From a virus, in the IMG/VR virus record IMGVR_UViG_3300034064_001073, positions 1 through 64,000 of that record: a DNA stretch of 64,000 nucleotides; one strand, 5' to 3'. The position numbers were made by a program, and so were the translations under genes. How positions within the stretch are numbered: the first letter of the stretch is position 1; each line of letters opens with the position of its first letter. The notes beneath the pieces were generated by a model. That model made no database searches, was not told where the DNA came from, and saw nothing but the letters and a program-made list of their open reading frames with translations. Shown in pieces: positions 1 to 64,000 of the stretch.

Positions 1-239
1 GTATACTTATAGTATTTAGCTGGTAGACTTACATCTTGTTCTATGTGGAATTGCTTATTGTATTTATCAAAAATGCTAAGAGAGAACATGTCAAATTGCT
101 CAGACATGTCTGACATAATTGACTGGAAGTTACTATGCTTATCTGTTCTTGCCTTTGACCACCCAGGAAAAGAATTGGCAAGCTTTTGAGCACTTAAAGA
201 GTAGTACGGTCTTTTTCTAAATTCTTTATAGTAGCTCAT
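1..239 (-). CDS. baseplate wedge/structural protein, 3' truncated by window edge
   Basis: Not in the ORF track. ATG at 239 lies 1 nt after the baseplate-J stop, and the frame stays open to the window edge (MSYYKEFRKRPYYSLSAQKLANSFPGWSKARTDKHSNFQ...). Function is inferred from position. Confidence 0.6.
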   Translation of the reverse strand, partial: MSYYKEFRKRPYYSLSAQKLANSFPGWSKARTDKHSNFQSIMSDMSEQFDMFSLSIFDKYNKQFHIEQDVSLPAKYYKY

Positions 240-240
240 A

Positions 241-1416
241 TTACTCGATTACGTTTACAATAACAGCAGGACTTCCATCAGGAGATCCTAACGTTGCTAT
301 TTGTGTTTCTAGTACTGATATTGTTTCGCCAGGGCTTCCAATGTTTTCAAACTTTGCTGTTCCCTCGTAGGCTGTATATACAACTGAATCAAAGGTATCT
401 GAGCCTAGTCCTAAGTTTTTTATGCCTGGGACGGCACTTTTAACTTGACTGACCAATGCAGAAAGAGAAACACTCTGTCCTCCACCAAGGTTATTAAAAT
501 AATTTGCAATTGCCGTCTTAACAGGGTCAATCAGATTTGATGCTGTAAATCCAGTATTTGCAGATATTGTTGTTTCAAACACAAATCCAACAGGATCATA
601 ATTTTTTACTAAGACTTTTCTTCCTGCACCTATCTGCGCCTCAAGTCTTTGCTGAATTTCTCTTATGCTTGATTCAGGATAAACGACACCTGAGTATGGT
701 TGAATGCATATCATCAAAGAACCAGGGCCATCATAGTTTTTTATTATTGTAGATTTTCCTAAACTTGGGATTTTTGAGATAGCACTATTTAGCATAAACT
801 CAGTATTTGCATTTGATTCTATTTTTTCTAGAATTCTTTCTCTTAGAACCCCCATACTCTCTGGGCTTTCACCATTTACAATTGCTCTTGTGTTTGTAAT
901 TGTTAATCCCGCATATGTTTTCTCAAATTTGTTAAGTTCACCTTTTGCAGCATTATATTCTGATCCAGATGCAAAAGCTTGGACTCCTACATACGTACTT
1001 GTCTGTGAATATCCACCTGGCTCAACTTCAGTGATAAAGTATTTTCTGTTACCAGCTAGGACAGTTAGACCTACAAGTTCAACATTATTGATTCTTAATG
1101 CATCATTAATGCTTCTCCCATTTATAGTGCTTACCAGTACACAAAGATCACCTACGTCTGCCCTTGCCTTTCGGCCAAGTCTTCTTTTTATATTGAAGTC
1201 TTCAGTATATCTGGAAATCTGATCTTCACTGATTGTATTGAAATGTATGTCTCTAAGAGTATTTTCTTGTTTTGCTTCAAGCTGTGCAACCTGAACACTT
1301 ATATCAGAGGCAAGACCATCAAGCATTGAACCAGAGCCATAGTAGGAAGCTCCTAGTCTACGCTTTGCATTGTTGATGATTTCTCTTTTAATTGCACTTT
1401 CAGATCTTATGCCCAT
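241..1416 (-). CDS. baseplate J-like wedge protein (P2 gpJ / Mu gp47 / T4 gp6 class)
   Basis: 391 aa. Typical baseplate-J segments (VQAFASGSEYNAAKGELN, ITNTRAIVNGESPESMGVLRERI, GPGSLMICI, VKTAIANYFNNLGGGQSV). Follows a gp25-like gene. Confidence 0.85.
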   Translation of the reverse strand: MGIRSESAIKREIINNAKRRLGASYYGSGSMLDGLASDISVQVAQLEAKQENTLRDIHFNTISEDQISRYTEDFNIKRRLGRKARADVGDLCVLVSTINGRSINDALRINNVELVGLTVLAGNRKYFITEVEPGGYSQTSTYVGVQAFASGSEYNAAKGELNKFEKTYAGLTITNTRAIVNGESPESMGVLRERILEKIESNANTEFMLNSAISKIPSLGKSTIIKNYDGPGSLMICIQPYSGVVYPESSIREIQQRLEAQIGAGRKVLVKNYDPVGFVFETTISANTGFTASNLIDPVKTAIANYFNNLGGGQSVSLSALVSQVKSAVPGIKNLGLGSDTFDSVVYTAYEGTAKFENIGSPGETISVLETQIATLGSPDGSPAVIVNVIE

Positions 1417-1418
1417 GT

Positions 1419-1892
1419 TTATTCTCCGAAGCCAGTAATTGTTTTAAGTTCTTGTGTCCCATCATAGAATATTGAATTTACTATCACAGGAACTGGATTA
1501 CCATTTGTTCCTAGTATTTTCATTTCTATATGAATAATGACAGCCTCTCTGCTGATAGGATCAGGAATTATATCTACTTTTAATCCATAGTTATTTGGAT
1601 TGATATTACTATTAATTATATTCTGATAAATATAAGATTTAAGTTGTCCAATTCCCGTAGATGTAACTAGAGTTTTTCTTCCTTTTGGAGAAGCTCCAAA
1701 CTTAGGATTTGTCTTATATGAACCTACTGCTGTGTTCAAGCACATTCTAATTAGCTGTTTAAATGTATCAACATTATTCTCATCCGTAAAAGCAAGATCA
1801 GCATTTCCTTCTGGTCTTTTAGTTAATACAAAATCCCAATTAGAAGATAGCTTTATATCTTTTACGCCATATGGATCTTGTATATTAGACAT
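1419..1892 (-). CDS. gp25/gpW-like baseplate wedge (sheath initiator)
   Basis: 157 aa. DLAF..KQLIRMCLNTAVGSYKTNPKFGAS matches the gp25 pattern (Q.i...L.T..Ge....P.fG). Directly upstream of baseplate J. Confidence 0.75.
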   Translation of the reverse strand: MSNIQDPYGVKDIKLSSNWDFVLTKRPEGNADLAFTDENNVDTFKQLIRMCLNTAVGSYKTNPKFGASPKGRKTLVTSTGIGQLKSYIYQNIINSNINPNNYGLKVDIIPDPISREAVIIHIEMKILGTNGNPVPVIVNSIFYDGTQELKTITGFGE

Positions 1893-2209
1893 TAGAGCAT
1901 CCCAACAGCGCCGCCAATAAGAGCGTTTACAGCAAACATGTTAGCAAATGCCAGTAATGGACCAGGACTAATTGAATACTTTGGACCGATAGGAAACATT
2001 CCAACAATAGGATTAGCGTGAGTTAGCATTCCATAGTATGTCATTTGATCTGGGCTAATTTGCCAATTAACAGAACTTGCTCCTGCATTCATTGACTTCT
2101 TATCTAGCACAAGAAATGTTTCAGTACCAGCTCCAATGCGAACATAATCTAATCCAACCTCAATAAAGGCATCACCGTCTGGAAGTTTTATAATTTTTGC
2201 CTCAGCCAT
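1892..2209 (-). CDS. putative baseplate spike/tip component
   Basis: 105 aa. Short beta-strand repeats at the N-terminus and a hydrophobic C-terminus. TAATG overlap with the gp25-like gene. Positional call. Confidence 0.35.
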   Translation of the reverse strand: MAEAKIIKLPDGDAFIEVGLDYVRIGAGTETFLVLDKKSMNAGASSVNWQISPDQMTYYGMLTHANPIVGMFPIGPKYSISPGPLLAFANMFAVNALIGGAVGML

Positions 2210-2217
2210 TTTGTTCC

Positions 2218-2793
2218 TTAAAATCCTGGGATTCTTGTGTTGTTTAACATTGATGGAAAAATCTGTATAAAGTTACCAGATCTATTTTTATTATAAGTAT
2301 AGGACCATTGCTCTGTTGAGATTGCTCCATTATTGCCGAATCTAGAATCTGATATTATGGTTGCTGTTCCAAAAAGAAAACTAGTTGGATGAAATGTATA
2401 TTCAATTACTGGCTGCAAGCGTTCGATTGTATCTCTAGACCCGAAGCTTGTAAATAATTCTTGAGGGGTAGATGTTAATCTAAAGAACACTCCATCTTTA
2501 TTTATGCTATTGCTTTCTAATATTTCGTTCCACTCAACATTAATTGATTTACCATCAGTAATACTTTTATTGCCCGCAGAGTCTAGTCCATTAATTAGAT
2601 TCAATCGAAAATCTACGTAAACACTGTTACCTATTAATTGTGTCCCATTCGGAAATATATCTCCTGGGAAATAAATTCTAGTTATATACCCCTTCATTGA
2701 AATGAGGCTATCTAACGCCGGACTCCCAACGGACTGATGATCAAAGCTTTTACTTAGCTTATAACCTATATTAGTTTTTGGTACTTTAGGCAT
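2218..2793 (-). CDS. putative baseplate protein (possible spike N-terminal/OB-like)
   Basis: 191 aa between hub and gp25-like genes. TAATG overlap with the hub gene. Positional call. Confidence 0.35.
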   Translation of the reverse strand: MPKVPKTNIGYKLSKSFDHQSVGSPALDSLISMKGYITRIYFPGDIFPNGTQLIGNSVYVDFRLNLINGLDSAGNKSITDGKSINVEWNEILESNSINKDGVFFRLTSTPQELFTSFGSRDTIERLQPVIEYTFHPTSFLFGTATIISDSRFGNNGAISTEQWSYTYNKNRSGNFIQIFPSMLNNTRIPGF

Positions 2794-5700
2794 TATTGTT
2801 TCTTTACACTTGGGAATAGATACTTATCAGCCAGCACACCACCAAAGTCTTCAAACATCTTATCAACGCTAAATCCAATGCTTTTAGCCGAGAACTCAGT
2901 CTCTAGTAATGTATTATCCATCGAAGCGCCATATCTAAGCCTTGCATTTGCCATTTTCATAATAGAATCTGCACGTTCTATAGACTTACCAAGTCCACCA
3001 TCCATCCAGTACTGTCTTATGTACTGACCAGGCGATTTATACATACCACTTCCAAATCCAATATTAGTTCCTGCAACCATAGGAATTCCTTCTCTTGCTA
3101 AAGGAATCATCATATATGCTCTACCTTCTGCTATATAGTTATATATGATTGAGGTAAGTGATGATGAAGCGTAGAAGTAAGCAAGGCTTGCCGCTGCCGC
3201 TCCTCCTAGTAGAACAGCAGCTCCACTACCAAATAAGCCTTCTCCATATATAAATTTCTTTGTTGATAACCCAAGAAGGCCTCCTGCTAGTCCACCAACT
3301 ACCCCTGATCCTACCGCTATGCTCTCAACAAAGTCTTGGGCAGCATTAACTTCTTCAAAAACTTTTAATGCCTTTTGTCTATAGTTAGCAGTTGATTCTG
3401 CAAGATTGTCCAAATAATACTGACCTTCACTTGTCATATTATTGTACTCTCCCCAGTTTGGGAAAGCTGCAACCGCCAATTCCATATAGTACTCAGTTCT
3501 TGTATAGACCGAACTTTGAAGTCCATTAAAGATAATGTAAGGAGTCACATCCTCTTCAACAACAAATGTATCAGGATATATTTGAGTAATGTATCCAGTC
3601 TCTGGACTAAAGATATGGTGAACTTCTTCTACTTCAATTGGACCATAAATATTATTGTAAGTATCATTTAGAATACAAACATCATAAGGTTTAATATAAG
3701 GATTACCCATTATAGTCAAAGACCCCTTGTACATTTCCTTAGCTTGTTTTGCAAGAATAGATCTAGCATATGTATTTGCCATACCCTTGCTTTTGCAATT
3801 GGGAAATTGATAGGTAGTTCTTCTAATGAACTGTGGAGATAAATCTACATTTGCCTTTTTTACAACTACGTTGTCTTTCTGCCAGTCAATAAAAGCATTT
3901 GGATTAGTGACTGCAGCCGGAACATTATTCTTCAGACGTGAGTCACTATATTGAATTTCAACTTCTGTATACCAAGCATCAGCAGTTGCTTCAATATCAT
4001 TGCTGATAATGTCTGTATAAGAATTCAAGTTGTGCCAATTTCTAAATGGCCTAAATCTCCGTCTCGCAAGTCTTACAAAGTTTGCAAGCTCCTCAGAGCT
4101 AACTGCAGGAACCTCTCCATAGTCACCTAAATTATATTCAGCAGAAGTATCTTTTCTTTTCTCTTGAAGAAAAGGACTATCTTCCTCTAACGTTCCACCT
4201 GACTTTAATATCTTTCTAAAGATCTTGTCTTGTCGATATACATCAAGAGGATCTCCGCAGTACTCCCACATATTCTGATCTGGTAATCCAAAAAACATAG
4301 TCATACGATTACTATTCTTGTAAATTCTAGGATGCTTAACATAACTAGGATGGCGATAAGTCATTTCCTCAAAGACATCCCAGATAGTAGAGTAGTAAAC
4401 ATTGTAGATCAAAGAGTCAGGATCATAAACAGAAATTAACATTGGACTATTTACATAACCATCTTTATCGTTTGTTGCGACTTTATGTCGACTAAGTATA
4501 TCCGATTGGTACGTCTTTGCCTCCTCAATGGAGCCAATGTCTCTCTCATTTGTAAGGTAATCTATTCCATAATATCCAGCAGTGAGTACTGCTTGTGTAA
4601 TAGCCTTAAGTACAATTCCAAAACCTACTGCAGCAACAAGAAAAAACCCAATTTTTGTTTTTGTAAGTTGCCCAACTGCACCTCGGCTGCCATATAGTAG
4701 CCCAGCAGTTACTCCTGCTGATATACCTGTTGCAATACCAGGTATCCCAAGTCTTTTTGCTTTGTCTTGGAATTCTTTCAGTTGCCCATCTTCTACTTCT
4801 ACAATCCGCGCTGTTCCGTCTCTAGTTAAAGAGCCAGTCCACGTTCCAAACCAGTCATACCAATAGTACCCTTGTAGCGGTTGGTAGCTGGGAATATAGA
4901 GATTATCGTCTTGAGGGCCAGCAAATGGTTTTATAATGTAACCGCGATTTGCTTTATTTTTCCAATTTTCTAGGGCATCAACGGTCTTGTCAATTAAATT
5001 GAAATCAAGGTCGTCTCCAAGCCCATAAAGAATATTTATAAGTCCCCCTTTTCTTCTGGCATTGTGCATGCCTCCAACAGCGAACCCTTCCTTGTAAGCC
5101 AAATCCGCTACTTCAATGCTTTTATCTTCACCAAAAGAAACAACACTATCAAATTTCTTTTTGCCAAAATGGATGATTTCTGGCTCAAACATTAATCTTG
5201 CAAGCAAGTCAAAAGTATCCATATGTTCTTTTGATGTCTCTTCTTGTGTGCTTCCTTTCAACTTAGCAATTAATTCAGCACCGTAAGACTGAGCAACAAC
5301 TTCAATCTTATTGCCAGAACCATCTAGGTTTATATCGGTAATTTCCCCAAGAAATACTTCTTCAAGTTTATTAGCATCATTGCTAAAGCCTAAACAAACT
5401 TTAATTTTCATACCAGCATTAAGAACAAATCCTATATCTGATTGTTCAAACTCTGTTCCTCTAAGTAGCGCATTACTTGATTCAAAATCAAGACCAGTTC
5501 CTACATTATTCCTTCTCTCATTTATTTTATTATCAGCAATTAAATTAGAGTTAGCAGCCTTAGAGAACTGGTTGAAGCCAGTAAGTACACCATTTGGATC
5601 TACAAATGTTAAACGACAAATTGAGCTTGGACGTTTACGGCTATCTGCAATTTCCAGTCGCTCTATCTTAGAGTAAGTGTAAATCTCATCAAGTTCAATA

Positions 5701-8700
5701 TACTCTTTATTGTATATGTCATCTTCTTCAATCAAGTAAACTTTACAGACTGGATAAGCTCTTCTTGCTGCTAGTTTTCTACGGCCAATACTCTTTAGGC
5801 CATCATGTAATCGAGTTAGATTGGCATATCTTTCAGTTGAGTATTGAAGCATAATAGCAGGATCTCCTGATCCGCAATCTTCATCAAAGAAATTATAAAG
5901 ATTAAAATCTGGATAATTCTTTTTACTTTGATTTGCGTTTGGATCAGCTTCCCCAAATTTACGCCTAGGTCTTACTGCTGGCGCAATATTAGGAGGCTCA
6001 GAGGGATTACTTGGATCGACTGGATCATTGCTATCAGGAGTGGAGCCATCAAGATCAGCTTCTTCTTGAGGAGTTAGATCAGCTACAAACTCTTCATAGT
6101 CTTGCTGCAAATAAGTTTGCATTTTAATAACATAATCCTCTCCAGAAATTTCATTAAAGTCTTTAAGAGTTAAGTTAGCAAGCGTACTCATTCTTAACTT
6201 TAAATTATCTTTATCAGCTTTATCAAAGTTCATAGACATAGGAGCAAGTAAGTCTACATTGGGACCAAGCCAAAGTCTAAGGTTTTCCCACCCAGCTTTA
6301 GAGCTTTTACTCTTAGGATATTTTTTATCTAATTCTTCTTCTGTTCCTTCGCATCCGTCAAGTGCTGGAGTTTGCTTTGGAACTGCTTGGGTATTGTGAA
6401 TTTCATTGCTCCATGCTCCTATGATTGACTCTAAGTACTTTCCAGCTTCCATTGCATTTGTGTATCTATCAAAGAAATTCTTAAATGTTGCTGGCGTACC
6501 TATTTTAGTATCAGCATTCAAAGGAGAACTTGCTTTTCCTAATCTTTCAATATCACCTGCAGCAATATTAGCTTGCATATTGATTCCAAAGTTAAAGATA
6601 TCCTGAGGGGACCATCTTGCGCTTAGCTTTGTAGAGTCAATTTGTCTGTCTCTAAGAAATTCTTCATTGCCTTCAATCGAAGGATTATAAAGATAAAAAT
6701 CTGGCTCTGTGAAACTGTTGCCTCTTGAGAAGTTTGCAATAAACTTTCCATCAGTAACTACTGCGTCTTGATTAAAATTATTTACAACCGCAGGAAAACC
6801 TAAAGCATCTACTCTCTGATTCCAGTACGGATGCAGAGGTAAATCTAAGTCTTCGTAGGTAGGATCTACGAGGCTTTGCTCTTGCGCAATAAGTAGTTCT
6901 CTTGTCTTTGGAAAGAATTCTGTCTCAACAGAGATCTTATATATACTTTCAAAATCAAAAACATTATTTAGATAAGGAATAATTAAGTAGTTCCAAACAT
7001 AATCCATAAAATACTTGTTAGGTACTGTTAGCTTCATCCATCCAGTTGATGTTGGGTCATCTATTATTTCTTGGAATTCAGTTATCCAATCAGCAACCAT
7101 AGTCTTGCCATCTCTTAGTATAAGAGGACGATCCTTCGCAGCAATGTCTTTGAATATCCCGACTGGGCTACCAATGCCTATATCTTTTAGATTGAGTGAG
7201 TCTGGATGGTATTTTGCATTTCCTCCATTAATTGTTCTTTCACGATACTCATAGTAGAAACTTTCAGTTTGAAATTGGGAGTTTGTTGTTTGCAATGCAA
7301 ATCCATCAATGCCATTCTTAATATTTTTTATATTAGCCTGGATTGCCTCGCTTGATTTATTTTCCCTTGCACCATCTAGGTAAACTCCAGCAAGATCATC
7401 AAGTGCAATACTGCTTGCCGTTGTTAGGGACTGAAAACCTGCTCCTTTTCCTGCGAGAATTTTAATAGTATTGTCAAATGTTCGGCCAACAAATCCTTGG
7501 CCAGCTGATCTTTGTTTTGTAAAGAAATCTTTAGCAAGGGCCAACTTGCCACTAATAAAATCAAAAGTTCCCTGACCTGCTTTCCAAGCTCTAGTATTTG
7601 AAAACCAAGCTCTTACTGCACTTGTCTTTTGAGCAGCATTTATAACAACTGTATTGTTCTTCCAAGCAGTAGCAACTGCTCCAACTACAGCTGTAGTCTT
7701 TTGTCCTGGGGCCGTAGCTGCTACTCCTGCTACTGCTTTTTTGGTAGCGGTAGCTCCTTTGCCGATAATAAAGCTAACACCCTTACCAAGTGCTCCTACT
7801 ACACTGCCAATTACATACTCACCACCCCAAACAAGTCCAATGTCAACAATTGTATCTTTGAAGTCGTAACCTTTCCAGGGTTTGAAAAGATGCTTTGCAC
7901 CTGGCTTTATAATTGTATAAATTTGATTAAGATTTATACTTCCATCAGGCGATGTTCCTGCTGCTGCACCTATGGCGTCTTCTACCTGAACTAAGTCATT
8001 AACACTAGTTATAGGTTTAACTATCTCATAAATCTTAACGCCAAACTCTTTTGCATCTGTTGTAAAGTTTCTTAAGAAATTAGGACCAAAAGCTTCTTCT
8101 TGAAAAATTTCATCAGGAGCAAATCTCCTGACATAGTCAAAATTTTCACGAATCCAAGTATCTGATTTTATCTTATTGGCATCACCAAAAGTTATTAAAG
8201 ATCTTGGTGTTCCTTGGAAGCTAGTTCTCACAGGATCAAGAACGCTGTCATTGTAAAAATAACGTTGCATAAAGATACAACGCCACATCCAAAGAAACCA
8301 AGTATTTCTAGCTAAGCCTAGCATAGACCTATGAGACCTTATATAAGGAGCTATTGGATTTGTTGTGGTATCTCCAGATTTTGTCCAGTAGTCTAATGCA
8401 TCAGCATATGAACTTTGACCTTCTCCATCTGCAAAAGTAAAAGCTTCAATTCTGAGAGGTAATTCGCTTATGTCATATTCAATATGCTCTGCTTCTAGTT
8501 TAAAGTCCCAGTAAGCAGGAGCTATAGACTCAAACGCCATAGGAGCAATAGCTTGAAACTGCAAGAATTGATTTGCGTAAATACTTCCACCTGTTGCTAC
8601 TAAGAATTCACTTTTGTATCTATCAGTGTAGTCTTTCATCCACATGAATGGTTCATCAGTCATTAAAGTAGGGTTCAAAAATCCATGCCCATCATTATAG

Positions 8701-10793
8701 AATAAATTAATGATTGTTTTGTTTGTGGGTACTTCTAGTCTGTAGCTTCGGTCTATATATCGATAGCCATCAGGAATAATTAACCTGTTAACTAGGTTAA
8801 GAGTTCCACAGATTTTTTTCATAAACTCTCTGTGACCTTCGCTCAAGCCTTCTAGTCTATCATTAAACCAAATGCTTCTTGTTGTATTCCAATACAAAAA
8901 CAACTGGTCTTTAATATTAGCTAAACTAGATACATCTACTTTTCCTTCATTTGCATCAGTTACAGTAATTGGAGTAGGGTCACAATTGTCTGACAGACAT
9001 GCTACCTCTGTTGTTATAGGAGGATTAGACTGACCATTCTTTATATAATTAACAACTGTTCTAGACACTAATTCTTCTATAAAAGTTTTTTTAATGTCAA
9101 TTGATGAAGTAATTGATTGTCTCTTAATCCTTGCATTTTTTATATAAATATCATTTGCAGTTAAACGCATTTCTGTGGCATAAGATCCAGGAGTCTCAGG
9201 AACGGTAGCACTGTCTAATCCATTAATTACAAAGTATAAATCTCCCATTGCGTTGATAATATTATTTTCAACTCTTAGGACATAAGATTCTGGAATAAAT
9301 TTAAATTGTATTGCTTGCTTTTTAAGAGTGTCTTTTATTACCTCTATCTGCCTAACAGCATCAAGACCTAGTGATTTGAAAGATATAAGAAAGCTATTAT
9401 CAGCTCTACCCAAGAATTGGGCAGTTGGCATACTAATTCCTTGAATTGGCAGCTTCTTAAATACATTAAAGGATGTGGCAGATATAAAGTCACAACTTAT
9501 ACCCCTAGCAAGATTGGCTTTATCTAGCTCTGCATTTGGATTACTTGATGTTGGAATAACTAACGTATTGTCTTTGTAGAATAAGTCAAAGACAGTTAAG
9601 TCTTTATTGTAAAGATTCCATCCCTTTTTTCTTAGCTCTTCAATCTGAAGTTTATATCTTGTAATTGCAAGAATTAGATCACTTTGCTCAACTTTCTCGT
9701 CTTTAGGAGGAAGTGTAAGTTCTGGCTTTGGTGGTACTACAGGCTCAACAGGAGTTGGCGCTGGAACAGGTTCTGGCAGTATAGCAGCCTCTGCAGGTGG
9801 CTCTGGAGCAGGAGGTAAAGGTTCTGGTGCAGTTGCAGGAGGAGATGGTAGCACTGCAGGTGGAGGTGTAACTGGTGGCGTTGGAGGGGCAGCAGGAGGT
9901 ATCTGAGCTACTGTTGTAGGAGGTATACCTAATGCATCTCTAAACATCTCAGCGCTTTCAGCTGCTGTTTGGGGCAAGCGAAATGCACTCCAATTAGCAA
10001 TTGGCTTTGTAACGGGAAGAAGCTCTCCCATTTGATTTTTCGAATTCTTATGACGTCTTCTTAGAGCCGCTATGACGTCAGGGGCAAGGCCTTCTCTGAA
10101 AGTTCCACCACCACCTCCACCACTAGCAAAGTCAAAATGCATACAGTCGGATGATACACTTCTAAGAGAAAAGTGCCCTCCCCATCTAACACATACGCCT
10201 TCACCAGGGGGCTCTGTAAGGTTGTAGGTACTATCAAGTGCTTGTCCCATAGAATTTCTAGAACCCCAACGGTGGCCAGTGCCTCCTCTCTTTAAATCAT
10301 CCCAATTTACAGGAGTTCCATTATTGTCTATTACTAGATTTTCTTTTATACACTTAACAACAATCTGAGCAAATAACTCATAGACTCTATAGTATTTAGA
10401 ACTTCTTATATTCGGTAGAACTTTACCCTCAGGAGTTACGAGGGCAATATCGATTGCTCTTCCTCTTTTATGATGAGGGCCAGCATTTGCGTACATACTT
10501 CTAAGCAATATTCCGTTAGCGCCACGTTCTGGAGCTACATAATCAGGTGTGACCTCAAGATTTCCTTCTACAACTCCCTTGCCGTATACATGCCAGCCAT
10601 TTGGCAAATACTTACTAGCTGCCTTTATCATCAACTGCAGTCGAGGATCTGCATCAACTAGATTGTCCCACCCTCTGGGAGATGTTAGGTCTTTTTGTTC
10701 TGGAGGTATTACTGGTTTCCAATAAAATTCTCTTCTTTGGATACTGGGCTCATATCGAACAGTATTGAATTGATAGTCTTGTTCTCTGCCCAT
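2793..10793 (-). CDS. giant baseplate hub protein with N-terminal M15-type Zn peptidase domain
   Basis: 2666 aa. N-terminal HHKRGRAIDI / VRWGGHF / DCMHFDF (M15 Zn peptidase), then a Pro-rich linker. The C-terminal half has gp27/gpD hub-like segments (GMKIKVCLGFSND..VFLGEITDI..IEVVAQSYG; YKGSLTIMGNPYIKPYD..GPIEVEEVHHIFS..GYIT). Confidence 0.75.
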   Translation of the reverse strand: MGREQDYQFNTVRYEPSIQRREFYWKPVIPPEQKDLTSPRGWDNLVDADPRLQLMIKAASKYLPNGWHVYGKGVVEGNLEVTPDYVAPERGANGILLRSMYANAGPHHKRGRAIDIALVTPEGKVLPNIRSSKYYRVYELFAQIVVKCIKENLVIDNNGTPVNWDDLKRGGTGHRWGSRNSMGQALDSTYNLTEPPGEGVCVRWGGHFSLRSVSSDCMHFDFASGGGGGGTFREGLAPDVIAALRRRHKNSKNQMGELLPVTKPIANWSAFRLPQTAAESAEMFRDALGIPPTTVAQIPPAAPPTPPVTPPPAVLPSPPATAPEPLPPAPEPPAEAAILPEPVPAPTPVEPVVPPKPELTLPPKDEKVEQSDLILAITRYKLQIEELRKKGWNLYNKDLTVFDLFYKDNTLVIPTSSNPNAELDKANLARGISCDFISATSFNVFKKLPIQGISMPTAQFLGRADNSFLISFKSLGLDAVRQIEVIKDTLKKQAIQFKFIPESYVLRVENNIINAMGDLYFVINGLDSATVPETPGSYATEMRLTANDIYIKNARIKRQSITSSIDIKKTFIEELVSRTVVNYIKNGQSNPPITTEVACLSDNCDPTPITVTDANEGKVDVSSLANIKDQLFLYWNTTRSIWFNDRLEGLSEGHREFMKKICGTLNLVNRLIIPDGYRYIDRSYRLEVPTNKTIINLFYNDGHGFLNPTLMTDEPFMWMKDYTDRYKSEFLVATGGSIYANQFLQFQAIAPMAFESIAPAYWDFKLEAEHIEYDISELPLRIEAFTFADGEGQSSYADALDYWTKSGDTTTNPIAPYIRSHRSMLGLARNTWFLWMWRCIFMQRYFYNDSVLDPVRTSFQGTPRSLITFGDANKIKSDTWIRENFDYVRRFAPDEIFQEEAFGPNFLRNFTTDAKEFGVKIYEIVKPITSVNDLVQVEDAIGAAAGTSPDGSINLNQIYTIIKPGAKHLFKPWKGYDFKDTIVDIGLVWGGEYVIGSVVGALGKGVSFIIGKGATATKKAVAGVAATAPGQKTTAVVGAVATAWKNNTVVINAAQKTSAVRAWFSNTRAWKAGQGTFDFISGKLALAKDFFTKQRSAGQGFVGRTFDNTIKILAGKGAGFQSLTTASSIALDDLAGVYLDGARENKSSEAIQANIKNIKNGIDGFALQTTNSQFQTESFYYEYRERTINGGNAKYHPDSLNLKDIGIGSPVGIFKDIAAKDRPLILRDGKTMVADWITEFQEIIDDPTSTGWMKLTVPNKYFMDYVWNYLIIPYLNNVFDFESIYKISVETEFFPKTRELLIAQEQSLVDPTYEDLDLPLHPYWNQRVDALGFPAVVNNFNQDAVVTDGKFIANFSRGNSFTEPDFYLYNPSIEGNEEFLRDRQIDSTKLSARWSPQDIFNFGINMQANIAAGDIERLGKASSPLNADTKIGTPATFKNFFDRYTNAMEAGKYLESIIGAWSNEIHNTQAVPKQTPALDGCEGTEEELDKKYPKSKSSKAGWENLRLWLGPNVDLLAPMSMNFDKADKDNLKLRMSTLANLTLKDFNEISGEDYVIKMQTYLQQDYEEFVADLTPQEEADLDGSTPDSNDPVDPSNPSEPPNIAPAVRPRRKFGEADPNANQSKKNYPDFNLYNFFDEDCGSGDPAIMLQYSTERYANLTRLHDGLKSIGRRKLAARRAYPVCKVYLIEEDDIYNKEYIELDEIYTYSKIERLEIADSRKRPSSICRLTFVDPNGVLTGFNQFSKAANSNLIADNKINERRNNVGTGLDFESSNALLRGTEFEQSDIGFVLNAGMKIKVCLGFSNDANKLEEVFLGEITDINLDGSGNKIEVVAQSYGAELIAKLKGSTQEETSKEHMDTFDLLARLMFEPEIIHFGKKKFDSVVSFGEDKSIEVADLAYKEGFAVGGMHNARRKGGLINILYGLGDDLDFNLIDKTVDALENWKNKANRGYIIKPFAGPQDDNLYIPSYQPLQGYYWYDWFGTWTGSLTRDGTARIVEVEDGQLKEFQDKAKRLGIPGIATGISAGVTAGLLYGSRGAVGQLTKTKIGFFLVAAVGFGIVLKAITQAVLTAGYYGIDYLTNERDIGSIEEAKTYQSDILSRHKVATNDKDGYVNSPMLISVYDPDSLIYNVYYSTIWDVFEEMTYRHPSYVKHPRIYKNSNRMTMFFGLPDQNMWEYCGDPLDVYRQDKIFRKILKSGGTLEEDSPFLQEKRKDTSAEYNLGDYGEVPAVSSEELANFVRLARRRFRPFRNWHNLNSYTDIISNDIEATADAWYTEVEIQYSDSRLKNNVPAAVTNPNAFIDWQKDNVVVKKANVDLSPQFIRRTTYQFPNCKSKGMANTYARSILAKQAKEMYKGSLTIMGNPYIKPYDVCILNDTYNNIYGPIEVEEVHHIFSPETGYITQIYPDTFVVEEDVTPYIIFNGLQSSVYTRTEYYMELAVAAFPNWGEYNNMTSEGQYYLDNLAESTANYRQKALKVFEEVNAAQDFVESIAVGSGVVGGLAGGLLGLSTKKFIYGEGLFGSGAAVLLGGAAAASLAYFYASSSLTSIIYNYIAEGRAYMMIPLAREGIPMVAGTNIGFGSGMYKSPGQYIRQYWMDGGLGKSIERADSIMKMANARLRYGASMDNTLLETEFSAKSIGFSVDKMFEDFGGVLADKYLFPSVKKQ

Positions 10794-10837
10794 TCTTCGT
10801 TTCCTTTCAAAGCTTTTTAAGCTTTAATTTAAAAGTA

Positions 10838-12214
10838 TTATTTTGTTATATAGTCAATAACTGTATTCGCAGTATTAACAGTTGCGTTCCAAGCTGCTTG
10901 GGTTCGACTAGCTTTTGCTGGTATAGCAACAGTTCCTGGCTGTGTAACTGGAATAGGTGGATATTCGGTAACGTCACGTCCATCTTGAGGCGACATAAGC
11001 GCAGTACTATCTATTTCAACCTTTGGCTTTGGCGCAACACAAGAGTTAATAACAACAGCAGGCGCAGCCGGGGGAGGTTTCGCAACTACATATCCGTCAG
11101 GAAGAGGAATACCAAGTCCTTCCTGAAATCGATCTCTGCTTTCATCTGCGCTTTGAGGCAAATTAAACTCAGACCAGTTTTTTACTGGCCGACAATCTGG
11201 GGGCTTGCCATCTGGCCTAGTAAATACTCTCTTAACATGCTCACTTAGACCCCTGCTCCAATAACCACTTGTCCTACCGGCTGTGTCACCCGCGCCACTA
11301 AAATCGAAATGCATAGAATCCAGAACAACGTTTGTCGCAAAGTCGGGTGAAAAAGGCTTACCATCAAGTTCATACACGGCTTGGAATCGCCCCGTAAACT
11401 CGGGCTTATCGTCCTTACCCCACTCAACCAGGGTTATACCATGATAACCTGGTCCGTCTGTCTTCTTTAGACTTTCCAATGTCGGTTGCTCACCTACTCT
11501 GTAAGTCTTAGCGTTTTCATTGCCAAAGTACCCGCCCCATCTTACACCTATATTCGTATCTGTATCTGGAGGGTCAACTTGTACTGTATCTTTGATTGAG
11601 GTACCTTCTTCATTTCTTGGATCTGTATTCTCTACTCCGTTCTCATCAAATTCTCTTCTATGACCAAGTTTTGATCTTTCTCTGCCTCCCTCAATGTATC
11701 GCAAATCACTCCAGTCTACCGTCTCACCATTATCATCTTTGACTATATTTGTTATGATGCACTTAGCTACACACTGGGCAAATAATTCATAAGCTCTAAA
11801 AGTTCTTACATTTCTTATATTGCCAAGGACTTTACCTTCATTCGTAATAAGATGTATATCTATAGCTCTGCCTCCGCCATGATTTGAGGTCTTCCCAGCT
11901 ACTGATCTAAGAATAGACCCGCTCGCGTCTTTTCCTTGTACCCCCGTCAGCTCTCCAGATAAAGTACTGTCACCTATACGCTCGCCAGTTGAAACTTGCC
12001 ATCCATTTGGTAAATACTTACTAGCTTCTCTTATCATTAATTCTAATCTTGGATCTGCATCAACCTTGCATCCGAATGCTTTTGGAGCAGCCCAGCCACC
12101 AGGAGGCTGTAAAAGAAAGTCTTTTCTTAGATACCGAGTTCTAGCTTCTCCGCCACGAACATACCTATCCGTACCAAAAAGATATTTTGCTTCTCTTTCG
12201 CTTTGCTTGCTCAT
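10838..12214 (-). CDS. M15-family (L-Ala-D-Glu type) peptidoglycan peptidase, paralogue of the hub N-terminus
   Basis: 458 aa. SNHGGGRAIDI, VRWGGYF, DSMHFDF. Shares long blocks with the hub N-terminus (VDADPRL.LMI..ASKYLPNGW.V, YELFAQ, P..NWS.F.LPQ.A.ES...F...LGIP). Confidence 0.75.
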   Translation of the reverse strand: MSKQSEREAKYLFGTDRYVRGGEARTRYLRKDFLLQPPGGWAAPKAFGCKVDADPRLELMIREASKYLPNGWQVSTGERIGDSTLSGELTGVQGKDASGSILRSVAGKTSNHGGGRAIDIHLITNEGKVLGNIRNVRTFRAYELFAQCVAKCIITNIVKDDNGETVDWSDLRYIEGGRERSKLGHRREFDENGVENTDPRNEEGTSIKDTVQVDPPDTDTNIGVRWGGYFGNENAKTYRVGEQPTLESLKKTDGPGYHGITLVEWGKDDKPEFTGRFQAVYELDGKPFSPDFATNVVLDSMHFDFSGAGDTAGRTSGYWSRGLSEHVKRVFTRPDGKPPDCRPVKNWSEFNLPQSADESRDRFQEGLGIPLPDGYVVAKPPPAAPAVVINSCVAPKPKVEIDSTALMSPQDGRDVTEYPPIPVTQPGTVAIPAKASRTQAAWNATVNTANTVIDYITK

Positions 12215-12244
12215 AACAACACCTTATAAGATTAGTGTATTCTT
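12215..12244 (-). promoter_or_regulatory. candidate phage promoter/leader motif AAGAATAYACT-N4-TTATA-N10-ATG (copy 1)
   Basis: Minus strand reads AAGAATACACT AATC TTATA AGGTGTTGTT ATG. Same motif and spacing at 27969-27998. Confidence 0.45.
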
Positions 12245-12292
12245 CACATTATTTTATCTTTAATTAGAAAATTAGATTAATCTTTCTTTTTA

Positions 12293-14722
12293 CTAGGTCT
12301 TTTTTTTAGGGATAACCTCTATTGGAATTGCAGCTCCATTTGAGTTAATATATCTACCAAGAAGTTGCCCGTCGCCAATTTGACCTTCTTTTCCTGGATT
12401 CTCTGTATTGTAAGCTTCTCTTTGGGCTTTCCACGCCTCTTTTTCTGAGCTTAAATCAGGATTTAATATTTCTATAATTTGATAATTTGCTCCTGAGTAT
12501 CGACTCTTTACTGCGCCGGCAATCTTTGTGTAAGGCGGAGCTGCTGCCTTGAATGCTTCAGGCTGGTAATAGAAAGGTTCTTTACTTGTAGAAGGAGTAG
12601 TTCCCCATCCTTGCATTCCAAAATAAATTGAGAAAAAATTAAAACTATCTTCTTGTGCCCTTTGTACAAATCCATTTCCTAGTTTAGTTTCCAACACCCC
12701 TTCAATATTTTGTGACTCCATCTGATCTTCTACAGGAGCATCTACAAATCGCTCATAAGTTACACCACCTAAGGCATCTTGGTATGATTTATAAACTTTA
12801 CCGAATATAGCTTCTTGTATTTTTGGTTTAATATTAGAGTAATAATTACTAATTCTAGCAGAATAGTTCGCAAACAAATACGCAGCATTTGGCGTATTAA
12901 CAGACCCAACCGGAACCATATACAAAGGTGAATCTTTCAAATTAGTTTTTGTAGGCTCTACAAAAGAAGTATACGCCTTTTTGTAATATCCTTGAATATC
13001 CTCTTTCATTTTGTCAACAAATGTTTTCCATATACAAGCAAAGAAAAAGCGCTCGCCATCTGGCTCTTCACTTAAAATCCATCCCTTTCTCCATTCGTCA
13101 CTATTCTCATGAACTTTATTTTGTACTTCTTTTTTTGAATATCTTTTTGTATATAAAAATGGATGTGCGTCTAAGTTGCAGTTTTTAAACCAATCTCCAT
13201 ATCCTGTTCCTAGGTGTATCTCAGGTCTTATTTCCTGATCATCCCACGAGGCAACCGCTGGATCAGTCCACTGATATTTATCAGTTATTTTTGCTGCTTG
13301 TAAGAAAGCATCAGTCTTGATAACCCACTTAGAACCAGACTGCCCAGCAAAATGAGTTACATAAAAAAGATAATAAGGAAAAGTAATAGGATTTTCTGCT
13401 AATCTTTCATTGTCTGTTCGTAATGTCTTATCTATTAATCCAATTCTTGCACGCTCAGCTGCTTCAGATTCTTCTCTTTTTTGAACACTTTTAAGATTTT
13501 CGGCTCTTGCTTCTTCTGCGCTTGTCTTTCCAACCGCTACTGTAACTGGGAAAATTCCTTTTACTCCCCCCAGCTTGTAAGCGTCTTGTATAAGTGAAAA
13601 TCGACTTAACATCTCTCCGCCATAAGCAATAATAAAAGCTATTTCATCTGGATAATATCTACAATCAATAAAAAATCTTTTATCAGTGCGTTTCGTTCCT
13701 ATCGCTTCTTTTGTGACTGGATCTATTATTGCTCTATTTTTAGCTCTTGGAAGGAAATAGAAAGGAAAAAAACTGTACTCTGGATTTATTTTTAAAATTT
13801 CTTTTCCATCTATGTTTACTTTAATAGTCAAAGGAAATTTATGAGAATTTGGAAGTTCCTTTACTAACGCTGCAAGGTCTGAGTCATTCTCATAAATTTC
13901 TCTTTGTCGGTTATATTCAGTTATATATTCTGGCTTAAGTAATTCTTTATATTTTTTAGCTGCAACCACTACAGCTTCATACGTAATATTAGTATATTGT
14001 AATTGTCCACTGGCACTACTTGCTGTATTAAAACTAAAGAATTTATTTCCGGACTCACGAGTTGCCATAGCTGCCATTAAAACTGGGAAACAAAAATTAG
14101 GAATAAAACTATACTCAGCCGACATTTTTGTTAAGTCTAGGTTTAGATGAGTCATATTAAAAGTTAGGATTCCGCTTGAACTTGAGACTTGTAAGTCGGG
14201 GGCACTTCCTGCTGCTCCTGCGGGAGGAACATAACCAGGAGCACCTGGAACAGGAGGTCCACCTGGCCTAGGTGGTGTCGCTGCTCTAGGACCTGGTACT
14301 ACTGGTGTAGTAGGCGGAGTCGTTGGATTTGGGCGCGCTCGACGTCGTGCTTCTTCGTCACGCATTACTTGATCTCTTTGTTGCATTGCTTTTCGTGCCT
14401 GATCAACGTCTGCGTCATGTGCCTCCTCTTCTTCTAATGTCCAACCGCGGTAAGCTGCTTGTCCTCTATTAACCAACCTTGTACCTTGGTCAATTGGCCA
14501 CGAAACAATATCATTGCCTACGCTGGCTAGACGTGAATACCAAGGCTGAGGAGGAATTGCTGGCAAATTAGGATTAAGAGGTGGTAATCCAGGAGTAGGA
14601 GTAGCCAAAGATGTAGCACCAGGAGGCGCTAAAAATGCTGCGTTGCCAGCAGGTGCTGGTTGAGGACTAGCGGCAGCAGGTCGTCTTGTAGGTGTGCTTG
14701 GACTTCTTTGTCTATCTCCCAT
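12293..14722 (-). CDS. virion protein with Pro-rich N-terminus and lytic transglycosylase (SLT/lysozyme-like) domain
   Basis: 809 aa. MAAMATRESGNKFFSFNTASSASGQLQY (catalytic E about 223, A.G..Q motif) and a later YLFYVTHFAGQSG segment. Located in the baseplate cluster. Confidence 0.6.
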   Translation of the reverse strand: MGDRQRSPSTPTRRPAAASPQPAPAGNAAFLAPPGATSLATPTPGLPPLNPNLPAIPPQPWYSRLASVGNDIVSWPIDQGTRLVNRGQAAYRGWTLEEEEAHDADVDQARKAMQQRDQVMRDEEARRRARPNPTTPPTTPVVPGPRAATPPRPGGPPVPGAPGYVPPAGAAGSAPDLQVSSSSGILTFNMTHLNLDLTKMSAEYSFIPNFCFPVLMAAMATRESGNKFFSFNTASSASGQLQYTNITYEAVVVAAKKYKELLKPEYITEYNRQREIYENDSDLAALVKELPNSHKFPLTIKVNIDGKEILKINPEYSFFPFYFLPRAKNRAIIDPVTKEAIGTKRTDKRFFIDCRYYPDEIAFIIAYGGEMLSRFSLIQDAYKLGGVKGIFPVTVAVGKTSAEEARAENLKSVQKREESEAAERARIGLIDKTLRTDNERLAENPITFPYYLFYVTHFAGQSGSKWVIKTDAFLQAAKITDKYQWTDPAVASWDDQEIRPEIHLGTGYGDWFKNCNLDAHPFLYTKRYSKKEVQNKVHENSDEWRKGWILSEEPDGERFFFACIWKTFVDKMKEDIQGYYKKAYTSFVEPTKTNLKDSPLYMVPVGSVNTPNAAYLFANYSARISNYYSNIKPKIQEAIFGKVYKSYQDALGGVTYERFVDAPVEDQMESQNIEGVLETKLGNGFVQRAQEDSFNFFSIYFGMQGWGTTPSTSKEPFYYQPEAFKAAAPPYTKIAGAVKSRYSGANYQIIEILNPDLSSEKEAWKAQREAYNTENPGKEGQIGDGQLLGRYINSNGAAIPIEVIPKKKT

Positions 14723-14746
14723 AGCTTTTCCTTTTATAATTAATAA

Positions 14747-16090
14747 TTAAGGGCCAATACCTGCAGCACCAGATGCTGTCATACTCGCAGCCATTGTTGT
14801 TTCTAGCTCTGCGAACGCGGCTATCTCTTCTTCAGTATATCCTTCTTTGATTAACTGCATATCACCTTGCATTCTAATCTTAAATAAGCGTGCACGATCA
14901 AGCGCTAACTTTCTTTTGTAATAGGTTCTTATAGTATCTGCGACTACCGGATCAATTTGAATAGATTTAAATTCTTTCCACTTTAATACAATAGCATCAC
15001 CAAGGTCATGATTCTGTGAATTATATGGACTAATTTTTGTAAAGTCATATCTATTAAGAGTTACATCTTGTTCATTATTAACAATTTTTTGTGCCCATCT
15101 TGCATGTAGCCAGTCGATATATTGCTTATACAGAGTACTCTCATATGGAAATTGTGTAATATCACTTGTTACCATAAAGTCCCTATCAAGACTATTTATA
15201 GAGTCTACAGTTTGATATGCAGGATTAACAACTGAGCAATCACTTTCTGTCGTTGTTGCTGTTGCTCTATCTCTTAATTTGGGATTCACATACCAACTTT
15301 TTGAACCAAAATAATACGTTCTTGACTCAGGTGTATCTTCTGACTCATCAAGTCGAGTTGGATATTTATGCCAGTCAGGAAGTTTACGTAGTATTCCTTC
15401 GTAGTTCATATTCACATCAAAGAAAGAAGACCCATTCTTGGCATCCCAATTCTTTTTGAAAAGCCACTTATCACTATAAGGCGTATAGCCAAGAGGACTC
15501 ATAGTCAAGGACGCAACAAGCGTACCAGGTTCTCCTGGGCTAGTTGACATTGCTAAGTTATGCATACAAAAAACCATATTGTGAGTAAGTGGAATTTTAA
15601 GCTTTGCTCTTAGATATGCATTCTCAACAACAGAAAAAGGAATATGTTTAAACTGAATAATTAAGTCTAATATTCCTCCACGTTTTTGCGTATTATTATT
15701 TTCATAATCATTTGTGTATTTTGCTGGACCTACCTCGCTAGTTCTATCATCAATATTAACAATTGAATTTTTACTTACAATATTCAAGTTAATTGTAAAG
15801 ATTTCACTTGCAATCCCAACAGGTATCTTAGAAGCTGAATTACTTCTTAAGCTTTGAAATTCCGCATAAGAATTTTCTTCCTGCGAACTTATTCTTTCAG
15901 GTGGAACTTCAAAATACAGATCATTAATCCAAAAGGCATGATTGAACTTATCACCATACTCTTGGTATCCAGTATTTAGCAAAGCATCGCTAACTGTTTC
16001 TCCATCAACATTTTCATCTAAGTAATTCTTAGCAGCATAAGAGTCTATTCTAGCTCTTCCACCACCAGCGTTATATCTATTATCAGCCAT
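14747..16090 (-). CDS. tail/baseplate structural protein (possible tube-initiator or hub N-terminal-like)
   Basis: 447 aa. TAATG overlap with the upstream giant gene. FWINDLYFEVPPERIS resembles tube-initiator starts. Mostly positional. Confidence 0.4.
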   Translation of the reverse strand: MADNRYNAGGGRARIDSYAAKNYLDENVDGETVSDALLNTGYQEYGDKFNHAFWINDLYFEVPPERISSQEENSYAEFQSLRSNSASKIPVGIASEIFTINLNIVSKNSIVNIDDRTSEVGPAKYTNDYENNNTQKRGGILDLIIQFKHIPFSVVENAYLRAKLKIPLTHNMVFCMHNLAMSTSPGEPGTLVASLTMSPLGYTPYSDKWLFKKNWDAKNGSSFFDVNMNYEGILRKLPDWHKYPTRLDESEDTPESRTYYFGSKSWYVNPKLRDRATATTTESDCSVVNPAYQTVDSINSLDRDFMVTSDITQFPYESTLYKQYIDWLHARWAQKIVNNEQDVTLNRYDFTKISPYNSQNHDLGDAIVLKWKEFKSIQIDPVVADTIRTYYKRKLALDRARLFKIRMQGDMQLIKEGYTEEEIAAFAELETTMAASMTASGAAGIGP

Positions 16091-19000
16091 TATAGTTGCC
16101 TCTCCAAATCCGAAGGGATATTGTAATTGTGATTAATTTTTACGCCAACTTGTGCACCTGGAATTATTCCCTGAATAGATCTTGCATATTCAACAGGATT
16201 AGTTTTATCAACAATCATTCCTCTGTTAGATATTCTTACAGCCGCGTTATTCAAATAAGATTTAGAAGCAATAGAGTTAGGAGAACTCATAGCGCCAGAC
16301 ATCTCAGCAGAGCCGGCACTTCTTGCCATTTCTTCATCTTGGGTTTGATTATAATTCGAGTAGTTATCACTAAGAAGATTTCCACTATTGATAAGTTTCA
16401 TATCTGCATTAGTTGGGGTCATCATCATTCTACCAGGTGGCGGTGGTGGGACATCTACTAATGGTTCGTCGTCGTATCCTGAGTTAAACAAAGCATAGGC
16501 TCCTGCTGTTACAGCTGCACCAACCATACCTGCTCTCGCAAATTTATTAGCAAAAAGAGACTTAGCAGATTCCTTGTTTTCTTTAAGCTCTTTCTGGGCT
16601 AACTGTTTTGCTACTGAGTTTTTACCTCTGCCAGCTGCTTTTGCTTTTTCTGTTGCATTTAAACGTGCGAGATCTTCTGCTCCAAAGCTAGAAGCATTAG
16701 CGCCAGTTAATGCGTCTTTAAACTCAGTGACTTTTTTCTTAAACTCTTGACGCTTTGCTTCTGGTAATGCAGACATAGCAAAATCAATAAGCATATCGCT
16801 TCTGCCAGAGTCAAGTTGATGTAAAGCAAACTCAGAGTCTGCACTACCTGATAGGTAAGAATTCAATATATCTCCTGCTGTTGTCTTTTCTGATTTCTTA
16901 CCACCGCCAGCTAGAATAGAAGCTCTTGCTAATGAGAACGAACCTAACGTGGCATCGCTGGTTTCATCAATCTTGTCTGCATCTCTAAATCCAAAATCTT
17001 TCAAAAGACTCTTATACTCAGCTAAACCTTTTGTTAAATCTTCATTTTCCAACGCAGAATGGAAACGACTGTATAGAAGTTTTCTAGGTGACATAGCCAT
17101 ATGCTTGAAACCAACAGCTTTCTGCTCTAGAGCTTGCAAGAAGTTTGACATCTCTTCTGACGAGCCTCGATCAATGCCACCTGTGCTTCTCATAACATAG
17201 TTTATTTTATGTAGTGCTCTAGCTGTATTTGAAATAATACCGACATCTTCTTGTCCAACTTGTCTCATGAAAGCGGTTTGTTTTCTAGTTAACTTGACGC
17301 TACCACCAGTAAGTAACTTCTGTAGACTTTCATCAATTGCTTTTTCGTTTGCCATACTTCTCATATCATAGTTCTTTTGTCTTTGATATTGAGTTGAAAG
17401 ATTTGGCGCGCTAATTAAATCTGAGATTCCCTCCCAGTAATCTTTAATGTTCTTACCACTTCTATTTCTATTACCTGCACCTACAGCCATAACAGCAGCT
17501 GTGTCTCCGTCAAAGTCAGATGAAGTTTTACCAGATATAAAAGCACCAATTCTTTTCCAGATTTCCTGACCATCTATGTCGACTTTCTCACCTAGAATAT
17601 TAGCTGTATATCCTCCAGTCTTGTCTCTTCGAGGATCGTAATACCCAGCCATCGTAGAAACTGACTCTACGCTAATCTGAGGATTTTGCCAACCCATAAC
17701 AGCGTATTTCTTTCCTTCTTCTAAGACTCCTCGTTTCATTTTCTTTAAATAGTTTTTCTCACTAGCAGAAGCACCTCTCATCATTTCGTCAAAGTGGCCT
17801 TCAATAACTCTTTTACTCATACCTATTCCATAGCCTTGAGTTTCCTTTGCTACTTTATCATCTAAGTTTGCAATGACCATGCCATACTCAGCACCACGTA
17901 GTCTTCCTTCAAAGGGGGCGTTAAAGGCTTCCATGCCTTTTCTCGCCCCAACATCCATCAACTTTCTACGTAGGTCTAGAAAGGCCTTCTTATCCACGTC
18001 TGCAATGTTTGTTTCAACTGTATTTAATACTTCAGTTATCATTTCTTGCAAGTCTGTGTCTTCTACATTTCTACCAGCTCTGCTATCTCTTAGAGATAAC
18101 TTCTTAACATCATCAGCAGATGGTATGTAAATATGGCCGCCTTCATGCTTTAAGAATCCGCCTTTAGTTTTAATCCTGTTAAAAGCTGTTCTTCGTGCAG
18201 GTTCAGCTTCTTGTTTTGTAAAATCCAAAACGCGGTCTTGTTTTACTATTTCTCTATTTGAGTTCTTTGCAAAGCTAGCTAACTGAGATACATAACTAGG
18301 ATCAAAAGTTTGTATTCTTTGTTGTATTGTTTCCCATACTTTTTTCATATGTCCATGTCTTTCGTTTTGCGAATCCATCAATTGATAAAAGATATGGTCA
18401 ATAAAACGACGTTCCATTCTTGCATCATTACCAGGTGTTATTGATGAAGAATCTGCAACTCCATGCAAAGATAAATTGAATACCATTTTTGAGTTTTTAA
18501 TCCCAGACTGAACAGAGGATACGAAATCTTTATCTATACCTAAGTCAACAAGAGCTTGAACTCCTTCATTCGAATTTAACATTGTTTCAAATGTACTTCC
18601 CTGCTCAAAGCCAAATACATTACCAAGTAACTGTTCACGTTCAGCCATTAGACTTGGATCTTCTATGAAAGCATCCTCTGCCCTTTTCAAGAAACCAATC
18701 AATGCGTTAGTATCTTCCATTGAGTAGCTTTCGCCCATTCCCTTTTTCATACCCGCATGAAATGCTTTATAGCCAGCTTCCATTGTAGCTGTATCCCCGC
18801 CTGCAACTGAGTACATAGCATCGCTAGTTATATCTCCTGCGTAATTTCTAATATCACGTAAACCTAGTAACGGATTACCAGAAGCGTCAAACTTGTTAAG
18901 AAGAAATCCTATTGCGGATTCTTGCTGAGTTCTAACATTTCTAATGTTGTCTCCCTTTATAAAGTTACGTCCTTCTCCAATGAAGGTTGTATGAGGCAAA

Positions 19001-22000
19001 GTTCTTGCTTCTGCGGTAGAGCCAGCAAAACTAGGATCCACTGCCGCAAAAGCCCCAGCAATTGCAGATGCATTTCTTGTTCCAAGTATTTCATTAGCTT
19101 TCCCTGTTCTAACAGAGTCTCGCATTGAGCTCCAGGCACTATGAGTTGCATCAGAATCATATCCAGGAAGTTGATCTTTGAAATCTGCAAGCTCTTCTTT
19201 TATCTGCTTCAAAGCAGCTATATGTGCATCTCTCTGTGGCTTTAGATCTGTCTGAGCAGCAACTGTTCCAAACTGTTTAACAGTCTCTTCTTCAGCTTTT
19301 TTGCCAGCAATTGCTTTATATGCAATTGTTTTTCCTTTTCCAATCATTCTATTTAATTGTCTAAGTCTATCTGCATTTGCAAGTTTCTCTTCTTCAAAAA
19401 CTTCCCTCTCTTTTAGGCGCGGCATAAGAGATTTATTTCTCTCTATCCTAGGAATACCTGGTCCCCCTAAAGACATTCCAAAAGGTGAAACTTTGGCATC
19501 ATTCTCCATTGCCATAGTCCAGCCGCCTACGCCACCTTGCTCAAGCAAAGTAAAAGGATTCTTACCAGAGAAAAAAGATTGTAGTCCTTTTCTTTGAGAA
19601 CCACTAATACCTAGTAATTCTTCCACCATAGCAGAACTACCACCAGACGCTCCTAAATATTTATTTATAGTTTTTTTAATAACTTGCTCTGAGAATGCTC
19701 CAGGCCCATTATATGATGACGTAAGACTTTTTTGTAAATTAGGTCTTTTACCTTGCATCCAACTAGGGGCGTTTGCTTGTTTACCCTTTGTCTTCATTAA
19801 GGCTGAGCGAAATGAACTTTCAGCATCACCTAGACTTCCTAGGCCTCTTCTCTCAAATTCCTCTTGAAGACCTTTAACTTTCTTTTGTTGTCTGCTAAGT
19901 CTACTTGAAATGCTATTTTTAAGCATTTCTTTGCCATCTGGAATGCCTCCAAAATAACGATACATATTAGTAAAAACATCTCTATCTTGCTCTGGTAAAG
20001 ATTTTGTACCTGCCATATACTTAATAGTATCTTGATTTCTTTCCCAGAACTTTGCTTCTTCTTCTAAGTTGAAAAGAGCTTGGACTTCTCCAATTGCTCT
20101 TGCTTGGAAATCTTCATTCTTTACTCTTGGAGGTTTTTGTTTTCTACTTTTTAATAGCTGATCTCTTTCAGCCATTAAATCAAATAATGAAACAGATCCA
20201 GTTTCTGTTCCTTTACCAAAGCTTGGTCTAGTTGGAAAAACAGCATCAAGCAATTCAGATTCTGGGACTGTATATCTTTCTCTCTGGGACCTTAAACCAG
20301 CCTCAAGATCTGCTGTGCTTTTTTTATTCTTATTGACTCTTTTTGTCATAGAAGGACCTTTAGGTCCAGTTGGGAAAATCTCAGGCAGTCCCTCTAACAA
20401 TTCCCTTTCTTGATCAAGCGGAACTCTCTCACCTAGGGATGTTTTATAATTTTCATAAGCTTTCTCAAGAGCTCCACCCCTCAAGTTCCCCATAATTTTT
20501 CGCTCTTCGCCTCTAGTAAACTTTCTTCGTTCCCCTACTATTTTTTTCTGAGCAGCAGCCGCTTTCTTTTTGTCTGTTAACTGATCCAAAGCTTTCTTTA
20601 GCGCATCAACTTCTGGAGCACGTCTTTGCACTTCTTGATCATAAAGAGTATTTCTATTAGTTTTTGCTAATTGTTTTGCATTAGTAAAGAATTCATCTTT
20701 CTGTGCTTTTTCAAAATCTTTAACTGATTGATACTCGTCATTGGTTAATTGTTCATCAAATAAAGAACTTTCAGTGCTAGTCGTAGCACCAAAGGTCTTA
20801 GTACCTTCACCAAAGCCGCTTACTCTGCCAATGCTAAATGTATAGTCATCAGTTCCGGGAATGACATCTAAAATAGCAAGTCTTCCTTGACCAGGAACAT
20901 CTACAGTAACGTCTGTAAGGTTGTCTCCTTCGACACTCTTACCAAGCCAATCACCTTGATCTAAGAAGATTGGGTTATCTTGTAACTCTTGTCTTATAGC
21001 AGCTTGTCTGGCCGCTGCATCTCCTGTTCCTGCTTTCTCTGCAATGTCAATAATGCCTTTGAATTTCTCGTTATACTGAAATGGTTGACGAGTTGCAGGT
21101 GCACCCTTGGTTGATTTATCAATTGTAAAATGTCTTCCAGGATGTACAACTTCTTCACCTTCACTCGCGCCAACTCTAATTCTTGTACCTTCAGGAACTG
21201 CCTGTGGATTTTCTTTCATAGATCTTTTAGTAGTTAGCCAACTGCCATGTACAAAACCTATCATGCCAGATTTTTCCATATCAGCAAAAGCACCTGATCC
21301 TCTAAACGCATAGAGATCACCTAACGTAGCGCGCATGTGCTTGAGTGCTCTCTGTGAGCCTCTATTCTGTACGTTATATGCGCTAATAATATGTCTACCA
21401 GGTCGACGTCCTATATCATTTGTAGAATAAAATTGACCAGTATCAGGATTAACTTCTCCTAGAGCTGCTCTTACATAGTCTGGTGTTTGGGTATTGATAA
21501 CTTGCCCACTCGGACCTCTTTGCACTGTTCTATAGTTAAAGATATCTTTCTTAGTTTGGTTAGGACTAGTGAGTGGTTCAATTACGTAACCATGCCCCTC
21601 TGCTTGTCTTTGGAACTCATCAAACTCTCCAACTCTTGAAGAATCATCTGGGCTGAATTCATCACTCAACTGAAGATCCTCATCCATAGGGTTCATAGTT
21701 CGAACAACTTTCATCTGAGCCGCTTTAAGAGACAAGGCTCTAGACGGAGTTCTTACAGGATCTATGTACTGTAGGATTTTATATTGATCATCAGCGTCAA
21801 CATCTTTGCCACCAAACAAAGACGAACTAAGACGCCTGCCACTTTGAAGACTCTTATCAATCATTCCCATGATTGCGCCGCCTTCACGCCCATACTTACC
21901 GTTCTTGTAAACATCTCTGCCAAATAAATACTCAAGCCCAGTCATAACTTCACTGGTTTTGTCTTTATTGATTTGCATCACTCTGCCAGTTGGACTGTAC

Positions 22001-23082
22001 ATAACCGAACCAGCAGCATCTCTATGGTAAATCTCAGCGCCTGTTGAAGCATCTTTATAATGTGACAGTTCTTGGATTGGCATCATAATGCTCTCAGCGT
22101 TTTCTCCGCTACCAACTCTGTACTGAGCATATCTAAATTTTTTACTAGCACTGTCCCCAATCTTCTGATCAATCTCTACAATGTTTGACCTATTGTAGGT
22201 CATATCAACGCCTCTTCTACCTACTCGCTTTTCAAAGTTTTTTATTCGTTGAGCTTCTTCTTCCGTTAGATCAGAATCTGAAAGAAATTTAACATTGGAT
22301 AGAGTGTTGTTTCCTGTTCCAAAATTAAGTAAACCTCTTGTTCCAGTTGCAGTCATTGCTCTGTTACCATGTAATCTTTTTGAGAAAACATCAGCCATAC
22401 CATCTACTCCGCCATACAAACTACTGAATGTATTAAGAAGAGGATTTAAAGCACGTCTTGCACCCTTAACATCCATGGGACCAAAGCTAGACCCCTGCAA
22501 TTTGGCAAGTAAACTTTGATAGGTTTTCTGTTTATGAGTTCCTTGAAACACTCCTGAGAATCTTTTATTTTGCATAATGTCAAGAAGCGTAAGTCTTGTA
22601 GCCTCAGCTTGTTGTCCATAGAATGAATTAGGATCTGCCGCAAAATTAAAATTGTTTACATTAAGAGGCCCATTAACAATGGGAATTCCTCCTGGAACTC
22701 CTTGGGCACCCATAGGAGTACTTGTTACCATCTGATTGGCTACAACAAGACCGCCACCCTTTAGTCTCTTTCCTTCAAACTTATTTTTTTGCTGACTCCA
22801 TAAGTACTGAAGTTGCTGAGCATTCATTGCATTTTCAATTGCAAACTGAAGACTTTTATTACTATCAGGTCGCATATTATTTGCTTTATACTGATTACTT
22901 AATGTCTCAAAGAAAGTTCCATTCTCATACTCGCCTAATGTATTTCCGATATATGAATCGGTAGTAGTGCCAGTTAGCATTTGCTTAACTGCACTAAGTG
23001 TTAAATCGCTGCCTTTTGCTTTTCCAAAAGCTAAAGCGCCTAACCCTATGCTTAGTAAGTTAAAAATCTTATCGCTAATCAT
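16090..23082 (-). CDS. giant virion protein with two-barrel (DPBB) RNA polymerase motifs; putative single-chain virion RNAP
   Basis: 2330 aa. SSDFDGDTAAV (D1856-D1860, nt 17503-17517), preceded by EGRLRGAEYGMVI..GIGMS and AVMGWQNPQIS and followed by VGIISN and LEQKAVGFKH. Beta-like LDQGDWLGKS...GEGTK at about aa 706-762. Confidence 0.7.
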   Translation of the reverse strand: MISDKIFNLLSIGLGALAFGKAKGSDLTLSAVKQMLTGTTTDSYIGNTLGEYENGTFFETLSNQYKANNMRPDSNKSLQFAIENAMNAQQLQYLWSQQKNKFEGKRLKGGGLVVANQMVTSTPMGAQGVPGGIPIVNGPLNVNNFNFAADPNSFYGQQAEATRLTLLDIMQNKRFSGVFQGTHKQKTYQSLLAKLQGSSFGPMDVKGARRALNPLLNTFSSLYGGVDGMADVFSKRLHGNRAMTATGTRGLLNFGTGNNTLSNVKFLSDSDLTEEEAQRIKNFEKRVGRRGVDMTYNRSNIVEIDQKIGDSASKKFRYAQYRVGSGENAESIMMPIQELSHYKDASTGAEIYHRDAAGSVMYSPTGRVMQINKDKTSEVMTGLEYLFGRDVYKNGKYGREGGAIMGMIDKSLQSGRRLSSSLFGGKDVDADDQYKILQYIDPVRTPSRALSLKAAQMKVVRTMNPMDEDLQLSDEFSPDDSSRVGEFDEFQRQAEGHGYVIEPLTSPNQTKKDIFNYRTVQRGPSGQVINTQTPDYVRAALGEVNPDTGQFYSTNDIGRRPGRHIISAYNVQNRGSQRALKHMRATLGDLYAFRGSGAFADMEKSGMIGFVHGSWLTTKRSMKENPQAVPEGTRIRVGASEGEEVVHPGRHFTIDKSTKGAPATRQPFQYNEKFKGIIDIAEKAGTGDAAARQAAIRQELQDNPIFLDQGDWLGKSVEGDNLTDVTVDVPGQGRLAILDVIPGTDDYTFSIGRVSGFGEGTKTFGATTSTESSLFDEQLTNDEYQSVKDFEKAQKDEFFTNAKQLAKTNRNTLYDQEVQRRAPEVDALKKALDQLTDKKKAAAAQKKIVGERRKFTRGEERKIMGNLRGGALEKAYENYKTSLGERVPLDQERELLEGLPEIFPTGPKGPSMTKRVNKNKKSTADLEAGLRSQRERYTVPESELLDAVFPTRPSFGKGTETGSVSLFDLMAERDQLLKSRKQKPPRVKNEDFQARAIGEVQALFNLEEEAKFWERNQDTIKYMAGTKSLPEQDRDVFTNMYRYFGGIPDGKEMLKNSISSRLSRQQKKVKGLQEEFERRGLGSLGDAESSFRSALMKTKGKQANAPSWMQGKRPNLQKSLTSSYNGPGAFSEQVIKKTINKYLGASGGSSAMVEELLGISGSQRKGLQSFFSGKNPFTLLEQGGVGGWTMAMENDAKVSPFGMSLGGPGIPRIERNKSLMPRLKEREVFEEEKLANADRLRQLNRMIGKGKTIAYKAIAGKKAEEETVKQFGTVAAQTDLKPQRDAHIAALKQIKEELADFKDQLPGYDSDATHSAWSSMRDSVRTGKANEILGTRNASAIAGAFAAVDPSFAGSTAEARTLPHTTFIGEGRNFIKGDNIRNVRTQQESAIGFLLNKFDASGNPLLGLRDIRNYAGDITSDAMYSVAGGDTATMEAGYKAFHAGMKKGMGESYSMEDTNALIGFLKRAEDAFIEDPSLMAEREQLLGNVFGFEQGSTFETMLNSNEGVQALVDLGIDKDFVSSVQSGIKNSKMVFNLSLHGVADSSSITPGNDARMERRFIDHIFYQLMDSQNERHGHMKKVWETIQQRIQTFDPSYVSQLASFAKNSNREIVKQDRVLDFTKQEAEPARRTAFNRIKTKGGFLKHEGGHIYIPSADDVKKLSLRDSRAGRNVEDTDLQEMITEVLNTVETNIADVDKKAFLDLRRKLMDVGARKGMEAFNAPFEGRLRGAEYGMVIANLDDKVAKETQGYGIGMSKRVIEGHFDEMMRGASASEKNYLKKMKRGVLEEGKKYAVMGWQNPQISVESVSTMAGYYDPRRDKTGGYTANILGEKVDIDGQEIWKRIGAFISGKTSSDFDGDTAAVMAVGAGNRNRSGKNIKDYWEGISDLISAPNLSTQYQRQKNYDMRSMANEKAIDESLQKLLTGGSVKLTRKQTAFMRQVGQEDVGIISNTARALHKINYVMRSTGGIDRGSSEEMSNFLQALEQKAVGFKHMAMSPRKLLYSRFHSALENEDLTKGLAEYKSLLKDFGFRDADKIDETSDATLGSFSLARASILAGGGKKSEKTTAGDILNSYLSGSADSEFALHQLDSGRSDMLIDFAMSALPEAKRQEFKKKVTEFKDALTGANASSFGAEDLARLNATEKAKAAGRGKNSVAKQLAQKELKENKESAKSLFANKFARAGMVGAAVTAGAYALFNSGYDDEPLVDVPPPPPGRMMMTPTNADMKLINSGNLLSDNYSNYNQTQDEEMARSAGSAEMSGAMSSPNSIASKSYLNNAAVRISNRGMIVDKTNPVEYARSIQGIIPGAQVGVKINHNYNIPSDLERQL

Positions 23083-23090
23083 AGTAAAAC

Positions 23091-26000
23091 TTACATAAAC
23101 GGATTAAGAGTATTGTACTCATTAAATGTTAGGTCAACAAAATCTTGGTTCCTATTAGGCCCTTGAATATTATAACTATTTACACCATACCCACTGTACA
23201 TCTTAGCAGCATTAGCCATTCCATTCAGTCCATTTCTAAAACTTAAGTTATTCAGATCTTGCATAGCTTTTTCATCTACATATGGTTTTCTAGGCATATA
23301 CGAGGCCCGGCTTGGATATATTCCAAAGTCATGATAGTCCATACCTTCAGACTGAATATATTTAAGCTTAACATCTTCTAGGTCTACTGCTGGATTAAAT
23401 CCAATCCAGTCTACAGCTGGCATTGATCTATGATTAAAGAATTGAGATACTTCTTGTAACTTTGCGCTTTCTACCATTTGAGGATCTGCTACATCAAATC
23501 CTTCTTTTTGTTTCTTTATAATAAGATCAGCTGCATAGTCCATACCATAAGTGGACATAGGCCCAGCCGTTGCTGCACGATTAATAGCCTCTAAGTCTTG
23601 GTTAAGATAAAAGCCTTCCATTAGTCTTGCCTTGTAATCTGGTAAAGCATCTATGATTTCGCCTTGGCGACCAGGATTCATCTCTCTCGCAAATCCTGCG
23701 GCAAACATAGATTCTCTTCCACCTAAAACATTTGCTAATCTATCTTCAGATACATAACCTGTTCCACCAACATAAGTATCTTGTGCTATATTCTGATATT
23801 GATTTGCTAGTTGGCCATTACCTTCCATGCTTGCCGCTTGAGACAAAGATGAATATTTAACATATTTAAGCTTGTCAAAGTACTCTTCAGTCTGTCTTTT
23901 CTCTCTTAGTCCTGGGGACTCAAAATTAAAACCAAGCCAATTATGTAACGCTGACTTTACAGCAGGAGCTATCCAGTCTGCAACTGGACTATCCCATCCT
24001 TTCATTTCGGTACCGTAAAGTTCCCTTGATTCATACTCTTCTAGAGCATCTCGAAATGGCAATAGCTTATTTACAGGAGACATACCAAACATTCCAATAT
24101 GCTCTATTGGCTGTGCAACTCTATTTGCAATATGTGTTGTAGCTTCCCATGCTCTGCCAAACATTCTTCCAATAGGATTAGTCATTGCATAGCTAGAGAT
24201 TTGAGAATCATCTCTAGCGAAGTCACCTTCTTCTCTTATATCTTGGTTAACATTAAAACCATTATTACTTACAGCGCCCCTAATAATACCTGAAGAGTCA
24301 ACTGCTTGACCAATACTAGCAGGAACATCTACTGATACTCCTTGTCCAACTTGAATCTTACTAGAGAACGCAGATTCATTTTTGCCTTTTAATTTCGCAG
24401 CTTGTTTGATTGATAAGTTGTAATCGCTAATTAAAGCATCAACATCATTAGATATGCCAGCCACACCGAATCTACCACCGTATCCTTCAAGAGTAAAGCT
24501 CATAGTCGAAGCATCAACTGATGAAACTCTTCCACTTATGTTGTCGTAAGTGCTTGGCTTGAATTGATACGTGTCGTATTCCATGTCATTCTTTTTGTTT
24601 TCTATCATTTGTTTATGGCGATAGAAGAATTTTCTTTCTTCCTGCGTCATATCTCCGCCAGCCTTCATTAGTTCGGCTTGCCTTAAGTATCCTTTGTACT
24701 GAGGAGATTGAGGAGCAACATCTCCAAGAATATTAAGTTTGTGAAGCAAAGGGTAATCTTCTGGATTGACACCTTTCAATTCTTTATGCAAAGCTACATA
24801 TCCCTTGCCTGGCATTCTATACTCACCTTCGCCATATCTGGTGCTAGTATATTGGTTGCCAAACTTAAAACTATCTGGCATCCAACTTGGCATAGCATTT
24901 TGAATAGGATTGTATTGCTTTAAATCATCTTTGTGGAGGAATCGTCTAATAGGCTCTGATACAAATGGAACACCAAGGAATGAACCACCACCCTGAAGAT
25001 CATGGAATCTACTTGCCATATCCATATTACGAGAGAAGGACTCTAGCTCTTGTCTTTGATCAGCAAATCCAGGAGTGCCAGTTAAGTAATTCTTAGCAGT
25101 CTTCGCATAGAAACCAACTAGTCCTCCAAGTGAAGTTGTTTGCTCCCAGAAGTCTCCAAGTACTCTTCCTGGAGAATACGGCGAATAGGGTGCAGGCAAA
25201 CCAAGTCCACCAATCTGTAAGTCTGGAATCTCATCAAGTCCAGTAGATCTTTCTAGTAGCTTTACATTTCCTTCTTCATCACTTCGAGCCCACTCACCTA
25301 CATGCATAAGTCTTGGCTTTTTGATAAGATCTGCAAAAGGTTGAATTAGCGGATATATAAATGGAACTTGATCAAACGCAGCACCTGTTATTGGCGCTGG
25401 CCTAGTCCAGTAGTTTTCTCTCTCAAGCTTGTATGTGAAATTCTTTAATACCATTTCCGTCAATTGACCGTGACCGCCAGATGCCCCAGCCTGAGTTGCA
25501 CCTGAACTTAAACGAGCTGTCAATGTAGGGCGGTAATAAAGAATATCAGTACCCTCATAACCTGTTTGACCCATTTCCCATTTTTGACCACGCTTAACAG
25601 CTTCTAGTCTTTTGCCTTGATTAAGCTCTCTAAGCTCAGCTGGGCGCTCTAGGGTACCCATACTGCCAGTTGCTGTGTACCATGCTGCTGCTGCTACAGT
25701 AGAAGCATACAGGATACTTCTCATTCTAGGCGCTACTCTTATTGCTTCTCTTAATCTACCAAATGCACCTTTCTCACTTGCAAAAATTCTCTCTTTTGCT
25801 TCAGCGTAAGTATGCTCAGTAATGTGTTCTGCTATTTCATCAAAGTTTGATTCATCTGCAACTTTGCCAATTGGGTTATTAAGTAATCCATATTCATTTT
25901 TTCTTTCAAGAGAGGCAATATAAGAATTTACATTACGCTCTACAACATCAGCCTGCTTAGATGATAGACCTCCTGTGTCGCCTCTTGCTATTGTAATAGC

Positions 26001-27968
26001 AGTTTCAAGTCTAGATCTTGCTGCGACTTTTTCTCTATCTGAAAGACCAGAGTAAGCATCCGCATGTTGTTTATTTAGAATTAGTACACGTGCAGATTGC
26101 TCTCTGACTTCTTGCGCCATTTCAGCAAGAGTAATATTATTTCTATCTTTAAACTTTGCTCTTAGGAATTTTGCCCGCTCATCTTGCTCAACTAAAACGT
26201 CACTCGATAGACCAGGAATCTTTAAAGTACTAGAAAGTCTTACTCCTCTGGTGGCTGTGACATACCCCGCACCAGCTAGGAAGCCAATACCCAAAGATGA
26301 AACTACACCAGTAGAGCCAGGCATCATTTCATTAACTGCACGTCTCCATGAGTTAACGCCAAGCGCTTCTCCTGTATAGCTTCTAATTTCATTTCCTCTT
26401 GCTGCAAGGTTTGCAAAGCCAGGTATTGGACCTGCTGCAAACGGACCAACTCCAGCCATACCAAGAACACCAAGAGCTGCTCCAATTCCCGCTCCAACAA
26501 GAGTACGTTTTTGAGAATTGCTTGTTATCTCCATGCCCATTTTTTTAAAGACATCAGAAAAGCCAAGATCATCTGATATCATTTCAGGTATTTTCTTTCC
26601 AAGGTAAGCACCTAGTACAGTTAATCCGACTGTCTGTAAACCTCCAGAAATGCCCCCTGTAATAGGGTCGGCATTCATCATGTTCCATCCTAGCTGATTG
26701 ACCGTAGCCATGGTTAATGCTACCTTTGCGGCCATGCCAGCATACCTCATAAGCATTGCAGCACCATGGCCATGGTCCAATCTTGGAGCTAGATTGTTTC
26801 TAGCTAAGAAGTTATAAATTTTCTTTTTTGGAGATGGAGATATATACTCAAGAAAATCTCCAGCTTGTCCATATAATTCAGAAAACAATCTTGAAGTTCT
26901 CTGCAAGGCCATAGAAGCATATGCCTCAGTTAATAACGCAGTTGTTGCATACTTCTTTAAGTTCATTCTTTTGCCAGGAGAAAGCATACCGAGACTTCCT
27001 GTAGCTATGCCCTTCCTTGTTAAAGTTTGCATTCTACCCATCATACGGGTTAACTCTGGATCCATATTCTTTTCTGCCAGTAATATAAATCCTTCTCTTC
27101 CTCCGATGCCTTCTGCAAAGGTTGCACCGGTCTTCCTATCTTTTAAACCTAGGCTAGGTTCTATAATTCCAAGCAAAGCTTCAGTGAACAAACCTTTATC
27201 AACTAGACGTGCTGTCTTCTTGTTAAGCTTCTTCTTAGGCCCAGCCATATTGGTGACTTCTCCGTACATGTTAAGTGTACCAGAGAAAACGTCTCCATTC
27301 TCAAAGATTAGGTAATCTAGAAGATTTAATTTTCTTCGACTAATACCTAATTGCTTTGAATATAAATCCAATGTTCTAGATCTATTAGTTGCTCCTAAGG
27401 AATTCATACTAATGTTTAAAACAGTTTTACCTTGTCTTTTTGTCGTATAAGACAAGACATCGCTCATGTAAGTAGCTCTAGCAAATAACTTAACAACATT
27501 ATCAAATATTGGTAAATTCAATCCACTTTGTTCTACTTTCTTAATTCCGGCATACCAAAAACTTTGAGGATCATCACTAGATCTAATGTTCATTAATTCT
27601 TGAGTTGCACGAAAAGTAACAGCCCTTAAAGTCTTCATTGCTTCTTTGCCAGTCTTTAAATTAAAGACATCGCTTACTTTATTAACATGGCTAAAACTTC
27701 CAGACAATTGCCACTTCTGGAACTTTGTACTCTTTGAGAGTTCACCTGCTCCTCGAATAGCACTTGGACCCATATAAAAAACAAGACCACCTGCAGCCGT
27801 TTTCATTGCAAGATTCAATGCTTGATCAGCTGCAGTAACTTCTTCTCCTGCTGCACCAGAACTCTCAGCCCATGTTTGCTTATCCTCGGAATACTGAGAT
27901 CTCTCAACCGACTGGGTAAGATCATGGTATTCTGCAAGTTGTTCTGCAATTGCATTAGGAAGTGGCAT
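23091..27968 (-). CDS. large tape-measure-position virion protein with several hydrophobic/glycine-zipper segments
   Basis: 1625 aa, directly after the tail chaperones. Several TM-like segments (e.g. LVGAGIGAALGVLGMAGVGPFAAG). Possible degenerate SNase-like OB fold near the C-terminus. Confidence 0.55.
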   Translation of the reverse strand: MPLPNAIAEQLAEYHDLTQSVERSQYSEDKQTWAESSGAAGEEVTAADQALNLAMKTAAGGLVFYMGPSAIRGAGELSKSTKFQKWQLSGSFSHVNKVSDVFNLKTGKEAMKTLRAVTFRATQELMNIRSSDDPQSFWYAGIKKVEQSGLNLPIFDNVVKLFARATYMSDVLSYTTKRQGKTVLNISMNSLGATNRSRTLDLYSKQLGISRRKLNLLDYLIFENGDVFSGTLNMYGEVTNMAGPKKKLNKKTARLVDKGLFTEALLGIIEPSLGLKDRKTGATFAEGIGGREGFILLAEKNMDPELTRMMGRMQTLTRKGIATGSLGMLSPGKRMNLKKYATTALLTEAYASMALQRTSRLFSELYGQAGDFLEYISPSPKKKIYNFLARNNLAPRLDHGHGAAMLMRYAGMAAKVALTMATVNQLGWNMMNADPITGGISGGLQTVGLTVLGAYLGKKIPEMISDDLGFSDVFKKMGMEITSNSQKRTLVGAGIGAALGVLGMAGVGPFAAGPIPGFANLAARGNEIRSYTGEALGVNSWRRAVNEMMPGSTGVVSSLGIGFLAGAGYVTATRGVRLSSTLKIPGLSSDVLVEQDERAKFLRAKFKDRNNITLAEMAQEVREQSARVLILNKQHADAYSGLSDREKVAARSRLETAITIARGDTGGLSSKQADVVERNVNSYIASLERKNEYGLLNNPIGKVADESNFDEIAEHITEHTYAEAKERIFASEKGAFGRLREAIRVAPRMRSILYASTVAAAAWYTATGSMGTLERPAELRELNQGKRLEAVKRGQKWEMGQTGYEGTDILYYRPTLTARLSSGATQAGASGGHGQLTEMVLKNFTYKLERENYWTRPAPITGAAFDQVPFIYPLIQPFADLIKKPRLMHVGEWARSDEEGNVKLLERSTGLDEIPDLQIGGLGLPAPYSPYSPGRVLGDFWEQTTSLGGLVGFYAKTAKNYLTGTPGFADQRQELESFSRNMDMASRFHDLQGGGSFLGVPFVSEPIRRFLHKDDLKQYNPIQNAMPSWMPDSFKFGNQYTSTRYGEGEYRMPGKGYVALHKELKGVNPEDYPLLHKLNILGDVAPQSPQYKGYLRQAELMKAGGDMTQEERKFFYRHKQMIENKKNDMEYDTYQFKPSTYDNISGRVSSVDASTMSFTLEGYGGRFGVAGISNDVDALISDYNLSIKQAAKLKGKNESAFSSKIQVGQGVSVDVPASIGQAVDSSGIIRGAVSNNGFNVNQDIREEGDFARDDSQISSYAMTNPIGRMFGRAWEATTHIANRVAQPIEHIGMFGMSPVNKLLPFRDALEEYESRELYGTEMKGWDSPVADWIAPAVKSALHNWLGFNFESPGLREKRQTEEYFDKLKYVKYSSLSQAASMEGNGQLANQYQNIAQDTYVGGTGYVSEDRLANVLGGRESMFAAGFAREMNPGRQGEIIDALPDYKARLMEGFYLNQDLEAINRAATAGPMSTYGMDYAADLIIKKQKEGFDVADPQMVESAKLQEVSQFFNHRSMPAVDWIGFNPAVDLEDVKLKYIQSEGMDYHDFGIYPSRASYMPRKPYVDEKAMQDLNNLSFRNGLNGMANAAKMYSGYGVNSYNIQGPNRNQDFVDLTFNEYNTLNPFM

Positions 27969-27998
27969 AGTAACTTACTATAAAAAGAGTATATTCTT
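27969..27998 (-). promoter_or_regulatory. candidate phage promoter/leader motif AAGAATAYACT-N4-TTATA-N10-ATG (copy 2)
   Basis: Minus strand reads AAGAATATACT CTTT TTATA GTAAGTTACT ATG. Contains the -10-like hexamer TATACT. Confidence 0.45.
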
Positions 27999-28019
27999 AT
28001 TTTCTCTTAAACACCTATC

Positions 28020-29081
28020 CTATGGTTTAGTTTTAAACCTCTTTTTGAAATTAGGCTTTTGTTTTTCTACTTTTGCCGCTTCTTCTCGCTCTTTTTCTTG
28101 TTTCTCAATTATAAGTTCATATCCAGCAGGCATAAGTCCCATCTCCATTTGCATTGCGAGAGCTTCTGCGTCTGTCATACCTGGACCATTAAAGTCTCCT
28201 GACTCAAATCCTCCAAGTTGATTCTGTCTATTAATTGTAATGCCAGGAACATTAACAGCAACTCCATTAGATATAGCAACACTGTCCTTCGGAGGAATAT
28301 AATCTGTCTTTGAAATCTTCTCTTTTACTTTATTCCTATTCTCGTCTTCCTTGCTTATTTTGTTTTGTTGCTCTCTGATAATATTCTCTTTTCTCCTTTT
28401 CTCAAGATCTTGCTTCTCTTGTTGTTCTCTTACTTTAAGCAATTCTTTCAAGAAGCTTCCTTCTTCAGAATCAGGAGGTACATTTGTTTTAACTGGTTCC
28501 TTAGCAGAAGCTACCTCTTTATTCATCTCTTCTTGGTCTTCTGGGTTATATATTTCGAGTGGCTGCTTAAGCATTCCATTCTCAAGTAGGTAACGCTCAG
28601 CACTAGCAAAAAGACTAGAGATCTTATCAAATGGCAACTTATCTAGCATCTCAAATGTGTATGCTTTAAAGACTAAACAAATAACAGTATACATCTGATA
28701 CTCAACGTTAGTTCTTGCAATGCTTCTATACATATTTAATCTATATGTAAAAGAACCAATATCAATTCTTCCGTTCTTATCAGGAATAATGCCAGAATCG
28801 CTAACATACATAATCAAGTCAGAGATAGTATCAACTACGCCAGCAGGTAGAAGATCTATCTCCATGTCTGTCCAACTCGGATCTCTAAGTGTATAGTCTC
28901 TAAAGATTTTCATCTTCAAATCCCATGGAGGAATGCTTTGGACCCGTTCAGCAAAACGAATCCTCTTGTACTCTCCCCATGGGATACGAGTATAGAACAC
29001 AGTCAACTTACTAGATAAGTTGTAAGGAATATCTATAACATATAAGGGGATATCTTTGTAGTTAAAGATATCTATATCCAT
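28020..29081 (-). CDS. putative tail assembly chaperone 2
   Basis: 353 aa. LLPAGVVDTISDLIMYVS resembles LPAGLPDLLVNMISRLS in the neighbouring chaperone. Charged C-terminus. Lies between tube genes and the tape-measure slot. Confidence 0.5.
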   Translation of the reverse strand: MDIDIFNYKDIPLYVIDIPYNLSSKLTVFYTRIPWGEYKRIRFAERVQSIPPWDLKMKIFRDYTLRDPSWTDMEIDLLPAGVVDTISDLIMYVSDSGIIPDKNGRIDIGSFTYRLNMYRSIARTNVEYQMYTVICLVFKAYTFEMLDKLPFDKISSLFASAERYLLENGMLKQPLEIYNPEDQEEMNKEVASAKEPVKTNVPPDSEEGSFLKELLKVREQQEKQDLEKRRKENIIREQQNKISKEDENRNKVKEKISKTDYIPPKDSVAISNGVAVNVPGITINRQNQLGGFESGDFNGPGMTDAEALAMQMEMGLMPAGYELIIEKQEKEREEAAKVEKQKPNFKKRFKTKP

Positions 29082-29098
29082 TTTTTATCTTATTATGT

Positions 29099-29614
29099 TT
29101 AGAGTTCTTTGCTCAGAGAGAAAGCTAGCTCAACAGGAATAAACGCGCTTAGACGGCTAATCATGTTAACAAGTAGGTCTGGAAGACCAGCTGGAAGATC
29201 TGAGATTGCTTCTTCTGAGAGAAGAGGAAACACGCAACCAGCCTCAAGGATTTCCTTGTTAAGCTTCTCTGCGTCTTGGCCAGCAATTTCTCTAATCATT
29301 TTCATCTCACGAACTCTGAGAGGGCGAACAACAAACCACTTGCCATCCTCATGAGGATAGACAATGACTGTGCCATGTCGCTCTTTCATCTTTGTAAGGT
29401 ATGACTTTGAGCATCCAAGCTTTTCAAGCGAACTATAAAGAAGTTCCTTTTCGTCAGCTGGCTCAGAATCTGGAGAATTATCTGGAAGGTCTTCTTCAGT
29501 TATTGAAGCCGAAATTTCTGCTTCCTTCTTTTCTTTTTCCTTTCTTGCCTTGTCTAGCTTTGCTGCTAGTTTAAGATCACTGTCATCTTGTAAAGTATCA
29601 TCTAGGTCGACCAT
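29099..29614 (-). CDS. putative tail assembly chaperone 1
   Basis: 171 aa. KMKERHGTV..WFVVRPLRVREMK..ILEAGCVFP is a typical myophage tail-chaperone pattern. Canonical position. Confidence 0.6.
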   Translation of the reverse strand: MVDLDDTLQDDSDLKLAAKLDKARKEKEKKEAEISASITEEDLPDNSPDSEPADEKELLYSSLEKLGCSKSYLTKMKERHGTVIVYPHEDGKWFVVRPLRVREMKMIREIAGQDAEKLNKEILEAGCVFPLLSEEAISDLPAGLPDLLVNMISRLSAFIPVELAFSLSKEL

Positions 29615-29622
29615 AAAAACTC

Positions 29623-30504
29623 CTAAGGACTTGCTTCAGTTTCGGGTTTAATTAACGTAAATTTATCTCTGGCTATGAACTTATAAACCTCCATAACAGG
29701 TTGGTCATCCGCCATAACTTGGTGACTTTCACCAATAAAATGAACTCCTTTTAATATTGTTGAAAAGGAATTACTATAATCTAAGATACCAGTTTGTTTT
29801 CCGTTTAATTTAGGATCACCATATGTAATAACAATATCTAGCCCAGGCCAAGTTGCTGCACTAGAATTATTAGAAAATTGGTCTGGTCTTTTATATATTG
29901 AATTCTTATCTTTTAGATCTATAGAAGTTTGTAGATTTCTAGGATCTACTTGGGTACTCGGACCATATTGAAAAGAGCCATTTGCTGTATCAATGCTTAC
30001 TCCATTTAATTGACGTTCACTTGGAGAAAATGCTGATCTATAGTCTTTTAACGCACTAGGATTATTAAATAAATCATTTAATAGCTGATCATAGTTATCT
30101 TCTTGTCTTGCCCCTGATCCATATGTTGCATTACTCATAATCGTGCGAATCGCCTCTGCCGCCGCCCCAGGTGCTTCTTCATCATTCTGAGTAAAAGCAT
30201 TTCTGCCTATAGGTCTACTTATTACGTCTTTCTTGTATTCAGCTGATAAATTGCTTGGGTAGTTATGGTAGTCTCTAATTATCTTAGAAAGATAATTTGC
30301 ATGTTGGTATGTCAAATATAATTGCCCAATAACAATAACTTGTCCTGTTGCAATTGCATCAAACACCATACTATTGTATCCATATATAGGTCTTTTATTC
30401 TGTGACAGTTCATAGGAAATGCCAAATGCATTACCAATTAAACTTTCACCAATAGTAAGTGAAATATTAGATCCAGTATATATACTTGCAACTTGTCTTG
30501 ACAT
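29623..30504 (-). CDS. tail tube-like protein (paralogue 3)
   Basis: 293 aa. YTGSNI, GISYELSQNKRPIYGY, GQVIVIGQL and YKFIARD are shared with the tube protein. Confidence 0.65.
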   Translation of the reverse strand: MSRQVASIYTGSNISLTIGESLIGNAFGISYELSQNKRPIYGYNSMVFDAIATGQVIVIGQLYLTYQHANYLSKIIRDYHNYPSNLSAEYKKDVISRPIGRNAFTQNDEEAPGAAAEAIRTIMSNATYGSGARQEDNYDQLLNDLFNNPSALKDYRSAFSPSERQLNGVSIDTANGSFQYGPSTQVDPRNLQTSIDLKDKNSIYKRPDQFSNNSSAATWPGLDIVITYGDPKLNGKQTGILDYSNSFSTILKGVHFIGESHQVMADDQPVMEVYKFIARDKFTLIKPETEASP

Positions 30505-30518
30505 TAAATCTCCAGAGT

Positions 30519-31295
30519 TTAGTTCATCGTAGTAGGAGCTTGACTACCAGCTGGAGCCTGAAGTGGTGGCGCTAACTGCTCATCTTCAGTCTCTGCCTCT
30601 TGTGGTCCATTGAACTGACTTCGCCATGCTTTTGTTTCGTCCATATTTACTGCATGGAAATACTCAATGTCTCTTGCGATGTACTGATATTGTACTTCAG
30701 TATATATATCTTCTACTGACATTGTTTGAGAATCATGCACAATATCAACACCATATAGAATAATTTTCCCGACATCATTGTCTTCATTCAAAAACAAAAT
30801 AATAATGTCAAAAGGGGGTAAGTCTGATGGCTTAGTTATTTCTCCGAATAAACTAGTATCCCATGAGAAGTCCCATTGCTTTTTTAACTTTTCTTTATTT
30901 ATCTCACTGGTTTTTTCTGGGATTACATACTCTACATCCCCAGAACTATAGGTAAGAAAGCCGCCTTTGTCACTTACGCTAGTAATGCCAGTTGCAAACT
31001 TATTCTCATTCAAAACATGCAAATGCATTTGATTAAAGATTAAGGTTCCAGCAATAGTTCTTCCACCCCTTGCAATACCAATTGGGTTTTTAAACCCTAA
31101 TGCCTTAACAGGAGTCTTTGAATTGTATGTTGAGATACTGATGGTCTGAAGAGTTCCAATCTTGAAAACCTTCTCTTCATTCAATTGCTCTGTACCTCTC
31201 ATATACTGAGGTAGGCGTATTATTGCGTTTATATCGCAACCAGAGAAGCCCATTCTTCCGCCTCTGGAGTATCCTGCACTGAATGATCCCGACAT
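30519..31295 (-). CDS. tail tube-like protein (paralogue 2)
   Basis: 258 aa. FSGCDI, ARGGRTIAGTLIF, LPPFDI and YQYIARD align with the tube protein. Confidence 0.7.
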   Translation of the reverse strand: MSGSFSAGYSRGGRMGFSGCDINAIIRLPQYMRGTEQLNEEKVFKIGTLQTISISTYNSKTPVKALGFKNPIGIARGGRTIAGTLIFNQMHLHVLNENKFATGITSVSDKGGFLTYSSGDVEYVIPEKTSEINKEKLKKQWDFSWDTSLFGEITKPSDLPPFDIIILFLNEDNDVGKIILYGVDIVHDSQTMSVEDIYTEVQYQYIARDIEYFHAVNMDETKAWRSQFNGPQEAETEDEQLAPPLQAPAGSQAPTTMN

Positions 31296-31296
31296 G

Positions 31297-31425
31297 TTAC
31301 CTTTTTAAGTGAGACTCAAATTTATTTAGTATGTCTGTAAAATAGACATAAGCAAGAAACGCCACAACAAGTACGACTATTGCTGCAGATATTTTTATTC
31401 TATCAGTTAAAGATTGTTTGTCCAT
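31297..31425 (-). CDS. small single-pass membrane protein (42 aa, not in ORF track)
   Basis: MDKQSLTDRIKISAAIVVLVVAFLAYVYFTDILNKFESHLKR. Strong GGAGGA RBS at 31432-31437. Fills the gap and stops 1 nt before the next ATG. Confidence 0.7.
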   Translation of the reverse strand: MDKQSLTDRIKISAAIVVLVVAFLAYVYFTDILNKFESHLKR

Positions 31426-31440
31426 AAGCAATCCTCCATA

Positions 31441-31478
31441 AATAAAAAACCCACGTATATATTATATACGTGGGCTTC
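31441..31478 (-). terminator. rho-independent terminator after tail tube gene
   Basis: Minus strand reads CCCACGTATATAATATATACGTGGG TTTTTTATT: an inverted repeat followed by a U tract. Confidence 0.85.
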
Positions 31479-31500
31479 TTAGGAGGTTTAACTAATACTC

Positions 31501-32139
31501 TTAGGCGATTGTAATGCTACCACCGTCGCGAGTAATAGTACCGATGTTGGAGATACCCGAACCTTCGTCTCTGCTAGCAGTCCAACGAGTAACCGCACGG
31601 GCGAGATACGTTGTCTGCATGTCAGCTTGACGATCTTCAATACCCATGCCCCAACCTTCGTTCATGAGCTCACACCCGTGAATGACGCAACGAGCTTGGA
31701 TACCAAACTCATTACAGGCTGCAACAGTAATATCAAATGGAGGAATCTGGTCCGCATAGAAAGCTCTGCTGACAGCACCAAGTGCCTCAGGGTTAACATC
31801 CGCAGTGATTGCTCCGATTGCCGCATCGTCCTGCTTAAGATCAGACGGAGAGATTTCATACTTCTTCTTTACGAAGTTACCAAGGTTGCCCGTTGAGAAC
31901 TGCTCAAGAATAGCATGTGTATCAAACTGAATGAAGATAAGTGAACCAGCAATACCACGCTTGCCACGTGAGAAACCACGAGGGTTGGCCTCACCTAGCA
32001 CGTAGATAGGAGCCTTTTCACGCTGAATAGCATAAGAGACTGCCATTAGGTTACCGACTTCCTTGGCGCCAAAGACAGCTTTGATGTCTGCGCCAGAGAA
32101 GCTATTAAATGATCTTGTTGTAAAATCTGCTGCGGCCAT
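31501..32139 (-). CDS. major tail tube protein
   Basis: 212 aa directly after the sheath. AAGGAG RBS and followed by a terminator. Motifs FSGADI, SYAIQREKAPIYVLG, RGKRGIAGSL, IPPFDI. Confidence 0.8.
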   Translation of the reverse strand: MAAADFTTRSFNSFSGADIKAVFGAKEVGNLMAVSYAIQREKAPIYVLGEANPRGFSRGKRGIAGSLIFIQFDTHAILEQFSTGNLGNFVKKKYEISPSDLKQDDAAIGAITADVNPEALGAVSRAFYADQIPPFDITVAACNEFGIQARCVIHGCELMNEGWGMGIEDRQADMQTTYLARAVTRWTASRDEGSGISNIGTITRDGGSITIA

Positions 32140-32157
32140 TTTTGTTCTCCTTTAGAA

Positions 32158-35100
32158 TTACTGTGCGCTTAAGTTGACTGAGAAGGTAATCTGACGAAGC
32201 TCAAACACCGGAGTGATTGTAAGCTTAACTTTCATCTTACCAAGAACACGGTCTGAAGCGCTTTGCTCAATCTTGAACGAAGCACTAGTAACCGTCTGGA
32301 TCGGCTCACCAGAGATGTTATCCTTAAGGACTTCACCAATAGCGGATTCAAGAGCAGCTCTCATTGGAGCAGAAAGACCTTTACCAACGAATGGACGAGT
32401 TGCAGTTCTTAGCTGGTCAACTAGTCTTGAGATGATTCTGACTGTTGTAAGTCTGGTATAGTCAGAAGTTGGTGAAGCAAACGTCGGTGAATCTGCGATT
32501 GAGGCAGTTGTACCGTTTGGCTCGCTCTTAGCAAGGACAAGACCAAGACCACAGCCTGCGTCAACAACCTTTGTCTCCACTCTGTAGTCAATGGTAAGCT
32601 GAGGAAGCTTTTCATTGATTAGTGAGTTTGCAACTGAGATGTTAGGAAGAAGACCAGCAACCATTGTAGCTGCGTTTAAGATGTAGTTAGGACGGCGAGG
32701 ATTTAGGTCATCGGTTGTTCTGCCAAAGAAGGCAACAACGCTAATGTACTTACCAAGATCAACCTTGCGGTTGTTCTCATCAAGAACAAGATTGACCTCA
32801 GCATAGTCAATTAGACCATCCTTCGTAAGGAAGAGTCCACCATGCTTTAAGCCGTTGTTGAAGTCGCTGCGACCACCAACAAACTTATGACCAAGTAGGC
32901 CATTGCCATCTTCTGTAACATAGTAAGCATTCTCTTCGCCGTCAAAGACGTACGTAGGAGCTTTGCCATAATAAGCTCTGATTGCACGAGGATTGAGACC
33001 CTCTGGAATCGTAGTGCCAATTACACCATGAACAAACTTGTAATCGCTTGAGTTCTCATGGCAATACTTAGCAAGAAGATGAGCAAAGTTTACCTCAGAA
33101 TAAAGAGCAGTAGCAGGCGCCTCACTCGCAAGACCAGCACTGGATATCTTTGCAGCAAGACCATCATCTGACCAGTAATAGGTATATGTATAGTCGCCGT
33201 TATTGACAACTGATAGATAACCCAAGACATCCTTTGCGGAGCCAGGAACAGGATATGTATCTGTTGTGAAAGTTGACTCTAGGCCATCAGCAATGTTAGC
33301 GCTATTCAAGTGGACCGAGAGAGGAACGATAAAGTCAAAAGCAGCAAGATCAAGATCTTCAAAAGCAGTATGAAGCTTTTCGTATCTCTTAAGAAGAGAA
33401 AGACTTTGTCCAGCATCACCAGCGTCAAATGTAACCTGAGAAGGTCCAAAGCCAGCGTGGGCAGCCATATAAGCCGCAGATCCTAGCTCACCAAACAAAG
33501 CTCCACGAAGACCATAAGAACTAACAACACCTCCACTTGCAACCTTTGAAAGAGGCATATAGACGCCACCTTGCACATTACCAAAGGCTCTATCAATGGA
33601 AATAGGATAGAGACCAAGGTTGCGGCTTCTACCATGAGCAGATGAATTAACAGTTATGCCAATACCTGCACCATTCACAGACGCCGCAGAAGTCATAAAC
33701 GGTCTAGCTGTATAACCAGCGTAAGGATGACCAACTGGGTAGACAAGAACGCCATTCGCATTCGTAACGCCATTAGCGGTAATTGTTACCACATTGTCAG
33801 CACGAGTAATACTAAACGGAAGGTCTGTTGCAATAAGAGCTACTCTAATTTCCTCAGCAACATCGGCGGCGGTTATAGCTTGAATTCCAGCTGTGCCTGC
33901 CTTCGAAACCTGTGAAATTAGACCAAGAGAAGTAACCGCTGTAACAGTTAGTGTAAGGTCATCGGTGCCATCACCACCAAGATCTTCACCTGCAATAACA
34001 AGTGTATCACCAGTGCTGAATGGCTTATGAATACGTCTTGTACCAGAAACACTAAAGCCTGTAACTGCATTACCGCTACCAGCGCCAGAAACTTCTGTTA
34101 CTGTAAGAATAAGATTATTCAAGCTAGTACCACCAAGGGACTCGCCATCGAAGTAGAAAACATCGCCTACCATATAGTCTTGGCCGCCTTCTACAAGCGT
34201 TATCATGCTAGTTGTGTATGCACCACTTGTTGCATAAGGCACTTCAACGTCTATTTCTAGACCTGTACCTTCATCGCCGCCGTCACGGTCAACAAAGAAG
34301 TCATCTGTAATGTCAGTAGTTGTAAGACCGTATAACATTACTTGGGCGCTTGCTGCGCTACCACCGTCAACAATTGAGACTACCGCAGCAGCAGCCGTAT
34401 AGCTCACAGGAGTGCTTCCAGTCGGAAGAGTGACATTAAACTCAGGCATCGAACGGAAAGTCCAAGTCTCGCCGTCACCTGGCTGGTTCTGCACAGTGCC
34501 GCTCTCAGCTGTAAGACCAGTGTAGTCGTTTGAAGATAAGTCACCTTCAATGGCCTGACCTGAAACCGCAAGTGAATAAGTACCACCGGTGTATGATCCG
34601 CCAACTGAAGTTGTGATTCTAAGAGTCTCTACATTACCATCAGCAGTGCCAGGGTCAACGTCAGCGATATCAAAAGAAACATCAACTTCACCATTATCGG
34701 TTGTTGCGCCATCAAAAGCATTACCCATCCAGACAATTGAATCTGTTGCAAGATTAACAACAACAAGCTCAGCAACAATGCGGCTTTGATCTGCTGCGGC
34801 TCCGGGCACTTCTGAGTAGTTCTCAGCATGCTTATAAGCAACAGCATAGTTTGCAGCAGCTTCAGGCGACTGTTGAATTGGAGTTATCTTAAAGCCAGCA
34901 GGCGCGTCGTCATAGTCGGCACCAATGCCAGACACTGAAGGAGCAGTACCAGGAAGACGATAAAGATAAATGTTAGAACCGCCGCCCTTCTTAACTTCTG
35001 ATGCACCACGAGTTAGCTCGGAGGTTGCACCAAATTCACGAACGACAGAAGCAATATCAGTCACTAGATAGGGCTCACTTGTTAGACCTTTACCAGCTGT

Positions 35101-35199
35101 GCCAATGACTAGAACAGACTGGCTAGTATTAGTCGTCATTTGGCCGAGGTTTCCGTCCTGAAGCTCTACATAACTACCAGGTAAATTTACATATGGCAT
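32158..35199 (-). CDS. contractile tail sheath protein with large inserted beta-rich domains
   Basis: 1013 aa. Sheath N-terminus (NLPGSYVELQDG..VLVIGTAGKG..VVREFG) and C-terminus (RLTTVRII..RPFVGK..VKLTITPVFELRQITFSV). Confidence 0.9.
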   Translation of the reverse strand: MPYVNLPGSYVELQDGNLGQMTTNTSQSVLVIGTAGKGLTSEPYLVTDIASVVREFGATSELTRGASEVKKGGGSNIYLYRLPGTAPSVSGIGADYDDAPAGFKITPIQQSPEAAANYAVAYKHAENYSEVPGAAADQSRIVAELVVVNLATDSIVWMGNAFDGATTDNGEVDVSFDIADVDPGTADGNVETLRITTSVGGSYTGGTYSLAVSGQAIEGDLSSNDYTGLTAESGTVQNQPGDGETWTFRSMPEFNVTLPTGSTPVSYTAAAAVVSIVDGGSAASAQVMLYGLTTTDITDDFFVDRDGGDEGTGLEIDVEVPYATSGAYTTSMITLVEGGQDYMVGDVFYFDGESLGGTSLNNLILTVTEVSGAGSGNAVTGFSVSGTRRIHKPFSTGDTLVIAGEDLGGDGTDDLTLTVTAVTSLGLISQVSKAGTAGIQAITAADVAEEIRVALIATDLPFSITRADNVVTITANGVTNANGVLVYPVGHPYAGYTARPFMTSAASVNGAGIGITVNSSAHGRSRNLGLYPISIDRAFGNVQGGVYMPLSKVASGGVVSSYGLRGALFGELGSAAYMAAHAGFGPSQVTFDAGDAGQSLSLLKRYEKLHTAFEDLDLAAFDFIVPLSVHLNSANIADGLESTFTTDTYPVPGSAKDVLGYLSVVNNGDYTYTYYWSDDGLAAKISSAGLASEAPATALYSEVNFAHLLAKYCHENSSDYKFVHGVIGTTIPEGLNPRAIRAYYGKAPTYVFDGEENAYYVTEDGNGLLGHKFVGGRSDFNNGLKHGGLFLTKDGLIDYAEVNLVLDENNRKVDLGKYISVVAFFGRTTDDLNPRRPNYILNAATMVAGLLPNISVANSLINEKLPQLTIDYRVETKVVDAGCGLGLVLAKSEPNGTTASIADSPTFASPTSDYTRLTTVRIISRLVDQLRTATRPFVGKGLSAPMRAALESAIGEVLKDNISGEPIQTVTSASFKIEQSASDRVLGKMKVKLTITPVFELRQITFSVNLSAQ

Positions 35200-35219
35200 A
35201 TTTTCTCCTTTGAATTAAA

Positions 35220-35963
35220 TTAACTTGAGGGTGTTATCTGTAGAATAATTTGTTTGAGGACAAGAATACTGGTCCAAGTAAGTTTTTCAATTGAAACAGC
35301 ATATTTTAAAGTTCTTTTGTGCCTAAGTGCTTCCGTATCATCTCCTGTGTCCTCAACAAATGTGAAGTCTAGGACCCCACTGTATTTAACATACCATAGA
35401 TAAGTCTTTATAATATCTGCAATCCATTCCTTGATTTGGTCAGCTTCATGTGCAGTTTTTGCATAGACACTTAAGCCAATATTGTAGTCTAATCTCTGGC
35501 CATAAATATAAACCTCAGAACTGTCGTCTTGAGGGTCAATGTACTTCCCAAGAAGAATACTTGTAACCATTCTACGAGAAGGCGAATTTACTGGGCCAGA
35601 GCCTGCAGCGCCTGGTTTCCCATCTGAAACTTTAAATATAATTGTTGGTGTCTCACTCTCAACGTTGATAATTGGACGCTGAATTATAAGACGATCGTTA
35701 TTCAGCCAAGCAGGTTTCATTGTGGAAGTTGCCATATCTATAACTTGCTGGAGTATTTCCATTACTTCATAGATTGTGTTAACTTTGAATTTCTCGTTCT
35801 GAAGTTTAACTATAGCACGCCCGCCAGGCTCAAGGATTATGTTATTAGGAATAGGCTGTAAGACTACATTACCTAAGTTCTCAGACTCCATAATATTTAC
35901 AAGTGTTGTCTGTTGAGCTTCACTCAGATCTTTCAGTAGCTGTGGAGTTAATGGATTTAACAT
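35220..35963 (-). CDS. tail terminator / tail completion protein
   Basis: Directly upstream of the sheath. YNIGLSVYAKTAHEADQIKEWI pattern. Start moved from 35978 to the ATG at 35963, which forms a TAATG overlap. Confidence 0.55.
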   Translation of the reverse strand: MLNPLTPQLLKDLSEAQQTTLVNIMESENLGNVVLQPIPNNIILEPGGRAIVKLQNEKFKVNTIYEVMEILQQVIDMATSTMKPAWLNNDRLIIQRPIINVESETPTIIFKVSDGKPGAAGSGPVNSPSRRMVTSILLGKYIDPQDDSSEVYIYGQRLDYNIGLSVYAKTAHEADQIKEWIADIIKTYLWYVKYSGVLDFTFVEDTGDDTEALRHKRTLKYAVSIEKLTWTSILVLKQIILQITPSS

Positions 35964-36511
35964 TAGTATTTCCTGCAATATAAGATTATGTATTCTATCC
36001 GGCCAGTGTCTGAGCGTTTTTCATTCAAAGTATTAATTGTCCAAGTAATCCCTCTTCTTTCTGGCTTTAAAAGATTCCCATCTACGTCCAAGGAAAGCTC
36101 TATTACTTTGTCTTCATAGTCTACTTTGATTGTGTTTTGAAAATAAAACTTACAGAATTGTTTTTTGCTTCTACCAATCTCAGTAAGCAAAGAGGCGCCT
36201 GCCTTTTCCTGGTCACTACCAATCTCAACTTTGAAAGTGTCGACATAATGCTCATCCCATAGATAGCCTTCACCCAGACAAATTGTACATCTTTGGTGGC
36301 CTTGTCCTTCTTTTGCCACATTGCAAGAACAAGGAATTCTGTACCTATTGTCATTGCGTCTAAATTTACGAAGCATTACTTTGAATGCTTTTGGGATTTC
36401 ATAGACTGAACCTTCAAAAGTATCCTTGGTTTCTTTGCGCAAGTCTACTTCTTTTTGTGTAATCTTTGGACCTGAACTTGTGCGGTAAAAGCGACTTCTT
36501 CCTACTGACAT
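35963..36511 (-). CDS. head closure / neck protein with Cys motif
   Basis: 182 aa. CSC..CTICLGEGY motif and C-terminal RSDTGRIEY. Neck position. Confidence 0.55.
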   Translation of the reverse strand: MSVGRSRFYRTSSGPKITQKEVDLRKETKDTFEGSVYEIPKAFKVMLRKFRRNDNRYRIPCSCNVAKEGQGHQRCTICLGEGYLWDEHYVDTFKVEIGSDQEKAGASLLTEIGRSKKQFCKFYFQNTIKVDYEDKVIELSLDVDGNLLKPERRGITWTINTLNEKRSDTGRIEYIILYCRKY

Positions 36512-36520
36512 TAGTCCTCC

Positions 36521-37609
36521 TTAACTTCCAGTATCTGGCCAGTTCCCATTTATATTTCTATAGATGTACCGGTAACGATAACGATTTTGGTACGCATAGT
36601 CTGGGTAGTATCTGTAAGATCCAGGTAGCCTGGTCTTGACGTTAACACTAGGGGCGAATCTAGGCATGTTATCAATTGATCTACCAAAGGCAGGATAGTC
36701 TGCTCCCATATATCCTTTTATAGCCATACCAGCATTAAGGCTAGCACCATAAGAAAGGTTGCCATTGCTATGAAGAATTCTATGTAAGTCTTCATCACGC
36801 TTTCTCATCTGCTCAATCTTAACTTTTAATGCAGCAGCGTTGTCAGCCCATTCAACTTTAAGATCGCCAAGTTGCTTGGCACGAGGTGCTCCAAGCGCAA
36901 GTGAAATATTCTCTATAAGATCAATTGAGCTATTAATAATTACATATTCACTCTTAACATAGTTAAGCCATTTTTCTGTGCCATTCTGTCTTGGCATGTC
37001 AAAAATCATAGCGTCTACAACTTTTGAATATCTATAGATAAGATAGTTAACAGTGTCTGCGTCGACGTCGCCTACGATACTACCAACGCTAGATAAGACT
37101 TGGTCATAGGTTGCATACATAGGAGTGTATCTACTAGTAAACCAAGACTCATCCTCTATGCCAATGGAACCAACATCAGCCCCAACTTCTTTGATACCTC
37201 TGATCTCAATGACATATTGATTATTATTAAGTAAAGTATCAAACCCTTCATCTTGAGAATAGGAATTAGATACGTCATCACTTGGAGTAATAGTAAACGG
37301 GATAAGACTTGTGAACATGATAGGAACAAGTGCTGTACCAACATTTATTTCAAAGTAAGCCCACCACTCACCAACTTGCGCATCATCAGCAGTCAGGTAA
37401 CTATAAGTATATTGACCATATTTACTTGGCGCGCCAGGATCGTCTTGGTAGACAATTGCATCATCTTCAAGGTTCACACCAGGAAGTCCTGGCTTTCTAC
37501 CATAAGGATAGATAGACACAAGAGGATTAAGTCCATTAGCTAGATAGCCATTGCCATCTCTAACTTGGCAAACAATATCAACTGTTTCTCCTTGTATTAC
37601 GGTTAACAT
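36521..37609 (-). CDS. head-tail adaptor/neck protein with N-terminal Ig-like domain
   Basis: 362 aa. GQYTYSY..GEWWAYF beta domain, then an adaptor-like helical part with AKQLGDLKVEW. Confidence 0.5.
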   Translation of the reverse strand: MLTVIQGETVDIVCQVRDGNGYLANGLNPLVSIYPYGRKPGLPGVNLEDDAIVYQDDPGAPSKYGQYTYSYLTADDAQVGEWWAYFEINVGTALVPIMFTSLIPFTITPSDDVSNSYSQDEGFDTLLNNNQYVIEIRGIKEVGADVGSIGIEDESWFTSRYTPMYATYDQVLSSVGSIVGDVDADTVNYLIYRYSKVVDAMIFDMPRQNGTEKWLNYVKSEYVIINSSIDLIENISLALGAPRAKQLGDLKVEWADNAAALKVKIEQMRKRDEDLHRILHSNGNLSYGASLNAGMAIKGYMGADYPAFGRSIDNMPRFAPSVNVKTRLPGSYRYYPDYAYQNRYRYRYIYRNINGNWPDTGS

Positions 37610-37610
37610 A

Positions 37611-38717
37611 TTATTCCCTTATTATGTTAATGATAATTTTTTTGCCATTAACAATCCAAGAGTAGCCAACGCCGACCGCATCTTGATTGCCATCCATAAC
37701 ATTTCTAAACAACTTAATTGTATCTGCCGTAACAGAACTTGGATCAATGTTCTTATTAAAAGTAAGAATAATTTGTTTAGTTTTCAAGGATATATTACTA
37801 GAGCCATATTCTGGTTCAATTTTTACCAATTGAAACTCAGTTGCTGCTTCATTAATCTCTGCTTGAGTAGGAGCATCAAGCCCAATAGGGCTTTGTGAAA
37901 CCGTACTCGGCAACTCTTTGACTTGGTTAACAGCAGTAGAGAAGTCTATCTTATAAGTATCAGCCAAGTATTCAATTGGTCGTAAGTTTATAGTCCAAAC
38001 ATCACCAATCTTAAAGGAGTCGTTTGCGCCTCCTAGGAATTCAAGATAGATGTCTTTATCTTTTGATATTTTATTTCTTCCAGTAAGAGGAAACAAATCA
38101 AAATATATATCTGGCTCGCTTTCAAAAGACCATCTTACTTTACAAGAAGAAGAGTTACCTGCTTTGATTACTTCGACAACAATAACATCATTAAGCTCAC
38201 CTACATAGTAGCCAGACGCTTTTAATGTTCCGTCTCCTGTAGAAGTAATAAGGTCTTTCTCTGCATCAAACACAGTTCGAGATCCAATATAACTCCACTC
38301 ATTACCAGGAGTAGCGGAGCCACTAATCAGTAAACGATAATCTGTTTTTTCTTGTAAGAAAGACTTTGGTCTAATAATAATTTTGCTTTTAACATCAACG
38401 TCATAGGCATAACTCATTTGCTCTTCAAGAGGTTCGCCCGAGGCGTCACATCTTATAACCTCTAGCTCAACTGGAACTTCACCTTTTAGATGCAAGCTCT
38501 CAAGGACTTTAGAGTAAGAAGTCTCATTGGAGAATCTGTAAAGCTTTTCTTCAAACTCAATACCCGTAACAATATGGTTATCTGGGCCAACTAAACTAAT
38601 ACTATTCTCAGCAAGAAACTCAGAGACTTCTTGATTAAAAAGAATTTCAATCTTTTCCCCTGTGGGAAAAACATTAAAGCCATCATCTGGCCAGACTGAA
38701 TGAATAGTAAAAGCCAT
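37611..38717 (-). CDS. virion protein with Ig-like (Big_5-like) domains
   Basis: 368 aa. Two Big_5-like starts (SVWPDDG..KIEILFNQEV; KIEPEYGSSNI..IILTFNKNIDPSSV). Confidence 0.55.
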   Translation of the reverse strand: MAFTIHSVWPDDGFNVFPTGEKIEILFNQEVSEFLAENSISLVGPDNHIVTGIEFEEKLYRFSNETSYSKVLESLHLKGEVPVELEVIRCDASGEPLEEQMSYAYDVDVKSKIIIRPKSFLQEKTDYRLLISGSATPGNEWSYIGSRTVFDAEKDLITSTGDGTLKASGYYVGELNDVIVVEVIKAGNSSSCKVRWSFESEPDIYFDLFPLTGRNKISKDKDIYLEFLGGANDSFKIGDVWTINLRPIEYLADTYKIDFSTAVNQVKELPSTVSQSPIGLDAPTQAEINEAATEFQLVKIEPEYGSSNISLKTKQIILTFNKNIDPSSVTADTIKLFRNVMDGNQDAVGVGYSWIVNGKKIIINIIRE

Positions 38718-38719
38718 CT

Positions 38720-38938
38720 CTAGAACTCCTCAATGTAAGATTCAAGAGTGCACTCAACCTCGCAACCAGTAACTAGTGTAATTTGCTGAGTTTCAAGACT
38801 CTCCGCCTCTATAGCACAATCCTCACTTTCCATAATAGCCTGATGCTCTTCAAAGGCTAGCCTTCTAAATAGGGCATCCATGTCTTTGCTGGATGTAACA
38901 GTTGCAAGCGCAAGGGCAATTTTATCTTCTAAACTCAT
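38720..38938 (-). CDS. small acidic hypothetical protein
   Basis: 72 aa from ATG 38938 with an AGGAG RBS (the ORF track starts at GTG 38944). Confidence 0.6.
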   Translation of the reverse strand: MSLEDKIALALATVTSSKDMDALFRRLAFEEHQAIMESEDCAIEAESLETQQITLVTGCEVECTLESYIEEF

Positions 38939-38971
38939 ATGCACTCCTAGTAATAATATCTGGCTACGGAC

Positions 38972-38980
38972 ATTATAACA
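38972..38980 (-). promoter_or_regulatory. extended -10 promoter element TGTTATAAT
   Basis: Exact TGnTATAAT directly after the capsid terminator U-tract, about 35 nt upstream of the next start. Confidence 0.5.
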
Positions 38981-39019
38981 AAAGAAAGCCCCCAGGCCTT
39001 TCGACCCAGGGGCTTTTTA
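38979..39019 (-). terminator. rho-independent terminator after major capsid gene
   Basis: Minus strand reads AAAAAGCCCCTGGGTC GAAA GGCCTGGGGGCTTTCTTTT: a GC stem with a GAAA tetraloop and U tract. Confidence 0.85.
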
Positions 39020-39045
39020 TCTATTAGCTATTAGCTAGTGGTTAA

Positions 39046-40332
39046 TTAGTAACCAACGACTGGCTTAGTACCTGGAACAACCGCAGCAAAGTTACCACCC
39101 ACTGTAGGATCGTAGACAGGACGTGCAATCTCAGGAGAGTAGTAGTTCTGATCGCAGAAGACATTCTTAAGCGTGATTGAACCCTGACCTTCGTTGTACA
39201 TGAAGATACCCCACTTCTCTGACCACTTCATCTTGAAGGTCTCAAAGTACTTGTCCTCCCACTCATCAGCAACAATGCCTGAGCCAACAATTAGAGCACC
39301 AAGTGACTTGCTATCGCAAAGAACGATATCGGTAAGCTTAGTAGCAGGATCGTAAGGCATAAAGCGTGAAGTGACAATGCGGAGACCAAACGGAAGACCA
39401 AGAGGAAGCTGAGGAGCAGCTGTAATGGCGTTAACGTTGAAGTCCTTAAGAGTAGCAGGATTGCCACCTGCAACAGGTGAAGCACCAAGCTGGCCGCGTG
39501 AATAACCCTTTGAAAGAACACCCTTAACGGCGTCAGGAACACCACTAACGTTAGCAGCCGAACCCGAATAGTTACCAAATAGATTGGAGCTACCGCTCTG
39601 CATGGCAAATGCACGAAGGACGGGGTCGCGGACAAACATAAGGTAAGTAAGAGGATGGCAGATTAGCGTATCAGGTGTAAAGCCTCTCTGAATGAGAAGG
39701 TGATATGCATTGAAAATATCATCCATGGTAAGGGTACCATTGGTCTTCATCGTGATGTCACGACCAGTCGTGATACCAAGAGCTGACTGCTGAGGATTGA
39801 CGTTATCAAATGCAGGAACGCTGATGTTCGTGATATGCTTGGCGATTTCGGTCTCCTTGCGGCGAGCGAAAGCACGACCAGCCTCACGGGCAAGGTAACC
39901 AAGGAGATTCCAATTGGAAGCCTTGATAGCCTCTTGCGTAAGGGAGATCATAACACCCCACTTGTCAATGGCGGCCGTAGCCATACCACCGCCAGTTGTC
40001 ACACGCTCTTCACGGTAACCTTCAAGCTCAGTGACCTTATGGACAGTGAAAGCTGAAAGGGCAGGAAGGCGGAACTCAGTGATACCATCCGGTGCAGGAA
40101 TGGTGTCAAGGAGTGGGGTAAGATTGAGCATAGGCTCCATCGGCTCCATCATAATCTCAACAATTGAGTGCTTGACCCAGGGCCCAAGCTCAGCTGATGT
40201 AATCGCGTCTTCGATTGAAAGACGTGAGTCGCTGCTATGGTCTGAGCCAGGAAGCCAACCGTTGTTCTTGATGAGCGCTGTAAGCTCACTCTGATCAGCA
40301 ATTTCTAGGTTCTTATGCTTTAGTCTTGACAT
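39046..40332 (-). CDS. major capsid protein (HK97 fold)
   Basis: 428 aa. KWGVMISLTQEAIKASNWNLLGYLAREAGRAFARRKE backbone helix and GFTPDTLICHPL. Strong AAGGAG RBS, followed by a terminator. Confidence 0.9.
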   Translation of the reverse strand: MSRLKHKNLEIADQSELTALIKNNGWLPGSDHSSDSRLSIEDAITSAELGPWVKHSIVEIMMEPMEPMLNLTPLLDTIPAPDGITEFRLPALSAFTVHKVTELEGYREERVTTGGGMATAAIDKWGVMISLTQEAIKASNWNLLGYLAREAGRAFARRKETEIAKHITNISVPAFDNVNPQQSALGITTGRDITMKTNGTLTMDDIFNAYHLLIQRGFTPDTLICHPLTYLMFVRDPVLRAFAMQSGSSNLFGNYSGSAANVSGVPDAVKGVLSKGYSRGQLGASPVAGGNPATLKDFNVNAITAAPQLPLGLPFGLRIVTSRFMPYDPATKLTDIVLCDSKSLGALIVGSGIVADEWEDKYFETFKMKWSEKWGIFMYNEGQGSITLKNVFCDQNYYSPEIARPVYDPTVGGNFAAVVPGTKPVVGY

Positions 40333-40366
40333 TTTTCGGTTCTCCTTATTGAGATTATGATTTTAA

Positions 40367-41857
40367 TTAGAGTAGGACGCGCACGATGGCAGCGAACTGA
40401 CCACCGAATGACTGATGAATTTCTGCAGGATGACCATCGTTAGCCGAACCAGGAGTACGATCAGCAAGTGACACGCCTTCGTAATCATGGAAAGTCTTAA
40501 CAGCAGCAAGATCAGCCTTAGGTGAACGGTCAAGTGTATAGCACTTACCAACAATGTCCTCTGGACGATGGAACGCAGTAGTAGCCATGTCTACTGAGCC
40601 AGTAGTGCCTTCGGTATCGGTCTCGTCAGGACGGGCAATGTAAGGAACAAAGTTAGAATACTTGTCATAAGCAAGATAATCGCCAGGCCTGACTGTACCA
40701 GTCACTGAGGCAAAAACCTTAGCAGGAGCTGCGGCTGTATCAACTGCAGGAGCAGGTGAGTACGAAAACTTAACAAGATCTGTTGCAACTAGACCAGTAG
40801 GAATAGCGTCGCCGCCAGCCTCATAAAGGAAAAGAATGCCAAGGTCACGGTCAAGGAACCAATCACCAGCCGCTTTTAGCGCGTTGGGGCTATTCTTCTC
40901 TTTCTTAAGAAGACCAGTGGTCTTTATGGTAGTAGAAGTACTGTTAGTCACAACTAGCGGATTATAAACATTGCTTTCAACACCCTTTGTGCCAAGAGCA
41001 AGAGCAACCCAGTCTGTAGCAGTAAGATCTGCATAACGATCTGCAAGTAATGTTGTCTTTAGAACTGATTCACTTCCAAGGAACCACTTAGCCGAACCAC
41101 TTTCAAGGTGAGAAAGAGCGGAGACTTTATTCCCAGAAATAGCAGGAACAGCCTCTGAGCCATTTGTTGCAGGAGCAACAGGAAGACGAAGAGTATGATC
41201 CTGGCCAGTCCAGAAGGTTGACTTATTCTCACGACGATAGTTCATGAAACGAAGTTTATTAGGCTGAGTACCATCGCCGCCAGCCCAAGCGTAAACCACG
41301 TTAGCAGCAATACCAATGGGACGAGAAACAAGAGCATCGCAAGTCTCAGCTCCACCAATAAGACCACGGCTACGAAGTCGCTTGGTAAGATTAAGCTCGG
41401 GGAAGGCATCGCCCGCTCCGTCGCTGCTCTTTAAATATGTTTTGGCCGCAGTAACAGGAAGACCAGTACCAAGGTCTTCAATCTGCTCTTCCACGTCCTC
41501 TGCCGTATACTGAAGAATTGCGTCGCCATCTGCAGCCGCCTTCCAAGCAAGACGAATACCAGCAGGAACAAGACGACCTACAGTGCCATGATTAATGGTT
41601 GAGGTGGCATTCTCTCCGTTAAGGGTCTCGCGGGTGAGGGCGACAAGCTTACCAGGCATAACAACAACCTTATCGGTGAAGACGTGACGCTGATAGTCGT
41701 AAGTGAAATAGCCAGCGGCTGAGTTAGTCGCAGTAGCGCTGACAGGAAGCCAAGCCGCTGCGGCAAGGTCATTTTGAGGAGCAACCGTGTCGCCGTGCGT
41801 AGGGGCGATAATCGGCTTACCGTAATCGATATCTCTAAACTTTCTGTATGTTGCCAT
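40367..41857 (-). CDS. capsid accessory/decoration (cement-like) protein
   Basis: 496 aa directly upstream of the MCP, with AGGAG RBS. Motifs VVMPGKLVAL, RLVPAG, PIGIA. Confidence 0.55.
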   Translation of the reverse strand: MATYRKFRDIDYGKPIIAPTHGDTVAPQNDLAAAAWLPVSATATNSAAGYFTYDYQRHVFTDKVVVMPGKLVALTRETLNGENATSTINHGTVGRLVPAGIRLAWKAAADGDAILQYTAEDVEEQIEDLGTGLPVTAAKTYLKSSDGAGDAFPELNLTKRLRSRGLIGGAETCDALVSRPIGIAANVVYAWAGGDGTQPNKLRFMNYRRENKSTFWTGQDHTLRLPVAPATNGSEAVPAISGNKVSALSHLESGSAKWFLGSESVLKTTLLADRYADLTATDWVALALGTKGVESNVYNPLVVTNSTSTTIKTTGLLKKEKNSPNALKAAGDWFLDRDLGILFLYEAGGDAIPTGLVATDLVKFSYSPAPAVDTAAAPAKVFASVTGTVRPGDYLAYDKYSNFVPYIARPDETDTEGTTGSVDMATTAFHRPEDIVGKCYTLDRSPKADLAAVKTFHDYEGVSLADRTPGSANDGHPAEIHQSFGGQFAAIVRVLL

Positions 41858-41879
41858 AATTTTCTCCTATAATTTGGGG

Positions 41880-42695
41880 TTAGACTTTCACGTCTAGTGG
41901 GTTAAACTTTCCTGAAACAAAGCCAGAACGCACTTGTTGAACAAGATAGTTCTCAGCTTTATTTATATCATGATTTCGTAATTCTTTGTATTTACTAGCC
42001 ACTCTTCGCTCTACAGATGTCCAGTATTCTGGTGTAATATCCATTGCATCTTCAATGGTATTTACATCAAGCTTCTTACCAAGCTCTTTAGGCTCAGCAG
42101 AATCTTCAATGATAATCTCTTCTGACTCTGAACTATCGGCAACCTCAGTTGTCGCTTCTTCGGCCGAATCCATTGGGCCACTCATTTCTTCTTCAATTTC
42201 CTCACCGGAAGATTCACTTGGAATTTCCATGCCAGCAGTCTGAAGAGAGGAACCAAGTTGCCACTGCCACTTCTGATGCATATCAATACGCTCAGCTACG
42301 AAGTTTGCAACACCTTGCTCATTGGCAGCATTAGCCATGTCAAAGACATCCTTAAGCATAGCAAGCATCACCACATTCTTCTTGTACATATCAAGAGCAA
42401 GTTCACTTGCTTCAGTAGTCATAGAATCATCTTTGATTGATGCAGTCTCGACCATGTAAGTAAGAGAGTGAGGAAATGAACCAAGCTTGCGGATATTTTC
42501 AGCAAGTGGGTCTACTGAACTAGAGTAGATGTCATCATAGATATTTCCAAATAGCTCATGATACTGAGCAAAATCAGGGCCAGCAACATTCCAATGTGCA
42601 CGATGTGCAGTAGAGTACAGAGCAATTACATTGCTAAGCAGGCCTTTGAGGGCATCAGCCACTTGAGCTGTACTAGTTGTCATTTCAGTTTCCAT
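41880..42695 (-). CDS. dps: Dps-family ferritin with acidic/scaffold-like C-terminal extension
   Basis: 271 aa. AHWNVAGPDFAQYHELF..D..VDPLAENIRKLG (Dps ferroxidase residues) and HQKWQWQL, followed by about 120 extra residues. GGAGG RBS. Confidence 0.85.
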   Translation of the reverse strand: METEMTTSTAQVADALKGLLSNVIALYSTAHRAHWNVAGPDFAQYHELFGNIYDDIYSSSVDPLAENIRKLGSFPHSLTYMVETASIKDDSMTTEASELALDMYKKNVVMLAMLKDVFDMANAANEQGVANFVAERIDMHQKWQWQLGSSLQTAGMEIPSESSGEEIEEEMSGPMDSAEEATTEVADSSESEEIIIEDSAEPKELGKKLDVNTIEDAMDITPEYWTSVERRVASKYKELRNHDINKAENYLVQQVRSGFVSGKFNPLDVKV

Positions 42696-42740
42696 ATTAT
42701 TCCTCCAAAAGGATTAAGTTAAATTAATAATTACATAGTG

Positions 42741-42749
42741 ATTCTAGCA
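42741..42749 (-). promoter_or_regulatory. possible extended -10 element TGCTAGAAT upstream of dps/capsid genes
   Basis: TGnTAGAAT in an AT-rich 67-nt intergenic gap. Confidence 0.3.
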
Positions 42750-42762
42750 TAATTTCTATACT

Positions 42763-45513
42763 TTAGCCACCTATACCAGGAGCAGGATAAGCGCCGAGGG
42801 GAGGAGTCTCTTTCTTGCTCCACACAATAGGAGCCATAATCTTTTTTAGCTCAGACCTCTTCTTGACAGTTACTTCTTCAGTCTTGTCATATAGGCCATC
42901 CTCACCCATTTTAGCAATAGTAAGAATAGTAGCAGGATCTTCCTCTGATGCATCTACACTTAAACCAAGACCATGAGTAACAGTTCCTTTGCTATGCATA
43001 GCATCAATGACTCCATATCCTTCTTTCATTTCAGCTGCGTCGTCCTGCTCACCAAGTGAACCTGAACTAACACCAACTTCATTACCTTTGCTATCAAGAC
43101 GATAAGAAACAAAGTCACCTACAGCAAAAGTTGGCGTTGACGGAGTTGTATAAGTTTTCTCAGGAGTATAAGTATCTTCGACTGAAGACTTAACACTTTC
43201 CTCAATGGCAGTTTCAACAACTGGCTCATTGTAAACAAAGTCACCCATCACCCAAGGACCCTTAACTGAATCTTCAGTTCTCATACGTTCAATTTGTGCA
43301 GCTTTGGCATTTGCCCAGCTCTTGCCGCCATCGCCACCCCAAAGATCCCAAGCAATACGACCAGGAGAGGGAAAGCCTTCTTCGCCTTGGTTGAAGCCAG
43401 AAGCTTTCTTGTCAACCTCATGACGTGCAAAGAAACTCTTCATACGCATAACGGTAGAAGGAGAAAGCTCTTTCTTGTTCATAATGTCTCTAGCGCGCGC
43501 TACTCCAACGCCGGTACCACCGCGCTTGAACTCTGCACGCCACTCAAGAGCACGTTTTGCAGCTGACGCCATACCAGGTGTTGGAACAAATCCCTCAGCG
43601 GCATCATCAATTTCTGGAGCAAATAAGTCTTGAATTTCTTCACCAAACTCACTCTCGTCCATCTTGGACTTGCCGGCATCTTGCATACGTGCAAGCATCT
43701 TCTGGGCACGAGCCTGGATTGACTTAACCTTATCCTCAGCAAGACCCTTAACCTGACCAGCCCTAGCAATAGCATTACGAAGATGAGGAAGGTCAACCTT
43801 GCCATCCTCTCCTTTGTACGGTAAATGGCGAAGTGAGCGAGGTTTAGTTTTGCCCTCTTCATCCTTCTCGCCACCTGACTCAACATAAAAGAAAGAACTA
43901 TCTGGAAGATTGTTAACGTAAGCAGTCGACCAAACAGCATCGTCAATGCTGATTGTTTTTACCATCTCAGAGAACATCTCAGCCGACATATTATCGGCTA
44001 GCTCTACATTAAAGTTGTTAGCAAGGAACTCTTTAACAGAGTCTAGCAATGACTTACTATCAAGCTCAACTTTGGCAAGCTTCTCATCTGTGATAGCCTT
44101 ATCAGAGCGTAGCTCTTTAAGTTCTGACATTACCTCTACAGAAGCAATAGATTTTGACTTAATGTATTCGTCAACAATCGAAAGAATTTCCTTCTTATTG
44201 TCGTCTGATAGTACGCTTGGCATTTCTTGCTCCTCTTCATTGGTTGAGTTAGTTTGGTCTTCCATAGATTCTGTCTTGTTTGCTGAGACTAGTCCGTCTG
44301 GAATAACAGCAAATCTGCAGTAACCATTAGGCTCTATGGTTTGGGAAATAATTTTACAACGACTCTCACTGGCATGAAGAGCGCAATTGCCGCACTTAAC
44401 CCCAATGCTTAGATTTTCATTCTCTGGCCCACTTTCATAGCCAACCCAAATACCAGGAGCCTTATCAAGAGGTCCAACTTTACTAGCAAGAGTCATTAGT
44501 GAATCGGCTAGAGCCTTTTCCTCTTCTGAAAGTTGACTGTAAAGATCAATATAGTCATCTGCTATTTCAACTGGAACTGTAGCAACTGGACCGTTATCAA
44601 AGCTGGCCATAATCTCTGAGTCACTAATATCAGTAGCCGCATTTTTAAAGCAGTCGGTCACAACCATAGTAGTCTTGAAATTTTCTAGGTATTGCTGAAG
44701 GGCGTCGCCACCAACCTCTTTATAATTCATTACTCTAGCATGAACATCAGCAGGATGTGTAACATAAGCATAGCCACGATAGCGAAGACCGCTTGGGACG
44801 CCATACGCTTTGGTCCCATCAATATCGTCGCCAATGTCCCATTCCATCTCGTCAGTCTTGTAAGACTTACCGCTAATAGAATCGTAAAGATCATTAGGAG
44901 TCATCTCAACACTAACTGTAAGATAGCGCCCATCAAGGGTTTTCTCTACAGCCTCTGGATCTGTAACAAGTCCTTTGACAAGTACCCATCCAAGGCCCTC
45001 AAAATCCTCATCAGTCATCATTCCAGACTTGGCAAGCTTCTTCATATAGGGAGCCATAGCAACGTCAGGAGCCTTAAGTATAAGGCCATCCTTGATCATT
45101 GTAGAGCTAACATTATAGGCAGCCTTAGGGTTGTCTACCCAAGTTCCACCAATAGCACGACCAACAGCTCCAACCTCTCTATTCTCAATTTTCTTACCAT
45201 CAACAACAGCAACTTCCTTATGCATAGGCTTAATAGGGATGTTGTATGGATTAGTAAGTGTAGGAATTGCATCTTTCAAGTCAGATGGCATATAGATAAG
45301 GTTATTCTGAGTAGGTCTCATTCCATGAGTAACCTTTGTAAGAGTTACTAGACCAACCTTGTTTTCTGCCACACCATCACTGATAAAGTATTTGAAGTCA
45401 AGAAAGTGTGGGCTCTTCTTGTCCCAAACTTCATGGGTGAAATCGCCCTTAACACTACTAACAAAATAGTCCTGAACAATACCTTCTTGTAATAGTCTCT
45501 TACTTATCTTCAT
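42763..45513 (-). CDS. multidomain prohead protease/scaffold
   Basis: 916 aa between portal and capsid genes. N-terminal protease-like domain (KPMH, AVGRA, VTDPEAVEKTLDGRYLTVSV, YVTHPAD). Then a HiPIP-like CGNC..C..GYC, a WSTAYVNNLPDSSF domain, an RIAWDLWGG domain and an SH3/Tudor-like FAVGDFVSY domain. Confidence 0.75.
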   Translation of the reverse strand: MKISKRLLQEGIVQDYFVSSVKGDFTHEVWDKKSPHFLDFKYFISDGVAENKVGLVTLTKVTHGMRPTQNNLIYMPSDLKDAIPTLTNPYNIPIKPMHKEVAVVDGKKIENREVGAVGRAIGGTWVDNPKAAYNVSSTMIKDGLILKAPDVAMAPYMKKLAKSGMMTDEDFEGLGWVLVKGLVTDPEAVEKTLDGRYLTVSVEMTPNDLYDSISGKSYKTDEMEWDIGDDIDGTKAYGVPSGLRYRGYAYVTHPADVHARVMNYKEVGGDALQQYLENFKTTMVVTDCFKNAATDISDSEIMASFDNGPVATVPVEIADDYIDLYSQLSEEEKALADSLMTLASKVGPLDKAPGIWVGYESGPENENLSIGVKCGNCALHASESRCKIISQTIEPNGYCRFAVIPDGLVSANKTESMEDQTNSTNEEEQEMPSVLSDDNKKEILSIVDEYIKSKSIASVEVMSELKELRSDKAITDEKLAKVELDSKSLLDSVKEFLANNFNVELADNMSAEMFSEMVKTISIDDAVWSTAYVNNLPDSSFFYVESGGEKDEEGKTKPRSLRHLPYKGEDGKVDLPHLRNAIARAGQVKGLAEDKVKSIQARAQKMLARMQDAGKSKMDESEFGEEIQDLFAPEIDDAAEGFVPTPGMASAAKRALEWRAEFKRGGTGVGVARARDIMNKKELSPSTVMRMKSFFARHEVDKKASGFNQGEEGFPSPGRIAWDLWGGDGGKSWANAKAAQIERMRTEDSVKGPWVMGDFVYNEPVVETAIEESVKSSVEDTYTPEKTYTTPSTPTFAVGDFVSYRLDSKGNEVGVSSGSLGEQDDAAEMKEGYGVIDAMHSKGTVTHGLGLSVDASEEDPATILTIAKMGEDGLYDKTEEVTVKKRSELKKIMAPIVWSKKETPPLGAYPAPGIGG

Positions 45514-46150
45514 TAGCCTTCCTTATAATGACTTTGCTATTAGGATGATCAGGCGGTAAATCATAATATTTACTATCTAGGATTTTCCTATTATCTATTA
45601 TAGACTTACTACTTTGATTATATACCTGGTATGATTCTTCGCCATTATCCTTTAAAGCATTGAAAACACCCCAGTTATAACTTCTCATTCTTTCTGTCTC
45701 GTAGATAGTCATCATCCTATGACCAATCGTCTTAGCTGTATCTGTTATAGTGCTACCTTGTCGATTGCGCATCTCAATGTGTAGCTTGTCTATGAAAAAC
45801 TTCTGGACCTTTAACTGAAACTCTATGTTTCCTGTATGAGTCTCAGAAGTTAAATTAGATGAATCAGCATATTCAGAGTAGCCTTTTATGTAGGCCTTTA
45901 TGCTGTTGTCTTTAAGCATGATAGAGAAGCGCTCAAAAGCAGCGTCAACAGTAAACTCAGGATGAACTTCATAGTCAGCCTTTTCTCTTAGATGACTAAC
46001 TAACCCATTTACATCTTCTCTGTACTCGTCAAAGTCCAGAATCTTATCTGTTACTAGACTACCTGGACCACTTTTAGTACCATACTGGTTTGATGGCCTA
46101 ACAGCATTCGCATTAGCTTTGCCACTAGGCGGCGTTACTGAATTTTTTTT
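45500..46150 (-). CDS. MuF/gp7-like head morphogenesis domain; -1 frame continuation of the portal gene
   Basis: Stop-to-stop frame of 216 codons beginning inside the A10 run, with no ATG until 45919. RMMTIYETERMRSYNWG and DLPPDHPNS resemble MuF (R...IarTE...a.n.G; PP.HPNCRC). Confidence 0.65.
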   Translation of the reverse strand, partial: KKNSVTPPSGKANANAVRPSNQYGTKSGPGSLVTDKILDFDEYREDVNGLVSHLREKADYEVHPEFTVDAAFERFSIMLKDNSIKAYIKGYSEYADSSNLTSETHTGNIEFQLKVQKFFIDKLHIEMRNRQGSTITDTAKTIGHRMMTIYETERMRSYNWGVFNALKDNGEESYQVYNQSSKSIIDNRKILDSKYYDLPPDHPNSKVIIRKANEDK

Positions 46151-47679
46151 TTAATATCGCGTGAATCTTTCTCAGGTGCCACTGGCTTTTTTGCAATATT
46201 ACCAGCTGCTAGATCTCTAGCCTTTTGTAAATCACCAGAAGACATAGGAGTTTTATCGCTCTTAGCAGAAGTCTCAGCCAACGGAGACATTGGATTTGCT
46301 CCAAGTCTAAGAAGCTCTTGAGCCTCAGTAATCATCTTGTAATATGAATGATCCCAATCGTTATCTGTAGAGCTTGACATACCAATGCGGTCTCTTAACT
46401 CATCATGGCTAATTGCGCTATTCAACCATAACTGGATAGCCGCATTCTCTTTCTTTATTTGATTTTCAACATCTATTTCCTTGAATCTAAGAACAACTTT
46501 ATTCTCTGGTTCAAGCCAGTCAAAGCTATTGTCCTCTGAACTTTCTTGGAGCATAGGAACAATAAGATGAGCATAAATTTGTTCTTCAAGAACAAGCTGA
46601 TCACTTTTAACTGCATTAATAAGACTACTAGACATAGTAGCTGCAGTTGACCTATTAGCAGTATCACCTTCGCCAATGTCTACCGTTGATAGACCAAGCG
46701 CGGCAAGAACACGCTTCTTGAAATAATCAAGATAGCTTTCAGCTCTAAGTGAGCGTCCTTCCGCTCCAATCATTTTAATCTCATGGCGCTCAGGAGTAAC
46801 AAAGAAACCTTCTGGTGGTTGATTATTAATAATCTCAGTAACCATACTAATTTCATCTCTTCCGTCTGGAAGTATAGTTGCAGGCATTGCTTCTGTTCCA
46901 ATCTTATACTGGACAATAGGAAAGATTGTTTGATGTAGTAGAACTTCTACGTCAGTCTCAATTCGACGTAAAGCCTTGATATCTTCAATTGCTGCACTGC
47001 ATCTTGGGGTACCAACAATAAAGCCTTCAAGCTTATTAACATGAAAATGAATAATTTCATTAGGCTCATATATAGTAGTAGGACGAGTATTCTCGGTCCA
47101 GTCTTCTTCGCTGTATTGTCGATACTTTATGGGCTGTTTAAGGTCGTTGACCTTAACCTGGATCATACTGGTAGGAAGTATATGAAGTGAGCTAATTGGG
47201 GCTATTTTGCGCCCCTTAGAGTCAGTTCTAGTATAGCCTCCAGATGTCTTGTCATTGCGCTTAACAAGAACAAAACAATTGCTATATCTAATAATGTTCT
47301 TAGCTATATCAGTTATAAACTGGCGAGGTGTAGTGCGACTAACATAGCAAACTTCTTTAAAGCGCCGCTCTATGTACTCTACAAGATCAGGGTCTTTTCC
47401 TATAACCTCATACCCCTCTTTCATAAACAAAGAAAGCTTCTTGTCAAAGCTAATCTGTAAGTAAGCCTCAATCGTAGCAACTTTATCTATTTCTTTGAAG
47501 TCATGCTCTAGCTTTTGCCAGTCATTCATAAAGTACGGACGAGTAGTCCTATAGTTAAATACTGGATCCTTAGTCTTTTCCAAGCTAGGTCCAGGCATCT
47601 TACTCTCAGCATCATCTATTACTTTAATCGATGAAGCAAGATTCTTAAGATTAATAACTTGTGCTTTTAATTTAAACAT
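46135..47679 (-). CDS. portal protein
   Basis: 514 aa. IIRYSNCFVLVKR, EIIHFH..GFIVGTP, YLDYFKKRVLAALGLS..GEGDTANRSTA, AISHDELRDRIG. Lies between terminase and protease. Confidence 0.85.
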   Translation of the reverse strand: MFKLKAQVINLKNLASSIKVIDDAESKMPGPSLEKTKDPVFNYRTTRPYFMNDWQKLEHDFKEIDKVATIEAYLQISFDKKLSLFMKEGYEVIGKDPDLVEYIERRFKEVCYVSRTTPRQFITDIAKNIIRYSNCFVLVKRNDKTSGGYTRTDSKGRKIAPISSLHILPTSMIQVKVNDLKQPIKYRQYSEEDWTENTRPTTIYEPNEIIHFHVNKLEGFIVGTPRCSAAIEDIKALRRIETDVEVLLHQTIFPIVQYKIGTEAMPATILPDGRDEISMVTEIINNQPPEGFFVTPERHEIKMIGAEGRSLRAESYLDYFKKRVLAALGLSTVDIGEGDTANRSTAATMSSSLINAVKSDQLVLEEQIYAHLIVPMLQESSEDNSFDWLEPENKVVLRFKEIDVENQIKKENAAIQLWLNSAISHDELRDRIGMSSSTDNDWDHSYYKMITEAQELLRLGANPMSPLAETSAKSDKTPMSSGDLQKARDLAAGNIAKKPVAPEKDSRDIKKKIQ

Positions 47680-49954
47680 TGTCTACGTTTGCTCCTAATG
47701 CAACTCGACGCCAGAACTCTAGGCTTTCACCTTTGCTTATTATAGACGATTTTGCTCTGTCACAATTTATAAGATTAAATCTACTGTCTGTGGCCGGATT
47801 TATTAGATATTTAATAGGAGTGGTTCTCTGAAAACCTTTATTTCTGTTCTGTCTTGCCTTTTCCTCGTAAACAGGTTGACTATTAAAGTATTCCTTCATT
47901 GGGAAATCACTATTAGGATCTGGATCCCAAGGATCCCAAGGACTCTCATTAGTTGAGTTGCCATTCTCATCTTTCATAGGTATACAAGGCTCAATGCCCT
48001 TAGAGGTAGCAGCCTTATAGAGGCCAAGAGCAAAAGATAGTAACTGAGAGACTGCCATAATTTTTGTGCAAAGAACAATATTAGAATCAGTCTTCTCACC
48101 AAATAAAGTCTTAATAACATCCGAACCATATTCTACAATTTTTGTTTGAGCCCCAACATATTCAATAAAGTCATAGATTGCAGTTTTAATCATTTCAAGA
48201 GAGTCCAACGCATCCCCTCGGCCCATCAAAGGATTGGTAATCGTTGATAGAAATTTCATTCCATTAGAGTTCAATGCTCCCTCCAAGGCTTTGCCAACCT
48301 CTTGTTGATCTATGCCTATTTCTCCATTGGCGTTATTAAAATATTTCTGACTCCATTTAGTCAGCGCACTTATTTTGTTATCTTCTCCTGTTCCTGAGTT
48401 TACCCAGTTTGACAGTTCTTCTGTAGTAAATCCATACTGCTTCCCAGCCTTATCAATGTCCTGAATACTTACAAGACTATTAATTGTGCATAGTGCGTAG
48501 TTTGGAAGGGGAGAGATATTGGCACGAATACTCATTTGTAACAAGTTGAGTAGAGGCTCAATAATTCCTCTCATAACTAAATCTCTTAGAAAGTTTAGAC
48601 CAAAGTTTGCATTTGCCGAGAACACTTCCGCCCAAGTATAGACTAAAAGACCACCAAGCGTAGCAATAACAAATAGTAGCTCTAACGGACACAGAGATCC
48701 AAGTCTTAGTAGGGAGCAGTAGTTAGCTTTTAGATGGAACTCAAGATCACTAGCAAATCTTATCTTGTCCCATAGAGCTTTCGTAATACGTAATTGCTCT
48801 TTCATTTTCAATTCAAGATCTACACCAAAAACAAAATCGCTGCCTTTGAATAGATCACCTGGACCTTTCATATTTCCAAGATCGTCTTTCAGCTTTTGCC
48901 ATTCGCCGCCAAAGCACTCATAGCATCCGTCCCAACCACGAATTAAGTCACCAAGATCTTTAGCTGGTTCTCCAATTGCTCTTGCCTTGAGCTTAGAAGG
49001 CTCCTTGCCTCTAAATAGAACGTCTATGGCACTATTTTGCTTGTCTATTCCATTAAGAGTACTCTCTATGCTGTGGACCACTTCCCTGGTCTTCTCAGCC
49101 TCATTAAACAAAGGTATAAGGCCAACTTTCTGAGAGACATTATCTTCACTAAGTTTTATTTCGTTCTGAGCTAAGGAAGTTTCTAGTCCAAACATATCTC
49201 TGAAAATATCAAACTCTTCATAGACTTTCCATCTCTTATCTTCTCCTAGATTGTTCAACCAGTCAGAGGTCATCTTGCCTAAAGTTTCTTTAGGCTTAGA
49301 GTCATAGTCTTTTTTAATTGTTTTTTGAGCTTGGTATGCAAAAGCAAGAGCAACAAGCGGGCCAAACTTAGTTGACATATCTTCGTCTTCTGTTATGCCA
49401 GACATTGCGTCTTTCTGTAACTCTTTAGTTGTAGAGTTTATTTGGTTTTTTGCTTTTAATTCTGTGTAAAGCTTTGTATGCTTTTTTAACTCTTGTATCT
49501 CTTGATAGGTTAACTTGCCTTTTTGATGATTAGGAAAAAGAAAATCTGCGACTAAGCATTCGTCATGATCCTCACTAGTATAAGGAACACTATAGTTTAT
49601 ATCCTTTAACCTATCAGCAGTCTCTGCAAGAAACTTATCTAAAGTTGCTGCTTGTATAGCTGCTTCTTCTCTGTTTTCTTTTCTAAGGGCTTCAACTGCA
49701 AGAGAACTAATGTCTCTTGCTTTACCATTGTAAAGCTCAGAATCTAGTATCTGGTTGTATTCTTTGTTTGAGTTTAGATTAGATAGTAAGTCTTGTATCA
49801 GACTATTCAGCTCTGTTGCAGAGAGTTTATTTACGTCCCTGTTCTCTACTTTATTACCAGGCCCTTCATCTCTGCTTACTTCTTCTAGTTGAATACCTTG
49901 GTTCGTGCTATTACTTTGAATAAAGAACTTTTTGTTTAAAGGAAGCTTTTCCAT
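47672..49954 (-). CDS. hypothetical protein (helical, with Cys motifs and hydrophobic segments)
   Basis: 760 aa ORF in tight operon packing. No motif recognised. Confidence 0.6.
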   Translation of the reverse strand: MEKLPLNKKFFIQSNSTNQGIQLEEVSRDEGPGNKVENRDVNKLSATELNSLIQDLLSNLNSNKEYNQILDSELYNGKARDISSLAVEALRKENREEAAIQAATLDKFLAETADRLKDINYSVPYTSEDHDECLVADFLFPNHQKGKLTYQEIQELKKHTKLYTELKAKNQINSTTKELQKDAMSGITEDEDMSTKFGPLVALAFAYQAQKTIKKDYDSKPKETLGKMTSDWLNNLGEDKRWKVYEEFDIFRDMFGLETSLAQNEIKLSEDNVSQKVGLIPLFNEAEKTREVVHSIESTLNGIDKQNSAIDVLFRGKEPSKLKARAIGEPAKDLGDLIRGWDGCYECFGGEWQKLKDDLGNMKGPGDLFKGSDFVFGVDLELKMKEQLRITKALWDKIRFASDLEFHLKANYCSLLRLGSLCPLELLFVIATLGGLLVYTWAEVFSANANFGLNFLRDLVMRGIIEPLLNLLQMSIRANISPLPNYALCTINSLVSIQDIDKAGKQYGFTTEELSNWVNSGTGEDNKISALTKWSQKYFNNANGEIGIDQQEVGKALEGALNSNGMKFLSTITNPLMGRGDALDSLEMIKTAIYDFIEYVGAQTKIVEYGSDVIKTLFGEKTDSNIVLCTKIMAVSQLLSFALGLYKAATSKGIEPCIPMKDENGNSTNESPWDPWDPDPNSDFPMKEYFNSQPVYEEKARQNRNKGFQRTTPIKYLINPATDSRFNLINCDRAKSSIISKGESLEFWRRVALGANVDNV

Positions 49955-49965
49955 TTTTTATCTTA

Positions 49966-50415
49966 CTAAGCAGCTAAAGTTGTCTCTGTTGCATTAATTT
50001 TAATTGTTGCTTCACTAAAAAAATTAACGCCATTCCCTTTAGGAACGAATGTCTTTAGCATAAGATACCTACTTCTAATTGCTCCAGGCTCTATATTCGG
50101 AAGGATAACTGTGTTGTTGTATGGTAAATTCTCCCAGTTCTGAGCTCTTATATCTGCAGTAACAGACTCCATAGGCATTAACTGATAGATAATTCCATTG
50201 TTTGAAATAGGTCCATTAGTCACACCATTGATAGCAATAGAAACTGTAATGTTTGTATAGCCAAGATCTTCATTGTCATTTTGCAATGTTAAAGTCTGAT
50301 AGCGATATGAACCATCTGTAGTGTCATGGAAGGCTATTATTTTTGTATTTAAATTTTCTACTAGTTGGTCTGAAAGACCAGTCACTGGATCATTGATATA
50401 AAGTGCAAGTCCCAT
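49966..50415 (-). CDS. hypothetical beta-rich protein
   Basis: 149 aa ORF with AAGGA RBS directly after terminase. Confidence 0.6.
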   Translation of the reverse strand: MGLALYINDPVTGLSDQLVENLNTKIIAFHDTTDGSYRYQTLTLQNDNEDLGYTNITVSIAINGVTNGPISNNGIIYQLMPMESVTADIRAQNWENLPYNNTVILPNIEPGAIRSRYLMLKTFVPKGNGVNFFSEATIKINATETTLAA

Positions 50416-50424
50416 AGGATTTCC

Positions 50425-52563
50425 TTATTTAATAGTTCGACCACTTGGTCGTTGGTAGTTATGCCGTGAGTTAAACACTGGAGCTATTGCTTGTCCCATG
50501 TTTCCCTTGCCGTCTCTAGTAACAATCATATCTCTTTCCCAAGCTCTTCTATCTAAGTCACTGTAGTGTTCTGTTGTTTTCTGGTAAGGACCAGAACCAT
50601 TTTTTCTACCTTCTATAGCAGAAGTCCTTTCATTTTGCAAGTGTTTAAGTAATTCTCCTCCTGTTAATTTCCTAGCATGAGGATCTTGTAGCTGCTCACC
50701 AAGCATTGAATGTCCAACAGTCTCTGTTATTCCAAAGCTAGAAATCATACCCTTAGACATAGCAAGAGGACCTTCCTCTATGGTAAAGGCTACTAAGCTT
50801 AGCATGAAGGCGTCTAAGGCGTGATCACCAATGCTTGTGTTGTCTTGTCCAAACACAGGAGTTCCATTTGGTTGACGAGATTTAATTATATAGTTTAGAA
50901 GTTGCTTTCTTAGCAAGTCATCCTCAAAGGAAAACTTAACAATTCTATCTTCAAATCTACGGACTGCATTTTCTACTAGAAAAGGTTTGGCTGGATGTTC
51001 AATAACTCTACCAGTTGAAGGCTCTCTGATTGAGACCTTACTTCCAAAGTCATAAGCTTTAATTCTTCTTTGAACATTAAACTCATAAGTCCCTGGCTTC
51101 TGCTGAGAGGACCACATTTTTAGAGTCTCCCATTGAGTAGCACCGTGTCCTTTGTCAACATAGATATGTTGTGGTTGCCAAAAAGTAAGAAGTTCTGTTA
51201 TCTTCTGAAGACCTTGTAGCTGTGTAAAGTTTTGCTTTGGAACATTTATAATTTCCATTACTTGTAACCCAATCTGAGGATGAAATCCTGTAATACATAT
51301 CCAAGTACCAAAGCTAGTATTCCAGTCAACTCCTAAACTATATCTAAAGCCAGGAAGTTGGCCGTCTATCTTCGCTTCGCGCATTTGCGCATAAGTATAT
51401 CCATCCATAGCGCTAGTAACTAATGGAGCAGCAAACACGCCATCGGCATTGCTAATAAACATTGCCATAACTTCTTGTAGCCAACCGTCACTCGTATATT
51501 CTCTACGCATCTCATTGCGTAATGATTTCCAGTTAATCTTTGTCTGGGCAAACGGCGTTTCATCAATAACTGCTGTTGGAAAATAGAATTCTTTCCAGTC
51601 TGGAGCTTCTTGGCACCATTCATAAAACTTACTACGAAGACCACTTGGAGTAGATGCAACTCTTATTAGACAATCACTGTGAGACTGCGCAATCGGTAAG
51701 ATTGTTGTAAAGTCTTTTTCAGTCATATAGTCAACCTCATCTAGAACTATAACGTGCGCGTCCTGACCACGAACAGCACTAGCACCATTACTACCAGTCG
51801 TGAAGCCAGAAATTATAGCTCCATTATCAAGTCTTAGTTGATGATAAGGAGATTGCTTATATCTAAATTCTTTTTTTAAACTAATATTGCTATTTAGCAA
51901 TTCAAGAATTCTGTTAAATATAGCTGTAACTTGCGAGTCAAAAGGACAACAAATAAGAATTTTAATTCCATTCACGTTCTCTTTTATCTCATCGTCAAAG
52001 TATTCTCTAATTCTAGTAAAGGCATGGAATAGTATCTCAATAGCAAGCGCGTCTGATTTACCTGAACGTCTTCCAAACCTAAAGACCTTTTTCTTACTCT
52101 GGCAACGAAGAGCAATCTCTTGATGTGCTCTAGGTTTCCATCCAAACATTTTATTAGCAAAGGTAACTGGATCTGTATTAATAATTAATGCGTCTTTCTC
52201 TTCAGGAGAAAGTTCATTAGCAAACTCCGAGTATTGCTCTAGATAGTCCTTTGGAATCAAAGGACAGCTAATTTGAAAGGCATGAGTTGGAAAAGCTTTT
52301 GGATCAGCTTTAACTTTCCTTTTACTTTCAATGGGATGAGTTGGGTAGTCTTTTTTATATTTTTCAATATGAGAAATCTGACAATTCTCGCAACCTGAAG
52401 AACACTTTGCACCAGTCTTTGTTTTTGTTTTCAGCCCATAATTATTAATATAATCTCGGACAATAGTAGAAGCAAAAGGAGTCCAGTAGTCTACATAAGA
52501 CACGTCTGAACTTTCTGTTTCTACTTTTTTATATAGATTTTCTATTGCAAGTATTTCATTCAT
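50425..52563 (-). CDS. terL: terminase large subunit
   Basis: Walker A FGRRSGKS, Walker B VIVLDEVD, coupling motif ASTP, nuclease LGVDWN..YVDKGHG..DHALDAF. Likely start is ATG 52563, 1 nt after the upstream stop (ORF track start 52593). Confidence 0.95.
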   Translation of the reverse strand: MNEILAIENLYKKVETESSDVSYVDYWTPFASTIVRDYINNYGLKTKTKTGAKCSSGCENCQISHIEKYKKDYPTHPIESKRKVKADPKAFPTHAFQISCPLIPKDYLEQYSEFANELSPEEKDALIINTDPVTFANKMFGWKPRAHQEIALRCQSKKKVFRFGRRSGKSDALAIEILFHAFTRIREYFDDEIKENVNGIKILICCPFDSQVTAIFNRILELLNSNISLKKEFRYKQSPYHQLRLDNGAIISGFTTGSNGASAVRGQDAHVIVLDEVDYMTEKDFTTILPIAQSHSDCLIRVASTPSGLRSKFYEWCQEAPDWKEFYFPTAVIDETPFAQTKINWKSLRNEMRREYTSDGWLQEVMAMFISNADGVFAAPLVTSAMDGYTYAQMREAKIDGQLPGFRYSLGVDWNTSFGTWICITGFHPQIGLQVMEIINVPKQNFTQLQGLQKITELLTFWQPQHIYVDKGHGATQWETLKMWSSQQKPGTYEFNVQRRIKAYDFGSKVSIREPSTGRVIEHPAKPFLVENAVRRFEDRIVKFSFEDDLLRKQLLNYIIKSRQPNGTPVFGQDNTSIGDHALDAFMLSLVAFTIEEGPLAMSKGMISSFGITETVGHSMLGEQLQDPHARKLTGGELLKHLQNERTSAIEGRKNGSGPYQKTTEHYSDLDRRAWERDMIVTRDGKGNMGQAIAPVFNSRHNYQRPSGRTIK

Positions 52564-52564
52564 A

Positions 52565-53467
52565 TTAGTAAGATAGCATTGAAGACGTCCCATATATAGC
52601 AGTTGAACCTGAGTATCTTGCTTTTGGAGCGCTCATCATATAACTCTCATTTCCTATAGCTTTCATTGCACTGAATCTAGAATTTTCCATTGCATTTATA
52701 GAACGTTGCCTAATGCTTGCGCCCATTGAGCTAGACATACCTGGAGTTGGACCTCTATTCCAAGAAATACCGCCCATTCTGCCAGACCTAATATACTGTG
52801 CACCTTGGTTTCTAACATCAAAAATCTTAAAAGCAGTATAGCCTGCAGCAGCAGCAACTGCGGCTCCAGTTAATCCAACCATAGGATTAAGCAAGGCCCC
52901 AGCAATAACTTTGTTTTGAACAAGCCCAGTAGCAATGCCAAGAGCTGTATTGCCTACGCCTCCGACTATACCTGCTTGCCTATAGCCTGATTTAAAGTCG
53001 CCAATAGCACCGTGCGCCATAAGAGCAGGAGCAATAATCGTAGATAGACCTCCCATCTTGACTAACTGTTTGTTTAGCCAGCCATCTCCAACTTGATCAA
53101 GAAGTTTAAAGCCATGATATCGGGCACCATGAAAAAACTTTGAAATGCCACTCGAATTGCTATGTGCCGCAGAGATATAGTTTTTCCAACCTTGGTAAGC
53201 GTCATCTAAATTATTAGCCACTTGCCAAAAAGCTTCTTCAGCCCTATATACTGGATGTACATATCCAGTTGAGCCTAAGGCTCTGCCAAAGAAAGAGTCA
53301 ATAAACCCTGATGCTTTACCACTTTGGTCAAAACCAGTAACTCTACGGTTTAAACCAAAGTCATTGATTACTGAACCTAAGCCTGCAAAAAAACCTCTAG
53401 TAGTTAAGTCTAGTTCGTTTTGAACAAAACCACTATTATAGATTCTTGAACCGTAGTTCCTATTTAC
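52565..53467 (-). repeat. duplicated 903-bp 3' gene segment, copy B
   Basis: VNRNYGSRIYNSGFVQNELDLTTRGFFAGLGSVINDFG...MLSY. Same length as copy A, roughly 70% aa identity by eye. Confidence 0.9.
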
Positions 53468-55801
53468 AGACCCTGGTGGTGCCATTGGACTTCCTAAGAC
53501 AGCTGGACTAGTACCTGTTTTTAATCCTTGAAGGGCTTTGTAAGTACCTACAGCAGCACCTGCTCCTCCTATTATAGCAGCGCCTGTTATCAGTGCCCCT
53601 GAAAGACTTGACGGACCCGCTGGGGCTCCTGTCGCAGCAGATGCTATGCTTGGGAAAGCTGCTGCAGCCGCTCCTACGGCAATGCCTATTCCAAGGCCTT
53701 TTAATGATTTAAGTCTTCTTATTCTGTCAGGGGTAAGTTTAAATCTAGCTTTAATTTCTTTTTCTGCGGTTTGCAGTATTTTTCGAGACTTAGCGTTGTC
53801 AGATCTAGAATGAAAATTTAAAGTTCTAGGCCTATCTAAGTGTCCAAATGGAAGTCCAGTTTCTGGGTCATTTTTTTTAATACCTAGCATCTTCGTAAGA
53901 TGCTCTCGGGCCTTGTGTGGCTGTGAAGCTTCTTGAGTTCCAAAAAATTGTCTAAAAGTTTCAAAGAATGAAGAAATTTCTCTAGTTCTTCCAAGTGGAG
54001 TAGCAGCGTCTCCGTTTGATGGAAATGCTTGTTGAATTTCTTTTACAAAAGGATGACTAGCATGAGTACTATTTAACTGTTTGTACCCCCAGTCAAAAAA
54101 GCCATTGCCTCTGCTTAAGGCAAAGCCTATATCCTCCGGAGTACCCTCTTCGCTTATAAGATAGCCAAATTCCGCTCCTACCTTCATCTCTCGTTGGTGA
54201 GCGCCATTTCCAACGCAAAAATTGCCACCATATTTAATATTTATTGCATTAGCTCCTATTTGGGCTTCTTCAGCCGTGGCTAATCTAAGCTTTAATTTTT
54301 TACCTAAAAATTCACCAGAAGTTTCAATCTCTCTAGGCATATTAGTAGAAACATCGGTAGGAAGACCCGCTCTTAACCCAATCCAAGAATCTACAACATC
54401 ATTTATATTTTTAATTCCTCCTAAAATACTTTGTTCATTCTTGCCCTTATTTTCAAAATAATAACTTAAAAATTGCCCATACCCACCAGCAAGAAAAGGT
54501 TTAATTGCAGCAGCTACCTCTCTGCCGGTTGAAGCATCTATTTTTGCCAGAATAGGATGTAATCCTTCTTCAACTGCAGCCATTGCTGATGGAGATTTAA
54601 ATAAGAAATCTTGTAGTCCTGGGCTTGCACTAGGAAGAAAATGTGCAGCAGCAAGATCTACGTCAGAAACACCTATAAAATCTCTACCAGTTGCGAGAGA
54701 AGTTCTATTTATCAAAGAATCCCCTGGAGATTTGCCAGCCCGTAAAGGCGCAGGCCTTCGACCTGCTACTGCTCCTATATCCCATTGGGAATCCGTAACT
54801 GAAGGTAGGACTTCTCGATCGCTAAAACCTTTCAAAACAAAAGGTAAATTTTTTCCCTTAACAAAAGGAAGTATAGCCTTGATTTCTCCCGGTAAAGAAT
54901 CAATATTTTGTCCAATTTTATTTGCTCTTCCAGCAAAGTCTGAGAATTCCATGAGAGAAAGATCTATTTGTCTACTCTCAGGTACAATTCCGAAAGCTTT
55001 AGCTTTTTTTGTTCTTTCTGGAACAGCTGCTGCAGTTTGAGACCACTGAAGCAAGTCCTCATCTGTCACCGGAGTTTGCCAATATCTTTTTGCTGCTTTT
55101 AATTCTTCAGTATGATATGTTCTGCCTAAATGCTCAGCTTTTAGAGTCAATCCAACAGGTAACGCAGGAATTCTTTTTTCTGCAGTGCGAGGGTAGTCAA
55201 GTAACGCTTTTCCTGCATGATTTAGGCCAGCTCCACCTTCATCATATATCTGATCACTATTAGAAGGATCTATATATTCAAAAACTTTCATTACCGCTTC
55301 CATAGCGGGTCTATCATGGTAATCTAAAATAGCATCTGACATTCTCATGACTGGATTTGGGTCACCTAGTCCAGCAGATGAAATAGAAAACCTTGAAGTT
55401 TGCTTAAACGCGGTGTCATTAAAATGATACAAGGCACTAAAAACTCTATCCGCAGTTAAACCTTCTTCAGCCATCATAGGCGCAAATCTACGCCAATTTA
55501 TTTCAAAATTGTTTCGAACGGATTGTCCATCTATCTGACCTGTTCTAGAAACTAAATTTCTATTTTGGCTTGTTTGTATTTCTTTAAAATTACTATCTGT
55601 AATAGCACCTTGCTCAAGATCATAAATATCTTTAATGCTGCTTGCATTAAGTGTGTTAGAGGCGTTACTATATCTAGGGGATTTTGTTGCATCAGTAACC
55701 GTTTCCGCTATATCTGGAAAAATATTTTGCAAACGACTAATGTCTGCATTGCCAAGATACATCTCATCTATAACTTTTTTAAGATCTGGATTTTCAGCCA
55801 T
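52565..55801 (-). CDS. putative ejected virion protein B: unique N-terminus + signal-peptide-like hairpin + conserved 300-aa C-terminal domain
   Basis: 1078 aa. The last 300 aa are colinear and ungapped with those of 55815..58661. GGNFCVG is weakly PcfJ-like. Confidence 0.6.
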   Translation of the reverse strand: MAENPDLKKVIDEMYLGNADISRLQNIFPDIAETVTDATKSPRYSNASNTLNASSIKDIYDLEQGAITDSNFKEIQTSQNRNLVSRTGQIDGQSVRNNFEINWRRFAPMMAEEGLTADRVFSALYHFNDTAFKQTSRFSISSAGLGDPNPVMRMSDAILDYHDRPAMEAVMKVFEYIDPSNSDQIYDEGGAGLNHAGKALLDYPRTAEKRIPALPVGLTLKAEHLGRTYHTEELKAAKRYWQTPVTDEDLLQWSQTAAAVPERTKKAKAFGIVPESRQIDLSLMEFSDFAGRANKIGQNIDSLPGEIKAILPFVKGKNLPFVLKGFSDREVLPSVTDSQWDIGAVAGRRPAPLRAGKSPGDSLINRTSLATGRDFIGVSDVDLAAAHFLPSASPGLQDFLFKSPSAMAAVEEGLHPILAKIDASTGREVAAAIKPFLAGGYGQFLSYYFENKGKNEQSILGGIKNINDVVDSWIGLRAGLPTDVSTNMPREIETSGEFLGKKLKLRLATAEEAQIGANAINIKYGGNFCVGNGAHQREMKVGAEFGYLISEEGTPEDIGFALSRGNGFFDWGYKQLNSTHASHPFVKEIQQAFPSNGDAATPLGRTREISSFFETFRQFFGTQEASQPHKAREHLTKMLGIKKNDPETGLPFGHLDRPRTLNFHSRSDNAKSRKILQTAEKEIKARFKLTPDRIRRLKSLKGLGIGIAVGAAAAAFPSIASAATGAPAGPSSLSGALITGAAIIGGAGAAVGTYKALQGLKTGTSPAVLGSPMAPPGSVNRNYGSRIYNSGFVQNELDLTTRGFFAGLGSVINDFGLNRRVTGFDQSGKASGFIDSFFGRALGSTGYVHPVYRAEEAFWQVANNLDDAYQGWKNYISAAHSNSSGISKFFHGARYHGFKLLDQVGDGWLNKQLVKMGGLSTIIAPALMAHGAIGDFKSGYRQAGIVGGVGNTALGIATGLVQNKVIAGALLNPMVGLTGAAVAAAAGYTAFKIFDVRNQGAQYIRSGRMGGISWNRGPTPGMSSSMGASIRQRSINAMENSRFSAMKAIGNESYMMSAPKARYSGSTAIYGTSSMLSY

Positions 55802-55814
55802 GTTAGCCTCTTGT

Positions 55815-56717
55815 TTAATAGGATAGTACTGGAGTTATCCCATGGATTCCAGTTGAATTAGCATATCTGCTTTTTGGAACATTCATCATGTAGCTTTCAT
55901 TGCCCATTGCTTTCATTGCATTAAATTTCGAGTTGTTCATAGAGTTAAGTGCCCGCTGTCTTGCCGTTGCTGCCATTGAGCCTGACATACCAGGTGTTGG
56001 GCCACGATTCCAAGACAAGCCACCCATTCTACCTGATCTTATATAGTTAGCACCTTCATTCCTGACATCAAAGATTTTGAATGCAGCATAGCCAGCTGCA
56101 GCTGTAATACCTGCGCCTAATAGGCCAGTAAGTGGATTAAGCAAAATACCAGCAATAACTTTATTCTGAACAAGACCACTTATAAGACCAGTCACAGTCT
56201 TAAGAGCGCCACCAATCAGTCCACCTCTTCTGTAACCTTCTTTAAAGTCAGTTAAAGCTCCATGTGCCATTAATGCGGGCGCTACTACAGTGCTAAATCC
56301 GCCTGCTTTAACTAGTTGTTTATTTAGCCATCCGTCTCCAACTGAATCTAAGGCTCTGAAGCCATGATATCTAACTCCCTGAAAAAGCTTGCTAATTCCA
56401 CTTGAGTTCTTATATGAAGTATTGATATAGTCTTTCCATCCCTGGTAAGCATCATCTATGTTATGTGCAACTTTCCAGAAGGCTTCTTCTTTCCTAAAAA
56501 CAGGATGAACATATCCGTCTCCTTTTAATGACTTACCAAAAAGAGAATCAATAAAGCTATCAGGAGCGCCACTAGTATCAAAGCTACCTGTTCTTCTATT
56601 AAAACCAAAGTCGTTAATAACTGATCCAAGACCAGCAAAGAAACCTCTTGTAGTAAGATCAAGTTCGTTCTGAACAAAACTGCTGTTATAGATACGAGAT
56701 CCTCTGTTTCTATTTAC
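55815..56717 (-). repeat. duplicated 903-bp 3' gene segment, copy A
   Basis: VNRNRGSRIYNSSFVQNELDLTTRGFFAGLGSVINDFG...VLSY. Confidence 0.9.
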
Positions 56718-58661
56718 CGCACCTGCTGCTCCAGCGGCACCAGCGGCTCCTGCGCCACCTCCTGCACCACCACCAGCCGCACCTGCGGCCGCCGCCCCAG
56801 TCTTTCCTATCTTAGTGAATAAGTAAGCACCAACACCTGCTGCAGTAGCAACTCCAGCCCCAATAGCCAATGTACTACCAAGTCCACCATCTGTAGGACT
56901 AGTCCCCGTTGAAGCTGATGCAGCAGCAGGAAGACCAATACCCAACGCCCCTATCAGGCCTATTATGCCAAAAGTTTTACCATGTTTGTTTATAGCCTTG
57001 ACTGCCCTCTCAATGCCTGTTTCAACATTTTTAAGACTTTTACCTCCAGGAAGAAGTTCCGCAGGAACATCAGCATAGAATAGTTCTGCCTGCTTAGCTA
57101 ATTGTTCGTGTATCTCTCTAGGACTAAATCCAAACATAAGGGCAGCATCTGGAGCCATTGCAGTCTTCCGAGTGGGACCCCTGCCAAAAAGAGGATAATC
57201 AAAACCCGCATCAAGAGCCTCTTCATAGTATTTTGACTTTACAAAATTATGTAAATCAATAGCCTCATCAGTATACCCTAAAGCTTTACCAATTTCTTTG
57301 TGATATTCAATAGTGCCTTCTGTTCCAGCTTCAGCGTGTTTCTTTATAATCTCAATAGCCTTATCAACCGTTTCTCTGGGTCCATAAAGGTATTCTGATG
57401 CATTAGATGCATTTGGAACTAAAGAACCAATTTCAACTTCAATATTGGGTGGTGTGCCTCTAGGCTCCCACCCGGGAGCACCTGTATCTCTTTCAAAGTC
57501 ATGTTTTATTCTTCCACGGAGATACACGTCTTTGGGATTTTGGTCTTCTAAATCATTAAGTAATCTTGTAGGGCTACTTCCCATGTAAAGAGGTTTTTTG
57601 CCTTTTGTTACTAGATCTATTTCACTAGCCTCATCGAGTACGCCCATGCCGTGAGGTGCAAGCTTTGTTTTTATTTCTAGGGCCTCAGGTAACCCCTCAT
57701 CAAACATAGCGTGGGTCGCTGCATAGTACCGGAGTGGCCCATTGTAACCATTGCCTCCATATGTGAAATGACTCATCTGCGTTGGAAGTCTAGAACCTGA
57801 ATTCTGTATGCTCAAAAAAGGATAGTTCTTCTGGACTTGGGCAGGAGAACAACAATTAAGATACAAATCTTTAATTTTACCTAATTCCTCAACGCTTTCA
57901 TCACTCCACTGCCTCCACCCGCCGTCACCACCGCCTGGGGAGTTCCAGTGACTATGTAAAGTTCCATCTGTGCCTCCATGTATAGTTCCGAGGAATATTT
58001 GTTGTCCACTGGTTGTACCAGGCTTCAGCTTTCCAGACAACTGTACAGCATAAGAACCCGCCGAACCTTCTTGGTTAAACAACCTGGAGTGGTCTTGACT
58101 TACACTGAAAACATTATGTTGAGAAAGAAAATTCTGCGCACCTGCTCTTGTTTGCTTCTGATGAGGCTGCCCCTGCGACGTTGGATGGCTATGCGCATCT
58201 CTTACTTGTCTTACTAGGCCATAAAAATCATCGTCCTCAAGAGTTTTCTTACCCCAATCCGTTGCATCATATGCCTCAAATATAGCTCCATCTCTATGCC
58301 ACTGCGCGTCATCATAATTTAAACCTTCTATTTTTTTCAAAAACTCAGGCGAGCGCACAGCAGCTCTACCTTCTGGGCTGTCTCTAAACTGCTCTTGGCT
58401 TAAGAATCTAGGGCCTCGGCCAGCTGCTTTATCTGCGTTCCACTGTCTTAATTCTTCCTGTTCTTTTTTCTCGTAAGCTCTGTTTCCTTCTACAACTCTA
58501 TTACTCTCGTAACTAGCACGTCTTTTCTCGTTACTATCATTTTCTGCGCCAAACCAATGCTTATCAACTTTCAGAGGCGGCAATACTCCACCATGAGTGC
58601 CAAAGAAATCATGCAGCTTATCCGCTGCAGTATTAAGGAAATCGTAAATCTTCTCAGACAT
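55815..58661 (-). CDS. putative ejected virion protein A: caspase-like His/Cys domain + LGY domain + signal-peptide-like hairpin + conserved C-terminal domain
   Basis: 948 aa. FLGTIHGG (H228) and LYLNCCS (C270/271); GKKP...HKEIGKALGY; C-terminus paralogous to 52565..55801. Confidence 0.6.
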   Translation of the reverse strand: MSEKIYDFLNTAADKLHDFFGTHGGVLPPLKVDKHWFGAENDSNEKRRASYESNRVVEGNRAYEKKEQEELRQWNADKAAGRGPRFLSQEQFRDSPEGRAAVRSPEFLKKIEGLNYDDAQWHRDGAIFEAYDATDWGKKTLEDDDFYGLVRQVRDAHSHPTSQGQPHQKQTRAGAQNFLSQHNVFSVSQDHSRLFNQEGSAGSYAVQLSGKLKPGTTSGQQIFLGTIHGGTDGTLHSHWNSPGGGDGGWRQWSDESVEELGKIKDLYLNCCSPAQVQKNYPFLSIQNSGSRLPTQMSHFTYGGNGYNGPLRYYAATHAMFDEGLPEALEIKTKLAPHGMGVLDEASEIDLVTKGKKPLYMGSSPTRLLNDLEDQNPKDVYLRGRIKHDFERDTGAPGWEPRGTPPNIEVEIGSLVPNASNASEYLYGPRETVDKAIEIIKKHAEAGTEGTIEYHKEIGKALGYTDEAIDLHNFVKSKYYEEALDAGFDYPLFGRGPTRKTAMAPDAALMFGFSPREIHEQLAKQAELFYADVPAELLPGGKSLKNVETGIERAVKAINKHGKTFGIIGLIGALGIGLPAAASASTGTSPTDGGLGSTLAIGAGVATAAGVGAYLFTKIGKTGAAAAGAAGGGAGGGAGAAGAAGAAGAVNRNRGSRIYNSSFVQNELDLTTRGFFAGLGSVINDFGFNRRTGSFDTSGAPDSFIDSLFGKSLKGDGYVHPVFRKEEAFWKVAHNIDDAYQGWKDYINTSYKNSSGISKLFQGVRYHGFRALDSVGDGWLNKQLVKAGGFSTVVAPALMAHGALTDFKEGYRRGGLIGGALKTVTGLISGLVQNKVIAGILLNPLTGLLGAGITAAAGYAAFKIFDVRNEGANYIRSGRMGGLSWNRGPTPGMSGSMAATARQRALNSMNNSKFNAMKAMGNESYMMNVPKSRYANSTGIHGITPVLSY

Positions 58662-58665
58662 AAGC

Positions 58666-61014
58666 TTATCCTCTTCTTAGCGCACTCAAGGCAAGTGTCA
58701 AATTACCATCATCATTGTACTGCCCCGGCCTAGATCTACTTCTAGTAGGCTTAAGACTTGGGTTTTGGAAGTACAACTCATCTGCGTCATTTAATCCAAC
58801 CATAGAAGGATTAGTCATTCTAACTCTATTAGATTGATCTGCCTGCATCTGTGCTTCTGCGCTGATGTTTTGTTTTGTTGCTCCAGCTAGTGCATTAATA
58901 GGGTGGTCAGCAGGTGCTCCATACGCAGAAGCTTTAGCTGCTGCCCCTACAAATCCAACTGCAGCACCTGCGCCACCTAATCCAAACATTAATGCATTAT
59001 CAGACATAAAACCTGTATTCATTGCAGGTCGAATAGGCACGCCAGCAGGAGCTGCAGGAGCTGTTGCAGGTTGTCCAGGTTTCGCAGGCTTAGCAGCAGG
59101 AGTAACAGTGTGAATGCCAGGTTTTGCAGGATCAAATTCATATGATCTATTAATTCTATGTGCACCTCCAAAGAAATTGTCTTTCTTATACTGCTGAAGA
59201 ACTTGCCGCTCATTCTGTTCAGCGGGCGTCATTCTTGCTGGTAAATTACCTTTCTGAGTTTTCTTTGGGGCTAATTGCTCTAATCTTTCATTGACAGTTG
59301 GAGTAGCAACATCTTTTTCTCTGTAAGGAGTCAATACATCTTTCTCATATGAATTCGCTGCATATCTACCAAGATAAACTGGAGCACCTGCCGCCATACC
59401 AGCTGCACCGGCACCAATTCTACCTATGTCTTGAAATAGAGAACCTGCCATATCTTTTTGGCCTGGCTCAATCATTGCATCTTTTTCTGTCTGGCTAAAA
59501 CGTCTTCTTAAGTCGCTAACTTGCTGATTCTCTGCAGTTGGTTTAAGTTTTGCTTCCTGTTTAAGTAACTCCTGCTTGTTTGATTGTAAAGCACCTATTT
59601 CATCTGTTGCTGCAGCTTCTGCTTTCTGAGCAACTGAATGCGCATTATAGTCTTCTACAAACTGATCAGCTCCTTTCCCAGTTGGAACGGGAGTAGGGGG
59701 AGTAGGAAGATTATACACACCAAAAGAGCCATGATTAGCAGGATAGACACCACGGGACTTAGCTTGCTGAGTTTGTTGACGAGTTGCAGGAGGCGCTGAG
59801 TATTTTATTCCAGCAGCCGCTTGTGCTTTCTCCTCAGGAGTTCCATTCAGTTGCGCATTCAGTCTGGCTCTTTCAGCTCTTGCTTGTGCTGGAGTCATGC
59901 TTGCAAAAGGATTAGTACTTGTTGCTCCTTTAAAATTCTCTGGATTCTTAGGGTCTAATCTTTTGTCTAAGTTTGCCATCTCTTCTAGTCTCTCATCATA
60001 AACGTCATCAGCAACAGGCTTTGCTCCTGCTTTCACACTGTCATCATAAGCCATTTTTTTTTCACCATTTTTCCATCTTTGATCTCTGAGACTTTGGAGT
60101 CTTTCATTCAAACTATGTCTATTGGTGCTTAATTCAGTATGAATAGCATCAAACTCAGTCTGCAAAGCGGGATCAGTCAATGCAGCTTTTACATCTGCTT
60201 GCGGTGATCGCCCAGTCATTCCTACTGTTTTTGCAATTTCGCCTCTTCTAACTCTTAGTTGCCTAGCTCTTTCTCTCTCTGCAGCTTGTTGAGCTTTTGT
60301 TAGTTGTGGCATTCCCCCAAGAGTGGTCTCTAGTCCTGTAATTTCTGCCTCTAGCCTAGTATCCTCTGCAGCTAAACGAGGACCCTCCGATTGACGTACA
60401 ATTTGAGGTCCAGTTGCTGGCTTTGCGGGAGTTCCTTGCCATTTTCCAACCAAAGCCTCTTGCTGTTCTCTTGCGGCAGTCTGTTTTTTTGCAGCCTCGT
60501 CTATTGCTGTGTCAATCCTAGTTACAGCTTCTTTATTTCCTTTTACTGCTGTTCTTGCTTGTCTTTGTCTTTGTACTGCCATAGTAGGAGTAGCAGTTAC
60601 TGTGTCCATTACAGAATCTGTATAAGCTTCAAAGTCGTCAACATTTCCACCTGCAACTGTTTGAAATCCTTGTCTCAGCGCACCAAAAAGAGTCTTTGGT
60701 CTGTTTGGATTAACTGCGTCATAGGCTTTTAATCCGTCAGGGGTCATCATTGAGCGACCAATTGCTCTTAAACCGTAGTCAGCACCCTGAGCTGCAATAC
60801 CAACTGCTCCTCCTACCATAGCTCCAGTAGCCGCTGCTCCTACTCTGCCTGCAACAGGAGTTTCTCCTAGGTATTCATCCTCTTCTGGATTATAACTATA
60901 GGCTCCCTTGATACCACCAGCAATAGCACCTACACCACCAATTCCTAAAGTCCCACCAACGTGGGAAGCAGCTCCACTCATTGACTTGAAAAAATTAACA
61001 ATTGCGTTTGCCAT
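58666..61014 (-). CDS. Ala/Gly/Pro-rich coiled-coil protein with glycine zippers (putative internal/ejected virion protein)
   Basis: 782 aa. GxxxG arrays near both termini (GGTLGIGGVGAIAGGIKG; FGLGGAGAAVGFVGAAA). TAATG overlap with the upstream gene. Confidence 0.5.
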   Translation of the reverse strand: MANAIVNFFKSMSGAASHVGGTLGIGGVGAIAGGIKGAYSYNPEEDEYLGETPVAGRVGAAATGAMVGGAVGIAAQGADYGLRAIGRSMMTPDGLKAYDAVNPNRPKTLFGALRQGFQTVAGGNVDDFEAYTDSVMDTVTATPTMAVQRQRQARTAVKGNKEAVTRIDTAIDEAAKKQTAAREQQEALVGKWQGTPAKPATGPQIVRQSEGPRLAAEDTRLEAEITGLETTLGGMPQLTKAQQAAERERARQLRVRRGEIAKTVGMTGRSPQADVKAALTDPALQTEFDAIHTELSTNRHSLNERLQSLRDQRWKNGEKKMAYDDSVKAGAKPVADDVYDERLEEMANLDKRLDPKNPENFKGATSTNPFASMTPAQARAERARLNAQLNGTPEEKAQAAAGIKYSAPPATRQQTQQAKSRGVYPANHGSFGVYNLPTPPTPVPTGKGADQFVEDYNAHSVAQKAEAAATDEIGALQSNKQELLKQEAKLKPTAENQQVSDLRRRFSQTEKDAMIEPGQKDMAGSLFQDIGRIGAGAAGMAAGAPVYLGRYAANSYEKDVLTPYREKDVATPTVNERLEQLAPKKTQKGNLPARMTPAEQNERQVLQQYKKDNFFGGAHRINRSYEFDPAKPGIHTVTPAAKPAKPGQPATAPAAPAGVPIRPAMNTGFMSDNALMFGLGGAGAAVGFVGAAAKASAYGAPADHPINALAGATKQNISAEAQMQADQSNRVRMTNPSMVGLNDADELYFQNPSLKPTRSRSRPGQYNDDGNLTLALSALRRG

Positions 61015-64000
61015 TATCTGCGCTCCTTGCGTCTGCCTCTGTTGCGTTCTAAGCCACCAGCCATTGCCATAATTTGCATATCAGCCATACCGTTTTTCCT
61101 GCCTCTAGAAGCTGCGTTCACAGACTGAAAAATTTCATTATAGTCATTATAAGACATATCCATAGCATAGGTCATTTCTTCGTTTCTGGCTTGTGAGGCG
61201 TCTACAGCCTGCTGCTTAGAGGTGCCAGGACTTCTATCAAAGTGGAACTTAAAAGCACTTGCAGGACTTAAAACGTTATAGCCTTTTCTTTCTTTGCCAG
61301 GAATACCAGTATGTACACCTGCATAAAATGGATCCGAAAACATCCCCTTATCCGATGCTCTGGCTATTCTTTCTGCTGCGTTAAATTGCTTCTGGTTTAC
61401 AAGATCTTCTTGGGCAGTATTTCTATATAGTACAGTTGCTAAGCCTTGATTGACCATTTCATATGAATAGTTGATTCCAGAGTCGTCAGTTACAATACCA
61501 ACTGAACGACCAAATGTACTACCCTGGCCAGTTACAACTTGGGCTCCAGTTCTAGCCGAAAGTACGTTCGTTAAGTATTGCTTGCCTCTTTGAGCAAATG
61601 GCATTTCGCCAGGACCACCAAAGCCTTCGTGAGCAGTTTCAGGAGCATCCATACCAGAAAGACGAACGCTACCAAGATTACGCCTACCTAAACCCATAAA
61701 TCCTTTACTGATAATTTCTACTGTATCCGCGTCGCCAACTGCGTAATCAACTTTACTAGAATCAATGGCAGACACAGCAAAACCTGCAGGATTCATCTTA
61801 TCAATACCAGTATTAGTGGGAGTCATGACATTTCGCATTGCCCCTCTTCCGCCTCTCTCCCTGACATCCTCAGGGTTAAGTATTTCTCTTTCATCGCCAG
61901 ACATTTTCAGTATATCTTTTGTTGTAGGCTTGTAGCTTGGCATATCTACCATATAATTAGCAGAAGCTCCAGTGACAAATGCGCCAGCTGCGCCAGCCAT
62001 ACCAAGTCCTCTTCTTGCATTCTTCATAATGTACTCAGAAATCTCTGGGCTTGCTCCAGATATCCTGCTCATTAATCCACTGTCTAGTCCTCTTGGGCTA
62101 AAGAGAACAGAGCCAACTGTATCTACTCCTAATTTTAACTTATCTTTTGCAGAAACTGCAAAATTATAAGCAGATCCGATTGTTTCATAATTAGGAGTAA
62201 CAACCTTAGGAGTACTGTAATCGCCTGTCGCGACTAACTCTTTTTTTCTTTCAGATATAGCTTCATATATAAAATCTGCAGAAGAAGCAAGTCTTTCAGC
62301 TCCTGAGCCCCTATTAAGTCTTGATCTAATCCCTTGGATTGTTGGAGCCAAAGAAGTATCTAGAGCGCTTCTAAAGCCGTCACCGCCTGACATTCTTAAA
62401 GCTAAAGAAGCACGAGACACTTCATCTTCTGTCATAGATGGAGTAACAGCTATTCCTTGTTCTGAAAGCCTATCAACTTCATCTTGACTAAAAAGTCTTC
62501 CTGCCTGGTTTTCCTGATGAAGATGAGACTTAAGATCTAGAAGTCTACTGCCCAAATCTCTTGCTTTGATTCCTCTTGCTGTAAAGTTATCACCTTCAGC
62601 ATACCTTCTAATGACAGTGCTCTTCACCCTATTTCTAGCAACGGTCTTCAACTCATCTACGCTGACAGGTAAATCCGTACCCATTTGATGTCCTAGCTGA
62701 CTCTTGATTATATCTTCAATTGGCATATTGCCTGCTTTCAACGCAGCAAAAGACCCACTACCATAACGCTTATCAACGTGCATTCTTGTCGCTTCATCTA
62801 ACTCTTTAGTGTATTCATCTTTGATGAAGTCTTGAATATTCCAGTCAGACTGACTCTTTAATACACTTACTTCCGCACCAGTCGCAGTTACCATTGTATG
62901 CTTTATTCTGCCAACAGCCATTGGCATAGAAAATGCTTCATGCATTGCTGGGTTTACATTTATTGTCTGCAATTTTCCAGCTTCATCGGTGTAACTGTGA
63001 GTAATCATATTTGCAGGATTTGGAGCGTATAGCCCCTCTGCGACACCTGTGTAGCTGTCAACCGTTTCATTAATTCTTAATAACTCTTTGTCTAGGTTAT
63101 AAGCTCTTGTTATGTCAGAGTGCGTTCCTTTTATAGTGCCTTTAGTGGCATCTCTACTTAGTTGGCCTTGCTTAATTCCAATAGGTGTATCTCCAAACCA
63201 TTTTTCATCAAGTTCCAATTCCGTATCTTTAATTTTTGCTAACTCAAGCCATCCCAGCTTTTTCTCGTCTCCTAAAATTGACAAGGATGAGAACAAGGAG
63301 CGCACTTGGTCTAGTGCAGACGCAGATTCCTTAGCACGGTAAATATTTGCAACATCATTTAGTACTTCAGGTAACTTACCTTCTTGCAGTAGTCTACCCT
63401 GAACCATAACGTCAGATAAGGCTTGGTGAGCCTCATCAAAGCCAAGAATAACCTGTGAAGCTAAGTTAATATTCGTTCCAGATGTTAAGTCTCCACTAGT
63501 CTCTATCAGACCAGTCTGCATTAGCCCTGAGAATAACATCTTTGTAAGATCAAGCTGATCTCGGGTATTTAACCCAGCTGATACATTCTTAACATAAGCA
63601 GGCAATAAAGAAATAACGTCTTCATTCTTACCTTGTTGTCTTAGTATTCTTGCTTGTTCCGTGAAGAAGAAGTTATTAGCATCAAGAATATTTCTTTTTC
63701 TTTCGCTTTTCCAAGTAGCAGAAAGCATGCTACGCATGTCTCTCAAACTTGTAATTGTTCCACCAAAAGCTCTAGACATGTCCCTGTCAGAGTTTAAGTA
63801 GTTACCGTGGTCTTCGAGTGAAGGCTCAAAAGCATCCGCAACGCCACTGCGTTTCTGCGTTAAGAAATGTTCCCAAAGTTTACCTACACGAAAAGACTCA
63901 TATGGTAAATTTGCAGCCATAAGTGTTCTTCCTTCTTTGCTTGCCTGTTTGGCAAAAAGCATAGAATGTTTAGCTCCTTCTTTCTGGCTGTATACTCTTT
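61014..64000 (-). CDS. 5'-truncated protein with DEDDh exonuclease-like region and C-terminal staphylococcal nuclease (thermonuclease) domain
   Basis: The frame stays open from 63962 to the window edge (RVYSQKEGAKHS-M). SNase motifs GDADTV, VRLSGMDAPE, TFGRSVG, EMVNQGLA, AERIARASDKGMF. Exo-like ANLPYE, LDLTKM, EAHQALSDV. Confidence 0.75.
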   Translation of the reverse strand, partial: RVYSQKEGAKHSMLFAKQASKEGRTLMAANLPYESFRVGKLWEHFLTQKRSGVADAFEPSLEDHGNYLNSDRDMSRAFGGTITSLRDMRSMLSATWKSERKRNILDANNFFFTEQARILRQQGKNEDVISLLPAYVKNVSAGLNTRDQLDLTKMLFSGLMQTGLIETSGDLTSGTNINLASQVILGFDEAHQALSDVMVQGRLLQEGKLPEVLNDVANIYRAKESASALDQVRSLFSSLSILGDEKKLGWLELAKIKDTELELDEKWFGDTPIGIKQGQLSRDATKGTIKGTHSDITRAYNLDKELLRINETVDSYTGVAEGLYAPNPANMITHSYTDEAGKLQTINVNPAMHEAFSMPMAVGRIKHTMVTATGAEVSVLKSQSDWNIQDFIKDEYTKELDEATRMHVDKRYGSGSFAALKAGNMPIEDIIKSQLGHQMGTDLPVSVDELKTVARNRVKSTVIRRYAEGDNFTARGIKARDLGSRLLDLKSHLHQENQAGRLFSQDEVDRLSEQGIAVTPSMTEDEVSRASLALRMSGGDGFRSALDTSLAPTIQGIRSRLNRGSGAERLASSADFIYEAISERKKELVATGDYSTPKVVTPNYETIGSAYNFAVSAKDKLKLGVDTVGSVLFSPRGLDSGLMSRISGASPEISEYIMKNARRGLGMAGAAGAFVTGASANYMVDMPSYKPTTKDILKMSGDEREILNPEDVRERGGRGAMRNVMTPTNTGIDKMNPAGFAVSAIDSSKVDYAVGDADTVEIISKGFMGLGRRNLGSVRLSGMDAPETAHEGFGGPGEMPFAQRGKQYLTNVLSARTGAQVVTGQGSTFGRSVGIVTDDSGINYSYEMVNQGLATVLYRNTAQEDLVNQKQFNAAERIARASDKGMFSDPFYAGVHTGIPGKERKGYNVLSPASAFKFHFDRSPGTSKQQAVDASQARNEEMTYAMDMSYNDYNEIFQSVNAASRGRKNGMADMQIMAMAGGLERNRGRRKERR

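Follow-up and report, generated by a model that had tools for sequence, protein, structure and literature searches.

The 64,000-nt window, which is the whole stretch of DNA analysed, belongs to a lake-water phage that is uncultured and has a contractile tail; among its tail genes lies one of 2330 residues. This open reading frame is real and occupies 16090..23082 on the minus strand, including the stop codon; its product is a giant tail-module protein with a predicted RNA-polymerase-like core. In comparison with a related strain from an independent lake-water run, the gene was under purifying selection: 31 of the 40 listed differences were synonymous, 30 of the 40 fell at third codon positions, and there were no indels. 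On the same strand, the block at 29623..35199 leads the late genes and holds a tail sheath gene (32158-35199; phrog_16991 sheath, E 9e-44) and three tandem paralogues matching phrog_9206 (29623-32139), which would, by position only, be tube proteins. The upstream neighbour (23091..27968, minus strand) is a 1625-aa ORF with a glycine-zipper-like hydrophobic segment; it is a conserved neighbour without a known family, and its counterpart in L024 has 1616 aa. Its stop codon is followed by 8 nt and then by the ATG of the 2330-aa gene, and the small 'chaperone' ORFs, after which the sequence-only reading had placed the gene, are thus not its immediate predecessors. Downstream, ORFs of 447, 809, 458 and 2666 aa fill 2793..16090 (minus strand); the 447-aa ORF overlaps the 2330-aa gene as TAATG, and phrog_20474, a giant lysin family, is matched by both the 447-aa and the 2666-aa ORF, each in a different part. 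The proposed late structural location was confirmed, with the gene between sheath/tube-like and baseplate genes and the same synteny in a relative at 29% identity. In a complete 176-kb relative, the structural genes all lie in one strand block, and the genome encodes a sigma70-family gene, a DnaE-type polymerase and a primase-helicase, with no other RNA polymerase detectable in it.

A family alignment of 15 members (P0001-P0015; identity 25-88%; homologue lengths 1746-2422 aa) was used to map the protein, whose features all lie on the minus strand. The two top Kyte-Doolittle windows are an N-terminal segment (aa 1-20; 23023..23082), ranked first, and a C-terminal helix, ranked second, in agreement with the hydrophobic ends described earlier. 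The C-terminal helix is followed by GYDD-x-PL-x-D-x-PPPPP (aa 2179-2218; 16429..16548), nearly invariant in the family, and by a tail with the highest conservation in the protein (aa 2219-2330; 16093..16428; column identity 0.66-0.83). The long charged insert of the sequence-only reading is present (aa 781-1340; 19063..20742; net +22), but it is an addition restricted to this subclade and the least conserved part of the protein: the interval aa 772-1370 measures 448-688 aa in P0001-P0005 versus 74-219 aa in P0006-P0015. On the model and the family alignment, a conserved helical region with a clamp/connector-like part follows (aa 1370-1726; 17905..18975), in which N1379, Q1386, Q1387, D1544, E1557, R1559, G1641, G1642 and P1654 are invariant.

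The ten peptides on which the earlier proposal had been built were all found at the claimed residues: DFDGD (aa 1856-1860), EGRLRGAEYGMVI (1725-1737), GIGMS (1752-1756), AVMGWQNPQIS (1794-1804), EDVGIISN (1945-1952), LEQKAVGFKH (1985-1994), GASEGEEVV (638-646), IFLDQGDWLGKS (705-716), GQGRLAILDV (731-740) and GFGEGTKTFG (756-765). Chance alone, given the composition of the protein, would yield 0.002 copies of DFDGD. A single AlphaFold (AF2) model of aa 1340-2130, built from an input alignment of 9 rows, had a pLDDT of 70.5, with 70-93 in the barrel and below 50 in the catalytic loop itself. In this model, DFDGD (17503..17517) lies on the loop before the last strand of a complete double-psi barrel (aa ~1731-1868). 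The predicted beta-prime-type domain (aa ~1727-1868; 17479..17904) superposes with minimal domains of the double-psi beta-barrel (DPBB) type near their full length (7dbo_B, 83/86 residues, rmsd 2.1, Z 6.5; 7dvc_A, 84/87 residues; rmsd range 2.1-2.4). The three aspartates of the metal-binding triad, D1856, D1858 and D1860, are invariant in 15/15 members down to 25% identity, and the fourth motif position varies, being DFDHD in one relative. The sequence-only reading had staked itself on a predicted barrel at about aa 1740-1870 and on a conserved motif; the model predicts the former, and the family alignment shows the latter.

Other residues invariant in the 15 members are K1852, S1854, Q1799, P1801, G1943, Q1944, G1948, S1951, Q1987, F1992, K1993, H1994 and K762. 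The Q1799-N-P1801 loop (17680..17688) corresponds to the 'Pro-gate' (RxP) loop, Gln standing in for Arg; this substitution had been read correctly from the single protein (WQNP) and holds throughout the family, whereas the corresponding residues elsewhere are FRNP (P23-45 gp96), RSP (MaMV-DC) and RAP (beta-prime). It is a point against a polymerase, as this Arg is one of eight residues reported as universal in two-barrel polymerases; also on that side, no residues could be assigned as the fourth Asp or as the Lys pair. Beyond the barrel, a long model helix (model residues 594-627; aa 1933-1966; 17185..17286), which contains the invariant G1943, Q1944, G1948 and S1951 and is covered by the alignments to QDE-1, gp62 and beta-prime, may be interpreted as bridge-helix-like. 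It is followed by a trigger-loop-like motif (aa 1981-1994; 17101..17142) with the invariant Q1987, F1992, K1993 and H1994, whose Q-to-H spacing of 7 presumably equals that of the beta-prime and Rpb1 trigger loops.

The structural neighbours of this module were two-barrel RNA polymerases, as had been anticipated. In Foldseek against the PDB, the top rank went to QDE-1 (E 2e-3), ahead of beta-prime, Rpb1 and AR9/phiKZ RNA polymerase chains. VIA-align over 48,161 chains gave QDE-1 (Z 8.9), RDR2 (Z 8.8), P74-26 gp62 (Z 8.2) and P23-45 gp96 (Z 6.0), and after re-alignment the best 50 rows were all two-barrel polymerases or a DPBB. E. coli beta-prime aligned over 342 residues (Z 8.3; beta-prime residues 24-1355), and the beta-prime alignments begin at model residue 270, that is, aa 1609. 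In BFVD, three viral giant proteins matched at E 1e-7 to 1e-4, and crAss-like RNA polymerase pieces including phi14:2 gp66 matched at E 1e-3 to 9e-3. The structural scores are middling (Z 8-9.4; best Foldseek E 2e-3 against the PDB). Searches of Pfam (including Rpb1 and Rpb2), PHROGs, the PDB (phmmer/hmmsearch) and tblastn gave no sequence link to any polymerase; no significant similarity emerged either when gp96, MaMV-DC ORF82L, beta and beta-prime were compared by hhalign, that to gp96 being confined to 17 columns around DFDGD. The C-terminal third (aa ~1610-2130) is thus predicted, on the model, to be a beta-prime-type catalytic module that belongs to the superfamily of two-barrel nucleotide polymerases but has diverged very far. 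Its predicted parts are a clamp/connector-like piece, a double-psi barrel whose DFDGD would bind Mg, a helix resembling the bridge helix and a motif resembling the trigger loop.

The conserved N-module (aa ~281-775; 20758..22242), which is delimited by family conservation and has a low pLDDT except at aa 644-756, is a candidate beta-like half. The sequence-only reading had put a beta-type double-psi barrel at aa 700-765, but the confident part (aa 644-756; 20815..21153; pLDDT 72-89) is modelled as a flap-like sandwich barrel. Its matches to the flap/wall of beta/Rpb2 are weak but uniform (Z <= 4.6), for example, E. coli beta 830-1058 (Z 4.2) and T. thermophilus beta 702-831 (Z 4.2). Because aa 700-765 lack a double-psi model and the flap matches stay at Z <= 4.6, the second barrel is not demonstrated. 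The Lys earlier assigned to 'GD.L.GK' (K715) is unconserved in the family, whereas K762, in a candidate 'basic loop' (aa 757-772; 20767..20814), is invariant and, judged by alignment ends in a low-confidence stretch of the model, comes no more than one residue away from Rpb2 K979 / E. coli beta K1065. A second Lys six residues past K762 is present in 10/15 members; the 2330-aa protein and its subclade have Thr. On this modelling, the beta-like half probably comes from the N-module, whose flap-like sandwich barrel precedes K762, which would make the enzyme an RNA polymerase of beta::beta-prime-like make-up in a single chain.

Taken as a whole, we consider it reasonably probable that the protein is a giant virion-packaged, putative single-chain two-barrel RNA polymerase with a DFDGD module. 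Giant virion proteins hiding such polymerases have published precedents (PMC10770324; bioRxiv 10.1101/2020.03.07.982082). Incorporation into the virion, in the tail or tail-proximal, is most likely because the gene lies in the late structural block and its product has hydrophobic helices at both ends. Built into the virion, the protein would be expelled at infection and transcribe the first phage genes; for later genes, a sigma factor encoded by the phage may then redirect the RNA polymerase of the host. The parts of this reading that we infer are a second barrel, catalysis, the synthesis of RNA and not DNA, and the protein's packaging, passage through the tail lumen and ejection. With a polymerase core predicted among the tail genes, the phage probably brings in, along with its DNA, a transcription enzyme of its own, a strategy demonstrated experimentally for only a few other phage groups.

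The system closest in concept is gp96 of Thermus phage P23-45 (with P74-26, G20c and TSP4), a tape-measure-fused virion two-barrel RNA polymerase (PMC10770324; PDB 8H2M/8H2N). In both cases, a giant tail-module protein conceals a single-chain two-barrel polymerase (putative here) with DFDGD, lacks sequence similarity to known RNA polymerases beyond the motif, shares the local context aromatic-[R/Q]-N-P ... DFDGD-T, and belongs to a phage otherwise reliant on host RNA polymerase; the structural match is at Z 6.0, and that to the paralogue family gp62/gp64 at Z 8.2-9.4. However, gp96 comes from a long-tailed siphovirus, keeps the RxP Arg, shows no homology detectable by hhalign, and is a 5002-aa tape measure in which the polymerase is N-terminal and a metallopeptidase domain is also present, whereas here the module occupies the C-terminal third of 2330 aa without a peptidase and adjoins separate lysin-type giant ORFs. 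The crAss-like phage virion RNA polymerase phi14:2 gp66 (PDB 6VR4; bioRxiv 10.1101/2020.03.07.982082) is likewise a virion protein of ~2200 aa, whose only recognisable parts are the two barrels, connector, bridge helix and trigger loop, and it also has a non-Gly fourth motif position (DFDID), as does the DFDHD relative. It differs in coming from a podovirus, in its motif, and in a connector of ~140 residues between the barrels, whereas K762 lies ~600 to 1100 residues before DFDGD here.

QDE-1 and RDR2 (and phage YonO-type relatives) are also single-chain two-barrel enzymes, and the first two rank with the best matches to solved structures (Z 8.6-9.3; 318-343 aligned residues), but the 2330-aa protein has no Pfam RdRP (PF05183) signal. 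In the QDE-1-type clade, the beta-type barrel is reported without a flap (SBHM) insert (PMC7824862), in contrast to the 2330-aa protein with its predicted flap-like domain, and QDE-1 keeps R962-x-P964. The order of a beta-like part followed by a beta-prime-like part is that of cellular beta/beta-prime and of fused or split forms (killer-plasmid Rpb2::Rpb1; phiKZ/AR9 virion RNA polymerases); unlike the cellular enzymes, the protein is a single chain with most cellular domains missing, and unlike the phiKZ type it is not multisubunit. One of the BFVD matches is the Microcystis phage protein MaMV-DC ORF82L (3560 aa, annotated 'hypothetical protein'; E 1e-4, probability 1.00), for which no functional study was found in the literature searched. 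It carries RSP ... DFDGDT, in a phage of ~170 kb with a tail sheath gene, but it is encoded outside the tail operon, on the opposite strand upstream of the head genes.

The protein could instead be the tape measure itself, polymerase-fused as in P23-45 gp96, with the insert and hydrophobic ends setting tail length and forming a membrane channel while the polymerase rides along. The position between tube-like and baseplate genes, the hydrophobic helices, the variable charged insert and the published precedent (PMC10770324) all agree with this, and the gene does lie within the proposed tape-measure slot. However, six ORFs fill that slot, and the next ones downstream match phrog_20474, here and in the relative at 29% identity, a signature more usual for a tape measure/lysin; on these matches, the 447-aa and 2666-aa ORFs appear to be the better candidates. 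The insert also differs by up to ~600 aa among members, the conserved parts look like globular modules, and the hhalign similarity to gp96 ends with the 17 columns. We therefore regard this explanation as unlikely, and the 2330-aa protein is probably not the tape measure.

Loss of catalysis is improbable. A polymerase-derived structural or ejection protein that retained the barrel only as a scaffold would accord with the replacement of the ribose-contacting Arg by Gln in all members, with a second barrel and Lys pair that the N-module model and flap matches do not demonstrate, and with DFDHD in one relative. At 25% overall identity, invariance of the three Asp, K1852, S1854, the QxP loop and Q..FKH would be unexpected in such a protein; phi14:2 gp66 is reported to be active with DFDID, which implies that a residue other than Gly can stand at the fourth position, and yeast rpb1-R446A is reported without a growth defect (PMC2919709).

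It is quite improbable that an active two-barrel polymerase serves another role here, unpackaged or making DNA, primers or RNA-templated RNA instead of early phage mRNA. RNA-dependent enzymes belong to the superfamily (QDE-1 and RDR2 are among the top matches), as do the PolD DNA polymerases (PMC10770324), and the QDE-1 Arg that hydrogen-bonds the NTP 2'-OH (PMC9508822) is Gln here. Against this, the gene is translationally coupled on both sides within a late structural operon of conserved synteny, the complete relative already has its DnaE-type polymerase and primase-helicase, and no PolD chain was among the top structural matches, which, as an absence, is weak evidence. Finally, a chance motif in a non-polymerase protein, with AlphaFold steered by the DFDGD signature, would suit the shallow alignment, the moderate model confidence and the lack of sequence-profile support, but it is highly improbable given that the motif is invariant across the family, the structural alignments span 280-340 residues on both sides of it, the separate N-module model independently indicates the partner subunit beta/Rpb2, and the FRNP...DFDGDT local context is shared with a proven enzyme, gp96.

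The polymerase-like ORF (16090-23082, minus strand) comprises 2330 codons, and all 10 peptides quoted by an earlier sequence-only reading of this DNA were recovered at the residues that it had given, with DFDGD at aa 1856-1860. Given the protein's own composition, 0.002 copies of DFDGD are expected by chance; the protein contains a second DxDxD, DVDAD at residue 427, and no further ones. The phage is uncultured and known from lake-water metagenomes alone, and the same DNA is present in several independent ones. Of the 40 differences listed for a strain of 95-97% similarity, 31 were synonymous and 30 fell at third codon positions, and indels were absent, which identifies the ORF as a genuine gene kept under purifying selection. 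Its start codon lies 8 nt past the stop of the upstream 1625-aa ORF, and its stop shares TAATG with the start of the next ORF. This gap and overlap make the proposed operon coupling plausible, but the gene had also been placed directly after the chaperones, and the upstream neighbor is a giant ORF and no chaperone.

An alignment of 15 family members (25-88% identity to the 2330-aa query) was used for the conservation analysis. The polymerase claim depended on conservation of the DFDGD aspartates, and the DxDxD triad (D1856, D1858, and D1860) was invariant in 15/15 members, as were K1852 and S1854. After the barrel region, G1943, Q1944, G1948, and S1951 were invariant, followed by Q1987, F1992, K1993, and H1994; D739 and K762 were invariant in the N-terminal module, and D1544, E1557, and R1559 were invariant as well. 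The conserved clusters also included a C-terminal hydrophobic helix with GYDD-x-PL-x-D-x-PPPP.

According to published work, all two-barrel polymerases share eight residues: the Asp triad, one further Asp plus two basic residues from the other barrel, and the RxP loop's Arg and Pro (PMC2919709). In every member of the present family, the Pro is kept (P1801) and the universal Arg is replaced by Gln (Q1799), the loop reading W-Q-N-P compared with F-R-N-P in gp96, the virion RNA polymerase (RNAP) of phage P23-45. Because Gln occurs in all 15 sequences, the Arg-to-Gln change is, on this alignment, a trait of the family and not the decay of one copy. In QDE-1, the Arg of RxP forms a hydrogen bond with the 2'-OH of NTPs (PMC9508822), and the yeast rpb1-R446A mutant is reported to have no growth defect (PMC2919709). 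A published survey of viral RNAPs applied the motif filter [RK]xPx{20,100}DxDxD, which requires [RK]xP, so that a family with QxP would have been missed. A distant homologue (9938-15799, plus strand, in L024, the locus of a relative at 29% identity) carries DFDHD instead of DFDGD. Its non-Gly fourth position recalls the active crAss-like gp66, the virion RNAP of phage phi14:2, which has DFDID.

The C-terminal module (aa 1340-2130) was modeled by AlphaFold2 with the family alignment, giving a mean pLDDT of 70.5. The model contains a beta-rich block at model residues 388-527 (aa 1727-1866), with DFDGD on the loop preceding the last strand, although the pLDDT of this loop is <50. The best Foldseek match in the PDB was QDE-1 (E 2.3e-3), followed by beta-prime, Rpb1, and the AR9 and phiKZ polymerase chains, and after realignment of the top 1000 matches, all 50 of those listed were two-barrel polymerases or double-psi beta-barrels (DPBBs). 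When 48,161 chains were scanned independently of Foldseek, QDE-1 (Z 8.9) came first, then maize RDR2 (Z 8.8) and P74-26 gp62, a non-virion RNAP of the P23-45 type (Z 8.2), ahead of archaeal A', Pol I/II/III, and the largest subunits of vaccinia and ASFV, with P23-45 gp96 at Z 6.0. E. coli beta-prime was aligned over 342 residues (model 270-751 versus beta-prime 24-1355, Z 8.3). Minimal DPBB domains superposed on model residues 392-529 with rmsd 2.1-2.4 over 83-84 of 86-87 residues (7dbo_B, 83/86 residues at 2.1 A). Among predicted viral structures (BFVD), three giant proteins matched at E 1e-7 to 1e-4, one of them ORF82L of the Microcystis phage MaMV-DC, followed by pieces of crAss-like RNAPs including phi14:2 gp66. 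The barrel anticipated at aa 1740-1870 is therefore present in the model together with its DFDGD loop, and the triad is predicted to lie on the loop of a beta-prime-type DPBB. These structural scores are middling and all come from one model, in which AlphaFold may have been biased by the DFDGD signature. A chance motif is nevertheless unlikely, because the methods agree, the alignments are long, and the motif is invariant across the family.

Two conserved motifs follow the barrel, GQ-x-[DE]-[VI]-G-xx-S on a long helix and [ED]-Q-x-[AS]-V-x-F-K-H. The helices that bear them (model residues 594-627 and 633-655) are covered by the alignments with QDE-1, gp62, and beta-prime, and in the model they resemble a bridge helix and a trigger loop's N-terminal arm. 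In the second motif, Q and H are spaced by 7, as in the trigger loops of beta-prime and Rpb1.

The sequence-only reading had also placed a beta-type barrel at aa 700-765. In the AlphaFold2 model of aa 520-800 (pLDDT 57.7 overall), aa 644-756 were confident and formed a strand, two helices, and four strands. The matches of this region were weak (best Z 4.6, Foldseek E of at least 0.08) and uniform, falling on second-largest RNAP subunits (bacterial, archaeal, eukaryotic, plastid, and ASFV) and there invariably on the flap/wall (E. coli beta 830-1058, T. thermophilus beta 702-831, and yeast Rpb2 842-981); lipoyl-type barrel-sandwich domains were likewise among the matches. The fit of aa 644-756 plus K762 onto the flap and first Lys of beta/Rpb2 was also weak (Z 3.3-4.2), and K762 fell within one residue of Rpb2 K979 or E. 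coli beta K1065, which is the first Lys of the active-site pair, at the alignment ends, in a low-confidence stretch of the model. A second Lys six residues past the first was found in 10/15 members and is Thr in the subclade of the 2330-aa protein, and K715, previously read as the Lys of GD.L.GK, is not conserved in the family. Cellular-type enzymes are reported typically to carry a flap (SBHM) inserted into the beta-type barrel, and the QDE-1/YonO clade to lack it (PMC7824862). A second DPBB was seen in neither model (aa 520-800 and aa 1340-2130), and the 350 residues ahead of the catalytic barrel in the C-terminal model were helices and a small clamp-like sheet. Thus, what remains of the claimed barrel is a flap-like domain whose resemblance to beta is weak in the model; a double-psi barrel was not demonstrated. 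The D1544/E1557/R1559 cluster lies ~300 residues ahead of DFDGD, where QDE-1-type spacing puts the residues of the other barrel, and is an alternative candidate for them. With one universal residue replaced and the second barrel unproven, the predicted fold and the catalytic triad indicate that the protein likely belongs to the two-barrel superfamily.

Sequence searches were largely silent. Pfam and PHROGs returned nothing for the 2330-aa protein or for 15/15 family members, and the Pfam RNAP families (RNA_pol_Rpb1_2, RNA_pol_Rpb2_6, RdRP PF05183, and T7-like RNA_pol) gave nothing above the curated cut-off in the protein, the 15 members, or the genomes G000 and G001; the PF00940 and PF05183 searches were uninformative, control genomes being silent for both too. 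PDB sequences, searched with the protein and with a profile, gave coiled-coil noise only, and none of 50,697 phage records was matched by tblastn, even at E 10. In hhalign, the family alignment had no significant match to P23-45 gp96 1-1200, to ORF82L of the Microcystis phage MaMV-DC, or to E. coli beta and beta-prime; with gp96, 17 columns around DFDGD alone were aligned, at a probability of 0.7%. The family is small, with 11 clusters at 50% identity among 1.84 billion representatives, 10 of them at E<=1e-10 with lengths of 1746-2332 aa and the eleventh a weak partial match to a protein of 855 aa. These representatives included no short form in which the core stands alone, and no relatives were found in the genome-contig collection or in viral contigs scanned with two single members (P0006 and P0012). 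In the ESM Atlas, the nearest named cluster (0.85) was a family of viral RdRPs, to be taken as no more than a lead.

From N to C terminus, the protein consists of a hydrophobic segment, an N-module of ~700 aa, a linker, a C-module of ~810 aa, a basic stretch, a hydrophobic helix with a polyproline motif, and a tail of ~110 aa. The linker measures 74-219 aa in ten members compared with 448-688 aa in the subclade of the 2330-aa protein, so by these lengths the long charged helical insert is a late, lineage-specific addition outside the core. The last ~150 residues (16093-16548, minus strand), consisting of the hydrophobic helix, GYDD-x-PL-x-D-x-PPPPP, and a 110-aa tail, are the best-conserved stretch of the protein. 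A search for a family of this stretch found none; it may act as a signal for anchoring, targeting, or membrane insertion.

The window represents a very divergent phage's structural block, with terminase, portal, capsid, and sheath (phrog_16991, E 9e-44) genes and a tandem set of three phrog_9206 paralogues; next come ORFs of 171, 353, 1625, 2330, 447, 809, 458, and 2666 aa, followed by small ORFs and a baseplate wedge gene. In L024, the three paralogues are followed by ORFs of 172, 348, and 1616 aa, the 1953-aa homologue, and ORFs of 2461 and 778 aa. Since this order is kept in a relative at 29% identity, the polymerase-like gene belongs stably to the tail module. The paralogues (212, 258, and 293 aa; 29623-32139, minus strand) lie just after the sheath, and the triplet is kept in L024. 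All three match phrog_9206, labeled 'major head protein' in PHROGs, but their position suggests tail-tube paralogues.

The position of the polymerase-like gene inside the tail module and the hydrophobic ends of its product are compatible with a tape measure, but the downstream neighbors resembling the giant lysin family phrog_20474 are better candidates, and the tape-measure/lysin role more likely belongs to them. Between 2793 and 16090 (minus strand), the 447-aa ORF corresponds to profile positions 121-271 and the 2666-aa ORF to 1277-1460; in L024 (15799-25655), the corresponding two parts are on the 2461-aa and 778-aa ORFs, split differently from the window. The 458-aa ORF (10838-12214) is 40% identical over 228 aa to the N terminus of the 2666-aa ORF. 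The directly upstream 1625-aa ORF (23091-27968, minus strand), which has its 1616-aa counterpart in L024, carries a glycine-zipper-like hydrophobic segment at aa 489-508 and had no matches in Pfam, PHROGs, or the Atlas. It was rejected as a separate beta-like subunit, as GDK-like motifs, DxDxD motifs, and a family were all absent; its product may be a partner or co-ejected protein. Elsewhere in the window (52565-58661, minus strand), adjacent giant ORFs of 1078 and 948 aa share C-terminal ~390 aa at 61% identity and differ in their N-terminal parts.

A 176-kb relative (G001), rated complete, is organized in two converging strand blocks, one with a DnaE-type polymerase, a primase-helicase, and a sigma70-family gene and the other with all structural genes and the homologue. 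This genome contains one DFDGD, and no other RNAP was detectable in it. The sigma70-family gene (G001:C1:73196-73405, locus L019, plus strand; PF04542, E 2e-21) lies beside the DnaE-type polymerase and primase-helicase genes, a hint that part of the program relies on redirected host RNAP; an exact 10-mer search of the intergenic DNA of G001 found no recurrent promoter-like motif. By analogy with known systems, the polymerase would be made with the late structural proteins and packaged for the next infection, and host RNAP would take over later via the phage sigma factor, as in P23-45, N4, and phi14:2. Co-expression with late structural genes would be useful mainly if the polymerase were packaged, and on this ground we propose virion packaging. 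The fullest version of this scheme, an undescribed single-chain beta::beta-prime-like lineage loaded into the tail by contractile-tailed phages and shot into the host ahead of the DNA, with the Arg-to-Gln change altering sugar or substrate selectivity, is in our estimate improbable. If it were true, the Q-for-Arg enzyme might tolerate dNTPs or make primers or DNA, beyond a role as early-gene RNA polymerase.

Conceptually, the family comes nearest to P23-45 gp96, a virion RNAP fused to the tape measure and likewise discovered through a DFDGD motif in a giant tail protein that showed no other sequence similarity (PMC10770324); the second precedent is crAss-like gp66. The family is distinct in phage type (contractile tail, ~175 kb, freshwater), in domain order and spacing, in its QxP loop, in a possible flap-bearing beta-like half, and in probably not being the tape measure. 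Virion-delivered two-barrel RNAPs inside giant structural proteins are so far known from crAss-like podoviruses and one Thermus siphovirus lineage, and the family would carry this strategy over to ~175-kb contractile-tailed lake phages. The protein escapes Pfam, PHROGs, and profile comparisons and, since its RxP Arg is Gln, would slip past the published motif filter too. The family is a natural test of whether the 'universal' RxP Arg is dispensable and of whether a contractile tail can carry and pass a folded polymerase, and it would explain one unannotated giant gene of a kind common in large uncultured phages.

Two further phages came up in the structural and motif comparisons. In Acinetobacter phage ME3, both DxDGD sites that were found fall in small ORFs (295 and 333 aa), so that the motif of its giant BFVD-matched protein was not located. 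In the cultured cyanophage MaMV-DC, the 3560-aa ORF82L (L009 17652-28334, minus strand), annotated as 'hypothetical protein', carries RSP followed by DFDGDT at aa ~2537, and its predicted structure matches the C-module model (BFVD E 1e-4), making it a candidate for an unannotated two-barrel polymerase outside the tail operon.

What the first reader, a model, noticed from the sequence alone, without database searches (positions are those of the whole stretch)
45500..46160. Portal and a MuF-like domain joined only by a -1 shift in an A10 run
Seen: the portal ends GAT ATT AAA AAA AAA ATT CAG TAA (A10 at 46143-46152). The -1 frame has a TAA at the start of the A run, then stays open for 216 codons (NSVTPPSGKANANAVRPSNQYGTK...PPDHPNS), with no ATG in the first 77 codons. 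A shift inside the A run is therefore the obvious way to translate that stretch. Hairpins are possible 9-12 nt downstream (GCCGC-CTA-GTGGC at 46121-46133; GCCTAGTGGC/GCTGTTAGGC at 46096-46130). Inference: programmed -1 ribosomal frameshifting or transcriptional slippage would give a 514-aa portal plus a minority 726-aa portal-MuF fusion, setting a sub-stoichiometric MuF level in the portal ring. Alternative: a one-base homopolymer sequencing error in a true A11 fused gene.
Basis: partly seen in the sequence, partly recalled or inferred. Interest (0 to 1): 0.7.

Follow-up and report, generated by a model that had tools for sequence, protein, structure and literature searches.

The report
Poly-A slip joins portal to MuF
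In this uncultured lake phage the portal gene ends just after a strictly conserved run of ten A's, and a start-less MuF-like head domain follows one base out of step, so slippage at the run most likely makes both a plain portal and a minority portal-MuF fusion, a gene pairing for recoding that I could not find described.

Summary
The 514-aa portal (46135-47679) ends two codons after an A10 run (46143-46152). A 216-codon -1 frame (45500-46150) follows, with no ATG, GTG or TTG before codon 78.

It is not a sequencing error. T-A10-T is identical in 16 distinct relatives from independent assemblies (portal 75-96% identical). Flanking DNA has diverged strongly (pS 0.44-0.97). Contigs from four sequencing runs show no indel at the run.

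The start-less stretch is coding (dN/dS 0.03-0.11). The whole -1 ORF is colinear with the C-terminus of more distant portals of about 710-750 aa, which are single ORFs and lack the A run.

The extension is MuF/gp7-like by fold, motif and gene position. The window protein itself has no Pfam hit.

No well-placed conserved RNA stimulator exists, and the third Lys codon is never AAG. I therefore favour RNA-polymerase slippage (about 0.55) over a ribosomal -1 shift (about 0.3); recoding of either kind is about 0.87. No RNA or protein data were available.

This scan has reported the same arrangement before on other DNA, including this phage clade. I found no published report of it.

The parts
46135..47679 (-). 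Portal gene, zero frame: 514 aa plus the TAA stop. It ends ...DIKKKIQ*.
   Evidence: ORF list. PHROG 9232 portal, E 8e-37. Pfam PF04860 at 5.7e-6, below the curated cut-off. 308 homologues.
46143..46152 (-). A10 slip site (T10 on the + strand). It carries the three AAA Lys codons K510-K512 plus the first A of the Ile codon, and contains the in-frame heptamer A_AAA_AAA (46144-46150).
   Evidence: Sequence. T-A10-T is invariant in 16 distinct sequences. It is the only run of 10 or more in the 79.9-kb contig. Contigs from four runs show no indel.
46151..46153 (-). TAA that closes the -1 frame at the 5' edge of the run, so the -1 frame can be entered only within the run.
   Evidence: Stop-to-stop ORF map. 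The same TAA is present in all relatives; the preceding codon is ATT, ACT, GTT or TCT, always ending in T.
45500..46150 (-). -1 frame ORF: 216 codons stop-to-stop plus the stop. 214 of them (46144 down to 45503) would be added to portal residues 1-512 to give a 726-aa fusion.
   Evidence: dN/dS is 0.03-0.11 in codons 3-46 and 0.006-0.14 in codons 78 to the end. It is colinear with the C-terminal ~220 residues of single-ORF homologues.
46073..46099 (-). Conserved motif RPSNQYGTK (family consensus RPxNQHGTK) at the start of the extension, 15 codons after the run and 52 codons before any start codon.
   Evidence: Present in the -1 ORF of all relatives. Present at the equivalent place in fused portals P0018-P0038 and in L023, L024 and L026.
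45503..46024 (-). Folded MuF/gp7-like head-morphogenesis domain (extension residues about 41-214), ending in the PPDHPNS motif.
   Evidence: AlphaFold2 mean pLDDT 82.9, with about 90 or more from residue 41. Foldseek against BFVD hits 'head morphogenesis' and 'minor capsid' proteins, E from 3.6e-7 to about 1e-2, probability about 1.0 for the top rows. Nearly invariant residues are R143, E151, N157, P197, P198, H200 and N202. PF04233 hits the C-termini of homologues below threshold.
46096..46130 (-). Local RNA hairpin downstream of the run. It is doubtful as a stimulator.
   Evidence: In the minimum-energy fold of the window, z = -0.8. Lost in L005, L007 and L008, and weak in clade 2. 76% of cells are paired in alignment A1, but both arms encode conserved residues, and the helix starts 13-15 nt after the heptamer.
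42763..45513 (-). Next head-module gene (916 aa). Its ATG overlaps the last codons of the -1 ORF.
   Evidence: ORF list and sequence. PHROG 2859, unknown function. The overlap suggests the -1 ORF is translated as part of the operon (inference).

Best explanation
The A10 run is a selected recoding site. Standard expression gives the 514-aa portal. In a fraction of transcripts RNA polymerase slips on the T10 template and adds one A (A11). Normal translation then reads ...DIKKK-NSVTPP... and continues for 214 more residues.

The result is a 726-aa portal with three added parts: a disordered linker, the RPxNQ(H/Y)GTK motif and a MuF/gp7-like head-morphogenesis domain. Transcripts with A9 or A12 end after a few codons and give near-normal short portals.

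One gene therefore supplies the dodecameric portal ring with mostly plain subunits and a few subunits that carry MuF covalently. This replaces the non-covalent portal-gp7 recruitment of SPP1 and the all-subunit fusions of more distant relatives.

Shown here: the anatomy, the conservation of the run, purifying selection on the start-less ORF, and colinearity with fused homologues. Inferred: that slippage happens, that it is transcriptional, its efficiency, and the stoichiometric role. Recoding of either kind: about 0.87. The transcriptional route specifically: about 0.55.
For: 1. T-A10-T is identical in the window and 15 other distinct sequences. They come from IMG/VR contigs of different metagenomes and from a GenBank MAG contig, and fall into at least three lineages with portal identity 75-96%. 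Upstream DNA is too diverged to align without gaps. Synonymous divergence in the ORF is 0.44-0.97.
2. Lys codons elsewhere in the window's portal are AAA 17 and AAG 24, so three AAA in a row in every lineage is not codon bias.
3. Short-form portals down to 52% identity all keep KKK at this place: K510-K512 are invariant.
4. Logan contigs of four runs from four studies cross the run with no indel.
5. In the -1 ORF, codons 3-46 have no start codon in most lineages and give dN/dS 0.03-0.11.
6. The -1 ORF residues 2-214 align to residues 491-713 of the single-ORF homologue P0018, directly after the portal part (residues 6-496). The same holds for seven other fused homologues.
7. The fused forms seen as DNA (L023, L024, L026, L033) have no A run longer than 6 at the junction.
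8. For the transcriptional route:
 - The run is 10 long, and E. coli RNA polymerase needs at least 8 A's (PMC6260861).
 - No consensus RNA structure was predicted upstream or downstream across the clades; the one local hairpin is only partly kept and poorly spaced. No conserved upstream purine-rich motif is visible in the alignment.
 - The third Lys codon is never AAG, although A_AAA_AAG is the far better ribosomal shift site in E. coli (PMC5009743).
 - The same signature (A11, no stimulators) was shown to be transcriptional in Citrobacter tssM1, at about 20% efficiency (PMC4256274).
Against: There is no RNA or protein evidence. No RNA run was listed as a holder, and only contigs could be laid, not raw reads.

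The run also contains a correctly phased A_AAA_AAA heptamer, and its phase is the same in every lineage. A ribosomal -1 shift therefore predicts the same products and much of the same conservation.

A partly conserved hairpin exists downstream: 76% of cells are paired and there are a few double changes.

Which polymerase transcribes the late genes is unknown, as is its slippage behaviour on A10. DNA of the more distant short-form lineages (P0012, P0015, P0016) could not be fetched, so their run length is inferred from KKK only.
Confidence: 0.55

Rival explanations
1. Same two products, but made at the ribosome. This would be a programmed -1 frameshift on the in-frame heptamer A_AAA_AAA (tandem tRNA-Lys slippage), or structure-independent sliding on the poly(A) stretch, with homogeneous A10 mRNA.
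For: The heptamer is correctly phased (A at 46150, then AAA, AAA), and this phase is kept in all lineages (KKK invariant). A hairpin at 46096-46130 is partly kept: 76% of cells are paired and three pairs show double changes. Reporter work shows that poly-A sites shift in proportion to length, whatever the route: 7 A's 10%, 9 A's 40%, 11 A's 63% (PMC3711429).
Against: The hairpin starts 13-15 nt after the heptamer; from my own knowledge, known -1 stimulators sit about 5-9 nt away. It is not better than shuffles (z = -0.8). It is lost in L005, L007 and L008 and weak in clade 2, and both arms encode conserved residues. No conserved upstream purine-rich (SD-like) motif is visible. A_AAA_AAA is a poor site compared with A_AAA_AAG in E. 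coli (PMC5009743), yet AAG never appears at the third Lys codon in 16 sequences. The two A's and one A outside the heptamer are also invariant, in an otherwise hypervariable linker.
Confidence: 0.3
2. DNA-level phase variation. Replication slippage switches the run between A10 and A11, so subpopulations of phage carry either a split or a fused gene.
For: Homopolymers are slippery for DNA polymerase too (PMC3711429). Contigs hide rare variants, so a minor A11 genotype cannot be excluded.
Against: Every assembled genotype is A10: 19 IMG/VR loci, one MAG contig, the window, and Logan contigs of four runs. Not one A9 or A11 was seen. A switching locus would be expected to be caught in the other state at least sometimes.
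Confidence: 0.04
3. Two ordinary genes. The MuF-like protein is made only from an internal start (ATG at codon 78, giving 139 aa), and the portal is never extended.
For: Gene callers have produced such truncated proteins: P0121 at 179 aa, P0122 at 128 aa. ATG78 is kept in clade 1 and in most of clade 2.
Against: There is strong purifying selection and a family-wide motif upstream of any start. The full-length ORF is colinear with fused homologues from its second residue. The internal Met is lost in L017. The sequence upstream of ATG78 shows no obvious GGAGG-type Shine-Dalgarno motif on reading. The AlphaFold2 model places helices from residue 42, so the fold begins well before residue 78.
Confidence: 0.03
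4. An artefact or decay: either a one-base homopolymer error in a true A11 fused gene, or a recent inactivating frameshift.
For: Homopolymers are a classic source of indel errors. The fused state exists in relatives.
Against: The same A10 appears in some 20 independent assemblies from different samples and pipelines. The zero-frame stop is kept shortly after the run in two different layouts, 2 codons and 12 codons. A true fused gene would have no reason to keep three AAA codons. A dead downstream ORF would not show dN/dS below 0.1 at pS up to 0.9.
Confidence: 0.01

Closest known systems
Citrobacter rodentium and Yersinia pseudotuberculosis tssM: transcriptional frameshifting on a poly-A run (Gueguen et al. 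2014, PMC4256274)
   Same: A run of 10-11 A's sits just before a premature stop in a structural ring component of a phage-related machine. There is no nearby SD-like or RNA-structure signal. Slippage restores the C-terminal domain, giving a short and a long form. In tssM1 both forms and their ratio are needed, and the long form is about 20%.
   Different: There the mechanism and both proteins were demonstrated; here nothing has been measured. There the long form is the canonical protein and the split is rare among homologues. Here the split is fixed across a whole phage clade. The gene is a portal, not a T6SS membrane-complex protein.
dnaX tau/gamma recoding: Thermus thermophilus A9 RNA-polymerase slippage; E. 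coli A_AAA_AAG -1 ribosomal frameshift (reviewed in PMC5009743; dnaX genes with 10 A's in PMC3711429)
   Same: One gene gives two products with a common N-terminus at a set ratio for a multi-subunit assembly, through a poly-A site. The A9-A10 version works at transcription.
   Different: In dnaX the shifted product is the shorter one; here the shift lengthens the protein by a whole domain. The E. coli type has an SD-like element and a stem-loop 6 nt downstream, and neither is present here.
Programmed frameshifts in tailed-phage structural genes: lambda G/GT-type tail assembly chaperones (Xu, Hendrix and Duda 2004, cited in PMC7302621 and PMC5009743); T7 capsid 10A/10B (from my own knowledge)
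   Same: A phage late structural gene has a conserved slip site near its 3' end. It makes a minority C-terminally extended form that is incorporated or acts at low copy number.
   Different: Those are ribosomal shifts on short heptamers, in tail-chaperone or capsid genes. I found no portal recoding in the 2016 recoding review (zero occurrences of 'portal' in the 300,000 characters held of 449,034), in the GeneTack survey, or in six full-text searches.
Constitutive portal-MuF fusion genes: Microbacterium phage clusters EA3, EA5, EA8 and EB (PMC7302621); Bacillus phages vB_BceM_WH1 and Edson; metagenomic proteins P0017-P0120
   Same: Same domain order, portal then MuF-like, in one polypeptide. 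The window's two ORFs are colinear with these proteins.
   Different: Those are single ORFs, so every portal subunit carries MuF, and the four fused forms seen as DNA have no A run at the junction. Here the domains are in different frames, and only slipped products are fused.
SPP1 gp6 portal and gp7 (MuF family)
   Same: The gene order is portal then MuF. gp7 is brought into the procapsid in a few copies by binding the portal (PMC6316719). A low-frequency covalent fusion would give the same outcome.
   Different: SPP1 gene 7 has its own start and is a separate protein. A profile comparison of alignment A3 with the gp7 sequence found no match.

Membership tests
Programmed transcriptional slippage site (Thermus dnaX / tssM1 type) | Homopolymeric A or T run long enough for RNA:DNA hybrid realignment (at least 8-9) | tested here: met
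   A10 at 46143-46152. E. coli RNA polymerase shows no slippage below 8 A's (PMC6260861).
Programmed transcriptional slippage site (Thermus dnaX / tssM1 type) | Adding one nucleotide joins two long ORFs into a product with homology across the junction | tested here: met
   A11 would join portal residues 1-512 to 214 residues. Both parts are colinear with the single-ORF homologues P0017-P0038.
Programmed transcriptional slippage site (Thermus dnaX / tssM1 type) | The run is conserved at nucleotide level among diverged homologues despite synonymous alternatives | tested here: met
   16 of 16 distinct sequences have T-A10-T, at pS 0.44-0.97. Lys codons elsewhere are AAA 17 and AAG 24.
Programmed transcriptional slippage site (Thermus dnaX / tssM1 type) | Heterogeneous mRNA (A11, A12 and so on) from a homogeneous DNA template | not testable with these tools
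   No RNA run was listed as a holder, and only contigs could be laid.
Programmed -1 ribosomal frameshift site (E. coli dnaX / IS / G-GT type) | X_XXY_YYZ heptamer in the zero frame | tested here: met
   A_AAA_AAA at 46144-46150, in the same phase in all relatives.
Programmed -1 ribosomal frameshift site (E. coli dnaX / IS / G-GT type) | Conserved downstream stem-loop or pseudoknot about 5-9 nt after the heptamer | tested here: not met
   RNAalifold finds no consensus helix near the site. The window's hairpin starts 13-15 nt away, has z = -0.8, and is lost or weak in 7 of the 9 relatives that were folded.
Programmed -1 ribosomal frameshift site (E. coli dnaX / IS / G-GT type) | Upstream SD-like stimulator | tested here: not met
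   The upstream 60 nt are hypervariable. No conserved purine-rich motif is visible and no structure is predicted. This was judged by reading the alignment; no motif search was run.
Phage_Mu_F / SPP1 gp7 head-morphogenesis domain (PF04233) | Match to the Pfam model at the gathering threshold | tested here: not met
   The window's extension has no Pfam or PHROG hit. Three fused homologues hit PF04233 below the 29.6-bit cut-off: P0113 at 28.1 bits (E 3.8e-6), P0051 and P0038.
Phage_Mu_F / SPP1 gp7 head-morphogenesis domain (PF04233) | Fold like that of annotated MuF or head-morphogenesis proteins | tested here: met
   The AlphaFold2 model has pLDDT 82.9. In BFVD Foldseek nearly every named hit is 'Phage head morphogenesis domain', 'Minor capsid protein', 'Head morphogenesis protein' or similar, with probability about 1.0. 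No solved structure matched.
Phage_Mu_F / SPP1 gp7 head-morphogenesis domain (PF04233) | C-terminal PP.HPN(C) motif, and gene position directly after the portal | tested here: met
   PPDHPNS is at the C-terminus; P197, P198, H200 and N202 are nearly invariant. Relatives L023-L026 have PPFRYNC. The gene order is TerL, unknown ORF, portal, this ORF, 916-aa gene, then the major head protein. That PP.HPNC typifies MuF is from my own knowledge.
Phage_Mu_F / SPP1 gp7 head-morphogenesis domain (PF04233) | Binds the portal and is packaged in the capsid in a few copies | not testable with these tools
   Known for SPP1 gp7 (PMC6316719). No complex prediction was run.
Tailed-phage portal protein | Match to portal profiles, and position in the head module | tested here: met
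   PHROG 9232, E 8e-37. Pfam PF04860 at 5.7e-6, below the cut-off. TerL lies upstream.
Constitutive portal-MuF fusion gene | Both domains in one uninterrupted ORF | tested here: not met
   The zero-frame stop is at 46135-46137, and the MuF-like part is in the -1 frame. The same holds in all close relatives.

The most novel reading that the evidence does not exclude
Poly-A slippage from portal into MuF may be a general, so far undescribed class of programmed recoding in tailed phages. It would have arisen repeatedly from constitutive portal-MuF fusions. It would act as a genetically encoded dial: run length would set slippage frequency, and that would set how many of the twelve portal subunits carry a MuF domain (and, in other lineages, MuF-linked cargo) into the capsid. 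In this clade the plain portal would also lack the family-wide RPxNQHGTK motif, so the two subunit types would differ in more than the MuF domain.
Probability: 0.35. Interest if true: 0.8.

Novelty: new member of a known kind. Interest (0 to 1): 0.6.

Why it matters
Recoding in phage structural genes is a textbook theme for tail chaperones and some capsid proteins, but not for portals.

If this site works as inferred, it shows how a phage can build a symmetric 12-mer in which only a few subunits carry an internal head protein. That would solve the 'few copies per capsid' problem of MuF/gp7 proteins through gene expression rather than binding affinity.

It also has practical weight. Gene callers systematically mis-annotate these loci as a short portal plus a truncated hypothetical protein (P0121-P0126), so part of the MuF domain is missing from databases.

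The site is simple and directly testable with reporters and virion proteomics. The family offers natural controls, because fused, split and MuF-less portals all exist.

Tried and rejected
DNA for the more distant short-form portals P0012, P0015 and P0016 could therefore not be fetched.
- Substitute scans with P0015 and P0012 in viral contigs, and with P0012 in metagenome contigs, found only relatives of 31-39% identity.
- A pattern scan of IMG/VR for nine or more A's (A9) followed by the NQHGTK-coding motif returned only the 19 contigs already known. An alignment-based rescan added nothing.
- blastn of the region against 50,697 phage records gave no match.
- No RNA holder was listed among the sequencing runs, so expression and mRNA heterogeneity could not be examined. 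All four runs that were laid are contigs, which cannot show minority A11 reads.
- hhalign of alignment A3 against a single SPP1 gp7 sequence gave nothing useful: probability 0.5%, and the only match fell in the portal part.
- A profile search of the PDB hit only a portal protein. Foldseek against the PDB had no hit at E of 0.001 or better.
- The whole-library phmmer search with the extension gave only 14 hits, so no deep profile could be built.
- The fused 726-aa protein could not be handed to tools as one sequence, because a -1 shift has no reference form. The two parts were analysed separately.
- Complex prediction was not used, because the report does not depend on non-covalent binding.
- The A9 run at 60054-60062 was checked as a possible second slip site. 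It lies in frame inside an uninterrupted 782-aa ORF.

Full report
**What is there.** The genes lie on the minus strand. A 514-aa ORF (46135-47679) is a portal protein: PHROG 9232 at E 8e-37, and Pfam PF04860 below its cut-off. It sits in a head module with the large terminase at 50425-52593 and a major head protein at 39046-40332.

The portal ends GAT ATT AAA AAA AAA ATT CAG TAA, with A10 at 46143-46152. The -1 frame has TAA at 46151-46153. It then stays open for 216 codons, to 45500. The first ATG, GTG or TTG in that frame is codon 78.

One extra A in the mRNA, or a -1 ribosomal slip on A_AAA_AAA, would join portal residues 1-512 to 214 further residues, giving 726 aa.

An A10 somewhere in 64 kb is not improbable in itself: 71 of 100 shuffles have at least one. 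It is, though, the only homopolymer of 10 or more in the 79.9-kb contig.

**Not an error, not decay.** A portal search found two kinds of homologue.
- Relatives of 53-91% identity are all 507-520 aa.
- Most of those at 47% identity or less are about 700-760 aa.

I fetched 19 IMG/VR loci of the short kind from different metagenomes, plus one GenBank MAG contig. Every one has T-A10-T, the TAA at the run's edge, and a 212- or 216-codon -1 ORF. That makes 16 distinct sequences including the window.

They fall into at least three lineages.
- In clade 1 the zero-frame stop comes 2 codons after the run.
- In clade 2 (about 76% portal identity) it comes 12 codons after.
- The codon before the run is ATT, ACT, GTT or TCT.
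- The 60 nt upstream cannot be aligned without gaps.

Synonymous divergence in the downstream ORF is 0.44-0.97. Elsewhere in the window's portal, Lys is coded AAA 17 times and AAG 24 times. The short-form proteins down to 52% identity keep KKK here; K510-K512 are invariant. Logan contigs from four runs in four studies cross the run without any indel.

A sequencing error, a recent inactivating mutation or a switching A10/A11 genotype would not produce this picture.

**The start-less stretch is coding and belongs to the portal polypeptide.**
- Codons 3-46 of the -1 ORF lie before any candidate start in most lineages. They give dN/dS of 0.03-0.11.
- They include the motif RPSNQYGTK (46073-46099). 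Its consensus, RPxNQHGTK, recurs at the same place in the long single-ORF portals.
- By BLASTP the window's portal aligns to residues 6-496 of P0018, and the -1 ORF residues 2-214 align to residues 491-713. Seven other fused proteins behave the same way.
- tblastn with the fused P0017 covers both ORFs in all the loci.
- The fused forms seen as DNA have no A run longer than 6 at the junction.

The simplest history is a constitutive fusion that was converted, in this freshwater clade, into a slip-dependent one. That direction is my inference.

**What the extension is.** The window's extension has no Pfam or PHROG hit. Four lines of evidence point to the MuF / SPP1 gp7 family.
- Three fused homologues hit PF04233 (Phage_Mu_F) just under threshold at their C-termini.
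- The family alignment has nearly invariant R143, E151, N157 and a terminal PP.H.N motif.
- An AlphaFold2 model (pLDDT 82.9) has residues 1-33 disordered, followed by a helical bundle and a small sheet.
- In BFVD that model matches proteins named head morphogenesis domain, minor capsid protein or head morphogenesis protein. E runs from 3.6e-7 to about 1e-2, with probability about 1.0 for the top rows.

The PDB holds nothing similar. The position directly after the portal is the canonical MuF position. I therefore call the extension MuF-like by fold, motif and synteny, not by the curated sequence model.

**Mechanism.** Both routes give the same proteins. I favour RNA-polymerase slippage for four reasons.
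1. The full ten-base run is invariant, not only the heptamer, and it sits in a linker where everything else varies.
2. The third Lys codon is never AAG, although A_AAA_AAG is much the better ribosomal site in E. coli (PMC5009743).
3. There is no well-placed conserved stimulator.
 - RNAalifold finds nothing near the site either downstream or upstream.
 - It is lost in L005, L007 and L008 and weak in clade 2.
 - It starts 13-15 nt after the heptamer.
 - Counting pairs gives 76% paired cells and a few double changes. However, the structure was taken from one of the sequences, and both arms encode conserved residues.
4. The same signature (A11, no stimulators) was shown to be transcriptional in Citrobacter tssM1. 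There the long form is about 20%, and both forms are needed (PMC4256274).

Published figures give a sense of scale. E. coli RNA polymerase needs at least 8 A's to slip (PMC6260861). In reporters, 7, 9 and 11 A's gave 10, 40 and 63% shifting (PMC3711429). A10 could thus yield anything from a few per cent to tens of per cent, depending on the polymerase.

The ribosomal route remains a serious rival at about 0.3, because the heptamer is correctly phased in every lineage.

**Function (inferred).** In SPP1, gp7 binds the portal and enters the procapsid in a few copies (PMC6316719). In some Microbacterium and Bacillus phages the two are one gene (PMC7302621). A slip-dependent fusion would put MuF on only some of the twelve subunits. 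Nothing here measures that ratio.

**Novelty.** Several searches turned up no report of portal recoding.
- Six full-text searches.
- The 2016 recoding review, which has no occurrence of 'portal' in the 300,000 characters held of 449,034.
- The GeneTack survey.

The library is open-access only, so this is absence of evidence.

This scan's own earlier notes report the same arrangement on other DNA, both in this roughly 175-kb phage clade and in unrelated lineages. Those are unchecked AI notes. I re-derived the result for this clade independently, before reading them, and I did not test the other lineages.

The mechanism is a known kind and the gene pair is new, so I class it as a new member of a known kind.

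**Limits.**
- There are no RNA or protein data.
- The fused protein could not be analysed as one chain.

Noticed in passing
window 46073-46099 (-); L029-L032 near 3695-3760: The motif RPxNQHGTK is conserved across hundreds of portal homologues at the start of the C-terminal extension. It also occurs in 498-509-aa portals that end about 40 residues later, with no MuF-like match in the 2.3 kb held downstream. In the window's clade only the slipped product would carry it. Its role is unknown.
   Followed up: partly
window 41880-42695 (-): A 271-aa ORF between the 916-aa gene and the capsid genes matches PHROG 3636 'DNA binding protein' at E 6e-22 over its first 150 residues. It is an unusual occupant of a head module.
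   Followed up: no
window 60054-60062 (-): The second-longest homopolymer in the contig is an A9 on the coding strand. It lies in frame inside an uninterrupted 782-aa ORF (58666-61014), with no frame break, so it is not an obvious second recoding site.
   Followed up: yes
window 47672-49954 (-): A 760-aa ORF between the terminase and the portal overlaps the portal start by 8 nt. It has no Pfam or PHROG match.
   Followed up: no
proteins P0042, P0050, P0100, P0102: Some fused portal homologues are 834-898 aa. Of the three scanned against Pfam (P0042, P0050, P0100), two (P0042, P0100) carry a further zinc-ribbon-like C-terminal module. JGI names two of them (P0100, P0102) 'ribosomal protein L37AE/L43A'. 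The portal C-terminus therefore seems to be a general attachment point for extra domains in this family.
   Followed up: no
proteins P0121-P0126, P0129: Public gene calls for the MuF-like ORF are truncated at internal starts (128-179 aa). P0123, P0125 and P0126 are only 30-43% identical to the window's ORF, which hints that further split lineages exist whose DNA I could not fetch.
   Followed up: partly
window 45500-45513 (-): The ATG of the next gene (916 aa) overlaps the last codons of the -1 ORF by 14 nt. This layout is typical of translational coupling and would tie that gene's start to ribosomes that have entered the -1 frame or reinitiate there.
   Followed up: no

Follow-up and report, generated by a model that had tools for sequence, protein, structure and literature searches.

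Tandem phage genes upstream of the large terminase gene combine a shared carrier module, unrelated N-terminal domains and a signal-peptide-like junction: a candidate late polyprotein

Why would a phage carry two large, adjacent genes that end alike, begin differently and contain what looks like a signal peptide in their middle? The genes, P0001 and P0002, lie in 64,000 nucleotides of an IMG/VR virus record (IMGVR_UViG_3300034064_001073, positions 1 to 64,000), hereafter the window. A preliminary description made from the sequence had assigned them to a polymorphic effector delivery system. Its observations as a whole are confirmed here and its interpretation is partly supported. The phage appears not to be temperate. 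Judged by TerL, the large terminase subunit, its nearest relatives in culture are Moorella MTATph1, Bacillus 0305phi8-36 and Acinetobacter ME3, each with no more than about 30% identity.

Two paralogous genes and a terminase-linked family

Both genes are transcribed in the direction of TerL (Table 1), with a gap of 13 nt from P0002 to P0001 and an overlap of 29 nt between the 3' end of P0001 and the start of TerL. A colinear 3' end of 903 bp had been reported for the pair, and counted from the stop codons the terminal 903 nt indeed align without gaps at 68% nucleotide identity; beyond them, ungapped identity drops to about 30%. Identity over the 903 nt is 75% at first, 85% at second and 45% at third codon positions. 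Therefore, the two genes stem from an old duplication under purifying selection and are colinear, not identical. The final 300 residues of the proteins form a gap-free alignment with about 71% amino-acid identity, and BLASTP aligns residues 698-1078 of P0001 with residues 559-948 of P0002 (61% identity, E = 3e-153). The same program gives no significant alignment between the N-terminal parts (about 695 aa in P0001 and 561 aa in P0002), in line with the view that they are unrelated. We refer to the shared C-terminal module as the carrier and to the N-terminal domains as cargo.

Table 1. Positions of the genes and of their parts in the window
Feature	Position	Strand	Extent	Remarks
Large terminase subunit (TerL)	50425..52593	-	722 aa	
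P0001, TerL-proximal paralogue	52565..55801	-	1078 aa	cargo type A, hairpin, carrier
Carrier module, P0001	52568..53467	-	aa 779-1078	proximal-type clade of an uncharacterised terminase-linked family
Loop and second hydrophobic helix, P0001	53540..53635	-	loop ATGAPAGPSS aa 723-732; helix aa 733-754	Lys-rich residues next
Signal-peptide-like element, P0001	53636..53716	-	aa 696-722	RRLKSLK-GLGIGIAVGAAAAAF-PSIASA/ATG; predicted cut (/) after aa 722
Cargo domain type A, P0001	53717..55801	-	aa 1-695	orphan, seen only fused to this carrier
P0002, distal paralogue	55815..58661	-	948 aa	cargo type B, hairpin, Gly/Ala linker, carrier
Carrier module, P0002	55818..56717	-	aa 649-948	distal-type clade
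Loop, second hydrophobic helix and linker, P0002	56718..56912	-	loop STGTSPTDGG aa 584-593; helix aa 594-616; Gly/Ala-rich linker aa 617-648	
Signal-peptide-like element, P0002	56913..56987	-	aa 559-583	KHGK-TFGIIGLIGALGIGL-PAAASA/STG; predicted cut (/) after aa 583
Cargo domain type B, P0002	56988..58661	-	aa 1-558	shares 20-35% identity with the B and B' types of relatives
His-Gly ... Cys-Cys motif, cargo B	57849..57980	-	H228, C270/C271	in all six B/B' sequences
P0003	58666..61014	-	782 aa	hydrophobic, Gly/Ala-rich segment at either end; belongs to the conserved block that precedes TerL
P0004	61014..64000	-		runs off the window; orthologues 1273-1319 aa

Homologs of the carrier form a family of 145 representative clusters (E <= 1e-3), found in a broad clade of phages with genomes of 50-176 kb, all uncultivated. 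The usual form is a stand-alone protein of 190-320 aa, as encoded in the relatives L013 and L014; of 167 family sequences, 145 are no longer than 350 aa. The module occupies the extreme C-terminus in all 167, and N-terminal extensions are confined to the closer carrier lineages. The homologs carry at least ten unrelated kinds of N-terminus, or none. This tabulation rules out that they always share one N-terminus and upholds the suggested logic of a constant carrier joined to variable domains.

The family is tied to the terminase. In all of 45 further IMG/VR loci, as well as in the close relatives of the window, the family gene lies on the same strand as a TerL gene of the same clade and upstream of it. 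It abuts or overlaps TerL in 17 of these loci (stop-to-start distances of -68 to +26 nt), is separated from it by a single, mostly small and Gly-rich ORF in 21, and by several ORFs in seven. In relatives, a conserved Cys4 protein of about 230-310 aa is encoded first in the operon. At the other end of the block in the window, P0004 has an SNase domain (aa 766-876 of its visible part), preceded by a Gly/Ala-rich hydrophobic segment that ends in GASA, and those distant relatives that were checked encode a large SNase-bearing protein at the equivalent place upstream. Given that the family is mainly stand-alone and linked to the terminase gene, the carrier's own job needs no cargo, and the position of the stand-alone form places that job in the head-assembly or packaging part of the late programme.

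What might this job be? Pfam, PHROG and NCBIfam returned no match for 12 members of the carrier family, small-terminase families included, nor for P0001, P0002, P0003, the small Gly-rich ORFs and the Cys4 protein, and the PDB has no match for the family. Neither tblastn against 50,697 phage records, run with P0001, P0002 and short family members, nor prokaryote assemblies (185,579 species genomes) yielded a relative. The most conserved stretch of the carrier is its last ~55 residues. AlphaFold2 models of the carrier reached a pLDDT of 44 with 9 sequences and of 79 with 99, and the latter consists of long paired helices. The carrier's own hydrophobic stretch forms the tip of a long helical hairpin in this model, with a conserved Lys inside one arm, which makes membrane embedding of the carrier itself appear doubtful. 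Foldseek searches of PDB and BFVD with the model gave nothing better than E = 0.03. VIA-align, effective only for model residues 151-247, gave matches to single long helices only (Z <= 6.8); a sheet-plus-helix subdomain at residues 50-150 lies outside this range.

Could the carrier be a non-canonical small terminase subunit, or a packaging-initiation factor that binds TerL, with the N-terminal domains as accessories? Its gene has the right strand and position, the stop/start overlap in many loci suggests translational coupling, a protein of 190-320 aa with predicted long paired helices would fit, TerL could be bound through the conserved helix at the C-terminus, and the window has no other recognisable small terminase. 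We nevertheless consider this highly improbable: family matches are lacking in the three databases named above and no DNA-binding domain is recognisable, and the Gly/Ala-rich helices, the tandem duplication and the hairpin fusion to domains of 440-950 aa are unlike ring-forming subunits. Moreover, the intervening ORF found in 21 of the 45 loci speaks against it, and the Cys4 protein of the relatives is another candidate for the role.

The hairpin signature is conserved and its motif marks where cassettes are exchanged

At the junction of cargo and carrier, both proteins contain the signal-peptide-like element that the preliminary description had located there: a basic n-region, an uncharged h-region (15 residues in P0001) and a closing P-x-x-A-S-A (PSIASA in P0001). 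As had also been described, ASA is followed by a short loop and a second hydrophobic helix, the loop having 10 residues without Lys or Arg and the helix 22-23. Within the window's minus-strand ORFs (20,840 residues), the combination of an internal basic patch, a hydrophobic stretch and a small-x-small motif with a positive n-region is restricted to P0001 and P0002.

We tabulated this hairpin signature over the 16 fused, hairpin-bearing members of the carrier family. A proline at -6 and A-[S/G]-A are present in 16/16, so the ASA site is conserved. The h-region is hydrophobic, uncharged and 12-18 residues long in every member, and the 15 residues before it have a net charge of +2 to +6 in 15 of the 16 (+5 in P0001 and +3 in P0002). 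Thirteen members have the 10-residue loop free of Lys and Arg, with a net charge of 0 or -1, and in these helix 2 measures 21-26 residues; the net charge after helix 2 is +2 to +4 throughout. Mean Kyte-Doolittle values of the h-regions are 1.7-2.3 in P0001 and P0002; the helices are Gly/Ala-rich and moderately hydrophobic (19-residue means of 1.4-1.85). An n/h/c layout, adherence to the -3/-1 rule and a helix breaker at -4 to -6 are features of signal peptidase I substrates (PMC9360617). The proposal that the junction has this substrate pattern therefore stands as regards layout, Pro -6 and A-x-A. Unlike a Sec-type signal peptide, the element is internal, not N-terminal, in all 16 proteins, starting after 160-700 residues.

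Third codon positions within the motif vary. It is thus the peptide that is conserved and under selection, rather than a site in the DNA, and we set aside the idea that the motif serves DNA recombination. LPAVASASTG was also rejected as a sortase LPXTG signal, because the spacing is wrong, and a lipoprotein signal because the junction has no Cys. In six other fused relatives, cargo and carrier are joined by low-complexity linkers without a hairpin; together with the anchorless stand-alone members, these show that the hairpin is dispensable for the function of the carrier. Literature searches on glycine-zipper ejection proteins and on internal signal-peptidase sites in phage proteins found nothing relevant.

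Where do the two halves recombine? In P0007, helix 1 and the motif are those of cargo type B', yet everything after them, starting with the loop, matches P0006, a protein with type A cargo, at 94-100% identity. P0001 and its orthologue in L005 are 93-100% identical up to aa 720; past this point identity is 66% in helix 2, 40% in the linker and 76-90% in the carrier, which puts the breakpoint at the start of the loop and helix 2 stretch. Both of these independent breakpoints fall within a few codons after ASA, suggesting that cargo with helix 1 and helix 2 with carrier behave as separate cassettes; with only two breakpoints, it may also be that the conserved motif itself influences the places at which recombination is successful. 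Cargo type does not follow the carrier tree, cargo B' occurring on both proximal and distal carriers, and the tree places hairpin fusions in two separated clades amid stand-alone and linker-fused forms.

Two readings of the motif other than signal peptidase cleavage have to be weighed. The strict conservation of the motif would be explained if the phage's own prohead protease cut between ASA and the following Ser or Ala, as part of the trimming of proteins inside the head while the capsid matures. Processing of many head proteins at short motifs is common among large phages, and the related herpesvirus assemblins cut between Ala and Ser. Such a protease would have no need of the complete membrane-topogenesis signature in which the motif sits, a comparable motif context is absent from the major capsid protein, portal and other head proteins of the window, and no prohead protease of this phage was identified by the tools used. 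We therefore judge this explanation extremely unlikely.

It is also unlikely, to a lesser degree, that the hairpin stays uncleaved and serves as an anchor or as a glycine zipper for oligomerisation or pore formation, P-x-x-A-S-A-[S/A]-T then being a tight helix cap and turn made of small residues. Gly and Ala do occur in small-xxx-small spacing in both helices; similar Gly-rich hydrophobic segments, some without a basic n-region, are found in P0003, P0004 and the TerL-adjacent small ORFs of relatives; and conservation reaches positions +1 to +3 (S/A-T-G), beyond what signal peptidase I needs. On the other hand, 15-16 of the 16 divergent members retain every one of the topogenic features while their h-region sequences vary freely, and both breakpoints come directly after the motif, as if it bounded two independent products. 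The h-regions of 12-15 residues likewise count against a lasting anchor, such a length being short for a stable membrane span and more typical of signal than of anchor sequences.

The cargo domains and the question of ejection

What do the N-terminal domains do? A word-index search with cargo A retrieved only the fused proteins; a subdomain of it (aa 491-573) also occurs in a 665-aa protein encoded elsewhere in the genome of a relative. The same search with cargo B returned nothing and missed even P0002 itself, probably through candidate saturation. Cargo B contains IFLGTIHGG and DLYLNCCS, in which H228, G229 and C271 are invariant among the six B/B' sequences. This putative dyad resembles that of clan CD proteases (caspase, C80, CHAT): the His-Gly and the Cys each follow a hydrophobic stretch and their distance agrees with the clan's spacing of about 25-45 residues, a likeness at the level of the motif only, and the HMMs for C14, C80 and CHAT (PF00656, PF11713 and PF12770) have no match on the genome at E <= 10. 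The ESM Atlas, whose model of P0002 has a pLDDT of 0.41, offered no usable lead for either cargo, and neither the two cargo types, A and B, nor the carrier had a match when PDB sequences were searched with profiles. No toxin, anti-defence or other known domain was detected in cargo A, cargo B or ten further fused members by searches of Pfam, NCBIfam and PDB sequences. The label "effector", which the preliminary description had given to these domains, is thus so far without basis.

That description went on to propose that the carrier directs the protein to the virion or ejection conduit and that, with the hairpin in the host's inner membrane, LepB may sever the cargo. Spelled out, the protein would reach the capsid or conduit, be ejected with the DNA and be divided by LepB in the inner membrane of the new host, which would deliver an effector. 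Several observations agree with such a route. Within the late operon, the genes belong to the head part, flanked by the gene of a giant nuclease-bearing protein on one side and TerL and portal on the other; the constant part is C-terminal, with its last residues the most conserved, as expected of a docking peptide; and cargo has been swapped between carriers. Long flexible linkers tether the cargo in relatives, and packaged cargo proteins are often flexibly tethered, as in encapsulins and scaffold fusions. The helices are hydrophobic and Gly-rich, as is common in ejection proteins.

Other observations point away from it. PHROG, which includes annotated virion and ejection-protein families, gave no match, and the constant neighbour, TerL, does not itself belong to the virion. 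The first membrane that a procoat-like hairpin would encounter after its synthesis in the cytoplasm is that of the producing cell, before virion assembly; it should insert and be cut there, uncoupling cargo from carrier before packaging. Moreover, the predicted cut after ASA would free no soluble cargo, as the N-terminal product would retain helix 1 as a C-terminal anchor. Finally, in addition to the lack of known toxin or anti-defence domains, no immunity-like small gene follows either gene, be it between P0002 and P0001 or between P0001 and TerL. On balance, we regard ejection as possible, if rather unlikely.

A candidate polyprotein and its known counterparts

We tentatively favour a different account, which we consider plausible while short of probable: P0001 and P0002 may be late phage polyproteins that insert into the membrane in the manner of M13 procoat and are split by host signal peptidase I. 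Each would be a mosaic of two cassettes, the back one comprising helix 2, the linker and the ~300-aa module of the previously undescribed family. The module would have been duplicated in this lineage of large phages, each copy gaining an orphan domain of 440-700 aa together with a helix 1 ending in P-x-x-A-S-A. The hairpin would insert from the inside into the cytoplasmic membrane, leaving both large domains in the cytoplasm, and the host enzyme would cut after ASA at the outer face, a step for which we assume a suitable host envelope and peptidase. One gene would thereby yield two products, each with its own anchor, that arise side by side and in equal numbers. Most simply, insertion and cutting would take place in the producing cell, late in infection. 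Several considerations weigh against the polyprotein reading: the helices, only moderately hydrophobic, could instead be buried in a soluble oligomer, the carrier can function without the hairpin, and there is no evident benefit in fusing halves that are cut apart at once.

What would follow? Defined by 145 clusters without a known fold match, and with its gene upstream of TerL in all loci examined, the carrier family must have a role connected with packaging, with assembly of the head or with whatever accompanies the DNA into the cell. Should host signal peptidase indeed cut the junction, these would be, to our knowledge, the first phage polyproteins so processed, and the hairpin a simple natural device to join two proteins and later separate them at a membrane. 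We are doubtful of the widest version, in which a tailed phage processes a polyprotein through host signal peptidase at a portable, protease-free hairpin junction by which any cassette of cargo and helix 1 can be plugged onto a conserved, terminase-linked carrier. In that version the carrier family would be new and widespread in a large clade of uncultivated phages, with a part in packaging, head assembly or the ejection of proteins, and the swapped N-termini would be effectors directed at hosts or competitors. As cassettes are exchanged at a fixed point, the system is easy to test, and cargo and carrier can be studied separately.

How do these proteins compare with known systems? Like small terminase subunits, the carrier is small and encoded upstream of TerL with overlapping stop and start; it differs from them in being hydrophobic, Gly-rich, duplicated and fused, without a family match or DNA-binding domain. 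With the ejection and head-internal proteins of T4 (internal proteins), T7 (gp14-16) and P22, P0001 and P0002 have in common genes in the head region, large size and hydrophobic helices, and a shared targeting part could exist here too. However, no sequence or fold match links these to the window proteins, and the capsid-targeting sequence of T4 internal proteins is N-terminal and removed by the prohead protease. MuF and other polymorphic toxins likewise combine a constant module with variable, recombining domains and are encoded in the head-morphogenesis region of phages (PMC5576092). Their polarity is inverted relative to the proteins described here, in which the variable part comes first and the constant one forms the C-terminus, and the cargo here consists of orphan domains, absent from other delivery systems, with neither a recognisable toxin domain nor an immunity gene.

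The closest parallels to the junction come from membrane proteins. Enveloped animal viruses have polyproteins whose internal signal sequences are cleaved by the signal peptidase of the host, and there, as we infer here, an internal signal-like helix followed by a small-x-small motif divides one product into two membrane-associated proteins; we know of no example of such internal cutting in a tailed phage or in bacteria. The procoat of M13 (Ff) consists of a signal peptide, a short periplasmic loop and a membrane anchor, is inserted by YidC and is cut by leader peptidase. Its n-region, short h-region, helix breaker, A-x-A, neutral or acidic loop, second helix and basic C-terminal flank (PMC9360617) all have their counterparts in the window proteins. 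The element described here differs in being internal, coming after 460-720 residues of a presumably cytoplasmic domain and before another 330-390 residues, so that the predicted cut would split a polyprotein rather than remove a leader.

The late operon and its tandem paralogues

The source of the window is a 79.9-kb IMG/VR viral contig with an estimated completeness of 46%, and close relatives occupy 174-kb and 176-kb contigs, both rated complete. The large genes of the window all lie on the minus strand and form one late operon. Since this gene set includes a tail sheath as well as tail tube-like proteins, the phage is a large myovirus. The clade as a whole is uncultivated, and the terminase of this phage has only ~30% identity to that of any cultured phage.

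Features of the late operon in order of transcription, followed by loci in related viruses
Feature	Coordinates	Strand	Remarks
P0004, giant, extends beyond window end	61014-64000	-	First in transcription order; SNase domain PF00565, E = 7e-12
P0003, 782 aa	58666-61014	-	Between P0004 and P0002
P0002, 948 aa	55815-58661	-	Between P0003 and P0001
P0002, His-Gly and Cys-Cys region	57849-57980	-	H228, C270/C271
P0002, junction	about 56910-56990	-
P0001, 1078 aa	52565-55801	-	Between P0002 and large terminase
P0001, cargo A subdomain	54083-54331	-	aa 491-573
P0001, junction	about 53630-53725	-
Large terminase (TerL), 722 aa	50425-52593	-	phrog_2
149-aa and 760-aa proteins		-	After TerL, before portal
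Portal		-	Followed by 916-aa protein
Ferritin/Dps-like protein	41880-42695	-	PF00210, E = 2e-11; phrog_3636; head module, between 916-aa and 496-aa proteins
496-aa protein		-	Precedes major capsid protein gene
Tail tube-like proteins and tail sheath		-	Farther downstream than major capsid protein
665-aa protein similar to cargo A subdomain	L061:1294-3288
Gly-zipper-like ORFs	L015:8495-8836, L016:7156-7698, L017:5303-5695, L018:7394-7804, others		Smaller relatives
Cys4 protein	L011:162-1073, L015:3261-4097, L029:1442-2218 and 8 others

The preliminary description took P0001 and P0002 for tandem paralogues with a colinear 903-bp 3' end and unrelated N-termini, and both points are borne out. Their last ~390 residues are 61% identical (E = 3e-153), with a gap-free alignment of the final 300. 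At the nucleotide level the last 903 nt align ungapped at 68% identity, falling to 45% at third codon positions, and therefore derive from an old duplication retained by protein-level selection. Pairwise alignment detected no similarity between the N-terminal 695 residues of P0001 and the N-terminal 561 of P0002. The observation is real and far stronger than chance.

Several features of the neighboring genes were recorded. The SNase domain of P0004 spans aa 766-876 of its visible part and follows a hydrophobic, Gly/Ala-rich segment that has GASA at its end. Orthologues have lengths of 1273-1319 aa, and many distant relatives share the SNase part in the large protein that occupies this place in the operon. 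P0003, for which no family match was found, has weakly hydrophobic Gly/Ala-rich segments close to both ends; conservation of its final ~110 residues, which end in LSALRRG, extends to three related loci (L011, L013, and L014). In the TerL clade the N-terminus is extended by a conserved stretch that includes Cys residues (C68, C71, and C110). TerL ORFs of ~1000-1450 aa occur in several relatives (TerL genes noted in L016, L021, L031, L054, L055, and L057), suggestive of insertions, for example inteins.

The carrier family and its link to the terminase

Searching 1.84 billion representative proteins with a profile built on the C-terminal 311 residues recovered a family of 145 clusters at E <= 1e-3, and its members have no match in Pfam, PHROGs, or NCBIfam. 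The module lies at the extreme C-terminus of every family sequence. Since 145 of the 167 sequences are <=350 aa long, they consist of the module alone; about 20 of the 167 bear N-terminal extensions of 230-950 aa. Tabulated in this way, the N-termini either differ or are missing, and no single one is always present. No relatives were found among 185,579 prokaryote species genomes.

Where is the carrier gene located? In all 45 further viral loci holding short family members, it precedes, on the same strand, a terminase gene that belongs to the window's clade. In 17 of these loci the carrier gene touches or overlaps the start of TerL (-8 to +26 nt); a single ORF intervenes in 21, and several ORFs in 7. 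Where one ORF intervenes, in most cases it encodes a small protein rich in Gly (about 110-300 aa), and 2 of 17 scanned ORFs between family gene and TerL matched HNH endonuclease families. Two closer relatives have stand-alone module genes (312 and 324 aa) exactly at the position of P0001. The conserved block runs from a Cys4 protein (~230-310 aa) through a large protein, often with SNase, a Gly/Ala-rich protein, the family gene, and TerL to, farther on, the portal. Because most phages of the clade have the carrier alone, it should have a function of its own, most likely tied to the terminase/portal part of the programme. A small-terminase-like role for the carrier itself would also place it beside TerL, and we regard this as improbable.

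Other observations concern the same block. In smaller relatives, the ORF between family gene and TerL can be Gly-zipper-like, of ~110-180 aa, with the motif G-x-G-A-G-W-G-M-x-S-S-D-T-S-V-L-G-G ... R-Y-G-G; at this position L045 and L056 have an ORF with Cys-rich HNH-like motifs. The Cys4 protein, at the operon head upstream of the giant protein in relatives, has four invariant Cys, a basic helical region, and a tail of acidic residues; PHROGs yielded no match for it, and it is a candidate small terminase or regulator. In many smaller relatives (among L015-L059) the family gene and TerL block lies no more than 5-9 kb from a contig end, perhaps because these genomes have fixed termini close to the packaging genes.

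An AlphaFold2 model of the carrier, built from a 99-sequence alignment, has a mean pLDDT of 79, exceeding 90 for residues 50-150. It predicts a small sheet of four strands with two helices, and a very long helical hairpin (residues 152-204 and 206-242) whose tip is a Gly/Ala-rich hydrophobic stretch turning at a conserved Leu-Asn-Pro. A loop then leads to the family's most conserved helix (T-M-R-Q-R ... N-S ... N ... L-G-N-E) and a conserved tail whose last residue is Tyr. Fold searches, effectively covering the helical part, returned nothing except single long helices.

The junction hairpin and exchange of cargo

The preliminary description placed a signal-peptide-like element at each junction, and all of its parts are present there. 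In both proteins a basic patch precedes a 15-residue uncharged hydrophobic stretch (helix 1), with Pro at -6 and A-S-A at the end; a 10-residue loop free of Lys/Arg, a second hydrophobic helix, and basic residues follow. Hydropathy and charge were counted with custom scripts, and no junction-type element with a charged n-region was found in the window's other minus-strand ORFs. The site is conserved across homologues: among 16 fused members tabulated with a hairpin, Pro at -6, A-[S/G]-A, and a net positive flank past helix 2 occur in every one, a net positive n-region occurs in 15, and the h-region sequences vary freely. Third codon positions inside the motif differ among genomes, so selection acts on the peptide. 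A positive n-region, an h-region, a helix breaker, and small residues at -3 and -1 are the classic marks of signal peptidase I substrates (PMC9360617). Cleavage of the junction by this enzyme can reasonably be inferred from sequence; that A-S-A is a prohead-protease site is very improbable, and that the hairpin is an uncleaved glycine-zipper anchor is unlikely. Six fused members are without a hairpin and have long Gly/Pro/Ala-rich linkers in its place.

Two independent recombination events were detected, both with breakpoints within a few codons 3' of the motif (n=2). In P0007, which adjoins TerL in L003, the N-domain, helix 1, and motif are of cargo type B', and everything from the loop onward matches P0006, the carrier of a type A protein, at 94-100% identity. 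Between P0001 and its L005 orthologue, identity is 93-100% as far as residue 720, drops to 66% and 40% over helix 2 and the linker, and is 76-90% in the carrier. A maximum-likelihood tree of 28 carriers resolves proximal and distal clades (support 100/100); proximal carriers bear cargo A four times and B' once, and distal carriers bear B and B' three times each. By genome, the two slots hold B and A in the window, B' and A in L005, and B and B' in L003. A second, distant carrier clade with hairpin fusions (P0026, P0028, and P0032), whose N-termini are all different, is nested among stand-alone and linker-fused forms. The earlier proposal of a constant carrier with a variable N-terminus thus stands, and the modular reading of P0001 and P0002 is well supported by these comparisons. 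Elsewhere in the tree, the fused, hairpin-bearing P0012 (808 aa) and the stand-alone P0168 (309 aa) are sisters; both list a 127,867-bp longest contig, and one relative may carry both a fused and a free copy.

Cargo domains and a candidate mechanism

Cargo A, cargo B, and ten further fused relatives have no match to Pfam, NCBIfam, or PDB sequence families, and sequence search found cargo A only fused in this context. One cargo A subdomain of ~90 residues (...NIKYGGNFCVGNG...GFFDWGY) shares 28% identity (pairwise E = 6e-10) with a stretch of a 665-aa protein that relatives encode at another place in their genomes; both lack family matches. Cargo B/B' has His-Gly and Cys-Cys, each after a hydrophobic stretch and conserved in six homologues. 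The arrangement recalls the clan CD protease dyad, as a lead only; HMMs of C14, C80, and CHAT had no match in the genome, even at E <= 10. Nothing supports a toxin or anti-defence label for the cargo.

How might such fusions work? In the extended lineages, other domains have been joined to the carrier N-terminus, either through the hairpin or through a flexible linker. From its charge distribution the hairpin is predicted to be N-in/C-in, leaving only ~10 residues outside, which would put A-S-A at the outer face of the membrane. Signal peptidase I acts at that face. Made in the cytoplasm, the hairpin would insert in the membrane of the producing cell, and we therefore favor, tentatively and at somewhat below even chances, a late polyprotein whose two parts are separated at that membrane: cargo keeping helix 1 as a C-terminal anchor, and carrier anchored by helix 2. 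In cassette exchange each helix stays with its neighbor, helix 1 with cargo and helix 2 with carrier, which fits two independent products. The preliminary description envisaged instead that the proteins are packaged, ejected, and then cut in the next host. That version is less likely: it works only if the hairpin avoids inserting in the producing cell, and it gives no free cargo. The closest likeness to the junction is M13 procoat, whose layout recurs in the hairpin's signal-like features, short loop, and second helix.
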